Below, piece by piece: positions 1 through 64,000 of a DNA stretch of 64,000 nucleotides. A program made the position numbers and the translations under genes. Below the pieces are notes generated by a model. It did no database searches and was not told the origin of the DNA. It saw only the letters and a list, made by a program, of their open reading frames with translations. Location: assembly GCA_963742735.1 (NCBI GenBank), contig CAVUMN010000003.1, forward strand, positions 832,001-896,000, read 5' to 3'. Every line of letters starts with the position of its first letter. Within the stretch, counting starts at the first letter, position 1. Source of the DNA: an uncultured Actinomycetes bacterium (GTDB lineage Bacteria > Actinomycetota > UBA4738 > JBBDTT01).

Positions 1-254
1 TGATCTTCCCCGACGCCGACGTGAAGCTGTTCCTGCGGGCGCGGGAGGATGTGCGCGCGGCGCGACGGATGGCCGAGCGGGAGAGCGCCGAGCCCGAGCT
101 CGCCGAGTCCCTTCGCCGCCGCGACGAGCTGGACGCCCGCACCAACCCGCTCGAGCCGTCCGAGGACGCGGTGGTCCTGGACACCGAGGGCCGCGGGCCC
201 GAGGCCGTGCTGGCCCAGGCGCTGGCCGTCGTCAGCTCGCACGTGAACCCGTGA
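1..254 (+). CDS. cmk: Cytidylate kinase, C-terminal part (truncated by window edge)
   Basis: IFPDADVKLFL...RRDELD...PL....DAVVLDT matches the Cmk C-terminus; GTGA overlap with der. Confidence 0.9.
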   Translation, partial: IFPDADVKLFLRAREDVRAARRMAERESAEPELAESLRRRDELDARTNPLEPSEDAVVLDTEGRGPEAVLAQALAVVSSHVNP

Positions 255-1576
255 GCGCGCCCCCCACCGTCGCGGTGGTCGGCCGGGTCAACGTCGGCAA
301 GTCGACGCTGGTGAACCGACTGTTCGGCAGGCGGGCCGCGATCGCCCACGACCAGCCGGGCGTGACCCGCGACCGCGTCGAGGTCCCGGTGTCGTGGCGG
401 GGCCGCGACTTCATCGTGGTGGACACCGGCGGCTACATCCCGCACGGGGTGGGCATCGACGCGAGCGTGCGCGCCCAGGCCGAGATCGCCGCGGAGCGCG
501 CCGACGTGATCCTGCTCGTCGTCGACGCGGAGACCGGTATCCAGGAGGAGGACGCGCTGCTGGCCCGGCGGCTTCGCCGAGTGACGAGGCCGGTGGTGCT
601 GGTGGCGAACAAGCTCGACGCGCCGAAGCCGAACGCCGCCGACGTGGCGCCGTTGTTCGCGCTGGGTCTGGGGGAGCCGATGCCGATCTCCGCCGTCCAC
701 GGCTACGGCTCGGCCGAGCTCCTCGACCGGGTGCTGTCGCTGCTCCCGGAGCCCGTCGAGGAGGACGAGGGCGAGCCCTCAGACGAGGAGGCGGCCCCCG
801 CGGAGATGCGGTTCGCGATCGTCGGCCGGCCGAACGTCGGCAAGTCCTCGCTGTTCAACCGGCTGGTGGGGGAGGAGCGGGCCGTCGTGCACGACATCGC
901 CGGGACGACGCGCGACGCCGTGGACTCCGTGGTCGAGGTCGACGGCCGGCCGGTCCGGTTCGTCGACACCGCGGGCTTCCGCAAGCGGACGCGCCTGCAG
1001 GGCGTTGAGTACTACGGGATGGTCCGGTCACTCCAGGCCATCGACCGCAGCGACGTCGCGCTGCTGGTCGTCGACGCGTCGGACGGGGTGACCCAGGAGG
1101 ACAAGCGGATCCTGAACCGGACCGAGGAGGCGGGCCGGGGGATCGTCGCGGTCGCAAACAAGTGGGACCTGATCCCGAGCGGCGAGCGGGAGCCGATGCT
1201 GGCCGACATCCGGGAGGACCTCGCGGTGTTCCCGGGCGTGCCGGTGCTGCGAACCTCGGCCATGAACGGACAGGGCGTGCACAAGGTCCTGCCGGAGCTC
1301 ATGCGGATCCACGACGTGTGGTCCAAGCGCGTCTCGACCAGCCAGGTCAACGACGTCCTGCAGCGGGCGGCGGGGGAGCGGCCGCCGCCGCGGGCCAGCG
1401 GGCGGCCGCTGTACGGGACGCAGATCGCCTCCGGCCCGCCGAAATTCGTGATCTTCAACACGGGCGCGGTGACCCCCGGGTATCGCCGGTACCTGGAGAA
1501 CCGGATGCGCAAGGAGCTGAACTTCCCGGGGGTGCCGATCCGCATCCAGTTCCGGGAACGCCGCCGGCGGAAGTGA
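251..1576 (+). CDS. der: Ribosome biogenesis GTPase Der (EngA)
   Basis: Two tandem G domains (GRVNVGKS/DTGG/NKLD and GRPNVGKS/DTAG/NKWD); C-terminal YRRYLENRMR KH-like domain. Confidence 0.97.
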   Translation: MSAPPTVAVVGRVNVGKSTLVNRLFGRRAAIAHDQPGVTRDRVEVPVSWRGRDFIVVDTGGYIPHGVGIDASVRAQAEIAAERADVILLVVDAETGIQEEDALLARRLRRVTRPVVLVANKLDAPKPNAADVAPLFALGLGEPMPISAVHGYGSAELLDRVLSLLPEPVEEDEGEPSDEEAAPAEMRFAIVGRPNVGKSSLFNRLVGEERAVVHDIAGTTRDAVDSVVEVDGRPVRFVDTAGFRKRTRLQGVEYYGMVRSLQAIDRSDVALLVVDASDGVTQEDKRILNRTEEAGRGIVAVANKWDLIPSGEREPMLADIREDLAVFPGVPVLRTSAMNGQGVHKVLPELMRIHDVWSKRVSTSQVNDVLQRAAGERPPPRASGRPLYGTQIASGPPKFVIFNTGAVTPGYRRYLENRMRKELNFPGVPIRIQFRERRRRK

Positions 1577-1600
1577 TCAGCGCCTAGACTGGGCGAGTCA

Positions 1601-1674
1601 CGGGCCGTGGCGTAGCTTGGTAGCGCGCTTGACTGGGGGTCAAGAGGTCGCGGGTTCAAATCCCGCCGGCCCGA
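1601..1674 (+). tRNA. tRNA-Pro (GGG)
   Basis: Acceptor stem CGGGCCG/CGGCCCG, anticodon arm CTTGA-CTGGGGG-TCAAG, T-loop GGTTCAAATCC; CCA not encoded; TAGACT -10 at 1585-1590. Confidence 0.96.
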
Positions 1675-1816
1675 CAAGTAGGACTGCAGCTCAGATATTT
1701 TCGCCGGACGTCGGCGGGGATGACGGTGCAGGCGGATGCGACAAACTCGTTCCGAAGCGGCTCAGTCAAGATGTTCGATAGCTTTCCTAACCATCTGGGA
1801 AGGGGAAGAGGGGTAG

Positions 1817-2656
1817 TTGATGTCTCTTCCACCTCAGGAGGCAGTCCAAGTAGTAGCCCGTCTCCTGGAAATCCTGGAAAGCCTCGCGCGGAATGCACAA
1901 ACGGCCATGCCGGAGGTCAACGAGAACCTCACAGATGGTCGTCGGCTCGCCTTAGTCCTATTCAGCGGGACTCAAGACCTCTTCGACTCCATTCGGACGC
2001 TTCTCGCGGAAGGGTATGGAGAGCAAGCCAGCATTCTCCAAAGGACACTCTTCGAGGACGCAACGACCCTCCAGTACCTTGCAGAGAACTCTGATCGGCT
2101 TGAAGAGCTAGCCCTCAACTTCCTTTACACGTCCATGGGGCAAGAGCGCGGTCTCATCGAGGAGGGAATTAGCTACGGCATGACTGTCCTTGAGCAGAAG
2201 CGGCCCGAGATCGAAGCCCGAGCCGAACGGCTGCGCGGGAGGGCAAAAGAATTGGGGGTCAAGCTCAGGAAGTTCCCCAACTTCAAGGCGCGCCTCGAGG
2301 CATTGGGCCAACTCGAAACCGCTTTCGGCCATAGCCTAGCCAGCCATACGGTGCACACTTCGGCCCTCGTCTTCACTGATCGACTTGTTCAGTTGGAAGG
2401 TGGGGTGCTGGGACTTAGGGAGAAGTCGCCGCCGAGTCGTTTGTTCGAGGCGGGCTGGTATGGCGCCTTCATGTTCGCAGCCGCCCTGGCCTCGGCGGCC
2501 CGCCTTCTGGACTGGCCCACGCGAAAGGCGGTCGAGAGCTTCTACCCGTATGTCTACGGGCAACTGGAGGCACTCGCGGAGGACGCACGCCCAATTCTCG
2601 GCTTGATCGATGCGGCGGTCCCGCCCGGGGGCGGGTTCCCTGCAGATCGCATGTAG
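1817..2656 (+). CDS. Hypothetical helical protein, DUF5677-like
   Basis: A..L.RTLFE...L.YL and SLASHTVH segments resemble DUF5677 proteins; A/T-richer than flanking genes. Confidence 0.5.
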   Translation: MMSLPPQEAVQVVARLLEILESLARNAQTAMPEVNENLTDGRRLALVLFSGTQDLFDSIRTLLAEGYGEQASILQRTLFEDATTLQYLAENSDRLEELALNFLYTSMGQERGLIEEGISYGMTVLEQKRPEIEARAERLRGRAKELGVKLRKFPNFKARLEALGQLETAFGHSLASHTVHTSALVFTDRLVQLEGGVLGLREKSPPSRLFEAGWYGAFMFAAALASAARLLDWPTRKAVESFYPYVYGQLEALAEDARPILGLIDAAVPPGGGFPADRM

Positions 2657-2662
2657 GACCTC

Positions 2663-3190
2663 ATGGACCAACCGGAAGCTCAAACAGCTGGCCTTCGGTT
2701 CTCCCTGCAGGTTCGGCGCGACGCGAAGGGGCGCACCCGAATTGAGATAGGGGATACCAAGCTAAGGCGTGCAATCAGTTTGCCGGCGGCGCTGTTGAGG
2801 CACGTTCCCCTTCCGACATCCGTCAAATCAGCGGCGCAGCAACTTCAAGAGGGTTTCAGCATTGGGCGAAGGCACAGCTACGCGCACGTCCGCTTTGATG
2901 CTCCGGGCAGGCTGGGGAAATGGCTTGTCAATGGTGAAGCCACACTGAGAAAGGGCCTCGATCCGCATCCGCCGGACTGGTGGAGGATCTGGCAGGAAGA
3001 CGACCTGACCGAGTTCGATCTGGAGGACTACCTCGGCGGCGCGACGCTAAGCGAGCTTCAACCGTGTCTGTCCTGGGGACTCCACCACTTCGTCGAGCGT
3101 CCTCCGCAGAGCGCCTACTTTGATGCGCAGGCGATGCGACGCGAGTTCGCAGGCCCGCTTCCGAAGCTGCCAAAGCCATTCGAAACTTGA
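2663..3190 (+). CDS. Hypothetical protein (175 aa)
   Basis: ATG preceded by AGGA, 6 nt after the previous stop; no family recognised. Confidence 0.5.
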   Translation: MDQPEAQTAGLRFSLQVRRDAKGRTRIEIGDTKLRRAISLPAALLRHVPLPTSVKSAAQQLQEGFSIGRRHSYAHVRFDAPGRLGKWLVNGEATLRKGLDPHPPDWWRIWQEDDLTEFDLEDYLGGATLSELQPCLSWGLHHFVERPPQSAYFDAQAMRREFAGPLPKLPKPFET

Positions 3191-3244
3191 GTTCGGCCTG
3201 GCCCTGGAAAAGACGTCCACGCCTCAACAGATTCGCTTATACGA

Positions 3245-4604
3245 GTGATCCCACAGCCCCGCTGGACGTTTGCCTTGACACAACGTCTTTTTGTCGATCC
3301 CGACCCCGGAGCAGCCTCAGCGATCGAGTACCTACTGGAGCTCCCCGTCGACCAAGTGCGCCTCTTTCGCATGCCGACCCATGTTCCGCTTATTGGTTCG
3401 CTCCTGACCAGAGTCCCAGAGGCCGTGCTGAGTCAAGTGCCTCGATTTAATGAGGAGAATTGGATAAGTCTTGCAGTGCCGGTGTTTCCCGGGCTGGGCG
3501 GAGAGTTCCTGTCTCTTCGGAACGCGAATCCGCCGTATGCCTTCGGAAAGGACGCCCGCGGTCACGAACGGTGGCTTGTCGCGTGGGTGAGTACGGAGAT
3601 CGCCCACGCTGTCGCGACGCGCGATGAAGTGTTCCGACTTCGACTATGCCGTCGGATTCCCGACTCCCAGGTGTTTCGCCCCGAAGACGCCGCGCGACTA
3701 GCCGGCCTACTCGGGCGCTACCGCGACGACCTACATCTCCAGCGTCAGCGCACAGGGCATCTCCGACTCTCCGCTGAGGATTTTCGTGAGGGCGCCCTCT
3801 TCGCCAGCATCCCGGAGCTTTGGCTGGGGTTTGAATTGGTGGGTTCAGCCCCGACAGATCAGCAGCGAGGGGGGAGATTGCATGCTCTGATGTCTAGCGT
3901 CGTCTCTCGTCTGACTGGACTAGCAATGGGGGAGGACGAGATCGCCTTCCTCACATTCTTCCCGCATGACCCGCCCCGTGTTGATCTCGTTGCGTATCAC
4001 TTGGAACACGTCCTCCTGGTTGCGCAAGCCACACTCGAGGGCCTGAAGACCTTCGCAGCCGAGCTGGTTGGTCTTTCAACTCGACTTCCTTGGAAGCGCT
4101 TTCGGCGTCAGATTAGGGACCAAAACGCCGAGGCTGCGGATTTCTTGGGCTGTCCGTCAGCACTGGCATTGATGGACGTCTTGGGTGCACTCAGGCATCC
4201 CCTCGCTCACGATCAGCATTGGTGGGAGACAAGAGAACTACCCAGAAGTTGACCCTGCGTGGCATGTGCAGCGCGTCAGTGGCGAGTCGGCCATTGCCAT
4301 CGTCAATGCCTTGGCGCGGTTAGGTGAAGACCCATCGACGTGGGGCGTACACGAGGCGCAGCTCGAAGAGCAACCTGCCTCTTTGGCGCTCGAACTTGAA
4401 CCGTTTCCCTTCGCGGCCTCCCTACGTGTGAACGTCAATTGGTTCGTGTCGCGGTTCCTTGCGGCCCTCTGTTCGAAGCTAGTAAACCCTGCCACGGTCG
4501 AGGCGCGGCGAGCTCGTGAGGCACAGGTTTGGTCCAGATTGAATCCAGATCTGTCGGATCGGTACGAATTGTCGGGTTGGCCTCGGCTCCATCGCGTGCC
4601 GTAA
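3245..4604 (+). CDS. Hypothetical protein with putative HEPN (R-x4-H) motif, probably one gene frameshifted near 4230
   Basis: ORF 3245-4252 has a helical C-half with LRHPLAH; overlapping ORF 4185-4604 continues as plausible protein sequence. Confidence 0.45.
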
Positions 4605-4646
4605 GCGCCACCTTCGGGTCGCGGGTGGCGTGGTTCAATCGTCCGC

Positions 4647-7600
4647 GTGCGAGTGTGTCCGAACTGTGGTGAGGAGAACTCCGACCGCGCGCTGTTCTGC
4701 CAGCGCTGCGGGACCGCGCTCGGCGAGCGAGCCGAGCCCGCCCGCGAGAGCCGCAAGGTCGTCACCGTCGTGTTCGCGGACGTCACCGGGCTCGACCGCG
4801 CTCGGCGAGCGGCTCGACCCGGAGTCGCTCCGCAACGTCATGGGTCGGTACTTCGACGAGATGCGCGGCCGTGATCGAGCGCCACGGCGGCATGGTCGAG
4901 AAGTTCATCGGCGACGCCGTCATGGCCGTGTTCGGCATCCCGCGCCTGCACGAGGACGACGCGCTCCGCGCGGTGCGCGCCGCCGCGGGATGCAGCGCGC
5001 GCTCGTGCCGCTGAACGAGCGAGCTCGAGCGCGAGCACGGCGTGAGGCTCGCCATCCGCACCGGCATCAACACCGGCGAGGTCGTCGCCGGCGACCCCGC
5101 CGCCGGCCAGCGGCTGGTCACCGGCGACGCCGTCAACGTCGCGGCCCGCCTGGAGCAGGCGCGCCGAGCCCGGCGAGATCCTCCTCGGCGAGCCGACCTA
5201 CCGGCTGGTGCGCGACGCCGTCGACGGTCGAGCCCGTCGAGCCGCTCGAGCTGAAGGGCAAGGCCGAGCCCGTGCCGGCGTATCGCCTGCTCGGCCGTCC
5301 GCGCGGACGCCGCGGGGCACGCCCGCCGCCTGGACTCGCCGATGGTCGGCCGCGAGCGGAGCTGCAGCTCCTGGAGCGGGCCTTGCGAGCGCGCGTCGCG
5401 GAGCGGACCGCGCACCTGTTCACGCTGCTCGGGCCCGCCGGCGTCGGGAAGTCGCGCCTGGTCCTCGAGTTCCTGCGAGCGCGGCCGCCGCCGCGACGAT
5501 CCTGCGCGGCCGATGCCTGTCCTACGGCGAGGGCATCACGTTCTGCCCGCTGGCCGAGGTGGTGCACGAGGCGGCCGGATCGCCGATCGGACGACGATCC
5601 GCCGCGAGCGGCGCGCGACCAAGATCGACGGCCGTCCTCGACCGACGCGGGCGGGCGCGACGCCGCGGCTGCGCCGGCCTCATCGGCGTGGGTCGAGCCC
5701 GTCGCGCGCGAGGACGACGTCCTGGGCGGTCCGGAAGTTCCTCGAGCACCTGGCGCGCGAGCGCCGCTCGTGGTGGTGTTCGACGACATCCACTGGGCGG
5801 AGCCGGCGTTCCTCGACCTGATCGAGCACGTCGCCGACTGGACGCGCGACGCCCCGATCCTGCTGCTGTGCATGGCGCGGCCCGAGCTGCTCGAGCTGCG
5901 GCCCGGCTGGGGCGGCGGCAAGCTGAACGCGACGCACGGTGCTGCTCGAGCCGCTCGACCGGCGAGGCGAGCCATCGAGCTCGTCGACAACCTGCTCGGC
6001 GCGGACGACTGCCCGCCGACGCGCGCGCGACCGGATCCTGGAGGCGGCCGAGGGCAACCCGCTGTTCGTCGAGGAGATGCTCGCGATGCTGATCGACGAC
6101 GGCCTGCTCCGCCCGAGGACGGGCGCGTGGGGCGCCACCGAGGACCTCGCGCGACGTCACGGTGCCGCCGACGATCCAGCTGCTGCTCGCGGCCCGGCTG
6201 GACCGGCTGGACGCCGAGGAGCGCGCCGTGGTCGAGCGCGGCGCGGTGGAGGGCAAGGTGTTCCACCGCGGCGCGGTCATGAGGCTGGCGCCCCGACGGA
6301 GCCGCGGCGCAGGTCCCGACGCGCCTGCTCGCCCTGGCCCGCAAGGAGCTGATCCGGCCCGACCGGCCGGAGTTCGCCGGCGAGGACGCGTTCCGGTTCC
6401 GACACCTGCTCATCCGCGACGCCGCCTACCAGGCGATGCCGAAGGAGCCGCGGGCCGAGCTGCACGAGCGGTTCGCCGACTGGCTCGAGGAGCGGCGGGG
6501 GAACGCCTCGCGGAGTACGAGGAGATCCTCGGGCTACCACCTCGAGCAGGCGTACCGGTATCGGGAGGAGCTCGGGCCGGTGGACGACCGCGCGACGCGA
6601 GCTGGCCGCGCGGGCGTCGAGCGCCCTGGCCGGGTCCGCCCGCCGGGCCATGGACAAGCGCGACTTTCACGCCGGCGCTCGGCTCCTTCGACGAACGATC
6701 GACCTTCTGCCAAAGGACTCGCCGGAAGTCGTGAGCTGCGCTACGAGCTGACGGAGGCGCTCCGCGAGTCCGGCGAATATCGCGAGGCCATGGCGATCGG
6801 CGATGAGCTTCTCGGCGATAGCCCGGGAGGCCGGTGACCGCAGGATCGAGGCCCTTGCCTCGCTCCATCAGGCGTACTTCGGCACCACGGTCGACGTTTC
6901 CGTGACGATGGAGGAGCTCCTGGCACGGAGCCGGGAAGCGAGACGGACCCTCGAGGGGCTCGGCGACACGAACGGGGTCATGACGGCGCGCTGGTACGAG
7001 GAGGCGGTGCTGTTCGTGCTGGGCCGGCTGGACGATGCGGAGGCGAGCACCAGGGTCCGGCTCGAGCTCGCCCGTGAGGTCGGCGACCTCCGGGCGATGC
7101 GAGAGGCCGTCCTCGGGCTGGCCGGCAGCCTCTACTGGGGCTCGGGCACGGCGACCGAGATCCTGGCCGAGGCGGAGCGACTGGCGCCGCTGGTGGCCGA
7201 CAGTCCGACGGCGACGTCAAGGCTCATGCTTCGCCTCCCGTTCGCGTACGCGATGCTGGGCCGGTTCGACGAGGCGCGGGTCGCGGGAAAGCGCGCCCGG
7301 GACCTCATCGAACAGATCGGCAACCCGATGCACACGGGGACCAGTGCCATTTCACTACGTCGCGCATCGGTACCGGAAATCTCGAGGATGCGGACCGCGA
7401 GCACCGGGAGAGCGCCCGGCTCCTGGAGTCGATGGGGGACAAGGGGTACCTGTCATCGGTGCTGTCGACCTCGGCGAGGTCGCCATCGCGGACCGCTTCG
7501 AGGACGCCGAGCGGCTCGCCGGACGGAGCCGCGACCTGGCCGTCGAGGACGACAGCCTCGCCCAGATGGGGTGGCCAGCTCATGGCGGCCGTCCTGGCCG

Positions 7601-7839
7601 CCCGCGGGTCCATGGTGGATGCGGAACGGCTCGCCCGCGAGTCGGTGGAGATCGCCGAGCCCACCGGGTACGTCATCGACCGCGCGGATATGTGGGAGCG
7701 TCTGGGGGAGGTGCTCCGCGACGCCAGGAAGACCGACGAGGCGAGGGACGCGTTCGAGCATGCGCTCACCCTGCACGAACGCAAGGAGAACCTGGTCGCC
7801 TCGGAGCGCGTCCGGCAGGAGTTGGCGGCCCTCACCTAG
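4647..7839 (+). CDS. Zinc-ribbon + class III adenylate/guanylate cyclase + AAA (STAND) + TPR protein; multiple frameshifts
   Basis: CPNC..CQRC; RKVVTVVFAD; EKFIGDAVMAVFG; GINTGEV; GDAVNVAARLEQ; Walker A GPAGVGKS; FDDIHWA; GNPLF, spread over different frames. Confidence 0.88.
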
Positions 7840-7901
7840 GTCTTGTCTCCGCCGGTGGACCGGCGTAGCGTTTTGGCTCCTTCCTCATAGGAGGTGCCCG
7901 C

Positions 7902-8723
7902 ATGAACTACCGGCAGGCCGTCGCCAAGGGCCGCGCCCTTCTCAAGCGTTCCGAGACCGACCAGTGGGAGCTCGCCGAGCTGACGTACGACGTGACCACC
8001 GGCGAGGATCGCGTTACGCAGGTGACGTGGGCCGACGACATCGGCGTCACCGATACGCACGTGAGGAATCTGGCCAAGGCCTGGGAAAGGTTCGGCGGAC
8101 CGAATTCCACTTCGGATCGGTCAAATCTGACATTCAACGAGTGCTACCTGCTGGCGAGCATGTCGGAGGAGCGGGCCCACAAATTAGTTGCGAACGCAAA
8201 TAAACGGCGACGCAGCGTCACGACGATGCACCACGAGCGCCGCGTGCGCGATCCCTTCGAGGACGCCCGCGAGTACCTGGGGGACCGGCGCCGGGCCCGG
8301 AAGCTGTTGAAGGACCCGAAGGTCCGCGCCATCGTCGAGCGCGAGCTCGGTGAGACGCGCCACGAGCGGCCCCAGCGGGGGAGGCCCTCGGGCTCGCCCA
8401 TCGAGTCGGTGGGCGAGCTGAACGCGATCCGGGATCGGCTGAACGAGATGCTCGGCCAGATGCTCGACCGCCGGCTGCCGCAGACGGAGCGCCGGGGCGT
8501 GTCCGAGTCCATCGACGACGTCCGGGTCACGCTCGGCTGGATGGACGGCTACGTGACGACGGGGAACCGGTCGTTCCAGGACGCACTGGACGCCCTGCTC
8601 GCCGACCTGGCCGGTCCCACCCAGCCCGTGAGGCCGACGAAGCCAGCAACCCCGCGACGCCAGAGCCCGAAGCCCGCGCGCGAGGTCAAGGAACGGACCA
8701 GAAAGGGACGCCGCGCCTCGTAG
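7902..8723 (+). CDS. Hypothetical protein with HTH-like N-terminus and basic C-terminal tail
   Basis: Strong SD AGGAGG; WADDIGVTDTHVRNL is HTH-like; intact 273 aa ORF. Confidence 0.65.
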   Translation: MNYRQAVAKGRALLKRSETDQWELAELTYDVTTGEDRVTQVTWADDIGVTDTHVRNLAKAWERFGGPNSTSDRSNLTFNECYLLASMSEERAHKLVANANKRRRSVTTMHHERRVRDPFEDAREYLGDRRRARKLLKDPKVRAIVERELGETRHERPQRGRPSGSPIESVGELNAIRDRLNEMLGQMLDRRLPQTERRGVSESIDDVRVTLGWMDGYVTTGNRSFQDALDALLADLAGPTQPVRPTKPATPRRQSPKPAREVKERTRKGRRAS

Positions 8724-8741
8724 AGGTGCGTCGGTTGCGCC

Positions 8742-9320
8742 ATGATCGTGGGGATGAGACGAGCGATCCTCGCCTTGGTGGCCGCCGGAACCTTCGTCGT
8801 CCTTCAGGCGACCCCGTGCCTCGCGTGCTCGTGCAAGGAGGCCACGCCCGCCGAGATCTTCGAGCGGTCGGACGTGGTGTTCACAGGCACGGCGATCGAG
8901 GACACCCCGTTCGCCTTCTCGAGCGGCGAGGTCGAGACGCGGTTCACCGTCGAGGAGGTCCACAAGGGCGCGGTCGCCGGTCTCACGGTGTCTGTGTTCG
9001 CCGCGAACCAGACCCCGGCGTGCGGCGTCATCTTCCGAGGCGGCACTCGCTACACCGTGTACGCCGGCGACGACCCCGGCGGGCTCGAGACGAACTCGTG
9101 CTCGGGCACCCACGTGGGAACCTTCGAGCAGGCGAGCGACGTGCCGATGCATCCGTACGGCGCCCTTCCGGCGGGGTCGTCCGGGGGCGCCGACGATCTC
9201 GTGGTGTCGGGCGGTGAGGCGACGCCCTCGAACGACGCCGGCCTCGCGCTGGGCCTCGCGGGGCTCGGCCTCCTGGCGGTGGCGGCGACGGTCGTCGATC
9301 GCCGGCGCCGGCGAGCGTGA
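8742..9320 (+). CDS. Secreted/anchored TIMP/NTR-like (CSC motif) protein
   Basis: Signal peptide, ACSC, SDVVFTG, ACG..F..G.RY.VYA, TNSCSGT; C-terminal TM followed by RRRR. Confidence 0.7.
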   Translation: MIVGMRRAILALVAAGTFVVLQATPCLACSCKEATPAEIFERSDVVFTGTAIEDTPFAFSSGEVETRFTVEEVHKGAVAGLTVSVFAANQTPACGVIFRGGTRYTVYAGDDPGGLETNSCSGTHVGTFEQASDVPMHPYGALPAGSSGGADDLVVSGGEATPSNDAGLALGLAGLGLLAVAATVVDRRRRRA

Positions 9321-9324
9321 GCTG

Positions 9325-9453
9325 ATGGCCCTCGTCCTGTTGTTCCTCGCGCTGTTGCCCACCGCGGTCCTGGTGGTGGCCATGGTGATCCGGGCGTGGC
9401 AGCCGCGGTCCTCGTTCGACGCGCCCAGGGAGCGGCGGGGCCGGCGGGGGTAG
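9325..9453 (+). CDS. Small single-pass membrane protein (42 aa)
   Basis: ATG 4 nt after previous stop; hydrophobic helix followed by basic tail. Confidence 0.45.
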   Translation: MALVLLFLALLPTAVLVVAMVIRAWQPRSSFDAPRERRGRRG

Positions 9454-9495
9454 GCTTCGCGTGAGCGCGACCAACGAGCGGGAGAGGGTGGCGGC

Positions 9496-9764
9496 ATGGC
9501 GGAATCACAAGGGCAAGGGCCTGACGGATCGGGCGAGCGACCTGGTCGGCAAGGTCATGGAGGTCGCCGGGCCGGCGGCGTCCAAGGGCGCCGAGACCGC
9601 GAAGAAGGTGGCGAAGAAGGGCTTCGAGGTCGCGCAGTCCGCGGCCAAGGCCGCCGCGCCGATCGCCAAGTCGGCGGCCGAGCAGGCCGGCAAGGTCGCG
9701 TCGAAGGGATTTGACACCGGCGAAGAAGGCCGCCGACTCGGCCCGCAAGCGGCTCAACAAGTAA
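9496..9764 (+). CDS. Small Ala/Lys-rich amphipathic protein (frameshifted)
   Basis: SD GAGAGG before ATG; KGLTDRASDL...AKKAADSARKRLNK* across frames; TAGGCT -10 at 9451. Confidence 0.5.
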
Positions 9765-9766
9765 CG

Positions 9767-10443
9767 GTGCGCGGTCCCGGACTCCGCCCCCGACGTTCCC
9801 GAGGTCGTCGAGGCCGCCCGCGGCGGCGTGCACCCGCAGGATCGCGACGATCCCGAACCTGCTCTCGGCGATCCGCATCCTGCTGATCCCCGTCTTCGTC
9901 ATGCTGATCCTGGGCGAGGACTCCAAGCTCGAGGGCATGCTCCTGCTGGCGTTCGTCCAGTCCACGGACTGGGTCGACGGCTACATCGCCCGGCGCTACG
10001 GCCAGGTCAGCGAGCTCGGCAAGCTTCTCGACCCCCTCGCCGACCGCCTGGCCGTCGGCGCGGCCCTGATCACGTTCGTCGTCGTGGACGCCCTCCCGCT
10101 GTGGACGGCGCTCACCGTCCTGGTCCGCGACGGCCTGGTCCTGTTCGCGGCGATCTACCTGGTGCTCACGAAGGGCCCGCGCATCGACGTGCGCGGGATC
10201 GGCAAGATCGCCACGTTCACGCTCATGTGGGGACTGCCCCTGATCGCCTGGGGGAACCTCGGGCTGCCGCTGCCGCTCCTGGCCCGGACCTGCGGCTGGG
10301 CGTTCTTCGCGGTGGGCATCCTGGAGTACTGGATCGCCGCCGCCCTGTACGTGCAGGACCTTCGGGCGGCCTACGCGGCGCGCTCGTCCGAGCACGCGGC
10401 GGGAGTAGCTCCACCCGCCCGCGGATATCATCAGCCGGGATGA
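9767..10443 (+). CDS. pgsA: CDP-alcohol phosphatidyltransferase (PgsA-like); 5' end frameshifted
   Basis: [10 protein letters not shown] and D..DGYIARR......GKLLDPLAD signature. Confidence 0.9.
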
Positions 10444-12932
10444 AGGCCGTCGTCATGGCGGGTGGACAGGGCAGCCGCCTGCGGCCCCTGACCAGCAACC
10501 AGCCGAAACCGATGCTCCCCATCGTCGGGCAGCCGATGATGCAGCACATCCTGCGCCTGCTCAGGCGGCACGGGTTCACCGAGGTCGTGGCGACCGTGCA
10601 GTTCCTGGCGAGCATCATCCGCAACTTCTTCGGCGACGGCTCGGACCTGGGGATCGACCTCTCCTACGCCACCGAGGAGGAGCCGCTCGGCACCGCCGGC
10701 AGCGTGAAGAACGCCGAGGCGTTCCTGGACGACACGTTCCTGGTGATCTCGGGTGACGCCCTCACCGACCTGGACCTCTCGGCGGTGCTCGCCTTCCACC
10801 GCGACCGGGAGGCCGCGGTTACCGTCGTCACCAAGCGCGTCGAGGATCCCCTGGAGTTCGGGATCGTCATCGCCGGCGAGGACGGCAAGGTCGAGCGGTT
10901 CCTGGAGAAGCCCGGCTGGGGCGAGGTGTTCAGCGACACCATCAACACCGGCATCTACGTGATCGAGCCCGAGGTCCTGGAGTTCATCCCTCAAGGGGAG
11001 GAGTTCGACTTCGCGGCCGACCTGTTCCCGCTCCTTCTCGACAAGGGGCTGCCGCTGTACGCCTACCGCACCGAGGACTACTGGACCGACGTCGGCAACC
11101 TGGACAGCTATCTGCAGGCCCACCGCGACGTCCTGGACGGCCGCATCGAGGTGGAGATCGAGGGCTTCGAGCTGTCCGAGGGCGTGTGGCTGGGCGAGGG
11201 CGCGGAGATCGACCCGGCCGCCCAGATCGTCGGCCCGGCCTACATCGGGGAGAACTCCCGCGTGGAGGGCGGCGCGACGGTCCGCGAATACACCACCCTG
11301 GGCAGCAATGTCGTCGTCAAGGGCGGCGCGTTCCTGCACCGGGCGATCGTTCACGACAACGCCTACATCGGTCCGGGTGCCTCGCTACGGGGCTGCGTGC
11401 TCGGCAAGAACACCGACGTGAAGTCCAACGCCCGACTCGAGGAGGGCGTGGTCGTCGCCGACGAGTGCTACGTGGGTGACGGCGCAGTCCTCAACCCGCA
11501 GGTGAAGGTCTACCCCTTCAAGACGGTGGAGCCCGGCGCGCTCGTCTCGCAGAGCATCATCTGGGAGTCGAGGGGCTCGCGGAGCCTGTTCGGCGAGCGG
11601 GGCGTCGCCGGGCTGATGAACATCGACGTCACCCCCGAGTCGGCACTGCGGCTGGCCCTGGCCTTCGCGAGCACCTTGCCCAAGACCTCGGTGGTCACGA
11701 CGTGCCGCGACGTGACCCGCACGGCCCGGATCGTGAAGCGCGCGATGATCGCCGGCCTGAACGCCGCCGGCGTCAACTGCCACGACCTGGAGCTGGTCCC
11801 GACGCCCGTGGCCCGTCACTACGCTCGCTCCACCCGCGCCGTCGCCGGGATCGTGGTGCGCACCGCGCCCGACGACGCCTCCGCCGTGGAGATCCAGTTC
11901 TTCGACGACCGGGGCGTGGACATCGACCAGTCCGCGCAGCGAAAGGTGGAGCGGACGTACTACCGCGACGACTTCCGCCGCGCGTATCACCACGAGATCG
12001 GCGAGCTGAACTTCCCGGCCCGGGGCCGCGAGTACTACACGCGCGGCCTGACCGACGCCGTGAACATCGAGGCGATCCGCGACCGGGCTCCCAAGCTGGT
12101 CGTCGACTACGCGTTCGGCGCCGCCAACCTGACCCTCCCCACGGTCCTCGGGCGGGCCGGGGCCGACGTCCTGGCCGTGAACGCGACCCTGGACGAGGAC
12201 CGCGTGATCATGGACGAGGCCGAGGTCGAGGCCCATCTCCGCGCGCTCTCGGGGCTGGTCCGGACCACCGGGGCCGACCTGGGCGTCCTGATCGACGGCA
12301 CCGCCGAGCGGATCCGGCTGGTGGACGACCGGGGGAGACCCCTGGACGGGATCGCCGAGCTGCTGGCGTTCGTGCACCTCATCACCCAGATCCACGACGC
12401 GCCCCGGATCGCGGTCCCGGTTACCGCCTCCCGGCGCGTCCAGGAGATGGTCGACGCGGTCGGCGGGACGGTCCACTGGACGAAGGTGGCCCCCGCCGCG
12501 CTGATGGCGGCCGCGGACGAGGGCGGGGTGGTGTTCGCGGGTGACGCCGCTGGCGGGCTGATCTTCCCGGACTTCCTGGCGGCGTTCGACGGCGTCCTCA
12601 GCGTGGTCCGGCTGCTCGAGTACCTGGCGGTGGCGAACGCCCGGCTGGCCGACGTGGTCGACGCGTTGCCGCCGGTGCACATCGTGGAGCTCGACGTCCC
12701 GATGCCCTGGGAGATCAAGGGGACGGTCATGCGCCGGCTCCTGGAGCGCGAGGAGGGCAACGGGCGCGACATCACGGATGGGGTAAAGATCTACCGCGAC
12801 CGGGACTGGGCGCTGGTGATCCCCGATCCACTCGAGCCGCTGGTGCGCGTGTTCGCGGAGTCGGACACGCTGGACGGCGCGGGAATGCTGGCGGGGGAGT
12901 TCGCCGCCCTGGTCGACGAGCTGCGGGACTGA
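10440..12932 (+). CDS. Bifunctional mannose-1-phosphate guanylyltransferase / phosphomannomutase-like protein
   Basis: [21 protein letters not shown] nucleotidyltransferase, hexapeptide repeats, then phosphohexomutase domains (LFGERGVAG). Confidence 0.92.
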
Positions 12933-14146
12933 TGGCCGGCTTCAACGTCGCCTCGCCCGACGAGATCCGCCGCGGCCGGGTGACCGACGTCTACTTCGAG
13001 CGGAGCCGGCGGGTCCTGGAGGCCGAGCAGTCCGACGCGCGCGTCGTCGCCGAGATCCGCACGGGCGCGCTGCCCCGCGGCTGGCCGTGGGGGGTCTTCG
13101 CCGGGCTGGACGAGGCCCTCGCGCTGCTGGAGGGCCACGACCTGGAGGTCCACTCGATCCGCGAGGGGAGCGTGTTCTACGCGGAGGAGCCGGTGGTCAC
13201 CATCGAGGGCCGGTACCTCGAGTTCGGGGTCCTCGAGACCGCGCTGCTCGGCGTGCTGTGTCAGGCGAGCGGCGTGGCCACGGCCGCCGCCCGCACCAAG
13301 CTCGCCGCGGCCGGCCGGCCCGTCTACTCCTTCGGGGCCCGGCGGATGCACCCGGCGATCGCGCCGATGATCGAGCGCGCGGCGTACCTCGGCGGGTTCG
13401 ACGGGGTGGCGGCGGTCAAGAGCGGCGAGGTCCTTGGGCTGGAACCGGTCGGGACCATGGCCCACGCCCTGATCCTGATCCTGGGGGAGGACCGGGCCTG
13501 GTCGGGGTTCGACCGAACGATCGAGCCGGCCGTGCCCCGGGTGGCGCTGGTGGACACGTACCAGGACGAGAAGTTCGGCGCGGTCGCCGCGGCCCGCCTG
13601 CTGGGCGACAAGCTGACGGCGGTGCGGCTGGACACGCCGGCCTCCCGCCGCGGGGACTTCCTCGCGATCTGCCGCGAGGTCCGCTGGGAGCTCGACTCGG
13701 CCGGCTTCTCCCACGTCCAGATCTTCCTGTCGGGGGGCATCGACGAGACGAGCATCCGGGAGCTCAATCGCTACGCCGACGCGTACGGCGTCGGCACGAG
13801 CGTGTCGAACGCGCCGGTCGTGGATTTCTCGCTCGACCTGGTGGAGGTCGACGGCAAGCCCCGCGCGAAGCGGGGGAAGCTCTCCGGGCGGAAACACCTG
13901 TGGGGCTGCGACAACTGCGGCAACCGGGGGATCGCGCCCGGCGACGCGCGGCTCGGCGACTGTCCTCGCTGCGGCCATCGAGTCCGAGACCTCTCGCAGC
14001 ACGCGCTGCGAGCCGGCCGCCCGGCCGGGGAGTACCCGAAGGCGGCCGACGTCCGGGCCCACGCCCTTGAGGAGATCGCGGCCGCGCCCGACCCGTTCGC
14101 GTCGCTGCCGAGGCCGCCGGGACGCACGAACCACGAGGAGGCCTGA
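12932..14146 (+). CDS. pncB: Nicotinate phosphoribosyltransferase
   Basis: TDVYF, SFGARR, GTMAH, LVDT, VRLDT, SGG, YGVGT; C-terminal CxxC...CxxC. Confidence 0.92.
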   Translation: MAGFNVASPDEIRRGRVTDVYFERSRRVLEAEQSDARVVAEIRTGALPRGWPWGVFAGLDEALALLEGHDLEVHSIREGSVFYAEEPVVTIEGRYLEFGVLETALLGVLCQASGVATAAARTKLAAAGRPVYSFGARRMHPAIAPMIERAAYLGGFDGVAAVKSGEVLGLEPVGTMAHALILILGEDRAWSGFDRTIEPAVPRVALVDTYQDEKFGAVAAARLLGDKLTAVRLDTPASRRGDFLAICREVRWELDSAGFSHVQIFLSGGIDETSIRELNRYADAYGVGTSVSNAPVVDFSLDLVEVDGKPRAKRGKLSGRKHLWGCDNCGNRGIAPGDARLGDCPRCGHRVRDLSQHALRAGRPAGEYPKAADVRAHALEEIAAAPDPFASLPRPPGRTNHEEA

Positions 14147-14547
14147 TGAACTACCCGGACAACGTCGGCTACACGCGCGAGCACGAGTGGGCCCGGCTCG
14201 AGGACGGCTCGCGGGTCCGCGTGGGGATCACCGACTTCGCCCAGGACGCGCTGGGGGATGTCGTCTACGTGGACCTCCCCGAGGTCGGCGCCGACGTGCT
14301 CGGCGGGGAGCCCTTCGGCGAGGTCGAGTCCACGAAGTCGGTGTCCGACGTCTACTCGCCGGTGACCGGCGTCGTCGCGGAGCGCAACGACGCGTTGGAG
14401 GACTCTCCGGAGCTCGTAAACGAGGACCCGTACGGCGACGGGTGGATGCTGATCATCGATGCGAGCGATCCGACCGAGATCGACGCCCTGCTGTCGGCCG
14501 ACGCGTATCGCGAGTTCGTGGAGAGCGAGACCCCGGCCGAGGACTGA
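14146..14547 (+). CDS. gcvH: Glycine cleavage system H protein
   Basis: HEW, VGITDFAQDALGDVVYV, lipoyl-lysine motif VESTKSVSD. Confidence 0.97.
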   Translation: MNYPDNVGYTREHEWARLEDGSRVRVGITDFAQDALGDVVYVDLPEVGADVLGGEPFGEVESTKSVSDVYSPVTGVVAERNDALEDSPELVNEDPYGDGWMLIIDASDPTEIDALLSADAYREFVESETPAED

Positions 14548-14583
14548 GCCTCTCGAGCCTTCCGAGCACATTTCCCCAGGTGA

Positions 14584-14651
14584 TTGACCCTTTTCCACAC
14601 CGGCCCTATTGTTGACGTTCCCTCATGAACCCTCGAGGTTCCCTAGAGGGT
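14584..14651 (+). promoter_or_regulatory. Sigma-70 promoter (TTGACC-17-TATTGT) followed by an ACCCTC-N11-GAGGGT palindrome (FtsR-like operator)
   Basis: -35 at 14584-14589, -10 at 14607-14612; palindrome arms at 14629-14634 and 14646-14651. Confidence 0.6.
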
Positions 14652-14671
14652 GACGTTGACCGGAGGCCGAG

Positions 14672-15130
14672 GTGTACTGCACCAACTGTGGACATCGCAA
14701 CCCCGCGGACTCCAAGTTCTGCGCGAAGTGCGGCCATCCATTACAGGAGGACAGCACGGCGACTTTCAGTCCTGTGGAGATCGAGGACGAGACCGGTGAA
14801 GAAGTCATCCTTCCCCTTGACGAGCTCGAAGCCGGGCAGGCGCTGCTCGTGGTGAAGCGCGGCCCCGGCGCGGGCTCGCGCTTCCTGATCGACAAGGACG
14901 TCGTCGTCTCCGGACGCCATCCCGAGAGCGACGTGTTCCTCGACGACATCACCGTGTCGCGCAAGCACCTCGAGCTGCGGCGCAAGGACGGCGCGTTCTC
15001 GGTGCACGACATGGGAAGCCTGAACGGCACCTACGTGAACGGCGAGCTGGTCGAGGAGACCGCCCTCGCCAACGGCGACGAGATCCAGGTCGGCAAGTTC
15101 AAGCTCGTGTTCTTCACGGCCCCGGAGTAG
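14672..15130 (+). CDS. garA: Zinc-ribbon + FHA domain protein (GarA/OdhI-like)
   Basis: CTNC..CAKC, DSTATF phospho-Thr-like motif, GRHPESDVFLDDITVSRKH, GSLNGTYVN; located after gcvH. Confidence 0.88.
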   Translation: MYCTNCGHRNPADSKFCAKCGHPLQEDSTATFSPVEIEDETGEEVILPLDELEAGQALLVVKRGPGAGSRFLIDKDVVVSGRHPESDVFLDDITVSRKHLELRRKDGAFSVHDMGSLNGTYVNGELVEETALANGDEIQVGKFKLVFFTAPE

Positions 15131-15133
15131 ACG

Positions 15134-15907
15134 ATGGCGACCAGAAGCTACCTGTCGATCGGCGAGGTCCTCGTGGCCCTCAAGGCCGAGTTCCCCGACA
15201 TCACGATCAGCAAGATCCGCTTCCTGGAAGGGGAGGGGCTGATCGATCCCGAGCGCACGCCGTCGGGCTATCGCAAGTTCTACGACAAGGACGTCGACCG
15301 GCTGCGGCGCATCCTGCGGCTGCAGCGCGACGAGTACCTGCCGCTGAAGGTCATCAAGGACCGCCTGGACGCGCCGGCCCAGACCGAGGCGCCGGCGCGC
15401 ACGCCGATGGCGAGCGACGACCTCGAGCCGTCGGAGATCGGTGCGAGCGACACCTCGGCGGCACGGCCGGCGGCCAAAGCCGACGCGCCGCTGGAGGACG
15501 ACATCGTCCAGACCGCGCAGGGCCTGCAGATGTCGCTCGAGGAGCTGTCGTCGGCCACCGGCGTCGAGGCCGAGCGGATCCGTGAGCTCGAGTCGTTCGG
15601 CCTGCTGAAGGGTCAGGGCGAGAACGGCGCGCGCTATTACGACGGCGACGACCTGGTGGTGCTCTCGATCGTGAAGGACTTCTTCAAGTACGGCGTCGAG
15701 CCGCGCCACCTGACGATGTACCGGCACTTCGCCGAGCGAGAGGCGACCTTCTTCGAGACGATCGTCCTGCCGGTCCTTCGGCAGCGGAACCCCGACGCGC
15801 GGAAGGCGGCGACCGAGTCGCTGGGCGATCTCGCGCGGCTGTCCCGCAAGCTGAAGCAGGCGCTGCTCAGCTCGAACCTGCGGCACCACCTCCACTCCGC
15901 GCCGTAA
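15134..15907 (+). CDS. ftsR: MerR-family regulator, FtsR-like
   Basis: LSIGEVL..L..EFPDITISKIRFLE.EGLI.P.RTPSGYRK; directly after garA as in other actinobacteria. Confidence 0.85.
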   Translation: MATRSYLSIGEVLVALKAEFPDITISKIRFLEGEGLIDPERTPSGYRKFYDKDVDRLRRILRLQRDEYLPLKVIKDRLDAPAQTEAPARTPMASDDLEPSEIGASDTSAARPAAKADAPLEDDIVQTAQGLQMSLEELSSATGVEAERIRELESFGLLKGQGENGARYYDGDDLVVLSIVKDFFKYGVEPRHLTMYRHFAEREATFFETIVLPVLRQRNPDARKAATESLGDLARLSRKLKQALLSSNLRHHLHSAP

Positions 15908-15915
15908 CGGCGCCC

Positions 15916-17172
15916 GTGTCCGCCATGTTCGGAAAGCGGCCCGCCCGCGCGCTCGTCCTCGTTCTCGCCGTGGCCGTCCTCGCCGTGCCGGCCGTCGCCG
16001 TGCGGGGGGCTCTCGGCCAGGCCACGTTTCCGCCGCCGACCCCGGTCCCGCCGAGTGGGATCCCCTCGCCGTACCCGACGGCCCTCGAGACGCCGGCCCC
16101 GGGGTTCGATCCGCCGCGGCTGCGCTCCGAGGCGGCGGTGCTGATGGACCTCGACGGGGGAGGGGTGCTGTTCTCGGCCGATCCCCGGGAGCGCCGGCCC
16201 ATCGCCAGCCTGACCAAGATCATGACCGCGCTCCTGGTCCTGGAGCGGATCGGGGCCGACGAGCCGGTGGTGGCCGGCCCGAACGCCACGAGCCAGCCCG
16301 GCGCCGAGCTCGGCCTGCAGGTCGGGGAGGTCCAGCCGGCGAGCGAGCTGCTGTACGCCCTGATGCTCGCCTCGGCCAACGACGCCGGCGTCGCCCTGGC
16401 CGAGCACGTCGGCGGGACGGTCGATCGGTTCGTCTCAGAGATGAACGCCCGCGCCTCGGAGCTGGGGATGGAGGACACGTTCTTCTTCTCGCCGACGGGG
16501 CTCGACGACCGCGGGTACTCCACCGCCGTTGACGTCGCCAGGCTGACCGCGACGGCCCTCGAGTTCCCGGAGCTCCGGACGATCGTCGAGACGAAGTTCC
16601 ACAACGTGGCGGCGCCGTCGGGTCCCCGCCGCCGCCTGCAGAATCGCAACGCGCTGCTGTGGCTGTATCCGGGGACCCTCGGCGTCAAGACCGGGCTCAC
16701 CACCGCGGCCGGCTACTGCCTGGCGGCGGTGGCCGAGCGGGAGGACGAGCGCTATCTGATCGTCCTGCTGGGGGAGCCCGACTTCACCTGGAACGACGGG
16801 GCGGCACTGCTGGACCACGCATTCGCCGCGTACGACCGCCGGGAGGTGCTCGGCGAGGGCGAGGAGCTGCCGCCCGTGCGCGTGGGCGACCTGGAGGTCC
16901 CCGCGGTCGCCGCAGGCGCCGTGGAGGCCTACGTACACGAGGAGCACCCGGGAGTGCGGATCGAGGTCGTTCCCCGGCCCGGTCTGCGCTTCCCCGTCCG
17001 GGAGGGCGCCCCCCTCGGCGAGGCCGTGGTCCGGGTGGCCGGCAGGGAGGTGGGGCGGGCGCCGGTGGTGGTCGGCGACCTTCCCGACCCGGTCGGCGCG
17101 GGGCGGCCGTACTGGCTGCGCATGGTCCTGGTGCTGACCGCCCTGCTCGGCCGTCTGGTCCAGGAGGACTGA
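15916..17172 (+). CDS. D-alanyl-D-alanine carboxypeptidase (S11)
   Basis: SLTK, SAN and KTG penicillin-binding motifs; signal peptide and C-terminal anchor. Confidence 0.92.
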   Translation: MSAMFGKRPARALVLVLAVAVLAVPAVAVRGALGQATFPPPTPVPPSGIPSPYPTALETPAPGFDPPRLRSEAAVLMDLDGGGVLFSADPRERRPIASLTKIMTALLVLERIGADEPVVAGPNATSQPGAELGLQVGEVQPASELLYALMLASANDAGVALAEHVGGTVDRFVSEMNARASELGMEDTFFFSPTGLDDRGYSTAVDVARLTATALEFPELRTIVETKFHNVAAPSGPRRRLQNRNALLWLYPGTLGVKTGLTTAAGYCLAAVAEREDERYLIVLLGEPDFTWNDGAALLDHAFAAYDRREVLGEGEELPPVRVGDLEVPAVAAGAVEAYVHEEHPGVRIEVVPRPGLRFPVREGAPLGEAVVRVAGREVGRAPVVVGDLPDPVGAGRPYWLRMVLVLTALLGRLVQED

Positions 17173-17191
17173 GCCCCTAGACTCCAGGTCC

Positions 17192-17833
17192 GTGGACGAG
17201 ACGGTGCGGGTCCTGTGGGACGAGCCGACGATCCGCGACCGGGTCCGCGAGCTCGGCCGGGCCATCACCGACGACTACGCCGGCCGCTCGCCGGTCCTGA
17301 TCTCGGTACTGAAGGGCGGCGCCATCTTCCTGGGCGATCTCCTGCGCGAGGTCCGCCTGCCCGCCCGCATCGACTTCATGTCGATCAGCAAGTACGCGGG
17401 CAAGGACGAAGAGGAGGGCGAGGGCTCCGGCGTCGTGCGGATCGTCAAAGACCTCGACGAGGACATCAGCGGGCAGGACGTCATCGTCGTCGAGGACATC
17501 ATCGACACCGGGCTGACCCTGTCCTACCTGCTGTCCACGCTCGAGGCGAAGGGGCCGGCGTCGCTGGAGGTGTGCACCCTCCTGGACCGCTCCGTCCGGC
17601 GCATCGTGCCCCTCAACATCCGGTACCGGGGCTTCGACTGCCCCGATCAGTTCGTGGTGGGCTACGGCCTGGACGTCGACGAGCGGTACCGGAACCTGCC
17701 GATGATCGTCGCCCTCAGCCACCCGGACGCGGCGCGCGACGACCCCGATCTGCTGCTGCCGTACCTCACCGGTGAGGCGCCCTCGGCGCCGGTCGACGGG
17801 CCGGAGGCCGATGATAGATTGGCGCCGGGATGA
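17192..17833 (+). CDS. hpt: Hypoxanthine phosphoribosyltransferase
   Basis: VLKG, VIVVEDIIDTGLTL, FVVGYGLD...YRNLP. Confidence 0.95.
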   Translation: MDETVRVLWDEPTIRDRVRELGRAITDDYAGRSPVLISVLKGGAIFLGDLLREVRLPARIDFMSISKYAGKDEEEGEGSGVVRIVKDLDEDISGQDVIVVEDIIDTGLTLSYLLSTLEAKGPASLEVCTLLDRSVRRIVPLNIRYRGFDCPDQFVVGYGLDVDERYRNLPMIVALSHPDAARDDPDLLLPYLTGEAPSAPVDGPEADDRLAPG

Positions 17834-18300
17834 TCGAGCTGAACCTGATCGGCGTCCGTGTGGAGCTCCCGACCAATCAGCCGATCGTGCTCCTCAAGGA
17901 GAAGGAAGGGGAGCGGTTCCTGCCGATCTGGATCGGTGCGATGGAGGCGACGGCCATCGCCTTCGCCCTGCAGGGGATCGTCACCGCCCGGCCGATGACC
18001 CACGACCTGCTGAAGAACCTGCTCGAGGAGATCGCGGTGAACGTCGAGGCCATCGAGATCACCGAGCTGAAGGAGGGCACCTTCTACGCGGTGATCAAGC
18101 TCGCGGTGAACGGGACCCGCTACGAGGTGTCCTCCCGGCCGTCCGACGCGATCGCCCTGGCCGTGCGCGCCAACGTCCCGATCTTCGCCCATGAGGACGT
18201 CCTCACCGAGGCGTCCATCGTCATCCGCGACGACGAGGAGCAGGAGGTCGAGAAGTTCCGCGAGTTCCTGGACAACGTCACCCCCGAGGACTTCGCGTAG
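17830..18300 (+). CDS. Bifunctional nuclease family protein (DUF151)
   Basis: LPIWIG..EA, RPMTHDLL, SRPSDAIALA. Confidence 0.93.
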   Translation: MIELNLIGVRVELPTNQPIVLLKEKEGERFLPIWIGAMEATAIAFALQGIVTARPMTHDLLKNLLEEIAVNVEAIEITELKEGTFYAVIKLAVNGTRYEVSSRPSDAIALAVRANVPIFAHEDVLTEASIVIRDDEEQEVEKFREFLDNVTPEDFA

Positions 18301-18312
18301 GTCCGGGCGAGG

Positions 18313-18593
18313 TCAGAGCAGCTTCGCGGCGGCGATCACGGCGCCGGTCAACGCGAACTGGAAGCCGATGAACCCGCGGAGCTGATGGCGGAGGGCTTTC
18401 TCCAGCTTGGCCTCGAACCTGGACTCCAATCGAGTTTCGAGCTGCTCGAGGTCTCGCTTGAGGTCATGCTTCGTGGCCAAGTCGGCCCAGCCGACGGCAG
18501 GCAGCAGTCCCATCAGCGTGTCCGCCTCGTCGCGCCCGAGCATTCCTCGAGCTTCTGGAACAGCTGGTGACGTGCGCGCTCATCGATCGCCAT
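18313..18593 (-). CDS. Small coiled-coil protein with C-terminal TM (DUF1640-like); frameshift near 18543
   Basis: MAIDERARHQLFQKLEE/LGRDEADTLMGLLP.VGWADLATKHDL...; SD GGAGG upstream. Confidence 0.65.
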
Positions 18594-18700
18594 CGTAGAC
18601 CTCCCGACTCGGGAGGGGGAGATAGAGCCGCGATCGTAGCCCGGGGCTCTGACACCGCCTCCGAGGCCCGCTCAAAGCCCGCATTGGGGCGTTGGCATGG

Positions 18701-18729
18701 TTGACTCTCGGGGGTGGCCGAAGTAGATT
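18701..18729 (+). promoter_or_regulatory. Sigma-70 promoter TTGACT-17-TAGATT
   Basis: Near-consensus hexamers upstream of the MerR gene. Confidence 0.65.
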
Positions 18730-18766
18730 TGCGCCACTCACATCCCGGTAATTACGGAGCTGTCAC

Positions 18767-19195
18767 ATGGCCGATGAGCAGGGGTTTCGCGTCCCCGAAG
18801 TGACTCGTCTGACGGGGATCACGTACCGACAACTGGACTACTGGACCCGCACCGGATTGGTCTCCGCGAGCGTGCGCGAGGCGGAAGGATCGGGGACCCA
18901 GCGGCTGTACTCGTTCACCGATGTCCTGGAGCTGAAGGCCATCAAGCGGATGGAGGACATGGGCCTGTCCCTCCAGAAGATCCGCCGTGCCGTGAAGAAC
19001 CTCGGCGAGATCCTCAACAAGAGCCCGCACAGCGCGAGCCTCGTCTCCGACGGCACCACGATGTACGCGGTCGAGTCGCAGGGGGAGATCGTGGACCTGC
19101 TGAGCAAGGGCCAGGGCGCGTTCTTCATCCCGCTCCCGCAGCTCCGAACGGAGCTCGAGGAGGCGGTCGCGTCCTCGTCGGTGGGAGGCGCTTGA
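18767..19195 (+). CDS. MerR-family transcriptional regulator
   Basis: GITYRQLDYW.RTGLV..S...A.GSGTQRLYSF.D. Confidence 0.93.
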   Translation: MADEQGFRVPEVTRLTGITYRQLDYWTRTGLVSASVREAEGSGTQRLYSFTDVLELKAIKRMEDMGLSLQKIRRAVKNLGEILNKSPHSASLVSDGTTMYAVESQGEIVDLLSKGQGAFFIPLPQLRTELEEAVASSSVGGA

Positions 19196-19566
19196 CCGGC
19201 AAGCTTCGCTCGGTCCCCACCGAGCCGCTGAAAAGCGACTCGACACCGTTTGCCCACGCCAGCGAGCGCCAGTTCGCGAAGCTCCTCGACTTCTACCAGA
19301 TCGAATGGGACTACGAGCCCAAGTCCTTCGACCTGGCCTGGGACTCCGACGGCCATGTCATCCAGCGCTTCACGCCGGACTTCTACCTTCCGATGTACGA
19401 CCTGTTCATCGAGATCACCACGCTGAACCAGAAGCTGGTGACCAAGAAGAACCGCAAGGTCCGCCGGCTGCGCGAGCTCTACCCCGACGTGAAGTGCAAA
19501 ATCTTCTACCAGCGCGACTACCTGTCCCTGGTGACGAAGTACGGCCTCGAGGACCACGCGGGCTAA
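19192..19566 (+). CDS. Conserved hypothetical protein, PD-(D/E)xK nuclease-like fold
   Basis: SE..FA, W.YEP..F, FTPDFYLP...FIEIT; TTGA overlap with MerR. Confidence 0.75.
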   Translation: MTGKLRSVPTEPLKSDSTPFAHASERQFAKLLDFYQIEWDYEPKSFDLAWDSDGHVIQRFTPDFYLPMYDLFIEITTLNQKLVTKKNRKVRRLRELYPDVKCKIFYQRDYLSLVTKYGLEDHAG

Positions 19567-19628
19567 TCCGAGCCGTCCACTAGAATCGCGCTCGGTCTTC
19601 CCTCCGGCCCCTCGAAAGGACTCGCGCG

Positions 19629-20946
19629 TTGCAGTTCGCGCCGCACACCGACGAAGACGTCCGCGAGATGCTCGAGGCGATCGGGCTGAACTCGCTCGAG
19701 GACCTGTACGCCCACATCCCTCCCGAGGTCCGCCTGGACCGGACCCTGCACCTGCCCAAGGGGCTGTCCGAGCCCGAGCTGGTGGGGGAGCTCCAGAGGC
19801 TGGCCGCGCGCAACCGCCACACCGACGACCTGGTGTGCTTCGCCGGCGCCGGCGCCTACGACCACTACGTGCCGAGCGTGGTGTGGGCCATGGCCGGACA
19901 ATCCGAGCTGTACACCTCCTACACGCCCTACCAGCCGGAGCTCTCCCAGGGCGTCCTCCAGGCCCTGTTCGAGTACCAGTCGATGATCTGCGACCTGACC
20001 GGGCTCGAGGTGTCGAACGCCTCGCTGTACGACGGGGCGACGGCGATCGTCGAGGCGGTGAACCTGTCGCGCGCCGCGACGGGGCGTGACCGCGTCCTGG
20101 TCGCCGACACGGTCGACCCTCGCTACATGGAGGTCCTGACGACCTACGGCAGGGGAGCGGGGTACGCGCCGGAGACGTTCGGGTCGACCGGCGGGCGGGC
20201 GAACGTACCCGAAGTCGGCGACGACGTCGCGTGCGTGATCGTCCAGCACCCGAACCGGCTAGGGATCCTGGAGCCGGCGCGGGAGCTGTTCGACGCCGCT
20301 CGCGCGGGCGGGGCGAGGGCCGTGCAGGTCTTCGACCCGCTGTCGCTGGGCGTCCTGGCGCCGCCGGGGGAGCTCGGGGCCGACGTCGCGGTCGCCGAGG
20401 GCCAGGTCCTGGGCAACCACCTGAGCTTCGGCGGTCCGTACCTGGGGATCATCGCCGCGCGGATGCAGGACATCCGGCGGATGCCGGGGCGCATCGCGGG
20501 GGAGACCCTCGACGTCGACGGCAACGTCGGCTACGTCCTGACCCTCCAGGCCCGCGAGCAGCACATCCGCCGGGCCAAGGCCACCTCGAACATCTGCACG
20601 AACCAGACCCTGATGGCCGTCGCGGCGACCGTGTACCTGGCGTGGCTCGGGCCGGAGGGCCTGCGCGAGCTCGGCGGGCTGTGCACCTCGAACGCGGCCT
20701 ACGCGGCCGAGACGCTGTCGGCGATCGACGGCGTGGAGCTCGTCCACCCGGACGCGCCGTTCTTCAAGGAGTTCGCCGTGTCGCTGCCCCGCGATCCCGC
20801 CGAGGTCATCGAGGCCCTGGTGGACGCGGGGCATCCTGGCCGGCGTCCCGATCCCCGAGGGACTGCTCGTCGCGGTGACCGAGCGGCGCTCGAAGAAGGA
20901 GATCGACGCGCTGGCCACGGCGCTGGGGGAGGTGCTCGCCTCGTGA
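19629..20946 (+). CDS. gcvPA: Glycine dehydrogenase subunit 1 (frameshift near 20830)
   Basis: YTPYQPELSQG, NASLYDG, REQHIRRAKATSNICTNQ. Confidence 0.95.
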
Positions 20947-22419
20947 CCAGCCGCGTGGGCGCGCCGGTCCGGACGCGCCGGGCCGAACCTGCCCACCAGC
21001 CTCAAGGACCTCTCGCGCCCCGGCCGACGGGCGTCGAGTCTGCCGACCCCGGACGTCCCGGCGGTCGAGATCCCCGCGGAGCATCGCCGGGCCGAGCCGC
21101 CGCCGCTGCCCGAGGTGGGGGAGCGGGACCTGGTCCGCCACTTCACCCGGCTGGCCCAGATCAACTACGGCGTGGACACGGGCTTCTATCCGCTCGGGTC
21201 GTGCTCCATGAAGTACAACCCGAAGGTGGCCGAGGAGGTCGCGGGGCTGGCCGGGTTCCGCCGGCTGCACCCGCTGCAGCCCGAGTCGACGGTCCAGGGG
21301 GCGCTGGCCCTGATCCACGGGCTCGAGCAGCTGTTGTGCGAGATCACGGGGATGGCGCGGGCCACGTTCCAGCCCGCCGCGGGCGCGTCGGGCGAGCTCA
21401 CCGGCCTGCTGATCATGCGGGCTTTCCACACGAAGAACGGCGACGCCCGCCGCAAGATCGTGATCCCGGACTCGGCGCACGGCACCAACCCGGCGAGCGT
21501 GACCCTGGCCGGCTACGACACCGTCGAGGTGCCCAGCGACGCCCGCGGCCTGGTCGACCTGTCGGCGCTGGAGAAGATGGTCGACGACGGCGTGGCCGGG
21601 CTGATGATCACCAACCCGAACACCCTCGGCCTCTTCGAGGAGGACATCCTGGAGATCGCCCGGATCATCCACGAGGCCGGCGGGCTCCTGTACTACGACG
21701 GCGCGAACCTCAACGCGATCCAGGGCGTGGTCCGCCCCGGCGACATGGGCTTCGACATCGTCCACATGAACACGCACAAGACGTTCGCGACGCCGCACGG
21801 CGGGGGCGGACCTGGGGCGGGGCCGGTGGCGGTGGCCGAGCGGCTGGTGCCGTTCCTGCCGGCGCCGATCGTCGAGTACGACACCGTGTCCAACCGCCAC
21901 TACTTCGACCACGACCGTCCCGACGCGATCGGGCGGGTCCACGGGTTCCACGGGAACTTCGGGATCGTGGTCCGTGCCTACGCCTACGTCGTCGCCCACG
22001 GCTCGAACGGGCTGCGCGAGGTCGCCGAGCGCGCCGTGCTGAACGCCAACTACCTGGCCAAGAAGGTCACCGGCGCCTTCCCACTCGCGTTCTCGGGGCC
22101 GCCCATGCACGAGTTCGTCTCGACCGCGAAGCGCTTGAAGGTGCACGGCATCCGGGCCATGGACATCGCGAAGCGCCTGATCGACCTGGGCTTCCACCCC
22201 TCGACCGTGTACTTCCCGCTGATCGTCGAGGAGTGCCTGATGGTCGAGCCGACCGAGACCGAGTCGCGGGAGACCCTCGACGCGTTCGCGGAGGCGCTCC
22301 TGCAGGCCGCCCGCGAGGCGGCGGAGAACCCGGACCTGCTCCACGAGGCGCCGCTGACCGCGCCGGTCCGCCGCCTGGACGAGGCCCGCGCCGCCCGCCA
22401 CCTCAAGGTCCGCTGGTAG
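20943..22419 (+). CDS. gcvPB: Glycine dehydrogenase subunit 2 (5' frameshift)
   Basis: PLGSCSMKYNP, SAHGTNPAS, PLP-lysine HKTFATPHGGGGPG, EPTETE. Confidence 0.95.
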
Positions 22420-23052
22420 CCCGCGACCCGATCCGGGCCGTCGTCTTCGACCTCGACGGGGTTCTGATCGACTCCGAGCCGGTGTGGCGCGAGGTCGAGG
22501 CCGAGGTCGCCGAGGCGTTCGGGTTCACCTACTCGGACGAGCTGGCTATGCGCATGCACGGCCGCGGCGTCCAGGGCGTCGCCGACATCGTGGCCGAGCA
22601 GCTGAGCGATCCGCAACGCGCACAGGCGGCCGCGGAGTCGATGGTCGAACGGATGGTCGAGCGAGGCTCGAGGGGGCTGGTCCCGGTGATGCCCGGCGCG
22701 CGGGAGCTGATCGATGCGACTCCGGGGTTCCGTGAAGCTGGCGGTCGCATCGAATTCTGTTCGGCGGTACGTCGAGGGCTCGATCGCGAGCCTGGGCCCG
22801 TTCGACGCGGTGGTGGCCGGCGACGAGGTCGACCACCCGAAGCCGGCTCCGGACGTCTACCTGCGAACTGCGGAGCGGCTGGGGCTGGCGCCGGCGGCGT
22901 GCGTGGCCGTCGAGGACTCCCCGGTCGGGATCGAGTCCGCCACGGCGGCGGGGATGCGCATCGTGGCGATCGCCGGCCTCGGCGGCGACCTCGGGATGCC
23001 CGCCTTCGACTCGCTGGCGGCCCTCACCGCCGAGGACCTGCTCGGGGCCTAG
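22413..23052 (+). CDS. HAD-family phosphatase (frameshift near 22720; start uncertain)
   Basis: VFDLDGVLIDSE, ASNS, KPAPD, VEDS..G. Confidence 0.85.
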
Positions 23053-25814
23053 AGGATCGCGGAGCGCACCGGTACGCTGGCCTCGCGCAGCGCCCGGAGG
23101 ATCCGGTACACGAACGGGTGGCGCTCGACGTCCAGTCCGAGCGGGTTGGGGATCGTGAGGTACGCGGCGCCGGCGATCTGACGGACCGTCAGATTCTCGG
23201 CGCCGAAGTCCCGCAGGACGCCGGCCGCGCGGGCCGACCACGCGGCCGGGACGACGATCCGGATCGGCCGGCCGGGCCCGATCGGGGAGCGCGCCGAGGC
23301 CATGGCGGCGGCGACCGCCCGGGCCGCGATGGGGGAGGCCACGTCGGTGCCGTCCGCGAATGCGCCGACGGGGTAGGCGATGGCGTTGGCGAGAAGGAAC
23401 GAGGCGCCGTCGGTGTAGGCGCGGTAGTTGGGCTCGCTCGAGAACAGCAGGACCCGTCCGGCGCCGAGGGTCTCGTCCACGAGGGCGGCCGAGCCGGCCA
23501 GGGCGGCCTGGCCCTCCACGTAGCCCGACGACCAGAACTCCGGGGCGCGGGAGGGATACAGGCCGGCGTTGGTCCCGGTGACCGACGGCTCCAGGACGTC
23601 GTCGCCGAGCTGGTACCAGTAGGCCGTGGTGGGCGCCCCGAGGGTCAGCGGGCTGTTCGGCCCGAGCAGCACGCGGAACATGGTCCCCGGGACCTGGAGC
23701 TCGGGGGCGTCGCGGACCGCTGCGGTGGTGAACCCGGACTGGATCGCGAACCCCGTCCCGCCCGAGCCTCCCGGGCGGGCCGTGCCGACGTAGACGCCGC
23801 CGCCGGCGATCCACGATTCGATGACCGGCGTGGCCAACGTCAGCTCGGCGGTCTCGATCCCGGGGACCAGGAGCACGTCGGCCTCCGAGAGTGCCCCGAG
23901 CAGGATCTCGGCCCCGGTGACCGGCGTGTAGGGGACCTTCCACACCCGGTCGAGCAGGTATCGCAGGTGGCCGATGGACTCCCCCACCGCGATGGCGGCG
24001 CCGGCGGGGGCGGGCGGCGCGTACACCGCGATCCGGGGCTGGCGGAACCGCAGGCCCTCGGGGAACGTGCGCAGGGCGCGGACGTCGATGCGGCGCTCCC
24101 GGGCCAGGCGGCGCAGGGCCGGCGCCGCGTGGGCGCCCAGGACGACGAAGGACCCGCGGGGCAGGCCCGCCGCGGGCGCCTCGAGCCGCCGGACCGTGTG
24201 GCCGGTCCGGGCCAGCTCCCAGGCGGCGGCCATCGCCTCGCCGGTGTCGCCCGGGAACCCGAACGCCGCGGTGGTGACCGTGAGGCCGCGCACGGATCCG
24301 ACCGGCGCCGCGACGACGCGCTCGGCGCGCGGCCGAAGCCGGTCGCCCGTGAACCAGGCGGGCAGGTTCATCAGCAGCGGGTTCGACCAGGCGGTGACGT
24401 CGTAGAAGTAGGCGAACGGGGTGTACGGGTCCTCGCCGAGCAGCGCCTGGATCCACCGCTTCTGGGGCTGAGCCATGGGGATCCAGAACGAGCCGGCGGG
24501 GACCACGCCTCGCCGGGGGCCCCGCCCGTACGCGCGAAGGTTGGGGACCGACAGCGGCCGGCGCAGGCGATAGACCTCGACGCCGGTGGAGATGAGCCGC
24601 TCCACCAGGCGGGCCGCGTCCGGCCGGGACCGCTCGGGGCCGATGAAGTAGTGGCGAACGCGCGTCGGCGGGACGCGCCGGTCCACCACGTTGCCCGGCT
24701 CGTTGATGACGTTCGGCTCCAGGAAGCCGGCCCGGCCCTCCAGGTACGCCCGGGCGTGCGCCTGGTGCCAGTCGAGCAGGATCTGACGCTTGTTGAGGCC
24801 GGCCGTGAAGATCGAGGTCCATCCCGCGACGAACTGCTCGTCCTCGCGCTGGGCGTCGGTGTCGGCCGTGCCCTTCTCGAAGGTCATCCCGGCGGCGGTG
24901 AAGACGGTGGTGGGCACCGTGTCGCCGTAGCCCATGTAGAACAGGTCGTAGATGTCGTAGTTGAAGTAGCTCCACTCGGTGGGCGCCGTCGCGCGGCGGT
25001 CCTCGAAGGCCTTGGCCATGGCCGGGCCGTACAGCTCGTTGATCCAGCGGAGGCTCTCCGGGCTGATCTCGTGGTGGATGGGGTCCGCGTTGGGCGGGAA
25101 GAAGAAGTCGCTGCTGCCCATCTCGTGGGCGTCGATGAACAGCACGGGAGGGAATCGCATCAGCAGGTCGAGCTTCCCGTCGGTCTCCGGCTGGGTGCGG
25201 GCGAACCAGTCCCGGTTCATGTCGAAGCCGTAGGCGTTCTCGCGGCTGGCGGCGTCGCGGCCGTCGGGGTTCTGCGTGGGGATGATGCCGACGATCAGGT
25301 CGGTGATGGTGTGCTCGACGTCGCAGTACCGGCCGGCGGCCAGCTCGTACAGGAGGTGGATCGCGGCGTCCGCGCCGGAGGCCTCGTTGCCGTGGACGTT
25401 GCCGGTGTACCAGACGATCGCGGGGGTGGTGGAGGCGATGGCCGCGGCTTCCCGGGGCGTGGTCCGGCGGGGGTCCCGCAGGCGCTGCAGCCGGGCCACG
25501 ATCGAGTCGAGGTCCGCCATGTTCGGCCGCAAGGAGACCAGCGCGTACTTCAGGGGCGTCCCGTTCCACGAGCTGGCGAACGTGCCGGCCCGGACGCGGT
25601 CGCTGGTCGCCGCCACCGCGTCGACGTAGTCGTTGAGCTCGGAGGTCAGCGCCCGCCGGAGCGGGAACCCGGGGATCGCCTCGGAGGGGGAGGGGATGGT
25701 GTCGTCGTAGGTGGGCGTCGTGATGCAGGTGTGGGCCGTCGCCGGAGGCGGCGCGGCAAGGAGCAGGCACAGGGCGGCCGCGATCAGGGCCTGGAGGGAA
25801 CGGGCGGGTCGCAT
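23049..25814 (-). CDS. Secreted M14 zinc carboxypeptidase
   Basis: Signal peptide; HGNE, NPDG, DMNRD, DAHEM. Confidence 0.88.
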   Translation of the reverse strand: MRPARSLQALIAAALCLLLAAPPPATAHTCITTPTYDDTIPSPSEAIPGFPLRRALTSELNDYVDAVAATSDRVRAGTFASSWNGTPLKYALVSLRPNMADLDSIVARLQRLRDPRRTTPREAAAIASTTPAIVWYTGNVHGNEASGADAAIHLLYELAAGRYCDVEHTITDLIVGIIPTQNPDGRDAASRENAYGFDMNRDWFARTQPETDGKLDLLMRFPPVLFIDAHEMGSSDFFFPPNADPIHHEISPESLRWINELYGPAMAKAFEDRRATAPTEWSYFNYDIYDLFYMGYGDTVPTTVFTAAGMTFEKGTADTDAQREDEQFVAGWTSIFTAGLNKRQILLDWHQAHARAYLEGRAGFLEPNVINEPGNVVDRRVPPTRVRHYFIGPERSRPDAARLVERLISTGVEVYRLRRPLSVPNLRAYGRGPRRGVVPAGSFWIPMAQPQKRWIQALLGEDPYTPFAYFYDVTAWSNPLLMNLPAWFTGDRLRPRAERVVAAPVGSVRGLTVTTAAFGFPGDTGEAMAAAWELARTGHTVRRLEAPAAGLPRGSFVVLGAHAAPALRRLARERRIDVRALRTFPEGLRFRQPRIAVYAPPAPAGAAIAVGESIGHLRYLLDRVWKVPYTPVTGAEILLGALSEADVLLVPGIETAELTLATPVIESWIAGGGVYVGTARPGGSGGTGFAIQSGFTTAAVRDAPELQVPGTMFRVLLGPNSPLTLGAPTTAYWYQLGDDVLEPSVTGTNAGLYPSRAPEFWSSGYVEGQAALAGSAALVDETLGAGRVLLFSSEPNYRAYTDGASFLLANAIAYPVGAFADGTDVASPIAARAVAAAMASARSPIGPGRPIRIVVPAAWSARAAGVLRDFGAENLTVRQIAGAAYLTIPNPLGLDVERHPFVYRILRALREASVPVRSAIL

Positions 25815-25834
25815 GGGTGGTCTAGGGTTTCGCC

Positions 25835-26653
25835 GTGCTCCGCGCCGACTCCTATGGGCCCGTCACGCGCATCGACCTCACCGCGGGGCCGGCCGAGGGC
25901 GTCCGGTGGAGCGCGTGCTACCTGGTGGACGGGATCCTGTTCGACGCGGCGATGCATCACGGCCGAGCCGAGCTCGCGGCGTTCCTGGACGGCCGCGCCG
26001 GGACCGTCGCCCTCACCCACTGTCACGAGGACCACGCGGGGGGCGCGTCGGCCCTCGCCGGGGACGGCGTGCAGGTGCTGGCGCCGGCGAGCCACCTGGG
26101 CCTGCTCGCGCAGCCGGAGGACCTTCCGCTCATGCGGGAGGCGGTGTGGGGCCGGCCGGAACCGGTCGCCGGAGCGCCGCTGCCGGACGCGCTCGTCGAG
26201 GCCGGCCGCCGGTACGAGGTCGTGCCCACGCCGGGCCACTGCCCGCAGCACGTGGCCTTCGTTCACCGCGACGAGGGGTGGGTGTTCGCCGGCGACCTGA
26301 TCGCCGCGACGGAGCCCCGGCTGGCCCGGGCCGAGGAGGACCTGCCGGCAGCCGTCGCCTCGCTGCGGGCGGTGGCCGCGCTGGGCCCCGAGCGGCTGTT
26401 CCCGGCCCACCTGCCGGTCCCGGAGCGTCCCCTGGAGCCGATCGAGCGCCTGCTGGGGTACCTGGAGGACCGCGCGGCCGAGGCCAAGGCCCTGGCCGGC
26501 GCGGGCGCCTCGGAGGCGGAGATCGTCGAGCGGATGTTCGGCGGCGAGCACGTCTGGAGCCGCGCCCCGGCCGGCTCCCCCGTGACCGCGAGCGATATGA
26601 CCGGAGGGGACTTCTCGACCCTGAACCTGGTACGCGGGCTGCTGGACCTCTAG
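25835..26653 (+). CDS. MBL-fold metallo-hydrolase
   Basis: THCHEDHAGG, TPGH, FAGD, PAH. Confidence 0.88.
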   Translation: MLRADSYGPVTRIDLTAGPAEGVRWSACYLVDGILFDAAMHHGRAELAAFLDGRAGTVALTHCHEDHAGGASALAGDGVQVLAPASHLGLLAQPEDLPLMREAVWGRPEPVAGAPLPDALVEAGRRYEVVPTPGHCPQHVAFVHRDEGWVFAGDLIAATEPRLARAEEDLPAAVASLRAVAALGPERLFPAHLPVPERPLEPIERLLGYLEDRAAEAKALAGAGASEAEIVERMFGGEHVWSRAPAGSPVTASDMTGGDFSTLNLVRGLLDL

Positions 26654-26844
26654 CTCGAACGTACGTGCGACCCGCGCGGCCGGCCGGGGGAGCGGGCTCG
26701 GCGCCTCGCGATCGCGTCGAGCCGGGCGGGGGGTTTCGACCAAGCTGCCGCGCAGCGCACGTGCCGCGGCGGACGGGCGACCCGTGTTTTCCATGCCGAG
26801 GGGCTCCGGGGGCCGGAATGGCCAGGGGGTGCTCATTCCTGACT

Positions 26845-26872
26845 ACTTACCGTAATGGTGGTTATCGGGAGT
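26845..26872 (-). other. dif: Putative dif (XerC/XerD) chromosome dimer resolution site
   Basis: Minus strand ACTCCCGATAA-CCACCA-TTACGGTAAGT: 11-6-11 layout with TAA/TTA inner arms; lies between convergent genes. Confidence 0.7.
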
Positions 26873-26882
26873 TAGGGGGTGC

Positions 26883-27350
26883 TCACGAGAAGGGCTTGGT
26901 GACCATCACGAAGATGATCGCCACCCACAGCCCCAGGTCGAACACCACGATCGCGCGGCGGACCGGGGTGCGGGTCAGCAGCGAGGTCAGCTCGGGGTTC
27001 ATGGCGTCGTCGGGGCTGGCCTCGGCGGCCTCGAGGATCTTCTTGCTCCGGGGTCCCCAGTAGGCGATTCCCATGGCCATGAGGCCGGCGAACAGGACGT
27101 AGGCGAGGATCAGCCACGTCTGGGTGAGGTCCAGGTTTCCGTTGATCGCGGTGATGATCCCGAGGATCAACCCGAGGATCACGATCGGGATGGCGATGCC
27201 GTCGAGCTTCTGGGCCGCCTGGTAGACCCGCCGGATGGCCCGGACGTCCCGGGAGCCCTCGACGTGGAAGCAGTAGGCCTCCCCGCCCACGAACAGGCTC
27301 GCGGCGGTGAACATCGCCAGGATGTGCGCGAACTTCAGGAGCTCGTACAT
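26883..27350 (-). CDS. DUF2269-like membrane protein
   Basis: MYELLKFAHILA..., WL...Y, ends FVMVTKPF; four TM segments. Confidence 0.75.
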   Translation of the reverse strand: MYELLKFAHILAMFTAASLFVGGEAYCFHVEGSRDVRAIRRVYQAAQKLDGIAIPIVILGLILGIITAINGNLDLTQTWLILAYVLFAGLMAMGIAYWGPRSKKILEAAEASPDDAMNPELTSLLTRTPVRRAIVVFDLGLWVAIIFVMVTKPFS

Positions 27351-27364
27351 CGCTCTCCCTTCAC

Positions 27365-29614
27365 TCAGGCGGCCCGGAACCGGTCCCGCCAGGCCCAGCG
27401 GGCCACCTTCAGCATCGCCTCGACGATGATGCCCCGGCTGATCTTCGAGACGCCGTGCTCGCGTTCGCGGAACGTGATCGGGACCTCGGCGACGGAGTAT
27501 CCACGGCGCCAAGCCCGGTACGCCAACTCGACCTGGAAGCCGTAGCCCCCGGAGGTGATCCCGCCGGCCAGCAGGTCCTGCAGGACGGTGCTCCGGTACG
27601 CGCGGTAACCGCTGGTGGCGTCGCGCAGGGGGAGTCGAAGGAGCGTCCGGGCGTACAGGTTGCCCCCCTTGGACAGGAGGACCCTCCCCCGGCTCCAGTT
27701 CGTCACCGCTCCCCCGGGCACGTACCGGGAGCCGATGACGACGTCGTGCTCGGCAGCCGCCTCGAGCAGGCGAGGCAGCTCCTCCGGCTGGTGGGACAGG
27801 TCCGCGTCCATCTCGACGATCACGTCGAAGCCCTCCTCCAGGCCCACCCGGAACCCCTCCTTGTAGGCCCCGGCCAGCCCCCGCTCCCCCTCTCGCGCCA
27901 GCAGCCGGACCCGCGGTTCGCCGTCCGCCAGCCCCGCCACGATCACCCCCGTCCCGTCCGGCGAGCCGTCGTCGACCACCAGGACCTGCACCCGGGGGTC
28001 GGCGGCCAGCACCCGGGTCACGACGTCCCGGATCGTGTCGCGCTCCTCGTAGGTGGGCAGGACCACGAGCGCCCAGCGCAGGTCGAGCGGCCCGGCGGGC
28101 TCGCGCCGGCTTCGGCGGGCCGGGGCGAACGCGAACGCCACGGCCACGCCCAGGCCGCACAGCAGCGGGAACCAGTCCCCGAACCGCGTGTAGATGGTGT
28201 GGCCCTCGATCCGGGGGATCTCCCGGCGCAGGACCGCCGGCTCGAACAGCTCGGTGGTCGCGACGACCTCCCCCCGAGGCGAGATGAACGCGCTGATCCC
28301 CGACAGCGCCGCATGGGCGATCCACCGGCCGTTCTCCGCGGCGCGGACCTGGCTGAGCGCCACGTGCTGGCGCGACAGCGCGGTGCGGCCGAACGTCGCG
28401 TTGTTGGTGCTGACGACGAGGAACGCCGGGGTGAAGGCCTCCTCTCGCTGGTTCACCGCACGGCGAACGAGGTCCGGGAACGAGTTCTCGAAGCAGATCA
28501 CGCTGGTGAAGCGCAGCCCCGGCCCCGCGTCCGCGGTCCCGAACATGACCGGCCCCTCCCCCGGCGCCATGTCCCGTGGGATGAGGGCCAGCTCCTTGAT
28601 GAACCCCAGCCGCTCCCGGAACGGCACGTACTCCCCGTACGGGACCGGCTTCTGCTTGCGGTACCGCTCCACCACGCCCCGCCCGGGCAGGTAGAAGTCG
28701 TTCTCGTTGGAGAACCGGCCGTCGGGGGCGTCGGTGATCGCCCCGATCAGGGTCGGAACTCCCACCTCCCCCACCGACGCGTCGATGAGCGCGGCGAGGT
28801 CCGGATTCGTGCTCGGATCACGGTCGATCGAGTTCTCCGGCCAGACGGCCAAATCGGGCGGAACGGACGCGAGAGTCAGGTGCAGGCGGGCGTGGTTCTG
28901 CGCCACCACCTGATCCTCGTAGAACCGGTCGAACAGGTGCCGCTCGGGGGCGTTGCCCTGCACGATCGCCACGTCCACGGGCGGGCTGTCGCCGGGCTCC
29001 AGCACCGGGATCAGGGCCGGGGCGACGGCGATGACGCCCGCGATCCCCAGGGCGAGGATCTTGCCCCTCCGCTCCCCCGTTCCGAAGGCCGCGACGATCG
29101 CCGCGTTGGCGAAGGCGACCACGAAGGAGATGCCCCACACGCCGGTCACCGACGCCAGCGGCAGGAGCAGCGGGTTGTCGTGCTGGGTGGTCCCCAGGGT
29201 CCCCCACGTGTAGCCGCCGGCCGGGAGGAAGGAGCGGATCAGCTCCATGACCGTCCACCACGCCGCGACGGCCAGGGCCGAGCGGACCGGCCGGTCGTCG
29301 TGCCACAGGGCCGGGACCAGGAACCCGAAGCCGGCGTAGGCCAGGGTGTAGGTCAGCGAGACCGGGAGCCAGCCGACCAGCCCGACCGTCTGGAAGATCC
29401 ACCAGGAGACCGCGCCGACGTAGGCCACCCCGAAGACGTAGCCGAGGAGGGCGGCCCGCCGCGGCCGGACGTCCTTGGTCAGCCAGATGATGGGGGCGGC
29501 GCCGACGAAGGCCAGCGGTCCGAGCTCGGCGGGCGGCAGGGCGAGGGACAGGAGCGCGCCGCTCACGGCGGCGATCGGGAGGGCGAAGGGGAGGGACGGA
29601 GCTCGGCCGCTCAG
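27365..29614 (-). CDS. lnt: Fused apolipoprotein N-acyltransferase / polyprenol-phosphate mannosyltransferase (Lnt-Ppm1); start uncertain
   Basis: WPE, YRKQKPVPYGE, ICFE nitrilase triad; then PTYEE, VDDGSPDGT, MDADLSH GT2 domain. Confidence 0.92.
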   Translation of the reverse strand: MSGRAPSLPFALPIAAVSGALLSLALPPAELGPLAFVGAAPIIWLTKDVRPRRAALLGYVFGVAYVGAVSWWIFQTVGLVGWLPVSLTYTLAYAGFGFLVPALWHDDRPVRSALAVAAWWTVMELIRSFLPAGGYTWGTLGTTQHDNPLLLPLASVTGVWGISFVVAFANAAIVAAFGTGERRGKILALGIAGVIAVAPALIPVLEPGDSPPVDVAIVQGNAPERHLFDRFYEDQVVAQNHARLHLTLASVPPDLAVWPENSIDRDPSTNPDLAALIDASVGEVGVPTLIGAITDAPDGRFSNENDFYLPGRGVVERYRKQKPVPYGEYVPFRERLGFIKELALIPRDMAPGEGPVMFGTADAGPGLRFTSVICFENSFPDLVRRAVNQREEAFTPAFLVVSTNNATFGRTALSRQHVALSQVRAAENGRWIAHAALSGISAFISPRGEVVATTELFEPAVLRREIPRIEGHTIYTRFGDWFPLLCGLGVAVAFAFAPARRSRREPAGPLDLRWALVVLPTYEERDTIRDVVTRVLAADPRVQVLVVDDGSPDGTGVIVAGLADGEPRVRLLAREGERGLAGAYKEGFRVGLEEGFDVIVEMDADLSHQPEELPRLLEAAAEHDVVIGSRYVPGGAVTNWSRGRVLLSKGGNLYARTLLRLPLRDATSGYRAYRSTVLQDLLAGGITSGGYGFQVELAYRAWRRGYSVAEVPITFREREHGVSKISRGIIVEAMLKVARWAWRDRFRAA

Positions 29615-29943
29615 GCGCAGTCGACGCAGAACATCCGCCGCTTGTCGGCCAGCTGGCTGCGGTGCTTCACCAGGAAGCAGTTCTTGCACGTGAACTCGTT
29701 GGCCTGAAGCGGGACCACCTTGACGGCCAGAGGCTCGACCCGCTCGTCCCGCTCGAGGGTGAGCAGCGACTCGTCGTCCTCTTCCTCGGGGACCTTCTCT
29801 TCGGGGGCCCGCTTGGCGAGCAGCTCGTCCAGGCTCGACTCGACCGCCTCGCCCTCGACGGGCTCGGGCACGACGACGGCCTCGGCGTCCTCTTCGTCGT
29901 CGTCCTCGACCTCGGCGTCCTCGATCAGCTCTTCGTCTTCCAC
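29611..29943 (-). CDS. DUF4193 family protein
   Basis: Acidic N-terminus; VVPLQANEFTCKNCFLVKHRSQLA...CVDC. Confidence 0.88.
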   Translation of the reverse strand: MEDEELIEDAEVEDDDEEDAEAVVVPEPVEGEAVESSLDELLAKRAPEEKVPEEEDDESLLTLERDERVEPLAVKVVPLQANEFTCKNCFLVKHRSQLADKRRMFCVDCA

Positions 29944-29977
29944 GGTCCCCTCGCTCGGCCCGGTTCGGCGGTTGCGC

Positions 29978-30005
29978 ATTGTACGCCTCGCCACAGCCCT
30001 GTAAA
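29978..30005 (-). promoter_or_regulatory. Promoter TTTACA-16-TACAAT for the DUF4193-lnt operon
   Basis: Near-consensus hexamers on the minus strand. Confidence 0.6.
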
Positions 30006-30045
30006 CCCCTGGGGGAACGCCGCGGCGGAAGAAAGAATTCCCGGC

Positions 30046-30152
30046 GAAGAGAAAGGACCCAAGAGACCGTTGGGGCCGCAGCGCCGGGGCGCTGCGTTCT
30101 CTACTAGGCCTCTTGGGTCCTATCGCTCCGTCGGTGCGGGGGTTCCGGCGGC
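30046..30152 (-). ncRNA. Candidate small RNA (stem-bubble-stem ending in a U-rich tract)
   Basis: Own promoter upstream; 12-bp perfect inverted repeat 30054-30065/30110-30121; inner 8-bp stem; TTCTCTT tail; no ORF. Confidence 0.5.
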
Positions 30153-30158
30153 GGCGCG

Positions 30159-30188
30159 ACTGTACGCCCGCCCGCGGCGGCGTGTCAA
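30159..30188 (-). promoter_or_regulatory. Promoter TTGACA-18-TACAGT
   Basis: Consensus -35 at 30183-30188 and -10 at 30159-30164. Confidence 0.65.
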
Positions 30189-30221
30189 TGAGCGGATCCG
30201 TGCTCAAGCACGGAATCCCTC

Positions 30222-30246
30222 AACCCTTTATCGCAGGTTGAGGGTT
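30222..30246. promoter_or_regulatory. FtsR-like operator AACCCTTTATCGCAGGTTGAGGGTT
   Basis: ACCCTT-N11-GAGGGT, same geometry as the 14629-14651 palindrome. Confidence 0.55.
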
Positions 30247-30324
30247 CGTGCTCGCTCCGTGCTCAGCCCAGCGCGACCCGGGCGATCCTTGGGCCTGTCG
30301 GTCCCCGGGGGTATGCTGCGGCTC

Positions 30325-31395
30325 GTGACCCCCCCGGAAACGCCCGCTCTCGCATACTCGGGCGCCGATCTCGCCGACGCCCGGGGCCTCGACGACGCCG
30401 CCGGGTTCGTGATCGACCTCCTGGAGCATCCGGCCTCGACCGTGCGGATCATGGAGGGCCAGCTCGGCCTGTCCGAGGACGTGGTCTTCGACGGCCACCC
30501 CGATGCGTTCGCGATGCAGGCCGTGGCCGCCGTCTCGCCGGGGACGGTGTGGGCGGTCGACGGCGGGTCGTGCCTCCTCGCCGACGGCCGGTCGTTCCAG
30601 GTCGCGGCGTACCGCGCGTCGCGGGTCCGGTTCCGCGCCGGCGTCACCGATCTGGTCGAGTCGCCGCCGCTGCAAGTCCGCGCCCTGTCCCACGAGGAGA
30701 TGGAGCGCATCGCGCGGGAGGTCCTCACCGAGCTCTGGGGGACGGAGCCCGAGCGGCTCCCCGAGACGCCCCGGCCGGTCGACGCGCTCCGCGAGTGGGC
30801 GGAGTGGGCGGAGGTCCGCCGGACGATCCGCGACGCGTCGCCCGGCGACCTGGTCCTGGTCGACGGCTCGCTCCACGGCGGGCCCCTCGTCCCGGCCGGC
30901 GTCGTCCGATCGATCCACGACGAGGCGGTCTCCCGCGGCGTGGCCCTGGCCGGGGTGGTCAAGGCGTCGACGTTGTTCTGGGGGCGCAACGCCCCCCTCG
31001 TCACCCTGCTGAAGCGCCGGGGCGACCGGGAGCTGGGGCGGGTCTGCTGGTCGGCCCGGATCTCCACCGAGCCCACCTTCGCCCGCCTCTACGTCGGCGA
31101 CATCTTCGTGGCCCACCTGGCGCCGACGGCCCCGTACGCCTTCCGGGTCGACGTCGCCCGCGGCGAGTCGCCCCCCGGCGAGATCCTGGCGCGGCTGGCC
31201 GGCTGCGCGGACGACCCCGCCTTCGTCGGCTACCCCTATCCCCTGGCCCGGGCCCACCAGGCGGCCCGGGTCTCCGGCTATGCGGTGGCCGACCTCCGCC
31301 GGACGTTCCGCGACGCCCTGTCCCGCCACGGCATGGGCCACGACGACATCGAGGTCCTGTTCCAGGACTTCCACGAGGTCCTGAACAGGAGCTAG
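30325..31395 (+). CDS. nurA: NurA DNA double-strand break repair nuclease
   Basis: WAVDGGS, LVLVDGSL, GVVK.S, GYPYPLARAH..ARVS; TATGCT -10 7 nt upstream suggests a leaderless GTG start (ATG 30313 is an alternative). Confidence 0.85.
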   Translation: MTPPETPALAYSGADLADARGLDDAAGFVIDLLEHPASTVRIMEGQLGLSEDVVFDGHPDAFAMQAVAAVSPGTVWAVDGGSCLLADGRSFQVAAYRASRVRFRAGVTDLVESPPLQVRALSHEEMERIAREVLTELWGTEPERLPETPRPVDALREWAEWAEVRRTIRDASPGDLVLVDGSLHGGPLVPAGVVRSIHDEAVSRGVALAGVVKASTLFWGRNAPLVTLLKRRGDRELGRVCWSARISTEPTFARLYVGDIFVAHLAPTAPYAFRVDVARGESPPGEILARLAGCADDPAFVGYPYPLARAHQAARVSGYAVADLRRTFRDALSRHGMGHDDIEVLFQDFHEVLNRS

Positions 31396-31397
31396 CG

Positions 31398-32969
31398 ATG
31401 ACCGAGTACAAGGGCCGCATCTTCGGCAAACACGTCCTGGAGGCCCAGTTCCGGGCCTACCACGGCACCGACCTGTTCCTGGGCGAGCTCCTGTCCGCCG
31501 AGGACCCCGAGCGGGCCCGCCGGTTCCTGTTCAGGGTCATCCAGGTGACCTACGGGTCCGATTCGTCCGATCCGTCCTGGGCGGAGCGCACCGCCGGCGC
31601 CTACATGACCGGGGACCAGGCCGGAACCCCGTACGAGCTGCACGACCCCGAGCAGCGCCTGCACAAGGTGGCCACGTGCGCCCCCCTCGGCTACATCGAC
31701 CCCGCCGGGGAGTTCCGCAAGCCGAAGTCCCTCACCGCCCAGTTCGCCAGGGTCACCGCGCCCACGGCGGAGGACTTCTCCTTCCTGCGCGAGCGGATGG
31801 GAGACCTCCGCGTGGGCCTGCTCCGCAGCGGCGAGGACACCATCGACCTGGAGGTCGGCATCCGGGGCGAGACCCTCACCTCCCACATGGGGGTCTTCGC
31901 CACGACCGGCATGGGCAAGTCGAACTTGATGAAGGTCGTGGCCGGGACCATCCTCGAGTCTCAGGGCCGCTACGCGACGCTGCTGTTCGACCCGCACGGC
32001 GAGTACCTGGATGGCGGGGGCGGGGGCCGCCGCGGGCTGCGGGACCACCCGTGGGCCGGCGACCGGCTCAAGGTCTACGCGACCCGGTCGGGGTCGGGGG
32101 CGGCGCACACCGCGCTGCGCCTGTCGCTCGCCGAGCTCACCCTGGCCGACCTCCAGACCGCGTACGACTGGAGCCGGGCCCAGGACGAGGCCATCTACCG
32201 CCTGGAGCGCCTGTACCGAGAGGACTGGCTGCCGACCGTCGCCTCCGAGGGCCAGGACCTCCAGGAGCTGGCCGAGCAGACCGGCTCGACCACGGCCACG
32301 CTGCAGGTCATCCAGCGCCGGGCCCGGCGGATCCTCGACCTGCCCTGCATCAGCCGCGACCCGTCCCAGCCGTCGCTCTCGGAGCGGATCGTCGAGGAGC
32401 TCTCGAACGGCTACTCCGTCCTGGTGGAGACGAGCGGGCTGTCGAGCATGGAGGAGATCCTGGTCGCCTCGGTGATCACCCGCCGGCTGCTCGACACCTA
32501 CGCCGACGCGTTCCTGGAGGACCGCGAGGCCTTCGAGCGCCTCCCCCCCACGCTGGTGGCGTTGGAGGAGGCCCAGCGGGTCCTGTCCCGCGTGAAGCGC
32601 TCCGACGACAACGTCTTTCCCCGCGTGGCCAGGGAGGGGCGGAAGTTCCGGGTCGGGCTGTGCGCGGTGTCCCAGCAGCCGAAGCTCATCGACGACGAGC
32701 TGCTCTCGCAGTTCAACACCTTCTTCATCCTGGGCCTGGCCGACGAGAAGGACCGCAACATCCTGCGGGCGTCCTCGAAGCAGGACATCGGCGACCTCGG
32801 CCCCGAGATCCAGACCCTCATGCCCGGCGAGGCGATCGTGACGAACCTCGAGGCGCCGTTCGCGCTGCCCGCCAGGGTGTTCCTGTACGAGGACTACCTG
32901 AAGGCCGTGACGGGGCCATTGCCGCTCCCGCCCCCGCCCGAGGGCGCCTCGAGGGGCTTCGCCGAGTAG
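31398..32969 (+). CDS. herA: HerA helicase/translocase (FtsK-HerA ATPase)
   Basis: HMGVFATTGMGKSN Walker A, FDPHGEY, LEEAQR Walker B, AREGRKF.VGL..VSQQP. Confidence 0.9.
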   Translation: MTEYKGRIFGKHVLEAQFRAYHGTDLFLGELLSAEDPERARRFLFRVIQVTYGSDSSDPSWAERTAGAYMTGDQAGTPYELHDPEQRLHKVATCAPLGYIDPAGEFRKPKSLTAQFARVTAPTAEDFSFLRERMGDLRVGLLRSGEDTIDLEVGIRGETLTSHMGVFATTGMGKSNLMKVVAGTILESQGRYATLLFDPHGEYLDGGGGGRRGLRDHPWAGDRLKVYATRSGSGAAHTALRLSLAELTLADLQTAYDWSRAQDEAIYRLERLYREDWLPTVASEGQDLQELAEQTGSTTATLQVIQRRARRILDLPCISRDPSQPSLSERIVEELSNGYSVLVETSGLSSMEEILVASVITRRLLDTYADAFLEDREAFERLPPTLVALEEAQRVLSRVKRSDDNVFPRVAREGRKFRVGLCAVSQQPKLIDDELLSQFNTFFILGLADEKDRNILRASSKQDIGDLGPEIQTLMPGEAIVTNLEAPFALPARVFLYEDYLKAVTGPLPLPPPPEGASRGFAE

Positions 32970-34108
32970 TGGCGCGCCTCGTCGCGCTCGGTGACGCGCA
33001 CCTGGGACGGGCCCACCTGGCCCACCTTCGCGACGACGAGGGCCGCCCCGTCCGCGAGGAGGACTTCCTGCGGTCCTTCGACTGGGCGATCGAGGAGACC
33101 CTGCGACAGGAGCCCGACGGCTTCCTGTGGCTGGGCGACGTCTTCGACCACGCCCGGCCCTCGTACCGGGTCTTCGCGCGGGTGCTCGCCGGGCTCCAGA
33201 AGCTCACCGACGCCGGGCTGCGCGGGGTGGCCATCAGCGGGAACCACGACACACCCCGCCTGCGGGGCACCGGCTCGCCGTACGACGCCCTGGAGCGGGT
33301 GTTCCCCTCCACGGCCTTCGCGTGGCGCCTGGAGGGCTTGAGCGCCGACCTGGCCGGCGTGCGCGTCTTGGCCGTCCCCCAGACCAACACGGTGGAGGAG
33401 TTCAAGGCCGAGCTCGAGCGGGTCACCCCGGAGGCCGGCGGCGACGCCACGAGCCTGCTCATCGCGCACGTGGCCCTGTCCTCGCTGCCCACCCGGGACT
33501 GGCGGGACATGAACGAGCTGGAGGTCACGGCCGCCGACCTGGGCCGCCGGTTCGACCTGGTGGTCCTGGGGCACTACCACCAGCACCTGAAGTCCTCGGC
33601 GAAGACCTGGTACGCGGGCTCGACGGACTCGTTCGGGTTCGGCGACCGCCCCAACGACAAGGTGGGGCCGAAGGGGCTTCTCGTCGTGGACACCGACGCC
33701 GGGAAGGTCGAGCTGGTCCCGAACCCGCACGAGCGCCCGCTGCTCACCCGGCAGGTCGACGCCGCGTCGCTGGGCCCCTCCGAGCTCCTGGAGGCGGCCG
33801 AGCGGGAGGGGGCGGGCGCGCCGGAGGGCGCCATCGTCCGCATCTGGCTGAACGCGGTGGATCCGGCCGCGTACCGCCAGCTCACCCAGGGCGAGTTCCA
33901 GGAGGCCGTTCCCGGCGCGCTGTTCGTCCAGGTCGAGCCGGACTGGGGCGCCGGCGCGCTGTCCGTCCAGGGGGGCATCGAGATCGGGAGCCTGGAGTCC
34001 GAGTGGGGCACCTACGTGGACGGTCAGGACCTGGCCGGGCTGGAGCGGCCGCGGGTGCGCGACCTGGGGGCCCGGTTCCTGGAGGCGGCCCGGGGGGAGG
34101 CCGTCTAG
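32969..34108 (+). CDS. mre11: Mre11/SbcD nuclease
   Basis: DAHLG, GDVFD, GNHD, AH and GHYH phosphoesterase motifs. Confidence 0.9.
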   Translation: MARLVALGDAHLGRAHLAHLRDDEGRPVREEDFLRSFDWAIEETLRQEPDGFLWLGDVFDHARPSYRVFARVLAGLQKLTDAGLRGVAISGNHDTPRLRGTGSPYDALERVFPSTAFAWRLEGLSADLAGVRVLAVPQTNTVEEFKAELERVTPEAGGDATSLLIAHVALSSLPTRDWRDMNELEVTAADLGRRFDLVVLGHYHQHLKSSAKTWYAGSTDSFGFGDRPNDKVGPKGLLVVDTDAGKVELVPNPHERPLLTRQVDAASLGPSELLEAAEREGAGAPEGAIVRIWLNAVDPAAYRQLTQGEFQEAVPGALFVQVEPDWGAGALSVQGGIEIGSLESEWGTYVDGQDLAGLERPRVRDLGARFLEAARGEAV

Positions 34109-34111
34109 CCG

Positions 34112-36394
34112 GTGCGCGCGCTGGAGCTCTCGCTTCGCAACTACCGGGTGTTCGAGGAGCTCGAACTCGAGCTTCCCTCGCGGGTGATCGGGGTCTTCGG
34201 GGCGAACGGCAGCGGCAAGTCGACGCTGGTCGAGTCGATCGGGGTCGCCCTGTACGGCCTGGACTTCGCCCGGACCCCGAAGCAGCAGATCCGGACCCAG
34301 GGCCTGCTGACCGACTGCCGCATCCGGCTGGTCTTCGAGCACGCCGGTACGCAGTACGAGGTGCGCCGCGAGATCCGCGGCAAGAACCACTCGACCGACG
34401 CCGAGCTCTTCGCGAAGGACGCCCGGCTGGCGGTGGGCGTGACCGAAGTCGACGCCGAGATCCGCCGGCTGCTGCGGATGGACCGCCAGGTGTTCCGGGC
34501 CAGCGTCTTCGCCGAGCAGAAGCAGCTCGACGCGTTCAGCGACCTGACCAAGTCCAAGCGCAAGGAGATGGTCCTGCGCCTGCTGGGCATCAAGCCCGTC
34601 GACGACGCCCGGACCGCCGCGCGCGCCGAGGCCCGGGGCAAGGCGCGCGACGCGGAGAACCTGGTCGGCTCGCTCCCCGACCTGCCCGCGCTCGAGACCG
34701 AGCTGGCGGCGGCCACGGAGGCCGCGGGGGCCGCGGAGGCGGCCGCGACGGGTGCCCACCAGGCGCTCACGGACGCCGAGGTCCGGGCGCAGACGGCCGA
34801 CGCCGCCTTCGCCGAGGCCGACCGGATCCGCGCCGAGACCGAGCGCGTCGGGGCGCTCCGGGCGGCCACGGGCGCGGAGCTCGATCGCGCCGCGAAGCGC
34901 GCCGCGGAGCTGGACGGCCGCCTGATCGAGGCCCGGGAACGCCTGGCCGGCCTGCGGGACCTCCAGGCCGAACGGGAGGCGCTCGCGGACGCGCGGGAGC
35001 GCCTCGGGACGGCCCGGGAGCTCGTGCGGGAGGCCGAAGCCCTGGCGAAGCTCCAGGCGGAGCTCGAGGGTCTCCCCGAGGTCGACGCGAGATCCGCGCT
35101 TGCCGAGCTGGAGGCCGCGGACGCCGCGCGCGCCGCCGCGCAGCAGGCCGCGTCGGACGCCGCCGCAACGCAGCGAGTCGCCGAAGGGGCGGCCGAGACC
35201 GCCCGCCGCGCGGTCGAGTCCGCCGGCACGCTCGACCCGTCCGAGCCATGCCCCACGTGCGGCAACCCGCTCGGCGACGCGTTCGAGAACCTGGTGAAGC
35301 ACCGTCAGGACGACCTCACGCGGCTGGAGACGGACGCGGCAGCCAGCGCGAAGGCGGCGACCGCGGCGGCGGCCGGGCAGGCCAAGGCCGAGAAGGTCCT
35401 GAAGGTCGCGCAGACGGCCGCCGAGGCCGCGCAGACGGCGCTGTCCCGGCGGGCCCAGCTCGCCGCCGCCGTGGAGGAGGCCGGCGCGCGAGTCCTTGCT
35501 CTCGCCGAGACCTTTCCCGAGGGGACCCCGGACGTCGTGGCGCTCGAGGCGGCGGCGGCCCGTGCGGGCGAGCTCGACAAGCTGCTGGCCCGGCTCGAGG
35601 CGGACGCGGAGCAGCTGGCGCACCTCGAGGCGGACCAGGCCGCCGCGGCCGAGGAGGCGTCGGCGTGCGGGGCTCGCCTCATGGAGCTCGACCGGGAGGC
35701 CGCCGGCCTGGCGTTCGACCCGGAGGACCACGCCCGTGTGGCCAAGGAGCGCGACGAGGCCCGGACCCTGCTCGCTCAGGCCCGGGAGCGCGACCGGGAG
35801 GCCGCCGCACTCGCCAAGGACGCGGCGGCGGCGCGAGCCGTCATCGAGGGCCGCCTGCAGCAGGCGCGGGAGACCGCCGCGCGCGTGGGCACGCTGCGGG
35901 ACGACGCGCGGTACCTCGAGCGCGTGACGGTCCTGCTCGACGGGTTCCGGGACCATCTGGTTGCCCGGATCGGCCCCGAGCTCTCCCGCGAGGCGGAGGC
36001 GCTCTTCCGCGAGCTCACCAACCACGAGTACGAGGACCTGAAGATCGCGGAGGACGACCTGGCGATCCAGATCGCCGACGCCGGCACGTACTTCGACATG
36101 GCGCGGTTCTCGGGCTCCGAAACCGACCTGGCGAACCTGGCCCTGCGCGTGGCGATCTCGATGCACCTCTCGCGCATGGCCGGGGCGGACGTCGGGATGA
36201 TGGTCCTGGACGAGGTGCTCGGCTCGCTGGACGCGGAGCGCCGCGACCTGATGGTCCAGGCCCTGGGCAAGCTGGCCGACCGCTTCCACCAGCTGTTCGT
36301 GATCACCCACGCCGAACCGGTGAAGGACGCCTTCCCCGCCTCGATCGAGGTCCGCAAGACCGGCCGGCGGCGCAGCGACGCCCGGCTCGTCTGA
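34112..36394 (+). CDS. rad50: Rad50/SbcC SMC-like ATPase
   Basis: GANGSGKST, long coiled coil, CPTC zinc hook, FSGSE signature, LDEVLGSLD, ITH. Confidence 0.93.
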   Translation: MRALELSLRNYRVFEELELELPSRVIGVFGANGSGKSTLVESIGVALYGLDFARTPKQQIRTQGLLTDCRIRLVFEHAGTQYEVRREIRGKNHSTDAELFAKDARLAVGVTEVDAEIRRLLRMDRQVFRASVFAEQKQLDAFSDLTKSKRKEMVLRLLGIKPVDDARTAARAEARGKARDAENLVGSLPDLPALETELAAATEAAGAAEAAATGAHQALTDAEVRAQTADAAFAEADRIRAETERVGALRAATGAELDRAAKRAAELDGRLIEARERLAGLRDLQAEREALADARERLGTARELVREAEALAKLQAELEGLPEVDARSALAELEAADAARAAAQQAASDAAATQRVAEGAAETARRAVESAGTLDPSEPCPTCGNPLGDAFENLVKHRQDDLTRLETDAAASAKAATAAAAGQAKAEKVLKVAQTAAEAAQTALSRRAQLAAAVEEAGARVLALAETFPEGTPDVVALEAAAARAGELDKLLARLEADAEQLAHLEADQAAAAEEASACGARLMELDREAAGLAFDPEDHARVAKERDEARTLLAQARERDREAAALAKDAAAARAVIEGRLQQARETAARVGTLRDDARYLERVTVLLDGFRDHLVARIGPELSREAEALFRELTNHEYEDLKIAEDDLAIQIADAGTYFDMARFSGSETDLANLALRVAISMHLSRMAGADVGMMVLDEVLGSLDAERRDLMVQALGKLADRFHQLFVITHAEPVKDAFPASIEVRKTGRRRSDARLV

Positions 36395-36400
36395 ACCCGC

Positions 36401-39400
36401 TCAGCCTCCCCAGCGGGTGGTGAGGTAGTCGGCGCGAACCACGTTGCCCTTGGAGCGGTAGATGCGGGCGGCCTCGATGCCGGCCTCCGCCGCCTCCCGG
36501 TCCTTGCCGGCGGCGCCGAGGACCTCGGCCAGGTCCGCGTACGCGTCCCCCTGGTTCTGCGGGAAGTCGGTGCGCAGGCTGAACTCCACGGCCTCGCGGG
36601 CCAGCGTCTCGGCCTGCTCGTGCTCCCCTCGCGCGGCCATGACCCTCGCCCGGACGCACCGCCACAGGATCTGGGCGTCCAGGTCGTCGTCGTCGGCGAA
36701 CTCCTCCCCGACGACCGACATCTCCTCGGCCTCCTCCATGCGTCCGAGGGCCACCAGCACCTGGCCGAGCACGCACGCGGTCGAGCACAGGTAGCTGCGC
36801 TCCCCCATGCGCTCCAGGACCTGGTACGCCTCGCGGAGCTCGCGTTCCGCGCCCTCCAGGTCGCCGGAGAGCACGTAGACCACGGCCCGGTCCTGCGAGG
36901 TGCTCGCCCGCATCAGCGTCATGCCCAGCTGATCGAACAGCTCGGTGCTGCGGGTCATCACGGCGCGGGCCTCCTCGAAGCGGCCCATCATCGCCAGGAA
37001 GCCGGCCATCGCGTTGCGGACCCGCGCCTCCACCTTCAGGCTCGGTTCGGCGGTCCGCAGCGTGCGGTCCAGCCAGTGCACGCCCTCCTCGGCGGGGGTC
37101 GGCCCGTAGAAGATCGCGGACACCATCTCGGTGACCATCTGGGTCTCGTCGCGGGGGGCCCCGGCCAGGCGGGCGTGCTCCAGGGCGCGGGTCAGCGCCG
37201 TCGTGGCGGTCGGCCATCCGTCCCCACAGGTTGTACGCGCGGGCCCGCAGGTGCCACGCTCGGGCCAGGCCCAGCTCGTCTCCCGCGGCCTCGAACACCG
37301 GGATCACCTCGTCGGAGACCTGCGACTCCTGGTCCGCCATCCCCTGGGGATCGGTCAGGATGCGGGTCTTCACCAGGGCGATGCGCAGGTGGGCCTCGGC
37401 GACCCGGTCGCCGACGGCGCGCGTCTCGGCGAGCGCCGACTCGAGCAGCTCGATCGCGCGCGCGAACCGGCCGGCCTCGCCCAGAGCCTCCGCCAGGTCC
37501 GGCACCAGGGCGACCCGGCGCGAGAGGGTGGGCTCGATCGCCACCGCGCGATCGAGCAGGCTGACCGTGGCCGGCACGTCGCCCCGGGCCATGGCCCGGT
37601 TCCCCGCCGACGCGAGCGCCGCGGCGGCCATCCCGGCCAGGTCGCGGACCTCCTCCTCGGCGCCGCCGAGCTCGGCCCGGTACCGGTGTGCCTGCTCCAG
37701 GTGGTAGCCGACGATCTCGTCCTCCTCGGCCCGCACGCCGACGCGGGTGGCGAGCCACGTCGCGAACCCCTCGTGCAGGCCCGCCCGCGTCTCCTTGAGC
37801 ATCCCCTGGTACGCCGCGTCGCGGATCAGCAGGTGGGTGAAGCGCCAGGTGCCGGGCTCCGCCGAGGGCTCCTCCTGGGGGCGGACCAGATCCCGCCGCG
37901 CCAGGGCCTGCAGCCGCTCGCCCACCCGCGGCCGCTCCTCCGGCGGGGTCAGGGCCCACACGGTGCGCTCGTCGAACTGCTTGCCGACCACGGACGCGCG
38001 CTCGATGACGGCCCGCTCGGACGGCGGCAGCCGGTCCAGGCGGGTCGCGAGCAGCGCCTGGACGGTCGGCGGGACCGTGACCGAGCCCAGGTCGCCGGCG
38101 GCCACCCACCGGCCGCCCTCCTGGCGGAGCAGGCCGTCGTCGATGAGCGTCCGGAACACCTCGCCCACGAACAGGGGGTTGCCCTCGGCGGCCTCGGCGA
38201 TCCGCCGGCGGGCCTCCGGGGGAAGCGCGCCGCCCGGGGCGAGCTGCTCGAGCAGCGTGTCGCTCTCGTCGGCGGTGAGCGGGGCCAGGCTCAGCAGGGC
38301 CGAGCGGCCGTCGTCCGTGCCCCAGCCCGGGCGGGCCTCGAACAGCTCCGGCCGGCTGGGGGCGAGGATCAGCACGGCCGCGTCCTCGCCCTGCTGCACC
38401 AGCCCCTCCACCAGGTCCAGGAAGGTCGACTCCGCGGCGTGGAGGTCGTCGAACACCACGACCACCGGGCGTTTCCCAGGCGAGGGTCTCCAGGAACCGC
38501 CGGGCTCCCCAGAACCCCGTCTCGAGCGTCGAGACCTCCGGGTCGAACCCGAGCAGCCCCGCCAGCCGCTGGGCGATCAGCTCGGCGTCCCCCGCGTCGG
38601 CGACGGCTCGGCGGATCTTGTCGCGCGCCGCGGCCGGGGCGTCGTCGTCCAGGATGCCGGACGCCATCTGCACCACCTCGAGCAGCGGCCAGAAGGTGAT
38701 GCCGTCGCCGTACGGCAGGCACCGGCCCCGCAGAACCGTCGCCGTGGCCGCCACGGTCTCCACGAACTCCTGGACCAGGCGCGACTTGCCGACGCCGGGG
38801 TCGCCCACGATCGTGACCAGCCGGGTGGACCCCGACTCCCGGACCTCCTCGAAGGACGCCCCCAGCCGTTCGAGCTCGTCGCGGCGCCCCACCATCGGGG
38901 TCTCGAGCCGGGCCGGGCGCTCCCGGGGCCCGCCGTCCAGGCTCACCACGCGGAACGCGTCGACGGCCTCGTGGCGGCCCCGAAGCGGGATCGAGGCCAC
39001 GGGCTCGGTGACCACGGTGGTCGCGACCAGCCGGTGCGTCTCCGGGCCGATGAAGATCTCGCCCACCCCGGCCTCTCGCTGCAGCCGGGAGGCCACGTTC
39101 ACGGCGTCGCCCAGGACCAGGGCGTGCCCGGGCTCGGCGGCCGCCCGGCGACCACCTCCCCGGTGTTCACGCCCGTTCGGATCGCCAGCTCGACCCCCAG
39201 GGTGGCCCGCAACTCGGCGTTCAGGGCGCCGAGCGCGGCGTTGACCTCCGTGGCGGCCCGCACGGCGCGCAGGGCGTCGTCCTCGTGGAGCTGGGGAACC
39301 CCGAACACCGCCATGACCGCGTCGCCGATGAACTTCTGGACGGTCCCCCCGTGGCGCTCCAGCGAGGTTCGCGCCGTCTCGAAGTAGCGGCGCATGACCG

Positions 39401-39587
39401 ACCGCAGGGACTCGGGGTCGAGCCGCTCGGCCAGGCCCGTCGAGCCGACCACGTCGAGGAACACCACGGTGACCGTCCGGCGGGTCTCGGGCGCGTCGGC
39501 GGCGGGGGCCGTGAGGGGCTGGCCGCACGCCAGGCAGAAGCGGCCGTGCTCGGGGTTGTCCTCGCCGCAACGGGCGCATCGGGGCAT
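36401..39587 (-). CDS. Zinc-ribbon + class III adenylate/guanylate cyclase + AAA (STAND) + TPR protein; frameshifted
   Basis: CARC..CLAC, KFIGDAVMAVFG, GDAVNVASRLQ, GDPGVGKS, FDDLHAA, GNPLF, TPR-like helices. Confidence 0.9.
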
Positions 39588-39620
39588 GCGCGTACGGTAC
39601 CCGGCCACTCTCGCGTTGGG

Positions 39621-40334
39621 CTAGGGGAACAGCTTGAGCGCCCGGGCGGCCTCGTCCGGGTTGGCGCCGGCCCAGGCGTCGAGCCCGGCCGCGACGCCCT
39701 CGTACACGCTGGTGAGGTCGGGGCCGCTCCGCAGCCCCATGATGTCGTCCCACAGGCCCGGCCCGTCGGCCGGGTCGAGCGAGGCCGCGAAGTCCGCGAG
39801 CTCGGCGCCCGTCCCGGCGTTGCGGATGGTCAGCCGATACGCGGCCAGGGCGTCCTCCCGGACCTGGGCGAGCAGGCCGCTGGAGGGAGCCCGCGGCTCC
39901 ATCCGGACGAACGCCTCGCGGGCCCGCCGGGTTACGTCCCGGGCCCGGGTGCGAAGCTCCGCCGCCAGCTGCTCCACGTCCTCGGTGCTCCCGGTGTCGG
40001 CCTCCGCGGCGAGCAGCCGTGCGGTCTCCGCCATCTCCAGGGTGGTGCCCGAGAGCGCGACGACGTCGTTCGACGCGAACACGTAGGTCAGCAGGTCCTC
40101 CTTGGGGCCGCCGGGCACGGAGACGACGGGCCCGGCCTCGGCGGCGGTGAGGTCGCTCGAGTTGTTGGGAGAGCCGGTTGCCTGGGGTCCCGCCTCGGCG
40201 GTCGCCGAGGCGGGCTCGGCGGCGTGTTCGGTCGAGGTGGCGTCCTGCGCCGCCTCGGGCCTGGTGCTCCAGCTCGCGACGACCATGCCGAGGGCGAGCA
40301 CGACCGTCGCCACGAGCAGCGGCCTCGTCTTCAC
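39621..40334 (-). CDS. Hypothetical exported helical protein
   Basis: N-terminal signal/TM, low-complexity linker, helical domain. Confidence 0.6.
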   Translation of the reverse strand: MKTRPLLVATVVLALGMVVASWSTRPEAAQDATSTEHAAEPASATAEAGPQATGSPNNSSDLTAAEAGPVVSVPGGPKEDLLTYVFASNDVVALSGTTLEMAETARLLAAEADTGSTEDVEQLAAELRTRARDVTRRAREAFVRMEPRAPSSGLLAQVREDALAAYRLTIRNAGTGAELADFAASLDPADGPGLWDDIMGLRSGPDLTSVYEGVAAGLDAWAGANPDEAARALKLFP

Positions 40335-40384
40335 TCTGGAGCTATCGGCCGGGCGGCGCCAACCTTGAGGTGCTCAGGAGGTGC

Positions 40385-41128
40385 TCAGTTCCCGGTGGCC
40401 GAGACGTGCTGGTAGTCGACCGGGGAGGACCACCGCCCGCCCCACCCCCACCCGATCGCGTCGAAAGCCCCCACGGCGCCCCCGTCCTCCACCAGCATGC
40501 CCGGCCGGACCTCGGACCGGTCCATGTACGCGCGCGCGGCGGGCGGGTAGGCAGAGCCCCCCGAGCTGACGTAGGGGTTCTGGACCGGGTTGATGTCGAT
40601 GGCCCACCCGTAGGCATGCTCGGACCAGGTCGTCGTGCTCTCCGCGCGAAGCCGGCAGTTGAACGCCGAGGTGTTGTTCGCCTCCATCGACCGGTTGTCG
40701 TCGGCGCCGTACTCGTCAACCAGCACCATCCGCTCGATGGGGAACCGGGCCTCGAACAGGGCCCGGAACGCCTCCAGGACCTTGCGGGCGTGACGCTCGT
40801 GCTTGACGAGCCGGCCGCCCGTGTGCCGTTTCCCGTCGAAGCCCCAGAACGTCACCTCGAGCATCCGCAGGTCGTCCAGCCCGACCGGGCAGCCCTCTCG
40901 CCACGACACCCCGGTCATCCCGGAGCGGTCGGCCGCGTTCAGGGCCCGGATCCGTCCCTCGAAGACGGGGCCCGTGGGCGAGGGGCTCGGGGAGCTGGTC
41001 GCCGGCGGGTCGGTCGGCGCCGGGTCGGAGGTCGCCGGCGGCGAGGAGCTCGGGCTCGAGACGCCCGTCGGCGAGCAACCGGCGAGCACCGCGGCGATCA
41101 GGACGACGGTGGCGCGTCGCGTCCGCAT
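40385..41128 (-). CDS. M15 family peptidoglycan peptidase lipoprotein
   Basis: Lipobox LAGC; SEHAYGWAIDINP; WGWGG.W....DYQH. Confidence 0.88.
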   Translation of the reverse strand: MRTRRATVVLIAAVLAGCSPTGVSSPSSSPPATSDPAPTDPPATSSPSPSPTGPVFEGRIRALNAADRSGMTGVSWREGCPVGLDDLRMLEVTFWGFDGKRHTGGRLVKHERHARKVLEAFRALFEARFPIERMVLVDEYGADDNRSMEANNTSAFNCRLRAESTTTWSEHAYGWAIDINPVQNPYVSSGGSAYPPAARAYMDRSEVRPGMLVEDGGAVGAFDAIGWGWGGRWSSPVDYQHVSATGN

Positions 41129-41145
41129 GACTCGAGGGACGGGCC

Positions 41146-41601
41146 TCAGCCCTCCTCGTGCTCCTCGTCAAACAGATGCTCGGCGTCCCGCCGGAGCTGC
41201 TCGTTGACCGAGCCGCGCTGCCGGTCGGCCTTGACCACGCAGGTGCCGGTCGCGCGGCAGACGACCAGGGGAGCCTCCAGGACGTCGGCCGCCGACTCGG
41301 CGACGTCCGGTCGCGGCGCGACGTACTTCACGGCCTCGAAGTCCATCTTCCGGCTGGTGTTGCCCACCGAGACGATACGGCCGGTGACCTCCAGGAAGTC
41401 CCCCGCGCGGACCGGCGCCAGGAACGCGACCTCCTCGTAGCCGGCGAACAGCCCCTCGTCGCCGTCGTGACGTATGCACAGCTCGGTGGCCACGTCGCCG
41501 AACAGCGCCAGGACGCGGGCGCCGTCCACCAGGTCGCCGCCGTAGTGGGCGTCGGCCTGGGACATGCGCACGCGGTGGACGGCCTCCGGGAGCTCAGGCA
41601 T
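41146..41601 (-). CDS. kal: 3-aminobutyryl-CoA ammonia-lyase
   Basis: [19 protein letters not shown]...LFGDVATEL....DGDEGLF hotdog fold. Confidence 0.9.
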
Positions 41602-42328
41602 CGGCCCGCTCCGACAGCGCCCACGCCAGGTACGAAGCGACCTCGGTCGGGGTGGTCCCCTTCCCGAACACGCGGTCGTAGCCGAGCTCCCCGGCCATCT
41701 CGGGCGTGAGCCGGGGACCGCCGGCAATCATCAGGAACCGTCCGCGCAGGCCGCGAGCGTCCACGGCGGCGGCGAAGTCGCGCAGGTGGTGCACATGGGC
41801 CTCCTTCTGGGTGACGGTCTGGCTGACCAGGACGGCGTCGGCCCCCTCGGCCTCCGCCCGCTCGGCCAGGTCCTCGGGACGGACCTGGGACCGCAGGTTG
41901 ACCACACGGAACGCCGGGTAGGCCTCCAGGCCCTTGTCGCCGGCGATCCCCTTCAGCGACAGGATCGCGTCGAGCCCGACCGTGTGGGCGTCGGTGCCCA
42001 GCGAGGCGCCGACCACGACCGCCTCCCGGCCCAGGGCGGCCTTCAGGCGGCGCTTGACCTCGCCCTTGTCGAGCATCGGGAAGGGCCGCTCCTCGACCAC
42101 CAGCTCGTCGGTGTCGACCTGGAACGGGACCGCGCCGTAGACGATGAAGAAGGTGAAGTCCGGCCCGATGGCGCTCTGGTGGACGACGAGCGGCGTACCG
42201 ATGCCCATCTGGGCGGCCAGGTCGCGGGCCGCCGCCTCGGCCCGGGCGTCCGACGGCACCGGCAGGGTGAACGACACCTGGACCTTCCCGTCGTCCGTGT
42301 CGTCGCCGTAGGGCCGAACGTTCGTCAC
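41594..42328 (-). CDS. kamE: Beta-lysine 5,6-aminomutase beta subunit
   Basis: PYGD..DDGKVQ.SFTLP, B12-binding [17 protein letters not shown]. Confidence 0.93.
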
Positions 42329-43883
42329 GGTCCCGGCACCTCCCACAGTTCGATGAACGGGTTGACGTAGTCCTCGGCGATCGGGATGACGCCGTCCAGG
42401 CCATGGCCGCCGTCGATCGGGCGGCTGGTGTCGGCGAACTCGCCGGCCTGGATGGCCTCGAACATCCCCATCGACTCGACGCGGCGCAGGTGCTCGACCG
42501 CCTCCTCCAGGACCCGCGTGGCCCGCGCCCGGATCTTCCCCTCGTGGGGCGGCCACCACTCGCCGGCCACGTTCTTCGCGGTGCGGATCATGTACCGGGC
42601 GTTCTGGATCGCCAGGTCGCGGTCCGAGAGGAACGGCGTGTGGATGCCCTCGGTCATCATCCCGATCAGCAGGATCTCCTGTTCGGTCAGCACGCCGGTC
42701 AGGTGGAACATGCCGTCCAGCAGGTAGCCGCGGAACACGTCGCCGGTCATGTGCTTGGTGGGAGGCATGTACTTGAGCGGCGCCTCCGGGAACAGCTCGC
42801 GGACGAGCTGCGCGTGGGCCAGCTCCAGGAGCCAGGCGTCGGGGACCTCGGGGTCGATCTCGAAGGCGTGGCCGAGGCCCAGCTGCCACGGCTCCAGCCC
42901 GGCGTCCAGGGCGAACCGCTCGTTGAGGAGCTGGCTGGCGACCACGGCCCGGGCGCCGGAGACCGCGTCCTGGGTGGTGAGGTAGTTGTCCTCGCCGGTG
43001 TTGATGATGATCCCGGCCCGCGCGTGAAGCATCCGCGAGAACCGCTGGTCGATGAACGTCCGGCGCATGTTGATGTCGCGGAAGATGATCCCGTACATGC
43101 AGTCGTTGAGCATCATGTCCAGGCGCTCGAGCCCGGCCATGGCCGCGATCTCGGGCATGCACAGGCCGCTGGCGTAGTTCGTCAGCCGGACGTACCGGCC
43201 CACCTCCTCGCTCACCTCGTCCAGGGCGCGGCGCATCAGCCGGAAGTTCTCCTGGGTGGCGTAGGTGCCGGCGAAGCCCTCGGTGGTCGCGCCGTAGGGG
43301 ACGTAGTCCAGCAGCGACTGGCCCGGTGGAGCGGATGACGGCGATCACGTCGGCGCCGGCCCGGGCGGCGGCCTTGGCCTGGGGGATGTCCTCGTGGATG
43401 TTGCCGGTGGCCACGATCAGGTAGATCCACGGCTTCTCGGGGTCGCCCAGCCGGCGGACCAGGTCCTCCCGCTCGCGGCGCCGCGCCAGGATCGTGGCGT
43501 CGGCCTCGGCCGCGGCCGTGCGGATCGTCGCGGCCACGCCGTCGTCGCCGGCCGGCATCCGCAGCTCGAGCTCGCCCGCCGGCCGCGGCCGCGCCGATCT
43601 GATGGATCGTCAGATCCCGGCGGGCCATCGCCTCGAACACCGGCAGGGCGGCCCCCCGCTCCAGCCCGACCTGCTCGCGGACCGCGTCCACCACCAGGTT
43701 CGGGTACGGGCGGCTCTCCACGCCCTCGCCCACGGCGCCGTCCAGCCCGAGCAGGCGCAGCGTGGCCCGCTCGATGGCGACGGTGGTGTGGACCCGGCAC
43801 ATCGCGTCCACCGGCTTCGCGATCCGCCGGGCCAGCTCACGCGCCTCGTCCACCACGCCCTGGTCCAGGTCGAGCTTCTTCAC
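42325..43883 (-). CDS. kamD: Beta-lysine 5,6-aminomutase alpha subunit (frameshifted)
   Basis: HTTV.IER, IVATGNI.EDI, NYASGLCMPEIA, INTGEDNY, KYMPPTKHMTG. Confidence 0.93.
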
Positions 43884-45395
43884 CGCGCGTACACCTCGCG
43901 CCCCTGCGACACGGTGAGGACCGGCAGCAGGCCGCGGACGTCGGCGACCTCGTACGGGTCCGACTCGTAGGCGACCAAGTCCGCGTGGGCGCCCGGATGC
44001 AGCCGGCCCTTCTTCGACTCCAGGTGGGCCAGCCGGGCGGCGCCCAGGGTCCCCATCCGGATGGCCTGGGCGCGGGTCAGGCGCTCGCGCCGGTTGTGGT
44101 GGTTCTCCAGGGCCCACACGGTGAGCATCGGGTCGAGTGAGGTGACCGGGGCGTCCGACCCCGAGCCCACCTCCAGCCCCCGTTCCAGGAGCGTGCGGAA
44201 CGGGTTCATCGTCGCCGCGCGCCCGGCGCCCAGGCGCGTCGCGTACATCGCGTCGTCGCCGCCCCACTCCGCGTCGAACGTCGGCTGGACGCTGATCGCC
44301 AGCCCCAGGGCCGCCGCGCGCTCGATCTGTTCGGGCCGGACCACCTCGAAGTGCTCCACCCGGTGCCGCCGCGCCCGGAAGTGACGGCGCAGCCGGGAAT
44401 CGAGCGCGTGGTAGACGCGCTCCCACACCCGCAGGGCCTGGTCGACGGCGGCGTCGCCGATCGCGTGCACGCCCACCTGCGCGCCGGCCAGGTGGGCGTT
44501 GTGGAACGACTCGGCCAGCTCGTCGTCCTCGTGGTAGAGCACGCCGGTGTCCTCGCGGTCGGCGTAGGAGCTCGACATGGCCGCCGTGCCGGCGCCGATC
44601 GAGCCGTCCAGGAACAGGTCGCCCCCCAGCCGCATCACGCCGTGGTCGAGCGCGTAGGGGATGTCGATCTCGCCGAAGTACACCGCGACGTAGGTCGGCA
44701 GCCGCGTGAGCTGGCCCATCAGGACCTCGAACTCGCGACGGCCCCGCTTCGCGGGGATGGACATCTCGTGGACGCAGGTCACGCCCATCCGGGCGGCCAC
44801 GGCCGCGCCGTCCAGCTGGGCCTCCTCGATCTGCTCGTCGGGCAGCGACTCGAACCACCATCGCTGCAGCGCGGCGTTCGCGTCGGCCGCGACCAGGCCG
44901 GTGGGCAGGCCGTCGTCATCCCGGCCCGCACCGTCCAGGTCGAGCGCGCCCGAGTCCTTGAGCGCCGCGGTGTTGCCCAGCGAGATGTGCCCGTCGGCGC
45001 GCACCAATACCAGCGGCCCCGGCGACGCGGCGTCGAGCTCGGCCAGCGTGGGGAGCCCAGGGCGTGGCCCACTTCGTCTCGTCCCAGCCCTGGCCCAGGA
45101 CCCGCCCCCCCTGCCGCGCGGCTGAGGCCTCACGCACCGAGCGCAGCAGGGCCTCCGCCGACCTCGCCGGGGAAAGATCCAGCCCCGACGCCTTGATCCC
45201 CGTGCCGGTGAGGTGGACGTGGGCGTCGACGAAGCCCGGCAGGATCGTGGTGCCGGGCAGGTCGACCACCCGGTCGGCGGCCGGCGGCTCCCCCGTCCCC
45301 ACCCGCTCGACGTGGCGCTCGTCGACCAGCACCCACTCCGCCCGGCCGGGCTCCCCGTGGGTGTGCACGCGCGACGCGCGGTACAGGGACTTCAC
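43880..45395 (-). CDS. Amidohydrolase family 3 (YtcJ-like); frameshift near 45065
   Basis: PGFVDAHVH, FLDGSIG, HAIGDAA, RVEH, GSDAP. Confidence 0.88.
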
Positions 45396-45488
45396 GCTGA
45401 AGAACGCTCCTTTGCGCAGGTCAGAGGGGTGATTGCCCGATTGTAAGCCCGGAACTGCGCCGGCATCGTTCAACCTACAATCGTGCAC

Positions 45489-46764
45489 ATGTTGCCCACC
45501 GAGGACCTTCGGTCGGGCGCGCTGTCTTCGCGCGCGCACGCGCCGCGGACGAGCCGCGCTACCGCGCCGAGGCGCGCGCGATCCTGGACCGCGTGCGCGA
45601 CGGCGGCGACGCCGCTCTGCGGGCGCTCACGCTCGAGCTGGACGGCGCGGACCTCGCCGAGACCCGCGTACCCACGCCTCGATCTCCAGGTCGCGCAGGC
45701 CTCGGTGCCCGAGGTGGTGCGGCTGTCCATCGACGCCGTCGCCGTCCGTCTCCGGGAGCTCTCCGCCCGGCAGCTTCCCCGCGAGTGGGCCACCGACGAG
45801 GAGGGCGTCCGCTCCGGCGAGGTCGTCCGGCCGCTTCGCCGGGTCGGGTGCTACGTCCCCGGCGGGCGCGCCGCGTACCCGTCCACCGTGCTCATGACGT
45901 GCGTGCCCGCCCGCGCCGCGGGCGTGGAGGAGGTCGTCGTGTGCACCCCGCCCGGCCCGGACGGCAGCGTGCACCCCGCCGTGCTCTACGCGTGCCTGGC
46001 CGCCGGCGCGTCCGAGGTCCACCGGGTGGGCGGCGCCCAGGCCGTCGCCGCCCTGGCCTACGGGACCGAGTCCATCGCCCCCGTCGACCGGATCGTCGGC
46101 CCCGGCAACGCATGGGTCACCGCGGCGAAGGCGGAGGTCGCCGCCGAGGGGGTCGTCGCGATCGACGGCCTGGCCGGGCCCACCGAGCTGGCGCTGGTCG
46201 CCGACGCGTCCGCCGTCCCGGACTCGATCGCCGCCGACCTCATCGCCCAGGCCGAGCACGACCCGCTGGCCGAGGCCACGCTCATCACGTGGGACGCGGC
46301 CCTGATCGACGCCGCGCGCGAGGCGCTGGAGCGCCGGGCGCCCGCGCGTCGCCGCAAGGCCGATCCTCGCCGAGTCGCTCCCCAACGCCCGGGCGGTGCT
46401 GGTCCGCGACGAGGAGCAGGCCGCCGAGGTGGCCGACGCGATCGCGCCCGAGCACCTGCAGGTCGTCACCGAGGATCCCCAGGCGTTCCTGAAGCGGGTG
46501 CGCTCGTTCGGCGCGGCCTTCCTGGGGCCGTACACGCCGGTCTCCCTGGGGGACTACGGCGTCGGGGTCGAACCACGTCCTGCCCACGCTCGGGACGGCG
46601 CGGTTCGCGTCGGGCCTGCGGGCGTCGGACTTCGTGACGGTGTCCTCGGTGGTCGAGGCCAGCCGTCGAGGGTCTGGCCGCGGCGGCCCCCGTGGTCACG
46701 GAGCTGGCCCGCGCCGAAGGCCTGGAGGGCCACGCGGACGCGGTGGAGGTGCGCGCTCGAATGA
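45489..46764 (+). CDS. hisD: Histidinol dehydrogenase (frameshifted)
   Basis: YVPGG.A.YPS, GGAQA.AALAYG, GPGN, QAEH, APEHL; TACAAT -10 7 nt upstream. Confidence 0.93.
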
Positions 46765-47828
46765 AGCCGCCCCTTCGTCCCGACCTGGAGTCGCTCGCGC
46801 CGTACCGCGCCCCCCAGCCGGAGGCGCCGGTCCGGCTGAACACGAACGAGTGCCCGTACCCGCTCCCGGAGGCCTTCGCCGCCGACCTGGCCGAGCGCGG
46901 TCCGCGGCGATCGCGTTCAACCGCTACCCCGACCGCGACGCCACCGCCCTGCGCAAGGCCCTCGCCGAGCACGCCGGCGCACCCGTTCGAGGGCGTGTGG
47001 GCCGCGAACGGCTCGAACGAGGTCCTCGAGCAGCTGCTCCTGGCCTACGGCGGCCCCGGCCGGCGGGCGGCGCTGTTCACCGCCGACCTACGTGATGCAC
47101 GCCCACCTGGCCCGGGTCTGCCTGACCGACGCCGTCGAGCGTGCCCCTCGACGAGGGCTACCGGCTGAGCGAGACGCCACCTCGAGTTCGTTCGCCGCGA
47201 ACGGCCCGACGTCGTCTTCGTGTGCTCGCCGAACAACCCGACCGGCAACGCCCAGGACCCGGCGATCGTCGAGGCGCTGTGCCGGGAGGCGCGCGGGCTG
47301 GTGATCGTCGACGAGGCGTACGCCGAGTTCGGCGGGCGGTCCGCGCGCGAGCCTGGCCGGCTCGCTGGACAACCTGGCGGTGGTGCGGACGTTCTCGAAG
47401 GCGTTCTCGCTGGCCGCCGCGCGCCTCGGGTACGTGCTCACCACCCCGGAGATCGTCGAGGACCTCCAGCGCGTGCCGGCTGCCGTACCACCTGTCCGCG
47501 CTCACCCAGGCGGCGGGCGAGGCCGCGCTGCGCCACGTCGCCGAGGCCAACGACCTGCTGGACGCGATCCGGGACGCAGCGCGACCGGATCCTGGCGGAG
47601 CTCGACGGCGATGGACGGCGTGACCGTCCACCCCACCGACGCGAACTTCGTGCTGTTCCACCCCGGCGCGTCCGGCCGCCGAGGTGTGGCACGGGCCTCC
47701 TCGAGCGCGGCGTGCTGATCCGGGACTTCTCCACCTTGCCCGGGACCGAGGGCTGTCTGCGGGTCACGGCGGGCACCCCGGAGGAGACCACGGCGTTCCT
47801 GACCGCGCTGCGCGAGGTGCTGGCGTGA
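46761..47828 (+). CDS. hisC: Histidinol-phosphate aminotransferase (frameshifted)
   Basis: LNTNE, NGSNE, SPNNPTG, DEAY.EF, RTFSKA. Confidence 0.92.
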
Positions 47829-48406
47829 GCCGGTTCGCGCGCGTCGTGCGCGAGACGAAGGAGACGAACGTCGCCGTCGACCTGGAGCTCGACGGGACCG
47901 GCACCGCCTCGGCGGACACCGGGCTCCCGTTCCTGGACCACATGCTCGAACAGCTCGGGAAGCACGGGCGGTTCGACCTGACCGTGGTCGCGAAGGGCGA
48001 CCTGGAGATCGACGCCCACCACACCGTCGAGGACGTCGGCATCGCCGTCGGCCAGGCGCTGGCCGAGGCCCTCGGCGACAAGGCCGGGATCCGCCGGTTC
48101 GGCGACGCCACCGTCCCGCTGGACGAGGCGCGGGTCTCGGTCGCACTGGACCTGTCCGGGCGGGCGCACGTGGAGCACGACGTGCCGGTCCCCGCCGAGA
48201 TGATCGGGACCTACGACCCCGGGCTGACCGAGGACTTCGTCCGCGCGTTCGCCACCACGGCGGAGATGACCCTGCACGCCACGCTGCACGCCGGCCGCTC
48301 GCCCCACCACGTCGTCGAGGCCGAGTTCAAGGCGCTGGCGGTCGCGCTGCGCGAGGCCGTGTCGGTGATCGGCGGCGGGACGCCCTCCACCAAGGGGGTG
48401 CTGTAG
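47825..48406 (+). CDS. hisB: Imidazoleglycerol-phosphate dehydratase
   Basis: RETKET, FLDHML, DAHHTVED, HH.VEA.FKA, STKG. Confidence 0.96.
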   Translation: MSRFARVVRETKETNVAVDLELDGTGTASADTGLPFLDHMLEQLGKHGRFDLTVVAKGDLEIDAHHTVEDVGIAVGQALAEALGDKAGIRRFGDATVPLDEARVSVALDLSGRAHVEHDVPVPAEMIGTYDPGLTEDFVRAFATTAEMTLHATLHAGRSPHHVVEAEFKALAVALREAVSVIGGGTPSTKGVL

Positions 48407-48408
48407 CC

Positions 48409-49016
48409 GTGCGGACCATCGGGGTCCTCGACTACGGCATGGGCAACCTTCGCTCGGTGACGAAGGCACTGGAGCACGTCGGCGCGTCCTCGCGACTCAT
48501 GGATCGCCCGGAGGAGGCCGAGGAGCTCGACGGGCTGGTCGTCCCGGGCGTGGGCGCGTTCGGCGCGTGCATGGAAGGCCTCCGCGCGCGGGGGCTCGAC
48601 GAGGTGATCCGGGCGTTCGTCGCCGCCGACGTGCCGGTCCTCGGCGGTGTGTCTGGGGATGCAGGTCCTGTTCGAGTGGAGCGAGGAGGGCGATGTCGAG
48701 GGCCTGGGGATCCTTCCCGGAAAGGTCCGCCGGATCCCGGCCGGGGTGAAGGTCCCGCACATGGGGTGGAACGAGGTAGCCTGGAGCGCGCCCGCACCCG
48801 GTGACCGCGGGCGTCCCCGACCGGACGCGCACCTACTTCGTGCACTCCTACTACTGCGAGGCGCCCGCCGAGCTGGTGGTCGGCGAGACCGAGTACGGGC
48901 TGCGGTTCGCGTCGGTCGTCGCCCGCGACCTGCTGATCGCCACGCAGTTCCACCCGGAGAAGTCCGGCGAGCCCGGACTGGAGATCTACCGCGCCTTCGC
49001 GCAGGGCGCCCGTTGA
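48409..49016 (+). CDS. hisH: Imidazole glycerol phosphate synthase HisH (frameshifted)
   Basis: DYGMGN, PGVG, CLGMQ, PHMGWN, YFVHSY, QFHPEKS. Confidence 0.95.
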
Positions 49017-49725
49017 TCCTGCTGCCCGCGATCGACGTCCAGGGCGGGACGGTGCGTGCGCCTGCGTCCGCGGCGACCCCAACAGCCGCCGCGTCTACGG
49101 CGACCCGGTCGAGATCGCCGCTCGCCTGGCCGGCGACGGCGCGCCGTGGCTGCACGTGGTCGACCTGGACGCGGCGTTCGGCGACGGATCGAACGAAGCC
49201 ATCATCCGCCGCGTCGTGGCGGCGGCGGAGGTGCCGGTCCAGGTCGCCGGGGGGATCCGCTCGACCGAGGCGCTGTCGCGCTGGCTGGACGCCGGGGCCG
49301 AGCGCGTGGTGATCGGGACGAGCGCGGCGCTCGATCCGGACCTGCTGTGGGAGCTCACCTCGAACAAGGAGTTCGACCGAGTCGTCGTGGCCCTCGACAT
49401 CGCCGGGGACGGGCAGGTGCGCGTCAAGGGGTGGACCGAGAGCGCCGGCAAGCTCGAGGACGTCGCCGAGGGGTTCGTGCAGTCGGGGGTGGTCCGCTTC
49501 GCGGTCACCGCGATCGAGCGCGACGGAACCCTGGAGGGCCCCGACCTGCACCTGCTGACCCGGGTGATGGACCTCACCGGGCGTCCGGTCATCGCCGCCG
49601 GCGGCGTCGGGTCCGTGGGCGACATCCGCGACCTGGCGAAGATCGGCGTGGAGGGGGCGATCGTGGGACGGGCCCTGCTCGACGGACGGTTCAGCCTGGC
49701 CCAGGCCATCGAGGCGGCGGCGTGA
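49013..49725 (+). CDS. hisA: HisA/PriA isomerase (frameshifted)
   Basis: PAID, LHVVDLD, GGIRS, RDGTL.G. Confidence 0.93.
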
Positions 49726-50492
49726 GCCTCGCGGCCCGCGTCATCCCCTGCCTGGACGTCGACGCCGGACGCGTGGTCAAGGGCACGAAGTTCGTCGACC
49801 TTCGCGACGCCGGCGATCCCGTGGAGCTGGCCGCCCGGTACGACCGCGAGGGCGCCGACGAGCTGGTGTTCCTGGACATCACCGCGACCGTCGACGGTCG
49901 CGAGTCCACCTACGACGTCATCAGCCGCACGGCCGAGCAGGTGTTCATCCCGCTGACGGTCGGGGGCGGGGTCCGGGCCGAGGAGGACGTTCGGCGCCTC
50001 CTGCGCGCCGGTGCGGACAAGGTCGCGCTCAACACCGCGGCGGTGCGCGAGCCCGAGTTGCTCGCTCGGTGCGCGGAGCGGTTCGGCACCCAGTGCATCG
50101 TGGCCGCCATCGACGCGCGGAGGACCAACGGGTCGTGGGAGGTGGTCGTGGAGGCCGGCCGGACGCCCGCCGGACGCGACGCGGTCGAGTGGGCGGCCGA
50201 GGCCGCCGAGCTCGGGGCCGGGGAGATCCTGCTGACCTCGATGGACCGCGACGGGACCGGGGAGGGCTACGACCTGGAGCTCCTGCGGGCGGTGTCGGAC
50301 GCGGTGTCGGTGCCGCTGGTGGCCTCCGGAGGCGCCGGGACGAAGGAGCACTTCGCCGACGCCCTCCTGGACGGAGGGGCCGACGCCGTCCTGGCGGCGA
50401 GCCGCTTCCACTTCGAGGAGATCTCCATCGCCGACGTCAAGGCGCACCTGGCGTCGCGCGGCATCCCCGTCCGCGAGGCCGGCGCCGCGTGA
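49722..50492 (+). CDS. hisF: Imidazole glycerol phosphate synthase HisF
   Basis: [33 protein letters not shown]. Confidence 0.97.
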
Positions 50493-50833
50493 GCGACACC
50501 CTCGCCGACGTCACCGACCCGGCCCAGCTCGTCTACGACGACCGAGGGCTGATCACCGCCGTCGTGCAGGACGAGGAGAGCCGGGACGTCCTGATGGTGG
50601 CATGGATGAACCAGGAGGCCGTGCGCCGGACCCTGGACTCGGGCCGGACGTGGTTCTTCAGCCGCTCGCGCCAGGAGCTGTGGCGCAAGGGCGACACGAG
50701 CGGGAACGTCCAGCACGTCCGGGAGGTGCGCTACGACTGCGACGGCGACACGCTGCTCGTGCTCGTCCACCAGGAAGGGCCCGCGTGTCACACCGGCGAA
50801 CGGTCCTGCTTCTACCGTACGCTCACGTCCTGA
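50489..50833 (+). CDS. hisI: Phosphoribosyl-AMP cyclohydrolase
   Basis: [27 protein letters not shown]. Confidence 0.96.
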
Positions 50834-51712
50834 TGCTGAAGCTCGTCATCCCCAAGGGGTCGCTGGAGGCCCAGACGCTCTCGTCTGCTGGCGGCGGCGG
50901 ACCTCACCGTGCGCCGCGGGTCCGAGCGCGACTACCACGGCACGATCGACGACGAGCGCATCGACCGCGTCTCGCTCCTTCGTCCACAGGAGATCCCCCG
51001 CTACGTCCAGGACGGGTTCTTCGACCTGGGCATCACCGGCCGGGACTGGGTCGAGGAGACGGCGTCGGACGTCGACGCGCTGGCCAGCCTGGAGTACGCG
51101 AAGAGCGGGACGGGCCAGGTCGTGCGCATCGTGCTGGCCGCGCCGGCGTCGGCGCCCTTCGACACGGCGGCCGAGATGCCCGACGGCGCGCGCATCTCCA
51201 CCGAATACCCCGAGCTCACCCGCCGGTTCTTCGAGAAGCTCGGCAAGAACGTTCGCGTCTACGAGTCCTACGGCGCGACCGAGGCCAAGGTCCCCGACAT
51301 CGTCGACGCGATCGTCGACGTGACCGAGACCGGCGGCACCATCCGCGCGCACGGGATGAAGATCGTGGAGACGCTGCTGGAGTCCGAGGTCCTGCTGATC
51401 GCGAACCGGGAGGCGGCCGCAGACGCGGAGAAGCGGACCGCGATGGACGACCTCACCACGCTGATCCTGGGAGCCCTGGCCGCGCAGGGCCGCGTGCTGA
51501 TCAAGCTCAACGTGGGCGAGGAGCGGCTGAAGGAGGTCCTGGAGTTCCTCCCCTCGATGAAGGCCCCCACCGTCAGCCCGCTCGCCGAGGAGGGGAACTA
51601 CGCGATCGAGACCGTGGTCGAGAAGTCGACCGTCAACCGCCTGATCCCGCAGCTGAAGGCGCACGGCGCCAGCGACATCCTCGAGCTGCCGATCAGCAAG
51701 ATCGTCCCCTAA
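50833..51712 (+). CDS. hisG: ATP phosphoribosyltransferase, long form (5' frameshift)
   Basis: IPKGSL, DLGITG.D, GATE, IVDVTETG.T, C-terminal PTVSPL regulatory domain. Confidence 0.95.
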
Positions 51713-51715
51713 CCC

Positions 51716-51916
51716 ATGCTCCGGTACGCCCTGCCCGCGCTGACGCTGATCCTGTTCATCTGGGCCCTGGTCGACTGCCTGAAGGTGCCGGACGACTCGA
51801 TGTACCAGAACGCGAACAAGCTCATCTGGGTCATCGTGATCGTCCTGGTCCCGCTGATCGGCTCGATCGCCTACCTGCTGATCGGCAAGCCGCTGCCCCA
51901 GCGCTACAACCGCTAG
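51716..51916 (+). CDS. PLD nuclease N-terminal (PLDc_N) small membrane protein
   Basis: WALVD.......K..W..VIVLVPLIGSIAYL..G. Confidence 0.8.
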   Translation: MLRYALPALTLILFIWALVDCLKVPDDSMYQNANKLIWVIVIVLVPLIGSIAYLLIGKPLPQRYNR

Positions 51917-51920
51917 CGAG

Positions 51921-52325
51921 CTACCCGGCCAGGAAGCTCAGGCGAATGGTCCGGCGGTTGTTCTCCCGGTTCGGGTCCACGACCACGATCCGCTGCCAGG
52001 TTCCCAGGACGACACGTCCGTTCTGCACGTCGAGCACCATGGACGGGCTCACGAACACCGGCAGCAGGTGATCGGCCCCGTGCCCGGTCGAGCCGTGGCG
52101 ATGGGCGTACCGGCCGTCGCGGGGCAGGAGCCGCTCCAGGGCCTCGTCCAGGTCGGCCTCGCTCCCCGACCCCGTCTCCATGAGCGCGACGCCGGCGGTG
52201 GCGTGCGCGACGAAGACGTGGAGCAGCCCGTCGCCCCCCGCAGCGCCAGCGAAGGCCTCGACGCGGTCCGTGACGTCCACGACGCGACGGTCGCGCGTGT
52301 CGACCTCGAAGGTCTCCGCACGCAC
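51921..52325 (-). CDS. yjbQ: YjbQ/UPF0047 family protein
   Basis: HATAG, Y.H.H...GHG.DH, LGTWQ. Confidence 0.9.
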   Translation of the reverse strand: MRAETFEVDTRDRRVVDVTDRVEAFAGAAGGDGLLHVFVAHATAGVALMETGSGSEADLDEALERLLPRDGRYAHRHGSTGHGADHLLPVFVSPSMVLDVQNGRVVLGTWQRIVVVDPNRENNRRTIRLSFLAG

Positions 52326-52327
52326 CC

Positions 52328-53198
52328 CTAGACCCTCGGCTCGAGCGAGGTGAGCTCCGCCCGATAGTGCTCCAGGTACCGGGTGCGGCCCAGGACGCTG
52401 TCGGTCTCCAGGTCGTCGGCGGCCACCGTGACGATGGGGAGCCCCGTCGCCGCCACGAACCACATCTCGGACTCGCGCGTGCCGTCGGTGACCCCGCTGA
52501 ACGTGATGCTCACCCGGATGTGCAGCGTTCGCACGCGCGTCCCCCCGACCGACAGGAACTCGACGCCCACCAGCTCGCCCTCCGCGGTCCCCGTGGTGCC
52601 GTCGGTCCCGCTGCACACGCCCGACCAGGTCGTCCCGGCCTTCACGAGGCCCGGCGAGTACGTGCTGTCGTCGCCGCAGAAATACTCGCGCCGGTCGCTC
52701 TTGCCGAAGAACTGGTGGTACGTGACGATCTCGCGGATCTCCAGCCGATTGCCGTCCGGGCAGACCATCCACTCCTCCCACCGCTCCCCCAGCGCGTCCC
52801 ACCGGAAACGCACGCCGCATCCCTCGCGGGTGACGGTGATCGTCGTCTGGGCTGGATAGGTGTGTTCGCTGCCCCCCAGCACGCTGACCTCGTCCCCGCC
52901 CTCGGTGGCCAGGACGTAGACCCCCGGCGTGGGGAGCCCGGCGAGCGCCTCGGCCTCCGACGCCCCTTCCCGGAACCGGCTGACGGACTCGTCGATGGAG
53001 ACCGGCGTCGTCTTCGACCGGAGCTGCACGAAGAGCACCCCGCCGCCCACCCCCACGATCAGCGCGGTGACGAGCAGGATCCGCCGGATCAGCCGGGAGC
53101 GCTTCCGTCTCCGGCGCGCGTCGGGATCGACCGGCCCGAGCTCCAGCCGGTCGGAGAGCGGCGGCGATGTTGTCCTCGGGTGGGCGGTCGCGCGGCAT
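52328..53198 (-). CDS. Hypothetical membrane-anchored beta-rich protein (probable 5' frameshift)
   Basis: Basic N-terminus, one TM, extracytoplasmic domain with four Cys. Confidence 0.7.
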
Positions 53199-53222
53199 CG
53201 GTGCATTGTGCCGCGCGCCGGC

Positions 53223-54176
53223 TCAGACCGTGCGCAGGTCCAGGGCCTCGACGACGCCCGAGACCGACAGGCCCGGCTCGGGCCCGCCGCCGATCACGAG
53301 CAGGACCGCGCCGGCCACGACCACCCCCAGCCCGTGCCGGGGGGTGGGCAGGTCCGGGAGCGCCGACCACGAGCGCCCCGTCGGGTCGTACGCCTCCACC
53401 TCGGCGAACGTTCCCGGCTGCTCCTCGCCCCCGGCGGCGATCACCAGGCCCGCTCCGGCGGCCGCGCCCAGGCCGCCACGGGCGGTCGGCAGGCCCGCCA
53501 CGACCTCCCACCGGCCGTTGGAGGGCACCAGCCGCTCCGTGGCGCTCAGGTTGCCGTCCATGCCGCCGACCCGGCCGCCCACCGCGTAGACGACCCCGTC
53601 GAGCGCGGTGACCGCCAGGTGCTCGCGCGCCACGATCAGGCCGCCGCCCAGCGTCCATCGCCCGGTGTCGACCTCGAGGACCATCGTCCGGTCGGCCAGC
53701 CCGTTCGGCCCGATGCCCCCGGCGACGAAGATCAGTCCATCGGTGTACGCGGCCCCTCCGGCCGCCCGCGCCTCGGGCATGGGATCCTCGAGCACGTCCC
53801 ACTCCCCGTCCCGGAACGCGAAGGCCCCCGCGGTGGGGTTGCGGTCCGAGTCGTAGCCGCCGAACACGTACACCGTCTCTCCGTCCGAGGCGGCCATCGC
53901 GTGGTCGACCGCCGCGGGCAGTGGCGGCCCCTCGGACCACTCGTCGGCGTCGACGTCGTAGAGCTCGACGATGTCGACGGTTGCCCCGCCGGCGTCGAAC
54001 CCCCCGGCGACCACGATCGTTCCGCCGGCGGCCGCGGCCGCGACCTCGGTGCGCGGCACGGCCATCGGCGCCAGCGTCTCCCAGGCCAGCCCCGCCGGGC
54101 CGTCCTCGATCCGGGTGCCTCCGTCACAACCGGCGGCCAGGGCCAGGGCGACCAGCACGGCGAACGCGCGTCTCAC
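53223..54176 (-). CDS. Kelch-repeat beta-propeller lipoprotein
   Basis: Lipobox LAAGC; about six GG...Y/F....W kelch repeats. Confidence 0.9.
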   Translation of the reverse strand: MRRAFAVLVALALAAGCDGGTRIEDGPAGLAWETLAPMAVPRTEVAAAAAGGTIVVAGGFDAGGATVDIVELYDVDADEWSEGPPLPAAVDHAMAASDGETVYVFGGYDSDRNPTAGAFAFRDGEWDVLEDPMPEARAAGGAAYTDGLIFVAGGIGPNGLADRTMVLEVDTGRWTLGGGLIVAREHLAVTALDGVVYAVGGRVGGMDGNLSATERLVPSNGRWEVVAGLPTARGGLGAAAGAGLVIAAGGEEQPGTFAEVEAYDPTGRSWSALPDLPTPRHGLGVVVAGAVLLVIGGGPEPGLSVSGVVEALDLRTV

Positions 54177-54853
54177 GCGTCATTCATACCCGCATAGCCG
54201 CGCCACAGCGAGGAGGCGTCGCTCAATCCGAGGGAGGTCTTGTGCTCCGCGCGGACCAGGCCGACCGAAGCCCAGGCCTCGTCGAGGACCGCCAGCACAT
54301 CGGACGGCGCCCGGTGCCCGGGATCGACCAGCAGGTCGTCGACCCAGCGCGCGAACCGGAGGCCGGCGCGGCGCAGGGCCGAGTCGGCGGATCCCAGCAC
54401 CGCGTTGGCGAACAGGGCCGAGGGCTCGGGGCCCACCGGGAGCCCGGGGATTCCCTGCTCGTTCCACGCCCCGGCGGCCCGGGCCGCCCTCGCGGCCGCC
54501 TCGCGGGACACCCCCGCCCGTCGCAGGCTCGACTCGAGCGCCCCGGGCCGGATGGAGCCGTAGCAGTCGCGGACGTCGGTCCGCACGAGCGTCTCCGAGC
54601 TCGCGGCCAGGCAGGCGGCCACCTCTCGGGCGACCCGCAGGGCCGGACGCACCGGCCGCAGGGCTCCCCCCGCGATGTCCCACCGGTTGCCCAGCACCTC
54701 GGGACCGAGCCATCGCTCGACGGCCGGCGCGGCCGCGTTCGCCAGACCGAGCCAGACGCGGGCGTCGCGCGGCGAGAGCTCGGTCATGAGCCGGTGACCC
54801 CCCGCCGGCTTCGGGATCGTGTACGTACGCGGCGCGGTGGCCGTCGCGGACAT
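54173..54853 (-). CDS. Minimal stand-alone reverse transcriptase (226 aa, WVDD)
   Basis: RT1 IPKPAGGHRLM; RT3 RTDVRDCYGSI; RT4 GLPVGPEPSALFAN; RT5 FARWVDDLLV; RT6/7 GLVRAEHKT; SD GGAGG. Confidence 0.88.
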   Translation of the reverse strand: MSATATAPRTYTIPKPAGGHRLMTELSPRDARVWLGLANAAAPAVERWLGPEVLGNRWDIAGGALRPVRPALRVAREVAACLAASSETLVRTDVRDCYGSIRPGALESSLRRAGVSREAAARAARAAGAWNEQGIPGLPVGPEPSALFANAVLGSADSALRRAGLRFARWVDDLLVDPGHRAPSDVLAVLDEAWASVGLVRAEHKTSLGLSDASSLWRGYAGMNDA

Positions 54854-54975
54854 CGGGCCTCCCCCAGTCGAGCCGGGAGGAGGCCGGCGGTGCGATTTCT
54901 ACCGGAGGACGCGGGGGCGGCACATCGCCCGGCCGGGTGGAACCTGGGGCCCCCGGTGGGGGGGCCGGCGCTCCC

Positions 54976-56382
54976 CTAGGCGGGGGCGCCCGCGGCCACG
55001 ACCTCGGCGGCGTGGATCCGCCACCACTCCCGGCCCGCCTCGGGGAGGGTCCGGATCGGGTCGTAGTACGGGTACCGGCGGGCGAGCGCCTCGGGGTCGT
55101 CGTACTCGATCCCGGTGCGGTAGTTCTTGGTCCAGTACGAGATCCCGCGCTCGCGGTCGTACTCGTCGACCTGGTGGACCCAGCGCTTGCCCACGAAGGG
55201 GACGTCGCACACGATCCGCGGCGTCGCGAACCCGGGCAGGTACCCCATGATCGCGTGCTGGAGCTCCTGCGCCTCCCACACCGGCGTCCGCCAGTGCTCG
55301 GCGTTCGGGATCATGTCGCACATGTAGAAGTAGTAGGGCATGACCTTCGCCCGATCCAGGAGCGTGAAGCACAGGTCCAGGAGCTCCTTCGCCGAGGTGT
55401 TCACGCCCCGCATCAGCACTCCCTGATTGCGGACGTCGCGAAAGCCCACGTCGAGGAGCACGCGCACGGCCTTCGCCACGAGCGGCGTGACCTGGTTCGC
55501 GTGATTGACGTGGACGTGCAGCGCGAGGTCGACCCCCCGCTCGCGGGACTTGGCCGCCAGACGCTCGAGCCCGGCCATGACCTCCGGCTGCAGGAAGTGC
55601 TGGGGCAGCCCCATGAGCGCCTTCGACGCCAGCCGGATGTCGCGGATGTTCTCGATGTCCATGAGCGCGGACACGAACCCCTCCAGCCGCGCGATGGGGA
55701 GGTTGGCCACGTCGCCGCCACTGACCACCACATCGCGGACCGACGGAGTCCGGCGCAGGTAGTCGAGCATCGCGTCGTGACGGTCGGGCTGCTTCAGCTC
55801 GAACTTGTACTTCGCGATCAGGGGGGTGCTGTTGCCGACCAGGTCCATCCGGGTGCAGTGGCCGCAGTACTGCGGGCACGTGGAGAGCATCTCGGCGAGC
55901 ACCTTCGTCGGGTAGCGGTGGGTGAGGCCCTCCACCGCCCACATGTCGGCCTCGTGCAGCGAGTCGCGGCTGGACATGGGATGCGACATCCACTCCGCGT
56001 CGCGATCGCTCGCCGCGGGGATCATGTAGCGGCGCACGGGGTCCGCGTACAGGTCTCGCTCGTCCATCGTGTTGAGCATCTGCGGCGGCAGGAGCATCGA
56101 CATCGTGGCCAGCCGTTCCTGGTCGGCGGCGATGTCCGCCGCGAGGTCCTCGGTGAGGAGGGGACCGAGGGCTTCCTTGAGCTCGCCGAGGTTCTTGATC
56201 GAGTGGGTGCGCTGCCACTGCGCGCTCTCCCACTGCTCGGCCGTCACGTCCCGGTAGCCGGGGAGCCGCCGCCAGTCGGGCTCGGCGAACTCGCGCTGGA
56301 GGGGGTAGACGAAGGGCTGCTCGGCCGCGTGGGCGCGGATCTCCCGGTGGCCGGGCCGGTCGGTGTTTCGGGTGAGCGTCAT
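54976..56382 (-). CDS. kamA: Lysine 2,3-aminomutase (radical SAM)
   Basis: LTHRYPTKVL, CPQYCGHC, SGGD, NQGVL.RGVN, PYY.Y.CD. Confidence 0.93.
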   Translation of the reverse strand: MTLTRNTDRPGHREIRAHAAEQPFVYPLQREFAEPDWRRLPGYRDVTAEQWESAQWQRTHSIKNLGELKEALGPLLTEDLAADIAADQERLATMSMLLPPQMLNTMDERDLYADPVRRYMIPAASDRDAEWMSHPMSSRDSLHEADMWAVEGLTHRYPTKVLAEMLSTCPQYCGHCTRMDLVGNSTPLIAKYKFELKQPDRHDAMLDYLRRTPSVRDVVVSGGDVANLPIARLEGFVSALMDIENIRDIRLASKALMGLPQHFLQPEVMAGLERLAAKSRERGVDLALHVHVNHANQVTPLVAKAVRVLLDVGFRDVRNQGVLMRGVNTSAKELLDLCFTLLDRAKVMPYYFYMCDMIPNAEHWRTPVWEAQELQHAIMGYLPGFATPRIVCDVPFVGKRWVHQVDEYDRERGISYWTKNYRTGIEYDDPEALARRYPYYDPIRTLPEAGREWWRIHAAEVVAAGAPA

Positions 56383-56416
56383 CGATCCCCCGTCGAAGGA
56401 CGTTGCCTGTTTAGCA

Positions 56417-56472
56417 ATGGTAGCAGGACGCCATCCGGCGGCAAGAGCATTATTCCGAATATCCTTCGGAAT
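56417..56472 (-). promoter_or_regulatory. kamA promoter (TTGCCG-16-TACCAT, extended TG) with upstream palindrome ATTCCGAA-N5-TTCGGAAT
   Basis: -10 at 56417-56422, -35 at 56439-56444, perfect 8-bp inverted repeat at 56452-56472. Confidence 0.6.
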
Positions 56473-56481
56473 CCGGGGCGT

Positions 56482-57489
56482 TCAGGGCGATCCGGCCGCG
56501 TACCGCTCCTCGAACAGCCGGCGCAGGTCGGGGTGGGTCCGGAGCAGGTCCAGCGCCAGCTCCGCGTGGCCCGGCACGTATCCGGACCCGATCTGCATCT
56601 GCACGTCGCGAGCCATCCCCTCCGCCGAGAGCGCCGCCGCGGTGAAGGACGTGGCCATCGAGAAGAACAGGACGGTCCCGCCCTCCTCGGCCAGAAGGAT
56701 GGACGTGCTTTCCGTACCGGGCACGTTCACGCAGTTGACCACCAGCTCCGCGCGCTCGGGAGCGGTCTCCAGGGCGGCCGCCGGATCGGTCGCGTCGGTA
56801 ACGAAGGACTCGAACCCCAGTGCCCGCACCTCGTCGGCCTCAGCCTGGGACCGAACCAGCGCGAATGCCCTCGCCCCCGCATCCCGCGCGGCGAACAGGG
56901 AGAGCACGCCGGACTTGCCGGCCCCGCCGATCACCAAGACGCGGGCCTTCCCTCGGGCAAGCCTGGCCACCTGTGCCGGCGCGCCGGCGACGTCGAGCAC
57001 GGCCAGCGACAGCGCGTCGGGGACGTCGGCCGGCAGCTTCGCGTACAGGCCGTCCTCGAACAGGATCGCGTACCCCTCGGCCGGTACCTGCTCGGACTGG
57101 CCGTCCCACCCGGCCACCGAGTACAGCACGAGCGGGGTGAGGGTCAGGGAGACGAGCGTGGCGATGCGGTCGCCCCGCCTCGGTTGGACTCGGCCCTCCC
57201 CCACCCCGGCGACGGTCCCGATCAGCATCCCGCCAGAGCCCGTCACCGGGTTGTGCATCTTCCCGCGAGCCTTGACGATCGAGACCACCCGCATCCGCAG
57301 CTCCTCGGGGTGGCCGCCCGTCTCCTCCAGGAGCTGATGGAAGGACGCCGCGTCCAGGTTCAGCCGCTCGACGTCGATCATCACCTCGCCGTCGCGGAGC
57401 GGGAGCGAGGTGTCCAGGACCTCGGCCTGCTGGGGCAGGACGCCCTTCGGCGAGAGGACGCGGTCCAGTCCGTGGGCGGTGGCCTCCAT
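56482..57489 (-). CDS. kdd: L-erythro-3,5-diaminohexanoate dehydrogenase
   Basis: RGKMHNPVTGSGGMLIG, ATLVSLTLTPL, GGAGKSG, FFSMATSF. Confidence 0.92.
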   Translation of the reverse strand: MEATAHGLDRVLSPKGVLPQQAEVLDTSLPLRDGEVMIDVERLNLDAASFHQLLEETGGHPEELRMRVVSIVKARGKMHNPVTGSGGMLIGTVAGVGEGRVQPRRGDRIATLVSLTLTPLVLYSVAGWDGQSEQVPAEGYAILFEDGLYAKLPADVPDALSLAVLDVAGAPAQVARLARGKARVLVIGGAGKSGVLSLFAARDAGARAFALVRSQAEADEVRALGFESFVTDATDPAAALETAPERAELVVNCVNVPGTESTSILLAEEGGTVLFFSMATSFTAAALSAEGMARDVQMQIGSGYVPGHAELALDLLRTHPDLRRLFEERYAAGSP

Positions 57490-57512
57490 GGGCCAGACAG
57501 TATCCTCCGGCC

Positions 57513-57953
57513 GTGGACCAGAAGGACCTGGCGATCGTCGCCGCGCTGCAGGCGGACTCCCGTTCGACGTACGCGGAGATCGGCAAGGGCGTCGGGCTGT
57601 CGGCCTCCTCGGTCCACGACCGGGTTCGCAAGCTCGAGGAGTCCGGGGTGATCCGCGGGTACGGGGCGAGCGTGAGCCCCGAGGGCATCGGGCTGAACGT
57701 CACCGCGCTCGTCTCCGTGGTGCCGCTCGACCCGACGCAGCCCGACGACATCCCCGAGCGCGTGGTGGGGTTCACCGAGATCGAGGACTGCTACTCGGTG
57801 GCCGGCGCCGAGAATTACGTCCTGAAGGTCCGCACCCGGACCACGGCCGACCTCGAGGCGTTCCTCGGCCGCCTCCGGGAGGAGGTCGGCGTCCAGACCC
57901 GCACGACGGTCGTCCTCTCGATCCCGTTCGAGGGCCGCCCCGTCACGCCCTAG
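57513..57953 (+). CDS. Lrp/AsnC family regulator
   Basis: HTH YAEIG..VGLS.SSV..RVRKLEE.GVI.GY; RAM domain CYSVAG...Y.LKV; divergent from kdd. Confidence 0.93.
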   Translation: MDQKDLAIVAALQADSRSTYAEIGKGVGLSASSVHDRVRKLEESGVIRGYGASVSPEGIGLNVTALVSVVPLDPTQPDDIPERVVGFTEIEDCYSVAGAENYVLKVRTRTTADLEAFLGRLREEVGVQTRTTVVLSIPFEGRPVTP

Positions 57954-59137
57954 CCGCCCACCTCGGGGATCGCCGCCGGCGGGGACGGGCCCGCCCGGGC
58001 GGGCGTGTCTGCCCGTGCGCGGAGGATCACCAGGCCGACGACGGCCGCCGCCCCACCCGCCAGGAACGCGCCGAAGTTCGCGTCGACCAGCCGGACGGCG
58101 AGTCCCGCCGAGACCGGCCCGATCCCGAACCCCAGGTCCACGAACGCGGTGAACGTCCCCACCACCGCCGCCCGCTGCGACGCCGGTGCCCGCGAGACGG
58201 CCATCGTCATCAGGGCCGGGAAGGCCAGCGACTGCCCGAGCGCCAGGATCGCGGTGCCCACGTACAGCCCGATCGCGGTCTCCCACGCGGCCATCAGGCC
58301 GAGGCCGATGGCGGTCGAGCCCAGGGAGACCGTGGCCGTTCGTCTCGAGCCCCACGCGTCCGGGATCCGCGCACCGAACAGCCGCACCAGCACGATCAGC
58401 GAGGCGTACATCAGGAACACGTAGCGTGAGCCCGAGAGCCCGACGTCGCGCGCGTGCAGGGGCACGAACGTCTCGTAGGCGGCGAAGCCCCACACGCTCG
58501 CCCAGATCACGATGCCGGGGGCGAGGGCGGCGGGGTGGATCAGCCGGGAGTGCTCGTCGGTCGCCTCCGGGCGCGTGTCGGGGACGCGCAGGCCGAGGGC
58601 GCCGGCGATCACCATCCCGGCGCCCGCCACCAGCCACACCCGGGCGAAGTGGTCGTCCCCGACCAGCAGCTCCCCCAGCAGCGGCCCGACCGCGATCCCG
58701 ACGTACAGCCCGAGCGAGAAGTACGAGACCGCCTCGCCGCGCCGCTCGTCCGGGGCCAGGTCGGCCGCCGCCGTCGCGGCGCCGGTGAAGAATGCGGCCT
58801 CCCCGATCCCGCCGAGGACACGCATGGCGATGAGCACCGGCAGCGACTCGGCGATGGCGTAGCCGGCCACGGAGATCCCCGCCAGGGCCGCACCTCCGGC
58901 GATCAGCAGCCGGCGGCCCCGTCGGTCGCCGAACCTGCCCACGAACGGACGGACCAGGATCGCGGCCACGCTGAACATTCCGGCGGCCACCCCTACCGCC
59001 ACCGCCCCGCCGGCGAGCGGGCCCTTCACGAACAGCGGGAACAGCGGCAGGGTCATCCCCACCGAGACGAAGTACGCCAGCGTCGCGGCGAGGATCGCCA
59101 GGAACGCCGGCGTCAGGAGGGTGGGCCGGCGGCTCAC
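57950..59137 (-). CDS. MFS transporter
   Basis: Motif A GRFGDRRGRR; about 12 TM segments. Confidence 0.9.
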   Translation of the reverse strand: MSRRPTLLTPAFLAILAATLAYFVSVGMTLPLFPLFVKGPLAGGAVAVGVAAGMFSVAAILVRPFVGRFGDRRGRRLLIAGGAALAGISVAGYAIAESLPVLIAMRVLGGIGEAAFFTGAATAAADLAPDERRGEAVSYFSLGLYVGIAVGPLLGELLVGDDHFARVWLVAGAGMVIAGALGLRVPDTRPEATDEHSRLIHPAALAPGIVIWASVWGFAAYETFVPLHARDVGLSGSRYVFLMYASLIVLVRLFGARIPDAWGSRRTATVSLGSTAIGLGLMAAWETAIGLYVGTAILALGQSLAFPALMTMAVSRAPASQRAAVVGTFTAFVDLGFGIGPVSAGLAVRLVDANFGAFLAGGAAAVVGLVILRARADTPARAGPSPPAAIPEVGG

Positions 59138-60282
59138 GCCGTCCCGGAGGCCAGCCGCCGTCCGATGATGTAGCGCTGGATCTGGTTTGTGCCCTCCACG
59201 ATCTGGAGGGCCTTCGCCTCGCGCATGTACCGCTCGACCGGGTACTCGGCCATGTAGCCGTACCCGCCGAAGATCTGGACCGCGTCGGTGGTGACCCGCA
59301 TCGCCGTGTCGCTCGCCAGGAGCTTCGACATCGCCGCACCCAAGGTCGAGTCGGCGCCCGAGTCCCGCACGCGCGCCGCCTCCCGGTACAGCCGCCGGCT
59401 GGCCTCGATCGAGACCGCCATGTCCGCCAGCATGAACTGGACCCCCTCGAACTCCGCGATCGGCTTGCCGAACTGCGCCCGGTCGCGCGCGTAGGCCACC
59501 GCCGCGTCGAACGCGCCGTGGGCGAGCCCCGTGGAGCAGGCCGCGATCCCCAGCCGTCCGCCGTCGAGCGCGGCAAGGGCGATCTTGAACCCGTCGCCCT
59601 CCGACCCGATGAGGTTCTCGGCCGGCACCTCGCACCCCTCGAAGAGCAGCTCGCGCATCGGCGAGGACGTCCAGCCCATCTTCTCCTCGAGCTTGCCGAA
59701 CTCGAACCCCGGCCAGCCCTTCTCGACGGCGAACGCCGAGACGCCGGCCGCGCCCTCGCCGCCGGTGCGCGCCATGACCAGGTAGTACTCCGCCTCCCCG
59801 CCGTGGGTGATGAACCGCTTCGCGCCGGTGAGCCGGTAGACGCCGTCCGAGCGCTCCGCGCGGGCCTTGAGCGCCGCGGCGTCCGAGCCGCTGGACGCCT
59901 CCGACAGCGCGTAGGCCCCGAGCCACTCCGCCGAGCACAGACGCGGGAGGTAGGTGGCCTTCAGGTCGTCGGAGCCGAACGCGTGCAGGGCGAACGACGA
60001 GAGGTGATGGACGGAGATGGCGATCGAGAGCGCGAGGTAGGTCGTGGCGACCTCCTCCAGGACCAGAAGGTACGAGAGGAACGACTGCCCGCCGCCCCCG
60101 TAGGCCTCGTCCCATGGGATGCCGGCGAGCCCCATCTCCCCCAGCTCACGGAACAGCTCGCGCGGGAACGTCTTCTTGGCCTCGTGGTCGGCCGAAGCGG
60201 GGCCCGCTCGGTCCTGCGCGAACGCCCGCACGACCCGAACCAGCTCCCGCTGCTCCTCGTCGAGCCCGAAGTCCCGGTCCAC
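59134..60282 (-). CDS. Acyl-CoA dehydrogenase
   Basis: ALSE..SGSD, GAKRFIT, EEKMG, QIFGGYGY, IVEGTNQIQR. Confidence 0.94.
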   Translation of the reverse strand: MDRDFGLDEEQRELVRVVRAFAQDRAGPASADHEAKKTFPRELFRELGEMGLAGIPWDEAYGGGGQSFLSYLLVLEEVATTYLALSIAISVHHLSSFALHAFGSDDLKATYLPRLCSAEWLGAYALSEASSGSDAAALKARAERSDGVYRLTGAKRFITHGGEAEYYLVMARTGGEGAAGVSAFAVEKGWPGFEFGKLEEKMGWTSSPMRELLFEGCEVPAENLIGSEGDGFKIALAALDGGRLGIAACSTGLAHGAFDAAVAYARDRAQFGKPIAEFEGVQFMLADMAVSIEASRRLYREAARVRDSGADSTLGAAMSKLLASDTAMRVTTDAVQIFGGYGYMAEYPVERYMREAKALQIVEGTNQIQRYIIGRRLASGTA

Positions 60283-60335
60283 GGCCGGGAGCCTAGTGGA
60301 GGCCACCACGCGGCGCGCGAAGAATCTGAACCGAC

Positions 60336-60965
60336 ATGCCGGCGGCAAGCGCACAGGCGCGGATCTCGGTCGCGGTCGCCACCCTCCTGCTGGCCGCGCT
60401 GGCCTCGCTCACGACCAGGCGCCACCTTCGACGACGGTTCCCGGACTCGTTCGGCGCCGTCTATCGTCTTCCGTGGTCCCGTCAGGTGCGCGTCATGAAC
60501 GCCGTCGGCCTCGGAGGCCGAGTGACGAATCCTGAGGATGCACCCGTCGCGGTTGAGGTGGCGAGAACGCTGCAGGAACACCCGTGGTGGTTCGCGCTGA
60601 CGAATCTGGCCGTGGGCGTCCCGGCGTTCCTCGGCCTCGTGTGGGCGATCGGTCTCAGGGTTCCGGCGCTCGTCCTCGTCGCGATGGGGCTGGCCGTGCT
60701 GGGGGTGGGCGCCCCCTTCGCCGCGTGGCTCATCAGGCGAACCGCGAGCGCCGCGGAGCGGTCCAACCTGGACGGTTGGGATTCCCGGAGTGCCCCGGAG
60801 CCAAAGGTCCCGCTGCCGCGACGGCTTCTGGTGATCGCGAGCGCGGTTGCGGGCCTCGCCGGCCTCGGATCGTTCGTCGTCGAAGGTCCGGCGGCCGGGC
60901 TCCGGGCCCTGGTGTGGATGTCGCTCTGTTGCGGGTTCCTTCTCTGGGTCTGGCGCCTCCGCTGA
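60336..60965 (+). CDS. Hypothetical membrane protein
   Basis: Several hydrophobic helices; no family recognised. Confidence 0.55.
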   Translation: MPAASAQARISVAVATLLLAALASLTTRRHLRRRFPDSFGAVYRLPWSRQVRVMNAVGLGGRVTNPEDAPVAVEVARTLQEHPWWFALTNLAVGVPAFLGLVWAIGLRVPALVLVAMGLAVLGVGAPFAAWLIRRTASAAERSNLDGWDSRSAPEPKVPLPRRLLVIASAVAGLAGLGSFVVEGPAAGLRALVWMSLCCGFLLWVWRLR

Positions 60966-61002
60966 CTGAATCCCGGTCACGCCGCCTCGGTATGCTGGAC
61001 TC

Positions 61003-62394
61003 GTGCGGCTGTTCAACACCCTGACCAAGCAGGTCGACGAGCTGAGGCCGGTCGAGCCGGGGATCGTGACGTCCTACTCGTGCGGACCGACCGTCTACCG
61101 GTACGTGCACATCGGGAACCTGCGGACGTTCCTGTTCGGTGACGTCCTCCGCCGCGCGCTCGAGCTCGAGGGCCAGCAGGTCAAGTTCGTCATCAACATC
61201 ACAGACGTCGGGCACATGACCGACGAGGTCTCCGACGCCGGCCGCGACCGGATGGACCTCTCCGTCCAGGACGAGGGCCTCTCCCCCGACGAGATCGCGG
61301 AGAAGTACACCAAGGCGTACCTGGAGGACACCGACGCCATCGGGATCCGGCGCGCCGACGCGTACCCGAAGGCTACCGACCACATCCAGGACATGCTCGA
61401 GCTCATCGAGCGCCTCATCGAGCGCGGTCACGCCTACGTGGTCGGCGGCAGCGTCTACTTCGACGTCCATTCGTTCCCCGGCTACGGGAAGCTCTCCGGC
61501 AACACGATCGAGAACCTCCGCGCCGGCCATCGCCAGATCGAGCACGACCCGAACAAGCGCCACCCCGAGGACTTCGCGCTGTGGAAGGAGGCCGGGTCCA
61601 GCCGCCTCATGAAGTGGGACAGCCCCTGGGGCGTCGGCTTCCCGGGCTGGCACATCGAGTGCTCCGCCATGTCGATGAAGCACCTCGGCGAGCGCTTCGA
61701 CATCCACATCGGGGGGACCGACCTGCGCTTCCCGCACCACGAGGACGAGATCGCCCAGTCCGAGGGCGCCGTCGGCCACGAGGTGATCAGCGTCTGGCTG
61801 CACACGGGCTTCCTCAACCTCTCCGGGCTGAAGATGTCCAAGTCGAAGGGGAACGTCGTACGGATCGGCGATCTGGTCGAGGAGTTCGGCGTCGACCCGC
61901 TCAGCTTCCGCTACCTGTGCTTCCAGACGCGCTACCGTAGCGAGATGGACTTCTCGGCCGAGGCCCTCCAGGGCGCGGACCGAACCGTGAAGCGCCTCCG
62001 CCAGCGCATGGTCGAATGGGCCGGCGACGCACGTGATGGGCTCTCCCCCGCCGCCAAGGACCTGGACTCGCGGTTCCGCGAGGCGCTGTCGGAAGACCTC
62101 GATCTCCCCGCCGCGATGACCGTGCTCGCCGAGACCGTCTCGTCGGCCGACGCGAGCGGCGGCGACAAGTTCCAGCTGCTCTCGGAGTGGGATTCGGTGC
62201 TCGGCCTGGACCTGGCCCGGGAGGTCGGCGCCGGCGAGCTCCCCGCCGAGGTCACCGACCTCGCCGCCGAGCGCGACCGGGCCCGCGCCGACAAGGACTT
62301 CGCGAAGTCCGACGAGATCCGCGACCGCCTGGCCGGGATGGGCTACGAGGTCATGGACACCGCGGAAGGGACGAAGGTCCGTCGCCGGCTGTAG
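61003..62394 (+). CDS. cysS: Cysteine--tRNA ligase
   Basis: CGPTVY...HIGN, PGWHIECS, FPHHEDE, KMSKS. Confidence 0.97.
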   Translation: MRLFNTLTKQVDELRPVEPGIVTSYSCGPTVYRYVHIGNLRTFLFGDVLRRALELEGQQVKFVINITDVGHMTDEVSDAGRDRMDLSVQDEGLSPDEIAEKYTKAYLEDTDAIGIRRADAYPKATDHIQDMLELIERLIERGHAYVVGGSVYFDVHSFPGYGKLSGNTIENLRAGHRQIEHDPNKRHPEDFALWKEAGSSRLMKWDSPWGVGFPGWHIECSAMSMKHLGERFDIHIGGTDLRFPHHEDEIAQSEGAVGHEVISVWLHTGFLNLSGLKMSKSKGNVVRIGDLVEEFGVDPLSFRYLCFQTRYRSEMDFSAEALQGADRTVKRLRQRMVEWAGDARDGLSPAAKDLDSRFREALSEDLDLPAAMTVLAETVSSADASGGDKFQLLSEWDSVLGLDLAREVGAGELPAEVTDLAAERDRARADKDFAKSDEIRDRLAGMGYEVMDTAEGTKVRRRL

Positions 62395-62398
62395 ACCG

Positions 62399-63565
62399 TC
62401 AAGGCGGCGCGCGGTCCTCCGTGACCGCTCGAGAGGGCCGGTTGAACACTGGACGTCCGGATTCCATCCGAACCGTCAACTCGCCCCGATGGACCCGGCC
62501 ATGGTGAAGACGGCATAGGAGGGCGAGGTTCCCTACGGTGGTGGCGCCGCCGTGGATCCAGTGCTGCACGTGGTGCGCCTCGCACCAACCCACGCCACGG
62601 TCGCATGACGGAGCCGAGCAGCCGCCGTCACGAACCTCGAGCGCGTGGCGGATCGGGCTCGACACGATCGGCGTCCGACGGCCCACGTCGAGCACCTCCG
62701 AGCGGCCGCGCGTGACGACACGAACGAGCGACGCGTCACACGAGAGCCGTCGAAGCGCCTGCTTCGTGAGGGCGCCGACATCCGCGAACCGGGCGGGCTC
62801 GCTCGAGGCCTCCGCCAGCGTCGCCACATCGACCGTGACCACCAGTTCCGCGCCACCACGGCCTCGCCCGGTCGGTCGTCCGAACGCTCGGCAGACCTCA
62901 ACGAACGCGTCCGCGCGCCTCTGCGCCGGCGTCCGATCGTCCCCCGGTCGGGGAGGCGGACTGGCCGCCCGGATCGCCGTAATCACGCTCTGCCCGGATT
63001 CGGGGTCGAGCTCGCCGTCGATGCGGACCATCCCCAATTCGGTCTGGCGTATGAACAACCGCCGCCGCTCGAAGCGCCGGTTCGCTTCTCGCTGAGCCCG
63101 GTCGGCATCCACCGCCTGCTCCCACGATTCGAGCGTCCGCCGCAGCCCCGTCGCGCCGAGAACTCGGGCCGCGTCTACCAAGGCGGCCTCCGAGCGAGAG
63201 AAGTCTTGAGGAGACGCCTCCCGGGCCGCGACGAGACCGTGCACGGCAAAGGTGGACAGTTGGCCCTGCGCGAGCGCCTCGCGGGCGACCGGCATGTCCT
63301 CGAGCGCACGGGCACAACGCGCGTCCGAGGCGGCCCTGCCGAAGGGCTCGTTGAATACGTCGGCAACCCAGGCTCCGGCCGACGTGTGGCCCGACCGCTG
63401 ATGGAGGGCCCGGCGGTCGCACTCGGCCAGCCGCCGAAGCCGCTCCGCCTCGAGGATCCGCACCCCGCGCTGCAGCTCGCCCAGGTCCTCCTGGAGCTGG
63501 TCGTCACCGACCACTCCGAGGTCCTCCGACCGAAGCTCGTCCAGTGCCGACCGCAGCCCGCTCAC
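62399..63565 (-). CDS. DUF222-domain HNH endonuclease (13E12-repeat-like)
   Basis: DDRT.AQRRADA, RRLSCDA, RDGGC..P.C....WC..HH..HW..GG.T...NL.LLC..HH..VH. Confidence 0.9.
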   Translation of the reverse strand: MSGLRSALDELRSEDLGVVGDDQLQEDLGELQRGVRILEAERLRRLAECDRRALHQRSGHTSAGAWVADVFNEPFGRAASDARCARALEDMPVAREALAQGQLSTFAVHGLVAAREASPQDFSRSEAALVDAARVLGATGLRRTLESWEQAVDADRAQREANRRFERRRLFIRQTELGMVRIDGELDPESGQSVITAIRAASPPPRPGDDRTPAQRRADAFVEVCRAFGRPTGRGRGGAELVVTVDVATLAEASSEPARFADVGALTKQALRRLSCDASLVRVVTRGRSEVLDVGRRTPIVSSPIRHALEVRDGGCSAPSCDRGVGWCEAHHVQHWIHGGATTVGNLALLCRLHHGRVHRGELTVRMESGRPVFNRPSRAVTEDRAPP

Positions 63566-63628
63566 GGGCGACCCTCCTCGAACATCCCCGCGAAACGTAG
63601 CAGCACCTACTGACACAACCGCCGGCCG

Positions 63629-64000
63629 TCAGCCCCGTCGGCGCGTCCGCATTTTCCTCGCGGCGAGGTCCTGGCGGTACCACGCCACCGTCTCGGGGAG
63701 ACCCTCGTCCAGCGAGCGAGGCGCGTACCCCAGCCGTTCCGTCGTCCGCGCGTGGGAGTAGGCGAACGACTTGTCCTCGGCGGAGGTGATGCCCTCCTTC
63801 AGGAACCGCGGGCCGAACCCGGCCAGCCGGGTGAACGGGCCCGAGACCGGCGCGAGGATCTTCAGCGCTCTCGTGGGAACCGTGAACCGCGGGGGGTTGC
63901 GTCCCGCGGCGGCGGCGGCCTTGCCGAGGACCTCCTTCATGCTGGCGACCTCGCCGCCGAGCACGAACTCCTCACCCGGCTTGCCCTTGTCCATGGCCAG
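63629..64000 (-). CDS. NAD-dependent epimerase/dehydratase, C-terminal part (truncated by window edge)
   Basis: G..GE.FVLGGE ... LGY.PRSLDEGL.ETVAWY extended-SDR C-terminus. Confidence 0.8.
   Translation of the reverse strand: MAMDKGKPGEEFVLGGEVASMKEVLGKAAAAAGRNPPRFTVPTRALKILAPVSGPFTRLAGFGPRFLKEGITSAEDKSFAYSHARTTERLGYAPRSLDEGLPETVAWYRQDLAARKMRTRRRG

Follow-up and report, generated by a model that had tools for sequence, protein, structure and literature searches.

The window analysed here, a stretch of 64,000 nucleotides, belongs to the 3.08 Mb genome (88.9% complete) of an uncultured soil-type actinobacterium. Four stop-free open reading frames lie on its plus strand at positions 30325-36394, in the order nurA-herA-mre11-rad50, where the first-pass annotation had placed them. 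They are preceded by a predicted promoter, and the window also holds a dif candidate:

26847..26868: AT-rich imperfect palindrome, candidate dif site, between convergent genes
30296..30317, plus strand: PafBC (RecA-NDp)-type promoter, TGTCGG-N10-TATGCT (-26 element and -10 box), read from the sequence
30325..31395, plus strand: nurA, NurA-family nuclease of 356 aa (Pfam, motifs, AlphaFold2 fold)
31398..32969, plus strand: herA, HerA/FtsK-superfamily ATPase-translocase of 523 aa (Pfam DUF87, match to PDB 4d2i)
32969..34108, plus strand: mre11 (sbcD-like), phosphoesterase nuclease of 379 aa (Pfam Metallophos, motifs)
34112..36394, plus strand: rad50 (sbcC-like), ABC ATPase of 760 aa; short coiled coil, CPTC zinc hook at its centre, signature variant FSGSE

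The genes are tightly packed, with a 2-nt gap between nurA and herA, a 1-nt overlap between herA and mre11 and a 3-nt gap between mre11 and rad50, indicating that the translation of all four is coupled. Their GC content (0.72-0.76, against 0.70-0.75 in the flanks) is host-like, and their GC3 of 0.95-0.98 is like that of the adjoining genes. The operon has housekeeping genes as neighbours (DUF4193 and a Lnt-Ppm1 fusion), and no mobility, defence or DNA-modification genes were found among the 22 flanking ORFs scanned (15.9-45.1 kb of the window). The first-pass description of four tightly packed genes with diagnostic motifs, including the FSGSE variant, agrees with the ORFs, Pfam thresholds and motif positions, and its description of a host-like region devoid of mobility genes agrees with the GC and GC3 values and the 22 flanking ORFs.

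The four proteins

The NurA and HerA calls, which had been left to confirmation by HMM, both score above their Pfam cut-offs (29.9 bits against 21 for NurA, 78.3 bits against 23.2 for DUF87/HerA). NurA, the weakest call of the four by sequence, is supported by an AlphaFold2 model (pLDDT 86.5, pTM 0.84) that matches solved NurA structures in a Foldseek search of the PDB. The top match is S. solfataricus NurA (2ygk, E 1.2e-10), the second is 8wfd_G, the TdpB component of TdpAB, and the NurA proteins of T. kodakarensis and D. radiodurans follow, among matches that include 9x1m and 7f6d (7f6d_G, E 1.6e-7). The protein carries the motifs AVDGG (D79), LVDGSL (D180) and GYPYPLARAH (H311), corresponding to DG motifs I and II and AH motif III as defined in the relevant passage of PMC13748450. 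All of 17 aligned orthologues share D79/G80, D180/G181 and GYPYPL, and H311 is almost as constant.

HerA is better conserved than the other three, with 78-91% identity within the order. It has a Walker A motif, GMGKS, at 171 and a conserved EE at 390-391, and G171, G173, K174, E390 and E391 are invariant across 26 sequences. Its best PDB sequence match is S. solfataricus HerA (4d2i, E 5.6e-23); none of the nine PDB chains matched at E <= 0.001 is labelled as Deinococcus, in a set whose chain labels carry no organism names. Mre11 (Pfam Metallophos, 39.1 bits against a cut-off of 21.5) has motifs I (DAH, 9), II (GDVFD, 56), III (GNHD, 91) and V (GHYH, 201), and its best PDB sequence matches are archaeal Mre11 proteins (3auz and 1ii7). 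The SbcD_C domain of Pfam is absent from it, and is present in the type-2 cluster of relatives. Rad50 exceeds the Pfam cut-offs for AAA_23 (68.3 bits) and SMC_N (51.1 bits), and carries Walker A at 30, the signature at 666, Walker B at 696, the H-loop at 730, and a CPTC zinc hook at 380-383, the midpoint of its 760 residues. Its best PDB sequence matches are archaeal and Thermotoga Rad50 proteins (3aux, 3qkt).

The Rad50 signature reads FSGSE in place of the canonical SGGE. Among 18 orthologues of 749-797 aa, in all of which hook and signature were checked, FSGSE is fixed in the loci of the own order, in family f14 and in one locus of family f80 (L049), and the deeper families keep SGGE.

The NCBIfam equivalog models for archaeal HerA, with helicase_HerA among them, for archaeal NurA, Mre11 and Rad50, for anti-phage HerA and for bacterial SbcCD do not reach their cut-offs with any of the four proteins: NurA scores 16 against 400 (NurA_Sulf), HerA 91 against 800 (HerA_Thermprot) and 55 bits against 800 (HerA_antiphage), Mre11 57.7 bits against 500 (Mre11_Sulfo) and 49.6 against 77.65 (sbcd, TIGR00619), and Rad50 116.9 bits against 700 (PRK03918) and 77.5 against 478.5 (sbcc, TIGR00618). 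As judged from these profile scores, the four proteins are homologues, and not equivalog-level members, of the NCBIfam families.

Comparison with known systems

The same four families form one co-directional, tight cluster in archaea (Sulfolobus/Saccharolobus, Pyrococcus and Thermococcus). The likeness extends to the canonical NurA motifs I-III, the CxxC zinc hook of Rad50 and the best-matching solved structures, which are archaeal (4d2i, 2ygk, 3auz, 1ii7, 3aux and 3qkt), and the lean towards archaeal relatives that the first-pass annotation had seen is borne out by the best PDB sequence matches of HerA, Mre11 and Rad50. However, the archaeal order is herA-mre11-rad50-nurA, whereas here it is nurA-herA-mre11-rad50 in a bacterial host, with proteins far under the equivalog cut-offs, a shorter Rad50 that has FSGSE in this subclade, a promoter of bacterial PafBC type, and AdnAB and Ku in the same genome.

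Among bacteria, Deinococcus radiodurans and Thermus thermophilus also have an adjacent nurA-herA pair and a related NurA fold (7f6d; PMC9960219, PMC5448004). The passages of PMC5448004 concerned with these species describe the pair as not linked to mre11-rad50, and summarise loss of nurA or herA in Deinococcus as leaving radioresistance apparently unaffected. Their NurA DG motifs are called degenerate in the corresponding passage of PMC13748450, whereas both DG motifs are intact here and invariant across the alignment. PMC5448004 also notes in passing a nurA-hepA-sbcD-sbcC cluster in Oceanithermus profundus, where SbcD and SbcC are encoded directly downstream of nurA-herA. With this four-gene precedent in print, the operon itself is not new to bacteria; the published cluster belongs to another phylum (Deinococcota), and the passages on it offer neither a distribution survey nor a link to regulation.

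A predicted PafBC-type promoter

The element at 30296-30317 matches every position of the published PafBC (RecA-NDp) consensus, tGTCgg(N10)tA(N3)T without a -35 element, as given in the relevant part of PMC8635444. It ends only 7 nt before the GTG start codon of nurA, so the nurA transcript is predicted to be leaderless. The architecture is identical to that of the mycobacterial PafBC regulon (PMC8635444, PMC6789036), with tGTCgg at -26, a TANNNT -10 box and no -35 element, and the resemblance includes PafB and PafC encoded beside pafA and the motif before recA and adnAB-like genes. The pafA-pafB-pafC locus lies on the same contig as the operon (C3:912955-918489) and encodes a Pup_ligase protein, a WYL+WCX protein and an HTH_PafC+WYL+WCX protein.

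The strict motif has only 12 matches in the 3.08 Mb genome, five of which are 6-7 nt upstream of the start of an ORF (nurA and the genes for the AdnA-like protein, a UvrD-type helicase, a UPF0102/YraN-like protein and an HD dGTPase-like protein). A relaxed leaderless scan gave 26 matches, 12 of them starting with TGTC; matches of the latter kind also precede RadA/Sms-like, ComM-like, PD-(D/E)XK, DUF222-HNH and ComF-like genes. Upstream of recA, both an SOS-box-like palindrome and a PafBC-type motif are present.

In 13 of 13 genomes of the order the motif is present with its spacing unchanged, and the start codon follows the -10 box by 6-8 nt; with three unpublished genomes (G031, G006 and G027) set aside, the count is 10 of 10. 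The flanking sequence diverges, and no upstream columns are conserved other than tGTCgg, TATcCT and the distance of 6-8 nt to the start codon. Across 83 loci scanned, the in-frame leaderless motif was found in 14, all from the own order, and in none of the f14, Acidimicrobiia or non-actinobacterial loci. Two further loci of the own order (L067 and L069) miss the in-frame criterion, and L067 is the same DNA as L020, where the motif is present. Damage control of the operon may thus be particular to this lineage, or the promoters of the other loci may be of a different kind.

A leaderless PafBC-dependent promoter would place the operon among the genes induced in the DNA-damage response; both PafBC binding and induction are predictions from sequence. 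What is new here, at that level, is the PafBC-type motif before nurA, shared with adnAB, recA and the RadA-like gene. Apart from a Myxococcus paper (PMC12288472) in which PafBC occurs alongside HerA, SbcC and SbcD, no paper naming NurA or HerA together with PafBC was found among those listed in a literature search.

Distribution and ancestry

Within the order NurA is patchy, being found in 16 of 41 genomes, and the order nurA-herA-mre11-rad50 is seen in 11 of the 41, namely the host and 10 of the other 15 genomes with NurA. Of the loci fetched from a sample of the phylum, 15 belonging to other families and two to the own order, 17 of 17 keep the same order as far as the contigs reach; so do 46 of 64 named Actinomycetota/Acidimicrobiia loci. 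HerA is universal (21/21) in one family. The operon, presented in the first-pass annotation as an oddity of an actinomycete-like genome, is on these counts common in several actinobacterial lineages, and the survey of related genomes that was proposed as a check goes against its being unusual, as does the published Oceanithermus cluster.

In the HerA tree 62 of 63 actinobacterial rows form one clade (SH-aLRT 100) with three deep subclades, so the operon has long been resident in these lineages and did not enter them recently. The proposal of an ancient presence is thereby sustained, as it is by the gene order kept across families. Thermoplasmatota form a separate clade, in a tree whose base is unresolved. 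More than 120 clusters are listed with at least 79% identity, and wherever a source is named for them it is Actinomycetota. The genes flanking the operon differ among most members of the order. The slot beside DUF4193 and Lnt-Ppm1 can hold either the operon or a very divergent NurA/HerA-like/SbcD/SbcC cluster, a pattern suggestive of an exchangeable "resection cassette".

Alternative explanations

Recent horizontal import from archaea would explain why the nearest non-actinobacterial relatives of HerA include Thermoplasmatota (44-49% identity), and why PDB and NCBIfam profile scores lean archaeal for HerA, Mre11 and Rad50. The single actinobacterial HerA clade apart from Thermoplasmatota, the exclusively actinobacterial source names among the close clusters, the native promoter and the host-like composition all speak against it, as do the closest archaeal loci, nine of ten of which show NurA-HerA only, without Mre11 or Rad50 within the DNA examined; we consider such an import extremely unlikely. 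Hardly more credible is a role as substitute for AdnAB or RecBCD after the usual helicase-nucleases had been lost from the lineage. RecC (PF04257) was indeed not found in the 88.9%-complete host genome, and the first-pass annotation had suggested that the operon may replace AdnAB; however, the genome check that it called for revealed adjacent genes of AdnA/AdnB architecture (UvrD-helicase plus PD-(D/E)XK, 977 aa and about 1100 aa, C4:545611-551888), preceded by their own PafBC-type leaderless promoter. Across the order, 38 of 41 genomes encode an AdnA-like protein, as do all 27 of high quality, with or without the operon, and the three genomes in which it is missing are 61%, 69% and 86% complete. 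Nor is there anti-correlation with the operon: nine of 11 carriers have an AdnA-like protein, G001 (61% complete) and G015 (86%) being those where it is missing. Substitution is therefore contradicted by the AdnAB-like pair that accompanies the operon in the same genome. Two Ku genes are also encoded there. A third reading, in which the operon sits beside dif because its task is to process the terminus or fusing forks, draws on contig C3, whose cumulative GC skew peaks at about 860 kb (about 28 kb in the window), on a switch of gene orientation around 26.7-36.4 kb of the window, and on the palindrome at 26847-26868, which is unique in the genome. Proximity to the terminus, as first proposed, is thus plausible in this genome, but it is not conserved: the palindrome was not found in four relatives at up to 2 mismatches, and in two single-contig relatives (genomes of 3.13 and 3.45 Mb) the operon lies about 842 and 892 kb from dnaA, roughly mid-replichore on the assumption of an oriC near dnaA and symmetric replichores. 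Given also that flanking genes vary across the order and that gene position says little about site of action, this reading is very improbable.

Somewhat better placed, yet still unlikely, is an anti-phage or foreign-DNA degradation module, in which linear dsDNA entering the cell would be detected by a Rad50-like sensor and broken down by HerA-NurA, a role proposed for some HerA-nuclease systems of bacteria and archaea. The NurA model has as its second-best fold match TdpB, a component of the TdpAB defence system. HerA matches generic PADLOC HerA models and mad8, Rad50 matches the mad3 and LmuB models, and NurA is patchy within the order. A 2026 review states, in the passage concerned, that characterised bacterial NurA-HerA mainly degrades foreign DNA (PMC13748450). 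Like TdpAB, Sir2-HerA and DUF4297-HerA, the present system would pair a HerA-type, putatively hexameric ATPase with a nuclease. However, PADLOC gives nothing for NurA or Mre11, and its HerA matches cover the C-terminal ATPase part only; the HerA_antiphage score is far below its cut-off; and no partner effector (Sir2, DUF4297 or TdpC-type modification) was found among the 22 neighbouring ORFs. The housekeeping context free of defence, modification and mobility genes, the host-like composition, the monophyly of HerA within the phylum and its universality in one family, and a damage-type promoter common to adnAB, recA and the RadA-like gene likewise argue against defence.

Proposed role

The operon is probably a chromosomal, long-resident module for processing double-strand break ends, induced by damage via PafBC and serving as a second resection route beside AdnAB. 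We infer enzymatic activities and complex formation from homology to the archaeal and Deinococcus systems. Mre11-Rad50 would recognise DNA ends, tether them through the zinc hook, and open or clean them, and a HerA hexamer would then feed the duplex into a NurA dimer, such that the 5' strand is degraded and a 3' tail left for RecA. Transcription would start at the predicted leaderless PafBC-dependent promoter, the ssDNA-sensing actinobacterial damage response switching on the operon together with adnAB, recA and the radA-like gene. The operon would thus act in parallel to AdnAB, in a cell that also encodes Ku-dependent end joining. Counting against this reading are the scores below every NCBIfam equivalog cut-off, the FSGSE signature, the restriction of the in-frame motif to the own order in the scanned loci, the review's view of bacterial NurA-HerA as chiefly degrading foreign DNA, the radioresistance reported as apparently unaffected in Deinococcus, and a host genome that is 88.9% complete. 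More tentatively, and with rather less than even confidence, we suggest the broader picture of an archaeal-style two-stage machine (Mre11-Rad50 plus HerA-NurA) wired into the PafBC regulon of mostly uncultured Actinomycetota as a second inducible pathway beside AdnAB, its slot being an exchangeable cassette.

To our knowledge, only the Deinococcus and Thermus NurA-HerA pairs have been studied among bacteria, and whether bacterial NurA-HerA repairs the cell's own DNA or destroys foreign DNA is unsettled. The four-gene order conserved across lineages, together with the damage promoter in one order, provides a concrete example in which a repair role can be tested, along with the idea that a single bacterium has two inducible resection routes working in parallel. 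As the parts are already known and the organisms are uncultured, the advance is a moderate one. If the two-stage, PafBC-controlled reading is true, bacterial NurA-HerA would serve in repair, at the least within this phylum.

The nurA-herA-mre11-rad50 operon

The operon is real, intact and well conserved. Its four forward-strand ORFs lie where the first-pass annotation had placed them, and are joined in order by a 2-nt gap (nurA/herA), a 1-nt overlap (herA/mre11) and a 3-nt gap (mre11/rad50).

Genes of the operon and its flanks (window coordinates)
27365-29566, -, Lnt-Ppm1-type fusion gene, upstream, divergent
29611-29994, -, DUF4193 gene, upstream, divergent
30325-31395, +, nurA, 356 aa, ORF without internal stop
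31398-32969, +, herA, 523 aa, ORF without internal stop
32969-34108, +, mre11, 379 aa, ORF without internal stop
34112-36394, +, rad50, 760 aa, ORF without internal stop
36401-37138, -, TPR protein gene, downstream, convergent
within 36401-39608, -, adenylate-cyclase / AAA_16 gene, downstream, convergent

Spurious ORFs are plentiful at the 71-72% GC of this genome (58 of at least 80 aa in one 15-kb stretch); the operon genes have GC3 values of 0.95-0.98 and GC2 values of 0.46-0.52, and neighbouring real genes are alike. A 2223-aa “ORF” at 19629-26300 (+) is an artefact of high GC, overlapping, in other frames and on the opposite strand, real genes for a glycine-cleavage P-protein fragment, a HAD hydrolase and an M14-peptidase protein.

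All four proteins exceed Pfam gathering thresholds, with 29.9 bits for NurA (cut-off 21), 78.3 bits for HerA (DUF87/HerA), 39.1 bits for Mre11 (Metallophos), and 68.3 and 51.1 bits for Rad50 (AAA_23 and SMC_N, respectively), so that the NurA and HerA calls made by eye hold up against HMMs. None of the four reaches an NCBIfam equivalog cut-off; below the cut-offs, the top models are archaeal for HerA (HerA_Thermprot, 91 bits), Mre11 (Mre11_Sulfo, 58 bits) and Rad50 (PRK03918, 117 bits), and the bacterial models are weaker (sbcd 50 bits, sbcc 78 bits). The top PDB sequence matches are Sulfolobus solfataricus HerA (4d2i, E 5.6e-23) for HerA, the Mre11 proteins of M. jannaschii and P. furiosus for Mre11, and archaeal and Thermotoga Rad50 for Rad50. 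NurA is the weakest family call by sequence, matching 2ygk at E 0.014 only, in an alignment that covers motifs II and III, and therefore 17 orthologues were aligned and the protein was folded. The predicted structure (pLDDT 86.5, pTM 0.84) has S. solfataricus NurA as its leading Foldseek match (E 1.2e-10), followed by TdpB of TdpAB and the NurA proteins of T. kodakarensis and D. radiodurans. By the definitions in excerpts of PMC13748450, the catalytic motifs AxDGG (D79), LVDGSL (D180) and GYPYPLA-AH (H311) are all intact, and they vary little or not at all across the alignment.

Mre11 carries the motifs DAH, GDVFD, GNHD and GHYH. Rad50 has its Walker A motif at 30, the signature FSGSE at 666, Walker B at 696, the H-loop at 730 and a CPTC zinc hook at 380-383, the exact middle of the protein; all 18 orthologues examined are 749-797 aa long and have a CPxC hook. 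The variant signature, already noticed in the first-pass annotation, is real and not an error, being fixed in all examined loci of the window's own order and of family f14 of the phylum sample, and in the single locus of family f80 (L049); deeper families retain F/YSGGE.

Genomic context and position relative to the terminus

The operon is flanked by ordinary chromosomal genes. A scan of 22 ORFs from 15.9 to 45.1 kb of the window revealed no transposase, integrase or defence gene, and the GC content of the operon (0.72-0.76) is like that of its surroundings (0.70-0.75), in agreement with the host-like composition and lack of mobility genes initially reported. PADLOC returned no match for NurA or Mre11, and only generic, partial ATPase matches for HerA and Rad50. 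The downstream genes at 36401-39608 (-) form a signalling set with adenylate/guanylate cyclase, AAA_16 and TPR domains, convergent with the operon, and these neighbours also come after the operon in a genome of the same genus (locus L019). In that locus, the herA/mre11 junction has a gap of about 700 bp (2885-3589).

The first-pass annotation had set the operon about 3.5 kb from a putative dif, with a conceivable role in terminus processing. The cumulative GC skew of the window's contig (C3) is maximal at about 860 kb, or about 28 kb of the window, and genes switch from + to - orientation in the stretch from about 26.7 to 36.4 kb of the window, which puts the operon no more than about 10 kb from a likely terminus in this genome. 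No match to the E. coli dif 28-mer was found in the window at up to three mismatches, and a simple ATAAT...TTAT palindrome scan of the window gave nothing. The sole AT-rich element near the implied position, at 26833-26873, includes an imperfect palindrome (26847-26868) between convergent genes at the GC-skew maximum, which is probably what the first-pass annotation meant by “putative dif”. This candidate has one copy in the genome, and was not found in four genomes of the order at up to two mismatches. In two single-contig relatives (3.13 and 3.45 Mb), about 842 kb and 892 kb separate the operon from dnaA, a mid-replichore position provided that oriC lies close to dnaA. Thus, although the proximity to the likely terminus stands for this genome, the linkage is not conserved, and a terminus-specific role is without comparative support. 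Also between convergent genes, just past the end of a gene with a metallo-beta-lactamase fold, is TCGAACGTACGTGCGA (26655-26670), which presumably differs from the palindromic SOS box of actinobacteria at a single position and, given this location, is probably no promoter operator.

Distribution and phylogeny

The Pfam NurA model gives matches in 16 of the order's 41 genomes; for the 15 other than the window's own, the surrounding DNA was fetched for comparison. Ten of these, three of them unpublished (G031, G006 and G027), carry the same nurA-herA-mre11-rad50 cluster, with identities to the window's proteins of 68-81% for NurA, 78-91% for HerA, 61-83% for Mre11 and 51-74% for Rad50. The other five, one of them unpublished (G030), carry a different and strongly divergent cluster, here called type-2. 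The order counts are lower bounds, since genome G024 has a HerA orthologue though it was missed by the NurA model. Type-2 clusters (locus L029 of genome G004, 1079-7515, and loci L021, L023, L024 and L025) are found in genomes that do not have the window's operon. Their members are a NurA-like gene scoring 20 bits, a gene for a 568-aa ATPase that has no Pfam match and resembles HerA only weakly (E 0.002), a gene for an SbcD that includes an SbcD_C domain, and a gene for an SbcC of 868 aa. In G030 the type-2 cluster borders on the DUF4193 and Lnt-Ppm1 flank that also adjoins the operon in the window's genome and in G008; no match to this flank was found at the other four type-2 loci.

With HerA as query, 36 genomes of an even sample of 401 from the phylum gave a full-length match at 48% identity or more, nine of them in the window's own order. 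HerA is present in 21 of 21 genomes of family f14 (61-64% identity), in three of four of f13, and once each in f36, f67 and f73 (48-51%) and f80 (59%), with none in most families of the sample (e.g. 0/26, 0/19 and 0/28); the remaining 29 matches are paralogues at 24-32% identity. For 17 loci of this sample (15 from other families, two from the own order) the DNA was retrieved, and each retains the four-gene order as far as its contig extends. A collection of 5.8 billion proteins holds, among the matches listed, at least 120 clusters besides the window's own at 79% identity or more, whose named sources are uncultured Actinomycetota MAGs without exception. GTDB species genomes contain at least 583 loci with HerA relatives, the best 80 of which, without exception from MAGs, comprise 64 from Actinomycetota/Acidimicrobiia, six from other bacteria (Ignavibacteria, Zixibacteria and Terriglobales) and ten from Thermoplasmatota archaea (44-49% identity). 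All four genes lie in order on one strand in 46 of the 64 actinobacterial loci, the other 18 (mostly short loci or ones ending near herA) having at least one gene absent from the available DNA; nine of the ten archaeal loci show NurA-HerA only, as far as their available DNA reaches. With ten further carriers in the order and these 46 loci, the operon is not the rarity that it was taken for. Four Acidimicrobiales MAG loci (L090, L099, L105 and L114) have at least one opposite-strand gene between herA and mre11, giving two units.

Of the four proteins, HerA was used for phylogenetic analysis (85 rows, partial rows L103 and L112 left out; quick IQ-TREE, LG+C20 PMSF, SH-aLRT support only). One clade with three deep subclades holds 62 of the 63 actinobacterial rows (support 100). 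Of the ten Thermoplasmatota rows, nine group in a clade of their own (support 97) and one (L136, Methanomassiliicoccales) is isolated on a long branch; the basal branching is without resolution. A recent import does not fit this tree, which is compatible either with long residence and many losses or with few old transfers within the phylum. The proposal that the operon was anciently acquired is therefore upheld as regards its old presence, but the tree does not settle an archaeal source.

A predicted PafBC promoter

The operon is preceded by a 330-bp divergent nurA/DUF4193 intergenic region, in which TGTCGG-TCCCCGGGGG-TATGCT (30296-30317) agrees at every position with the consensus of PafBC, the actinobacterial DNA-damage regulator. 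In excerpts of PMC8635444 and PMC6789036, the in-vivo consensus is tGTCgg(N10)tA(N3)T, i.e. a -26 element and a SigA -10 box with no -35 element. A spacing of 7 nt separates the -10 box from the nurA GTG (30325), so that a leaderless mRNA is predicted and an alternative TTG start at 30238 is disfavoured. About 50 nt 5' of the -26 element is a perfect 9-bp inverted repeat (30217-30244; CCCTCAACC, 10 nt, GGTTGAGGG), which might serve a different regulator as its operator.

Counted over the two strands of the complete genome, the strict pattern has 12 occurrences. Four are on contig C3, against 0-2 per 962 kb in five first-order Markov simulations of that contig. Five of the 12 are 6-7 nt 5' of an ORF start, the ORFs being nurA and those for AdnA-like, UvrD-type helicase, UPF0102/YraN-like and HD/HD_assoc dGTPase-like proteins; three are 39-46 nt 5' of gyrB, a sulfatase gene and a response-regulator gene, and four are without an ORF by the criteria used. 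A relaxed leaderless scan gave 26 matches, 12 of them starting with TGTC, which add RadA/Sms-like, ComM-like, PD-(D/E)XK, DUF222-HNH and ComF-like genes and two of unknown function. The resulting candidate PafBC regulon consists mostly of leaderless genes and includes recA, which has upstream both a PafBC motif and the palindrome TCGAACAGGTGTTCGA, which we take to resemble the actinobacterial SOS box.

Examples of candidate regulon sites from the genome-wide motif scan (contig:position)
C4:551887, -
C4:613843, -
C4:264499-265848, -
C3:584896, strand not given
C3:585311, strand not given
C3:644672, strand not given
C2:172611, strand not given

The regulator itself is encoded about 17 kb past the window's right end, in a pafA-pafB-pafC locus (C3:912955-918489) with Pup_ligase, WYL+WCX and HTH_PafC+WYL+WCX proteins. 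When 13 genomes of the order are aligned on the -10 box, only tGTCgg and TATcCT are conserved upstream, and an ATG or GTG follows the box by 6-8 nt in all 13 (conservation is 10 of 10 without the three unpublished genomes). The relaxed motif has only 97 occurrences genome-wide. An in-frame leaderless motif precedes nurA in 14 of 83 loci scanned, all in the own-order clade and overlapping in part with genomes counted elsewhere; it was not found in f14, Acidimicrobiia, other bacterial or archaeal loci, where nurA starts are uncertain because NurA N-termini align poorly. Since the motif is rare, conserved and in the company of repair genes, and the regulator is encoded, PafBC-type damage control of the operon is plausible on sequence grounds. 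Among the publications listed by our search, none was found to mention PafBC along with NurA or HerA by name, and one Myxococcus paper has the terms PafBC, HerA, SbcC and SbcD.

Other break-repair genes and proposed function

The assembly (3.08 Mb, five contigs, 88.9% complete) also encodes an adjoining pair of UvrD-helicase + PD-(D/E)XK genes with the architecture of AdnA/AdnB (C4:545611-551888), two Ku proteins and RecA. RecC was not found in it, and no second Mre11 or Rad50 was detected with the window's own proteins as queries. An AdnA-like protein is found in 38 of the 41 genomes of the order, including all 27 of high quality; the three without a match are 61%, 69% and 86% complete. The operon is therefore an addition alongside AdnAB, and not, as had been suggested, a possible replacement for it.

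NurA and HerA are a textbook pair. By homology with archaeal and Deinococcus systems, as described in excerpts of PMC3326311, PMC9960219 and PMC5448004, the operon most likely acts in end resection: Mre11-Rad50 would bind ends, bridge them via the zinc hook and make the first clipping, a HerA hexamer would move the duplex into a NurA dimer that degrades the 5' strand, and RecA would be loaded onto the leftover 3' tail. The main rival explanation, that the operon degrades foreign DNA, is disfavoured by its genomic context, by its vertical inheritance pattern and by its promoter type. For end resection, the predicted PafBC promoter would place the operon in a damage response triggered by ssDNA, beside AdnAB, and the sharing of this promoter type suggests two parallel inducible resection routes in addition to Ku-dependent end joining.

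The same parts in the same four-gene arrangement are already known from archaea, and a bacterial nurA-herA-sbcD-sbcC cluster is on record in Oceanithermus (excerpt of PMC5448004). Our literature search, whose scope was without the comparative studies of Iyer et al. 2004 and Constantinesco et al. 2004, found no publication on NurA-HerA in Actinobacteria. In excerpts of a 2026 review, the characterised bacterial NurA proteins are those of Thermus and Deinococcus only (PMC13748450), and the actinobacterial operon contradicts two of its generalisations on bacterial NurA. While the component genes themselves are already known, the operon offers a plausible and testable regulatory link.
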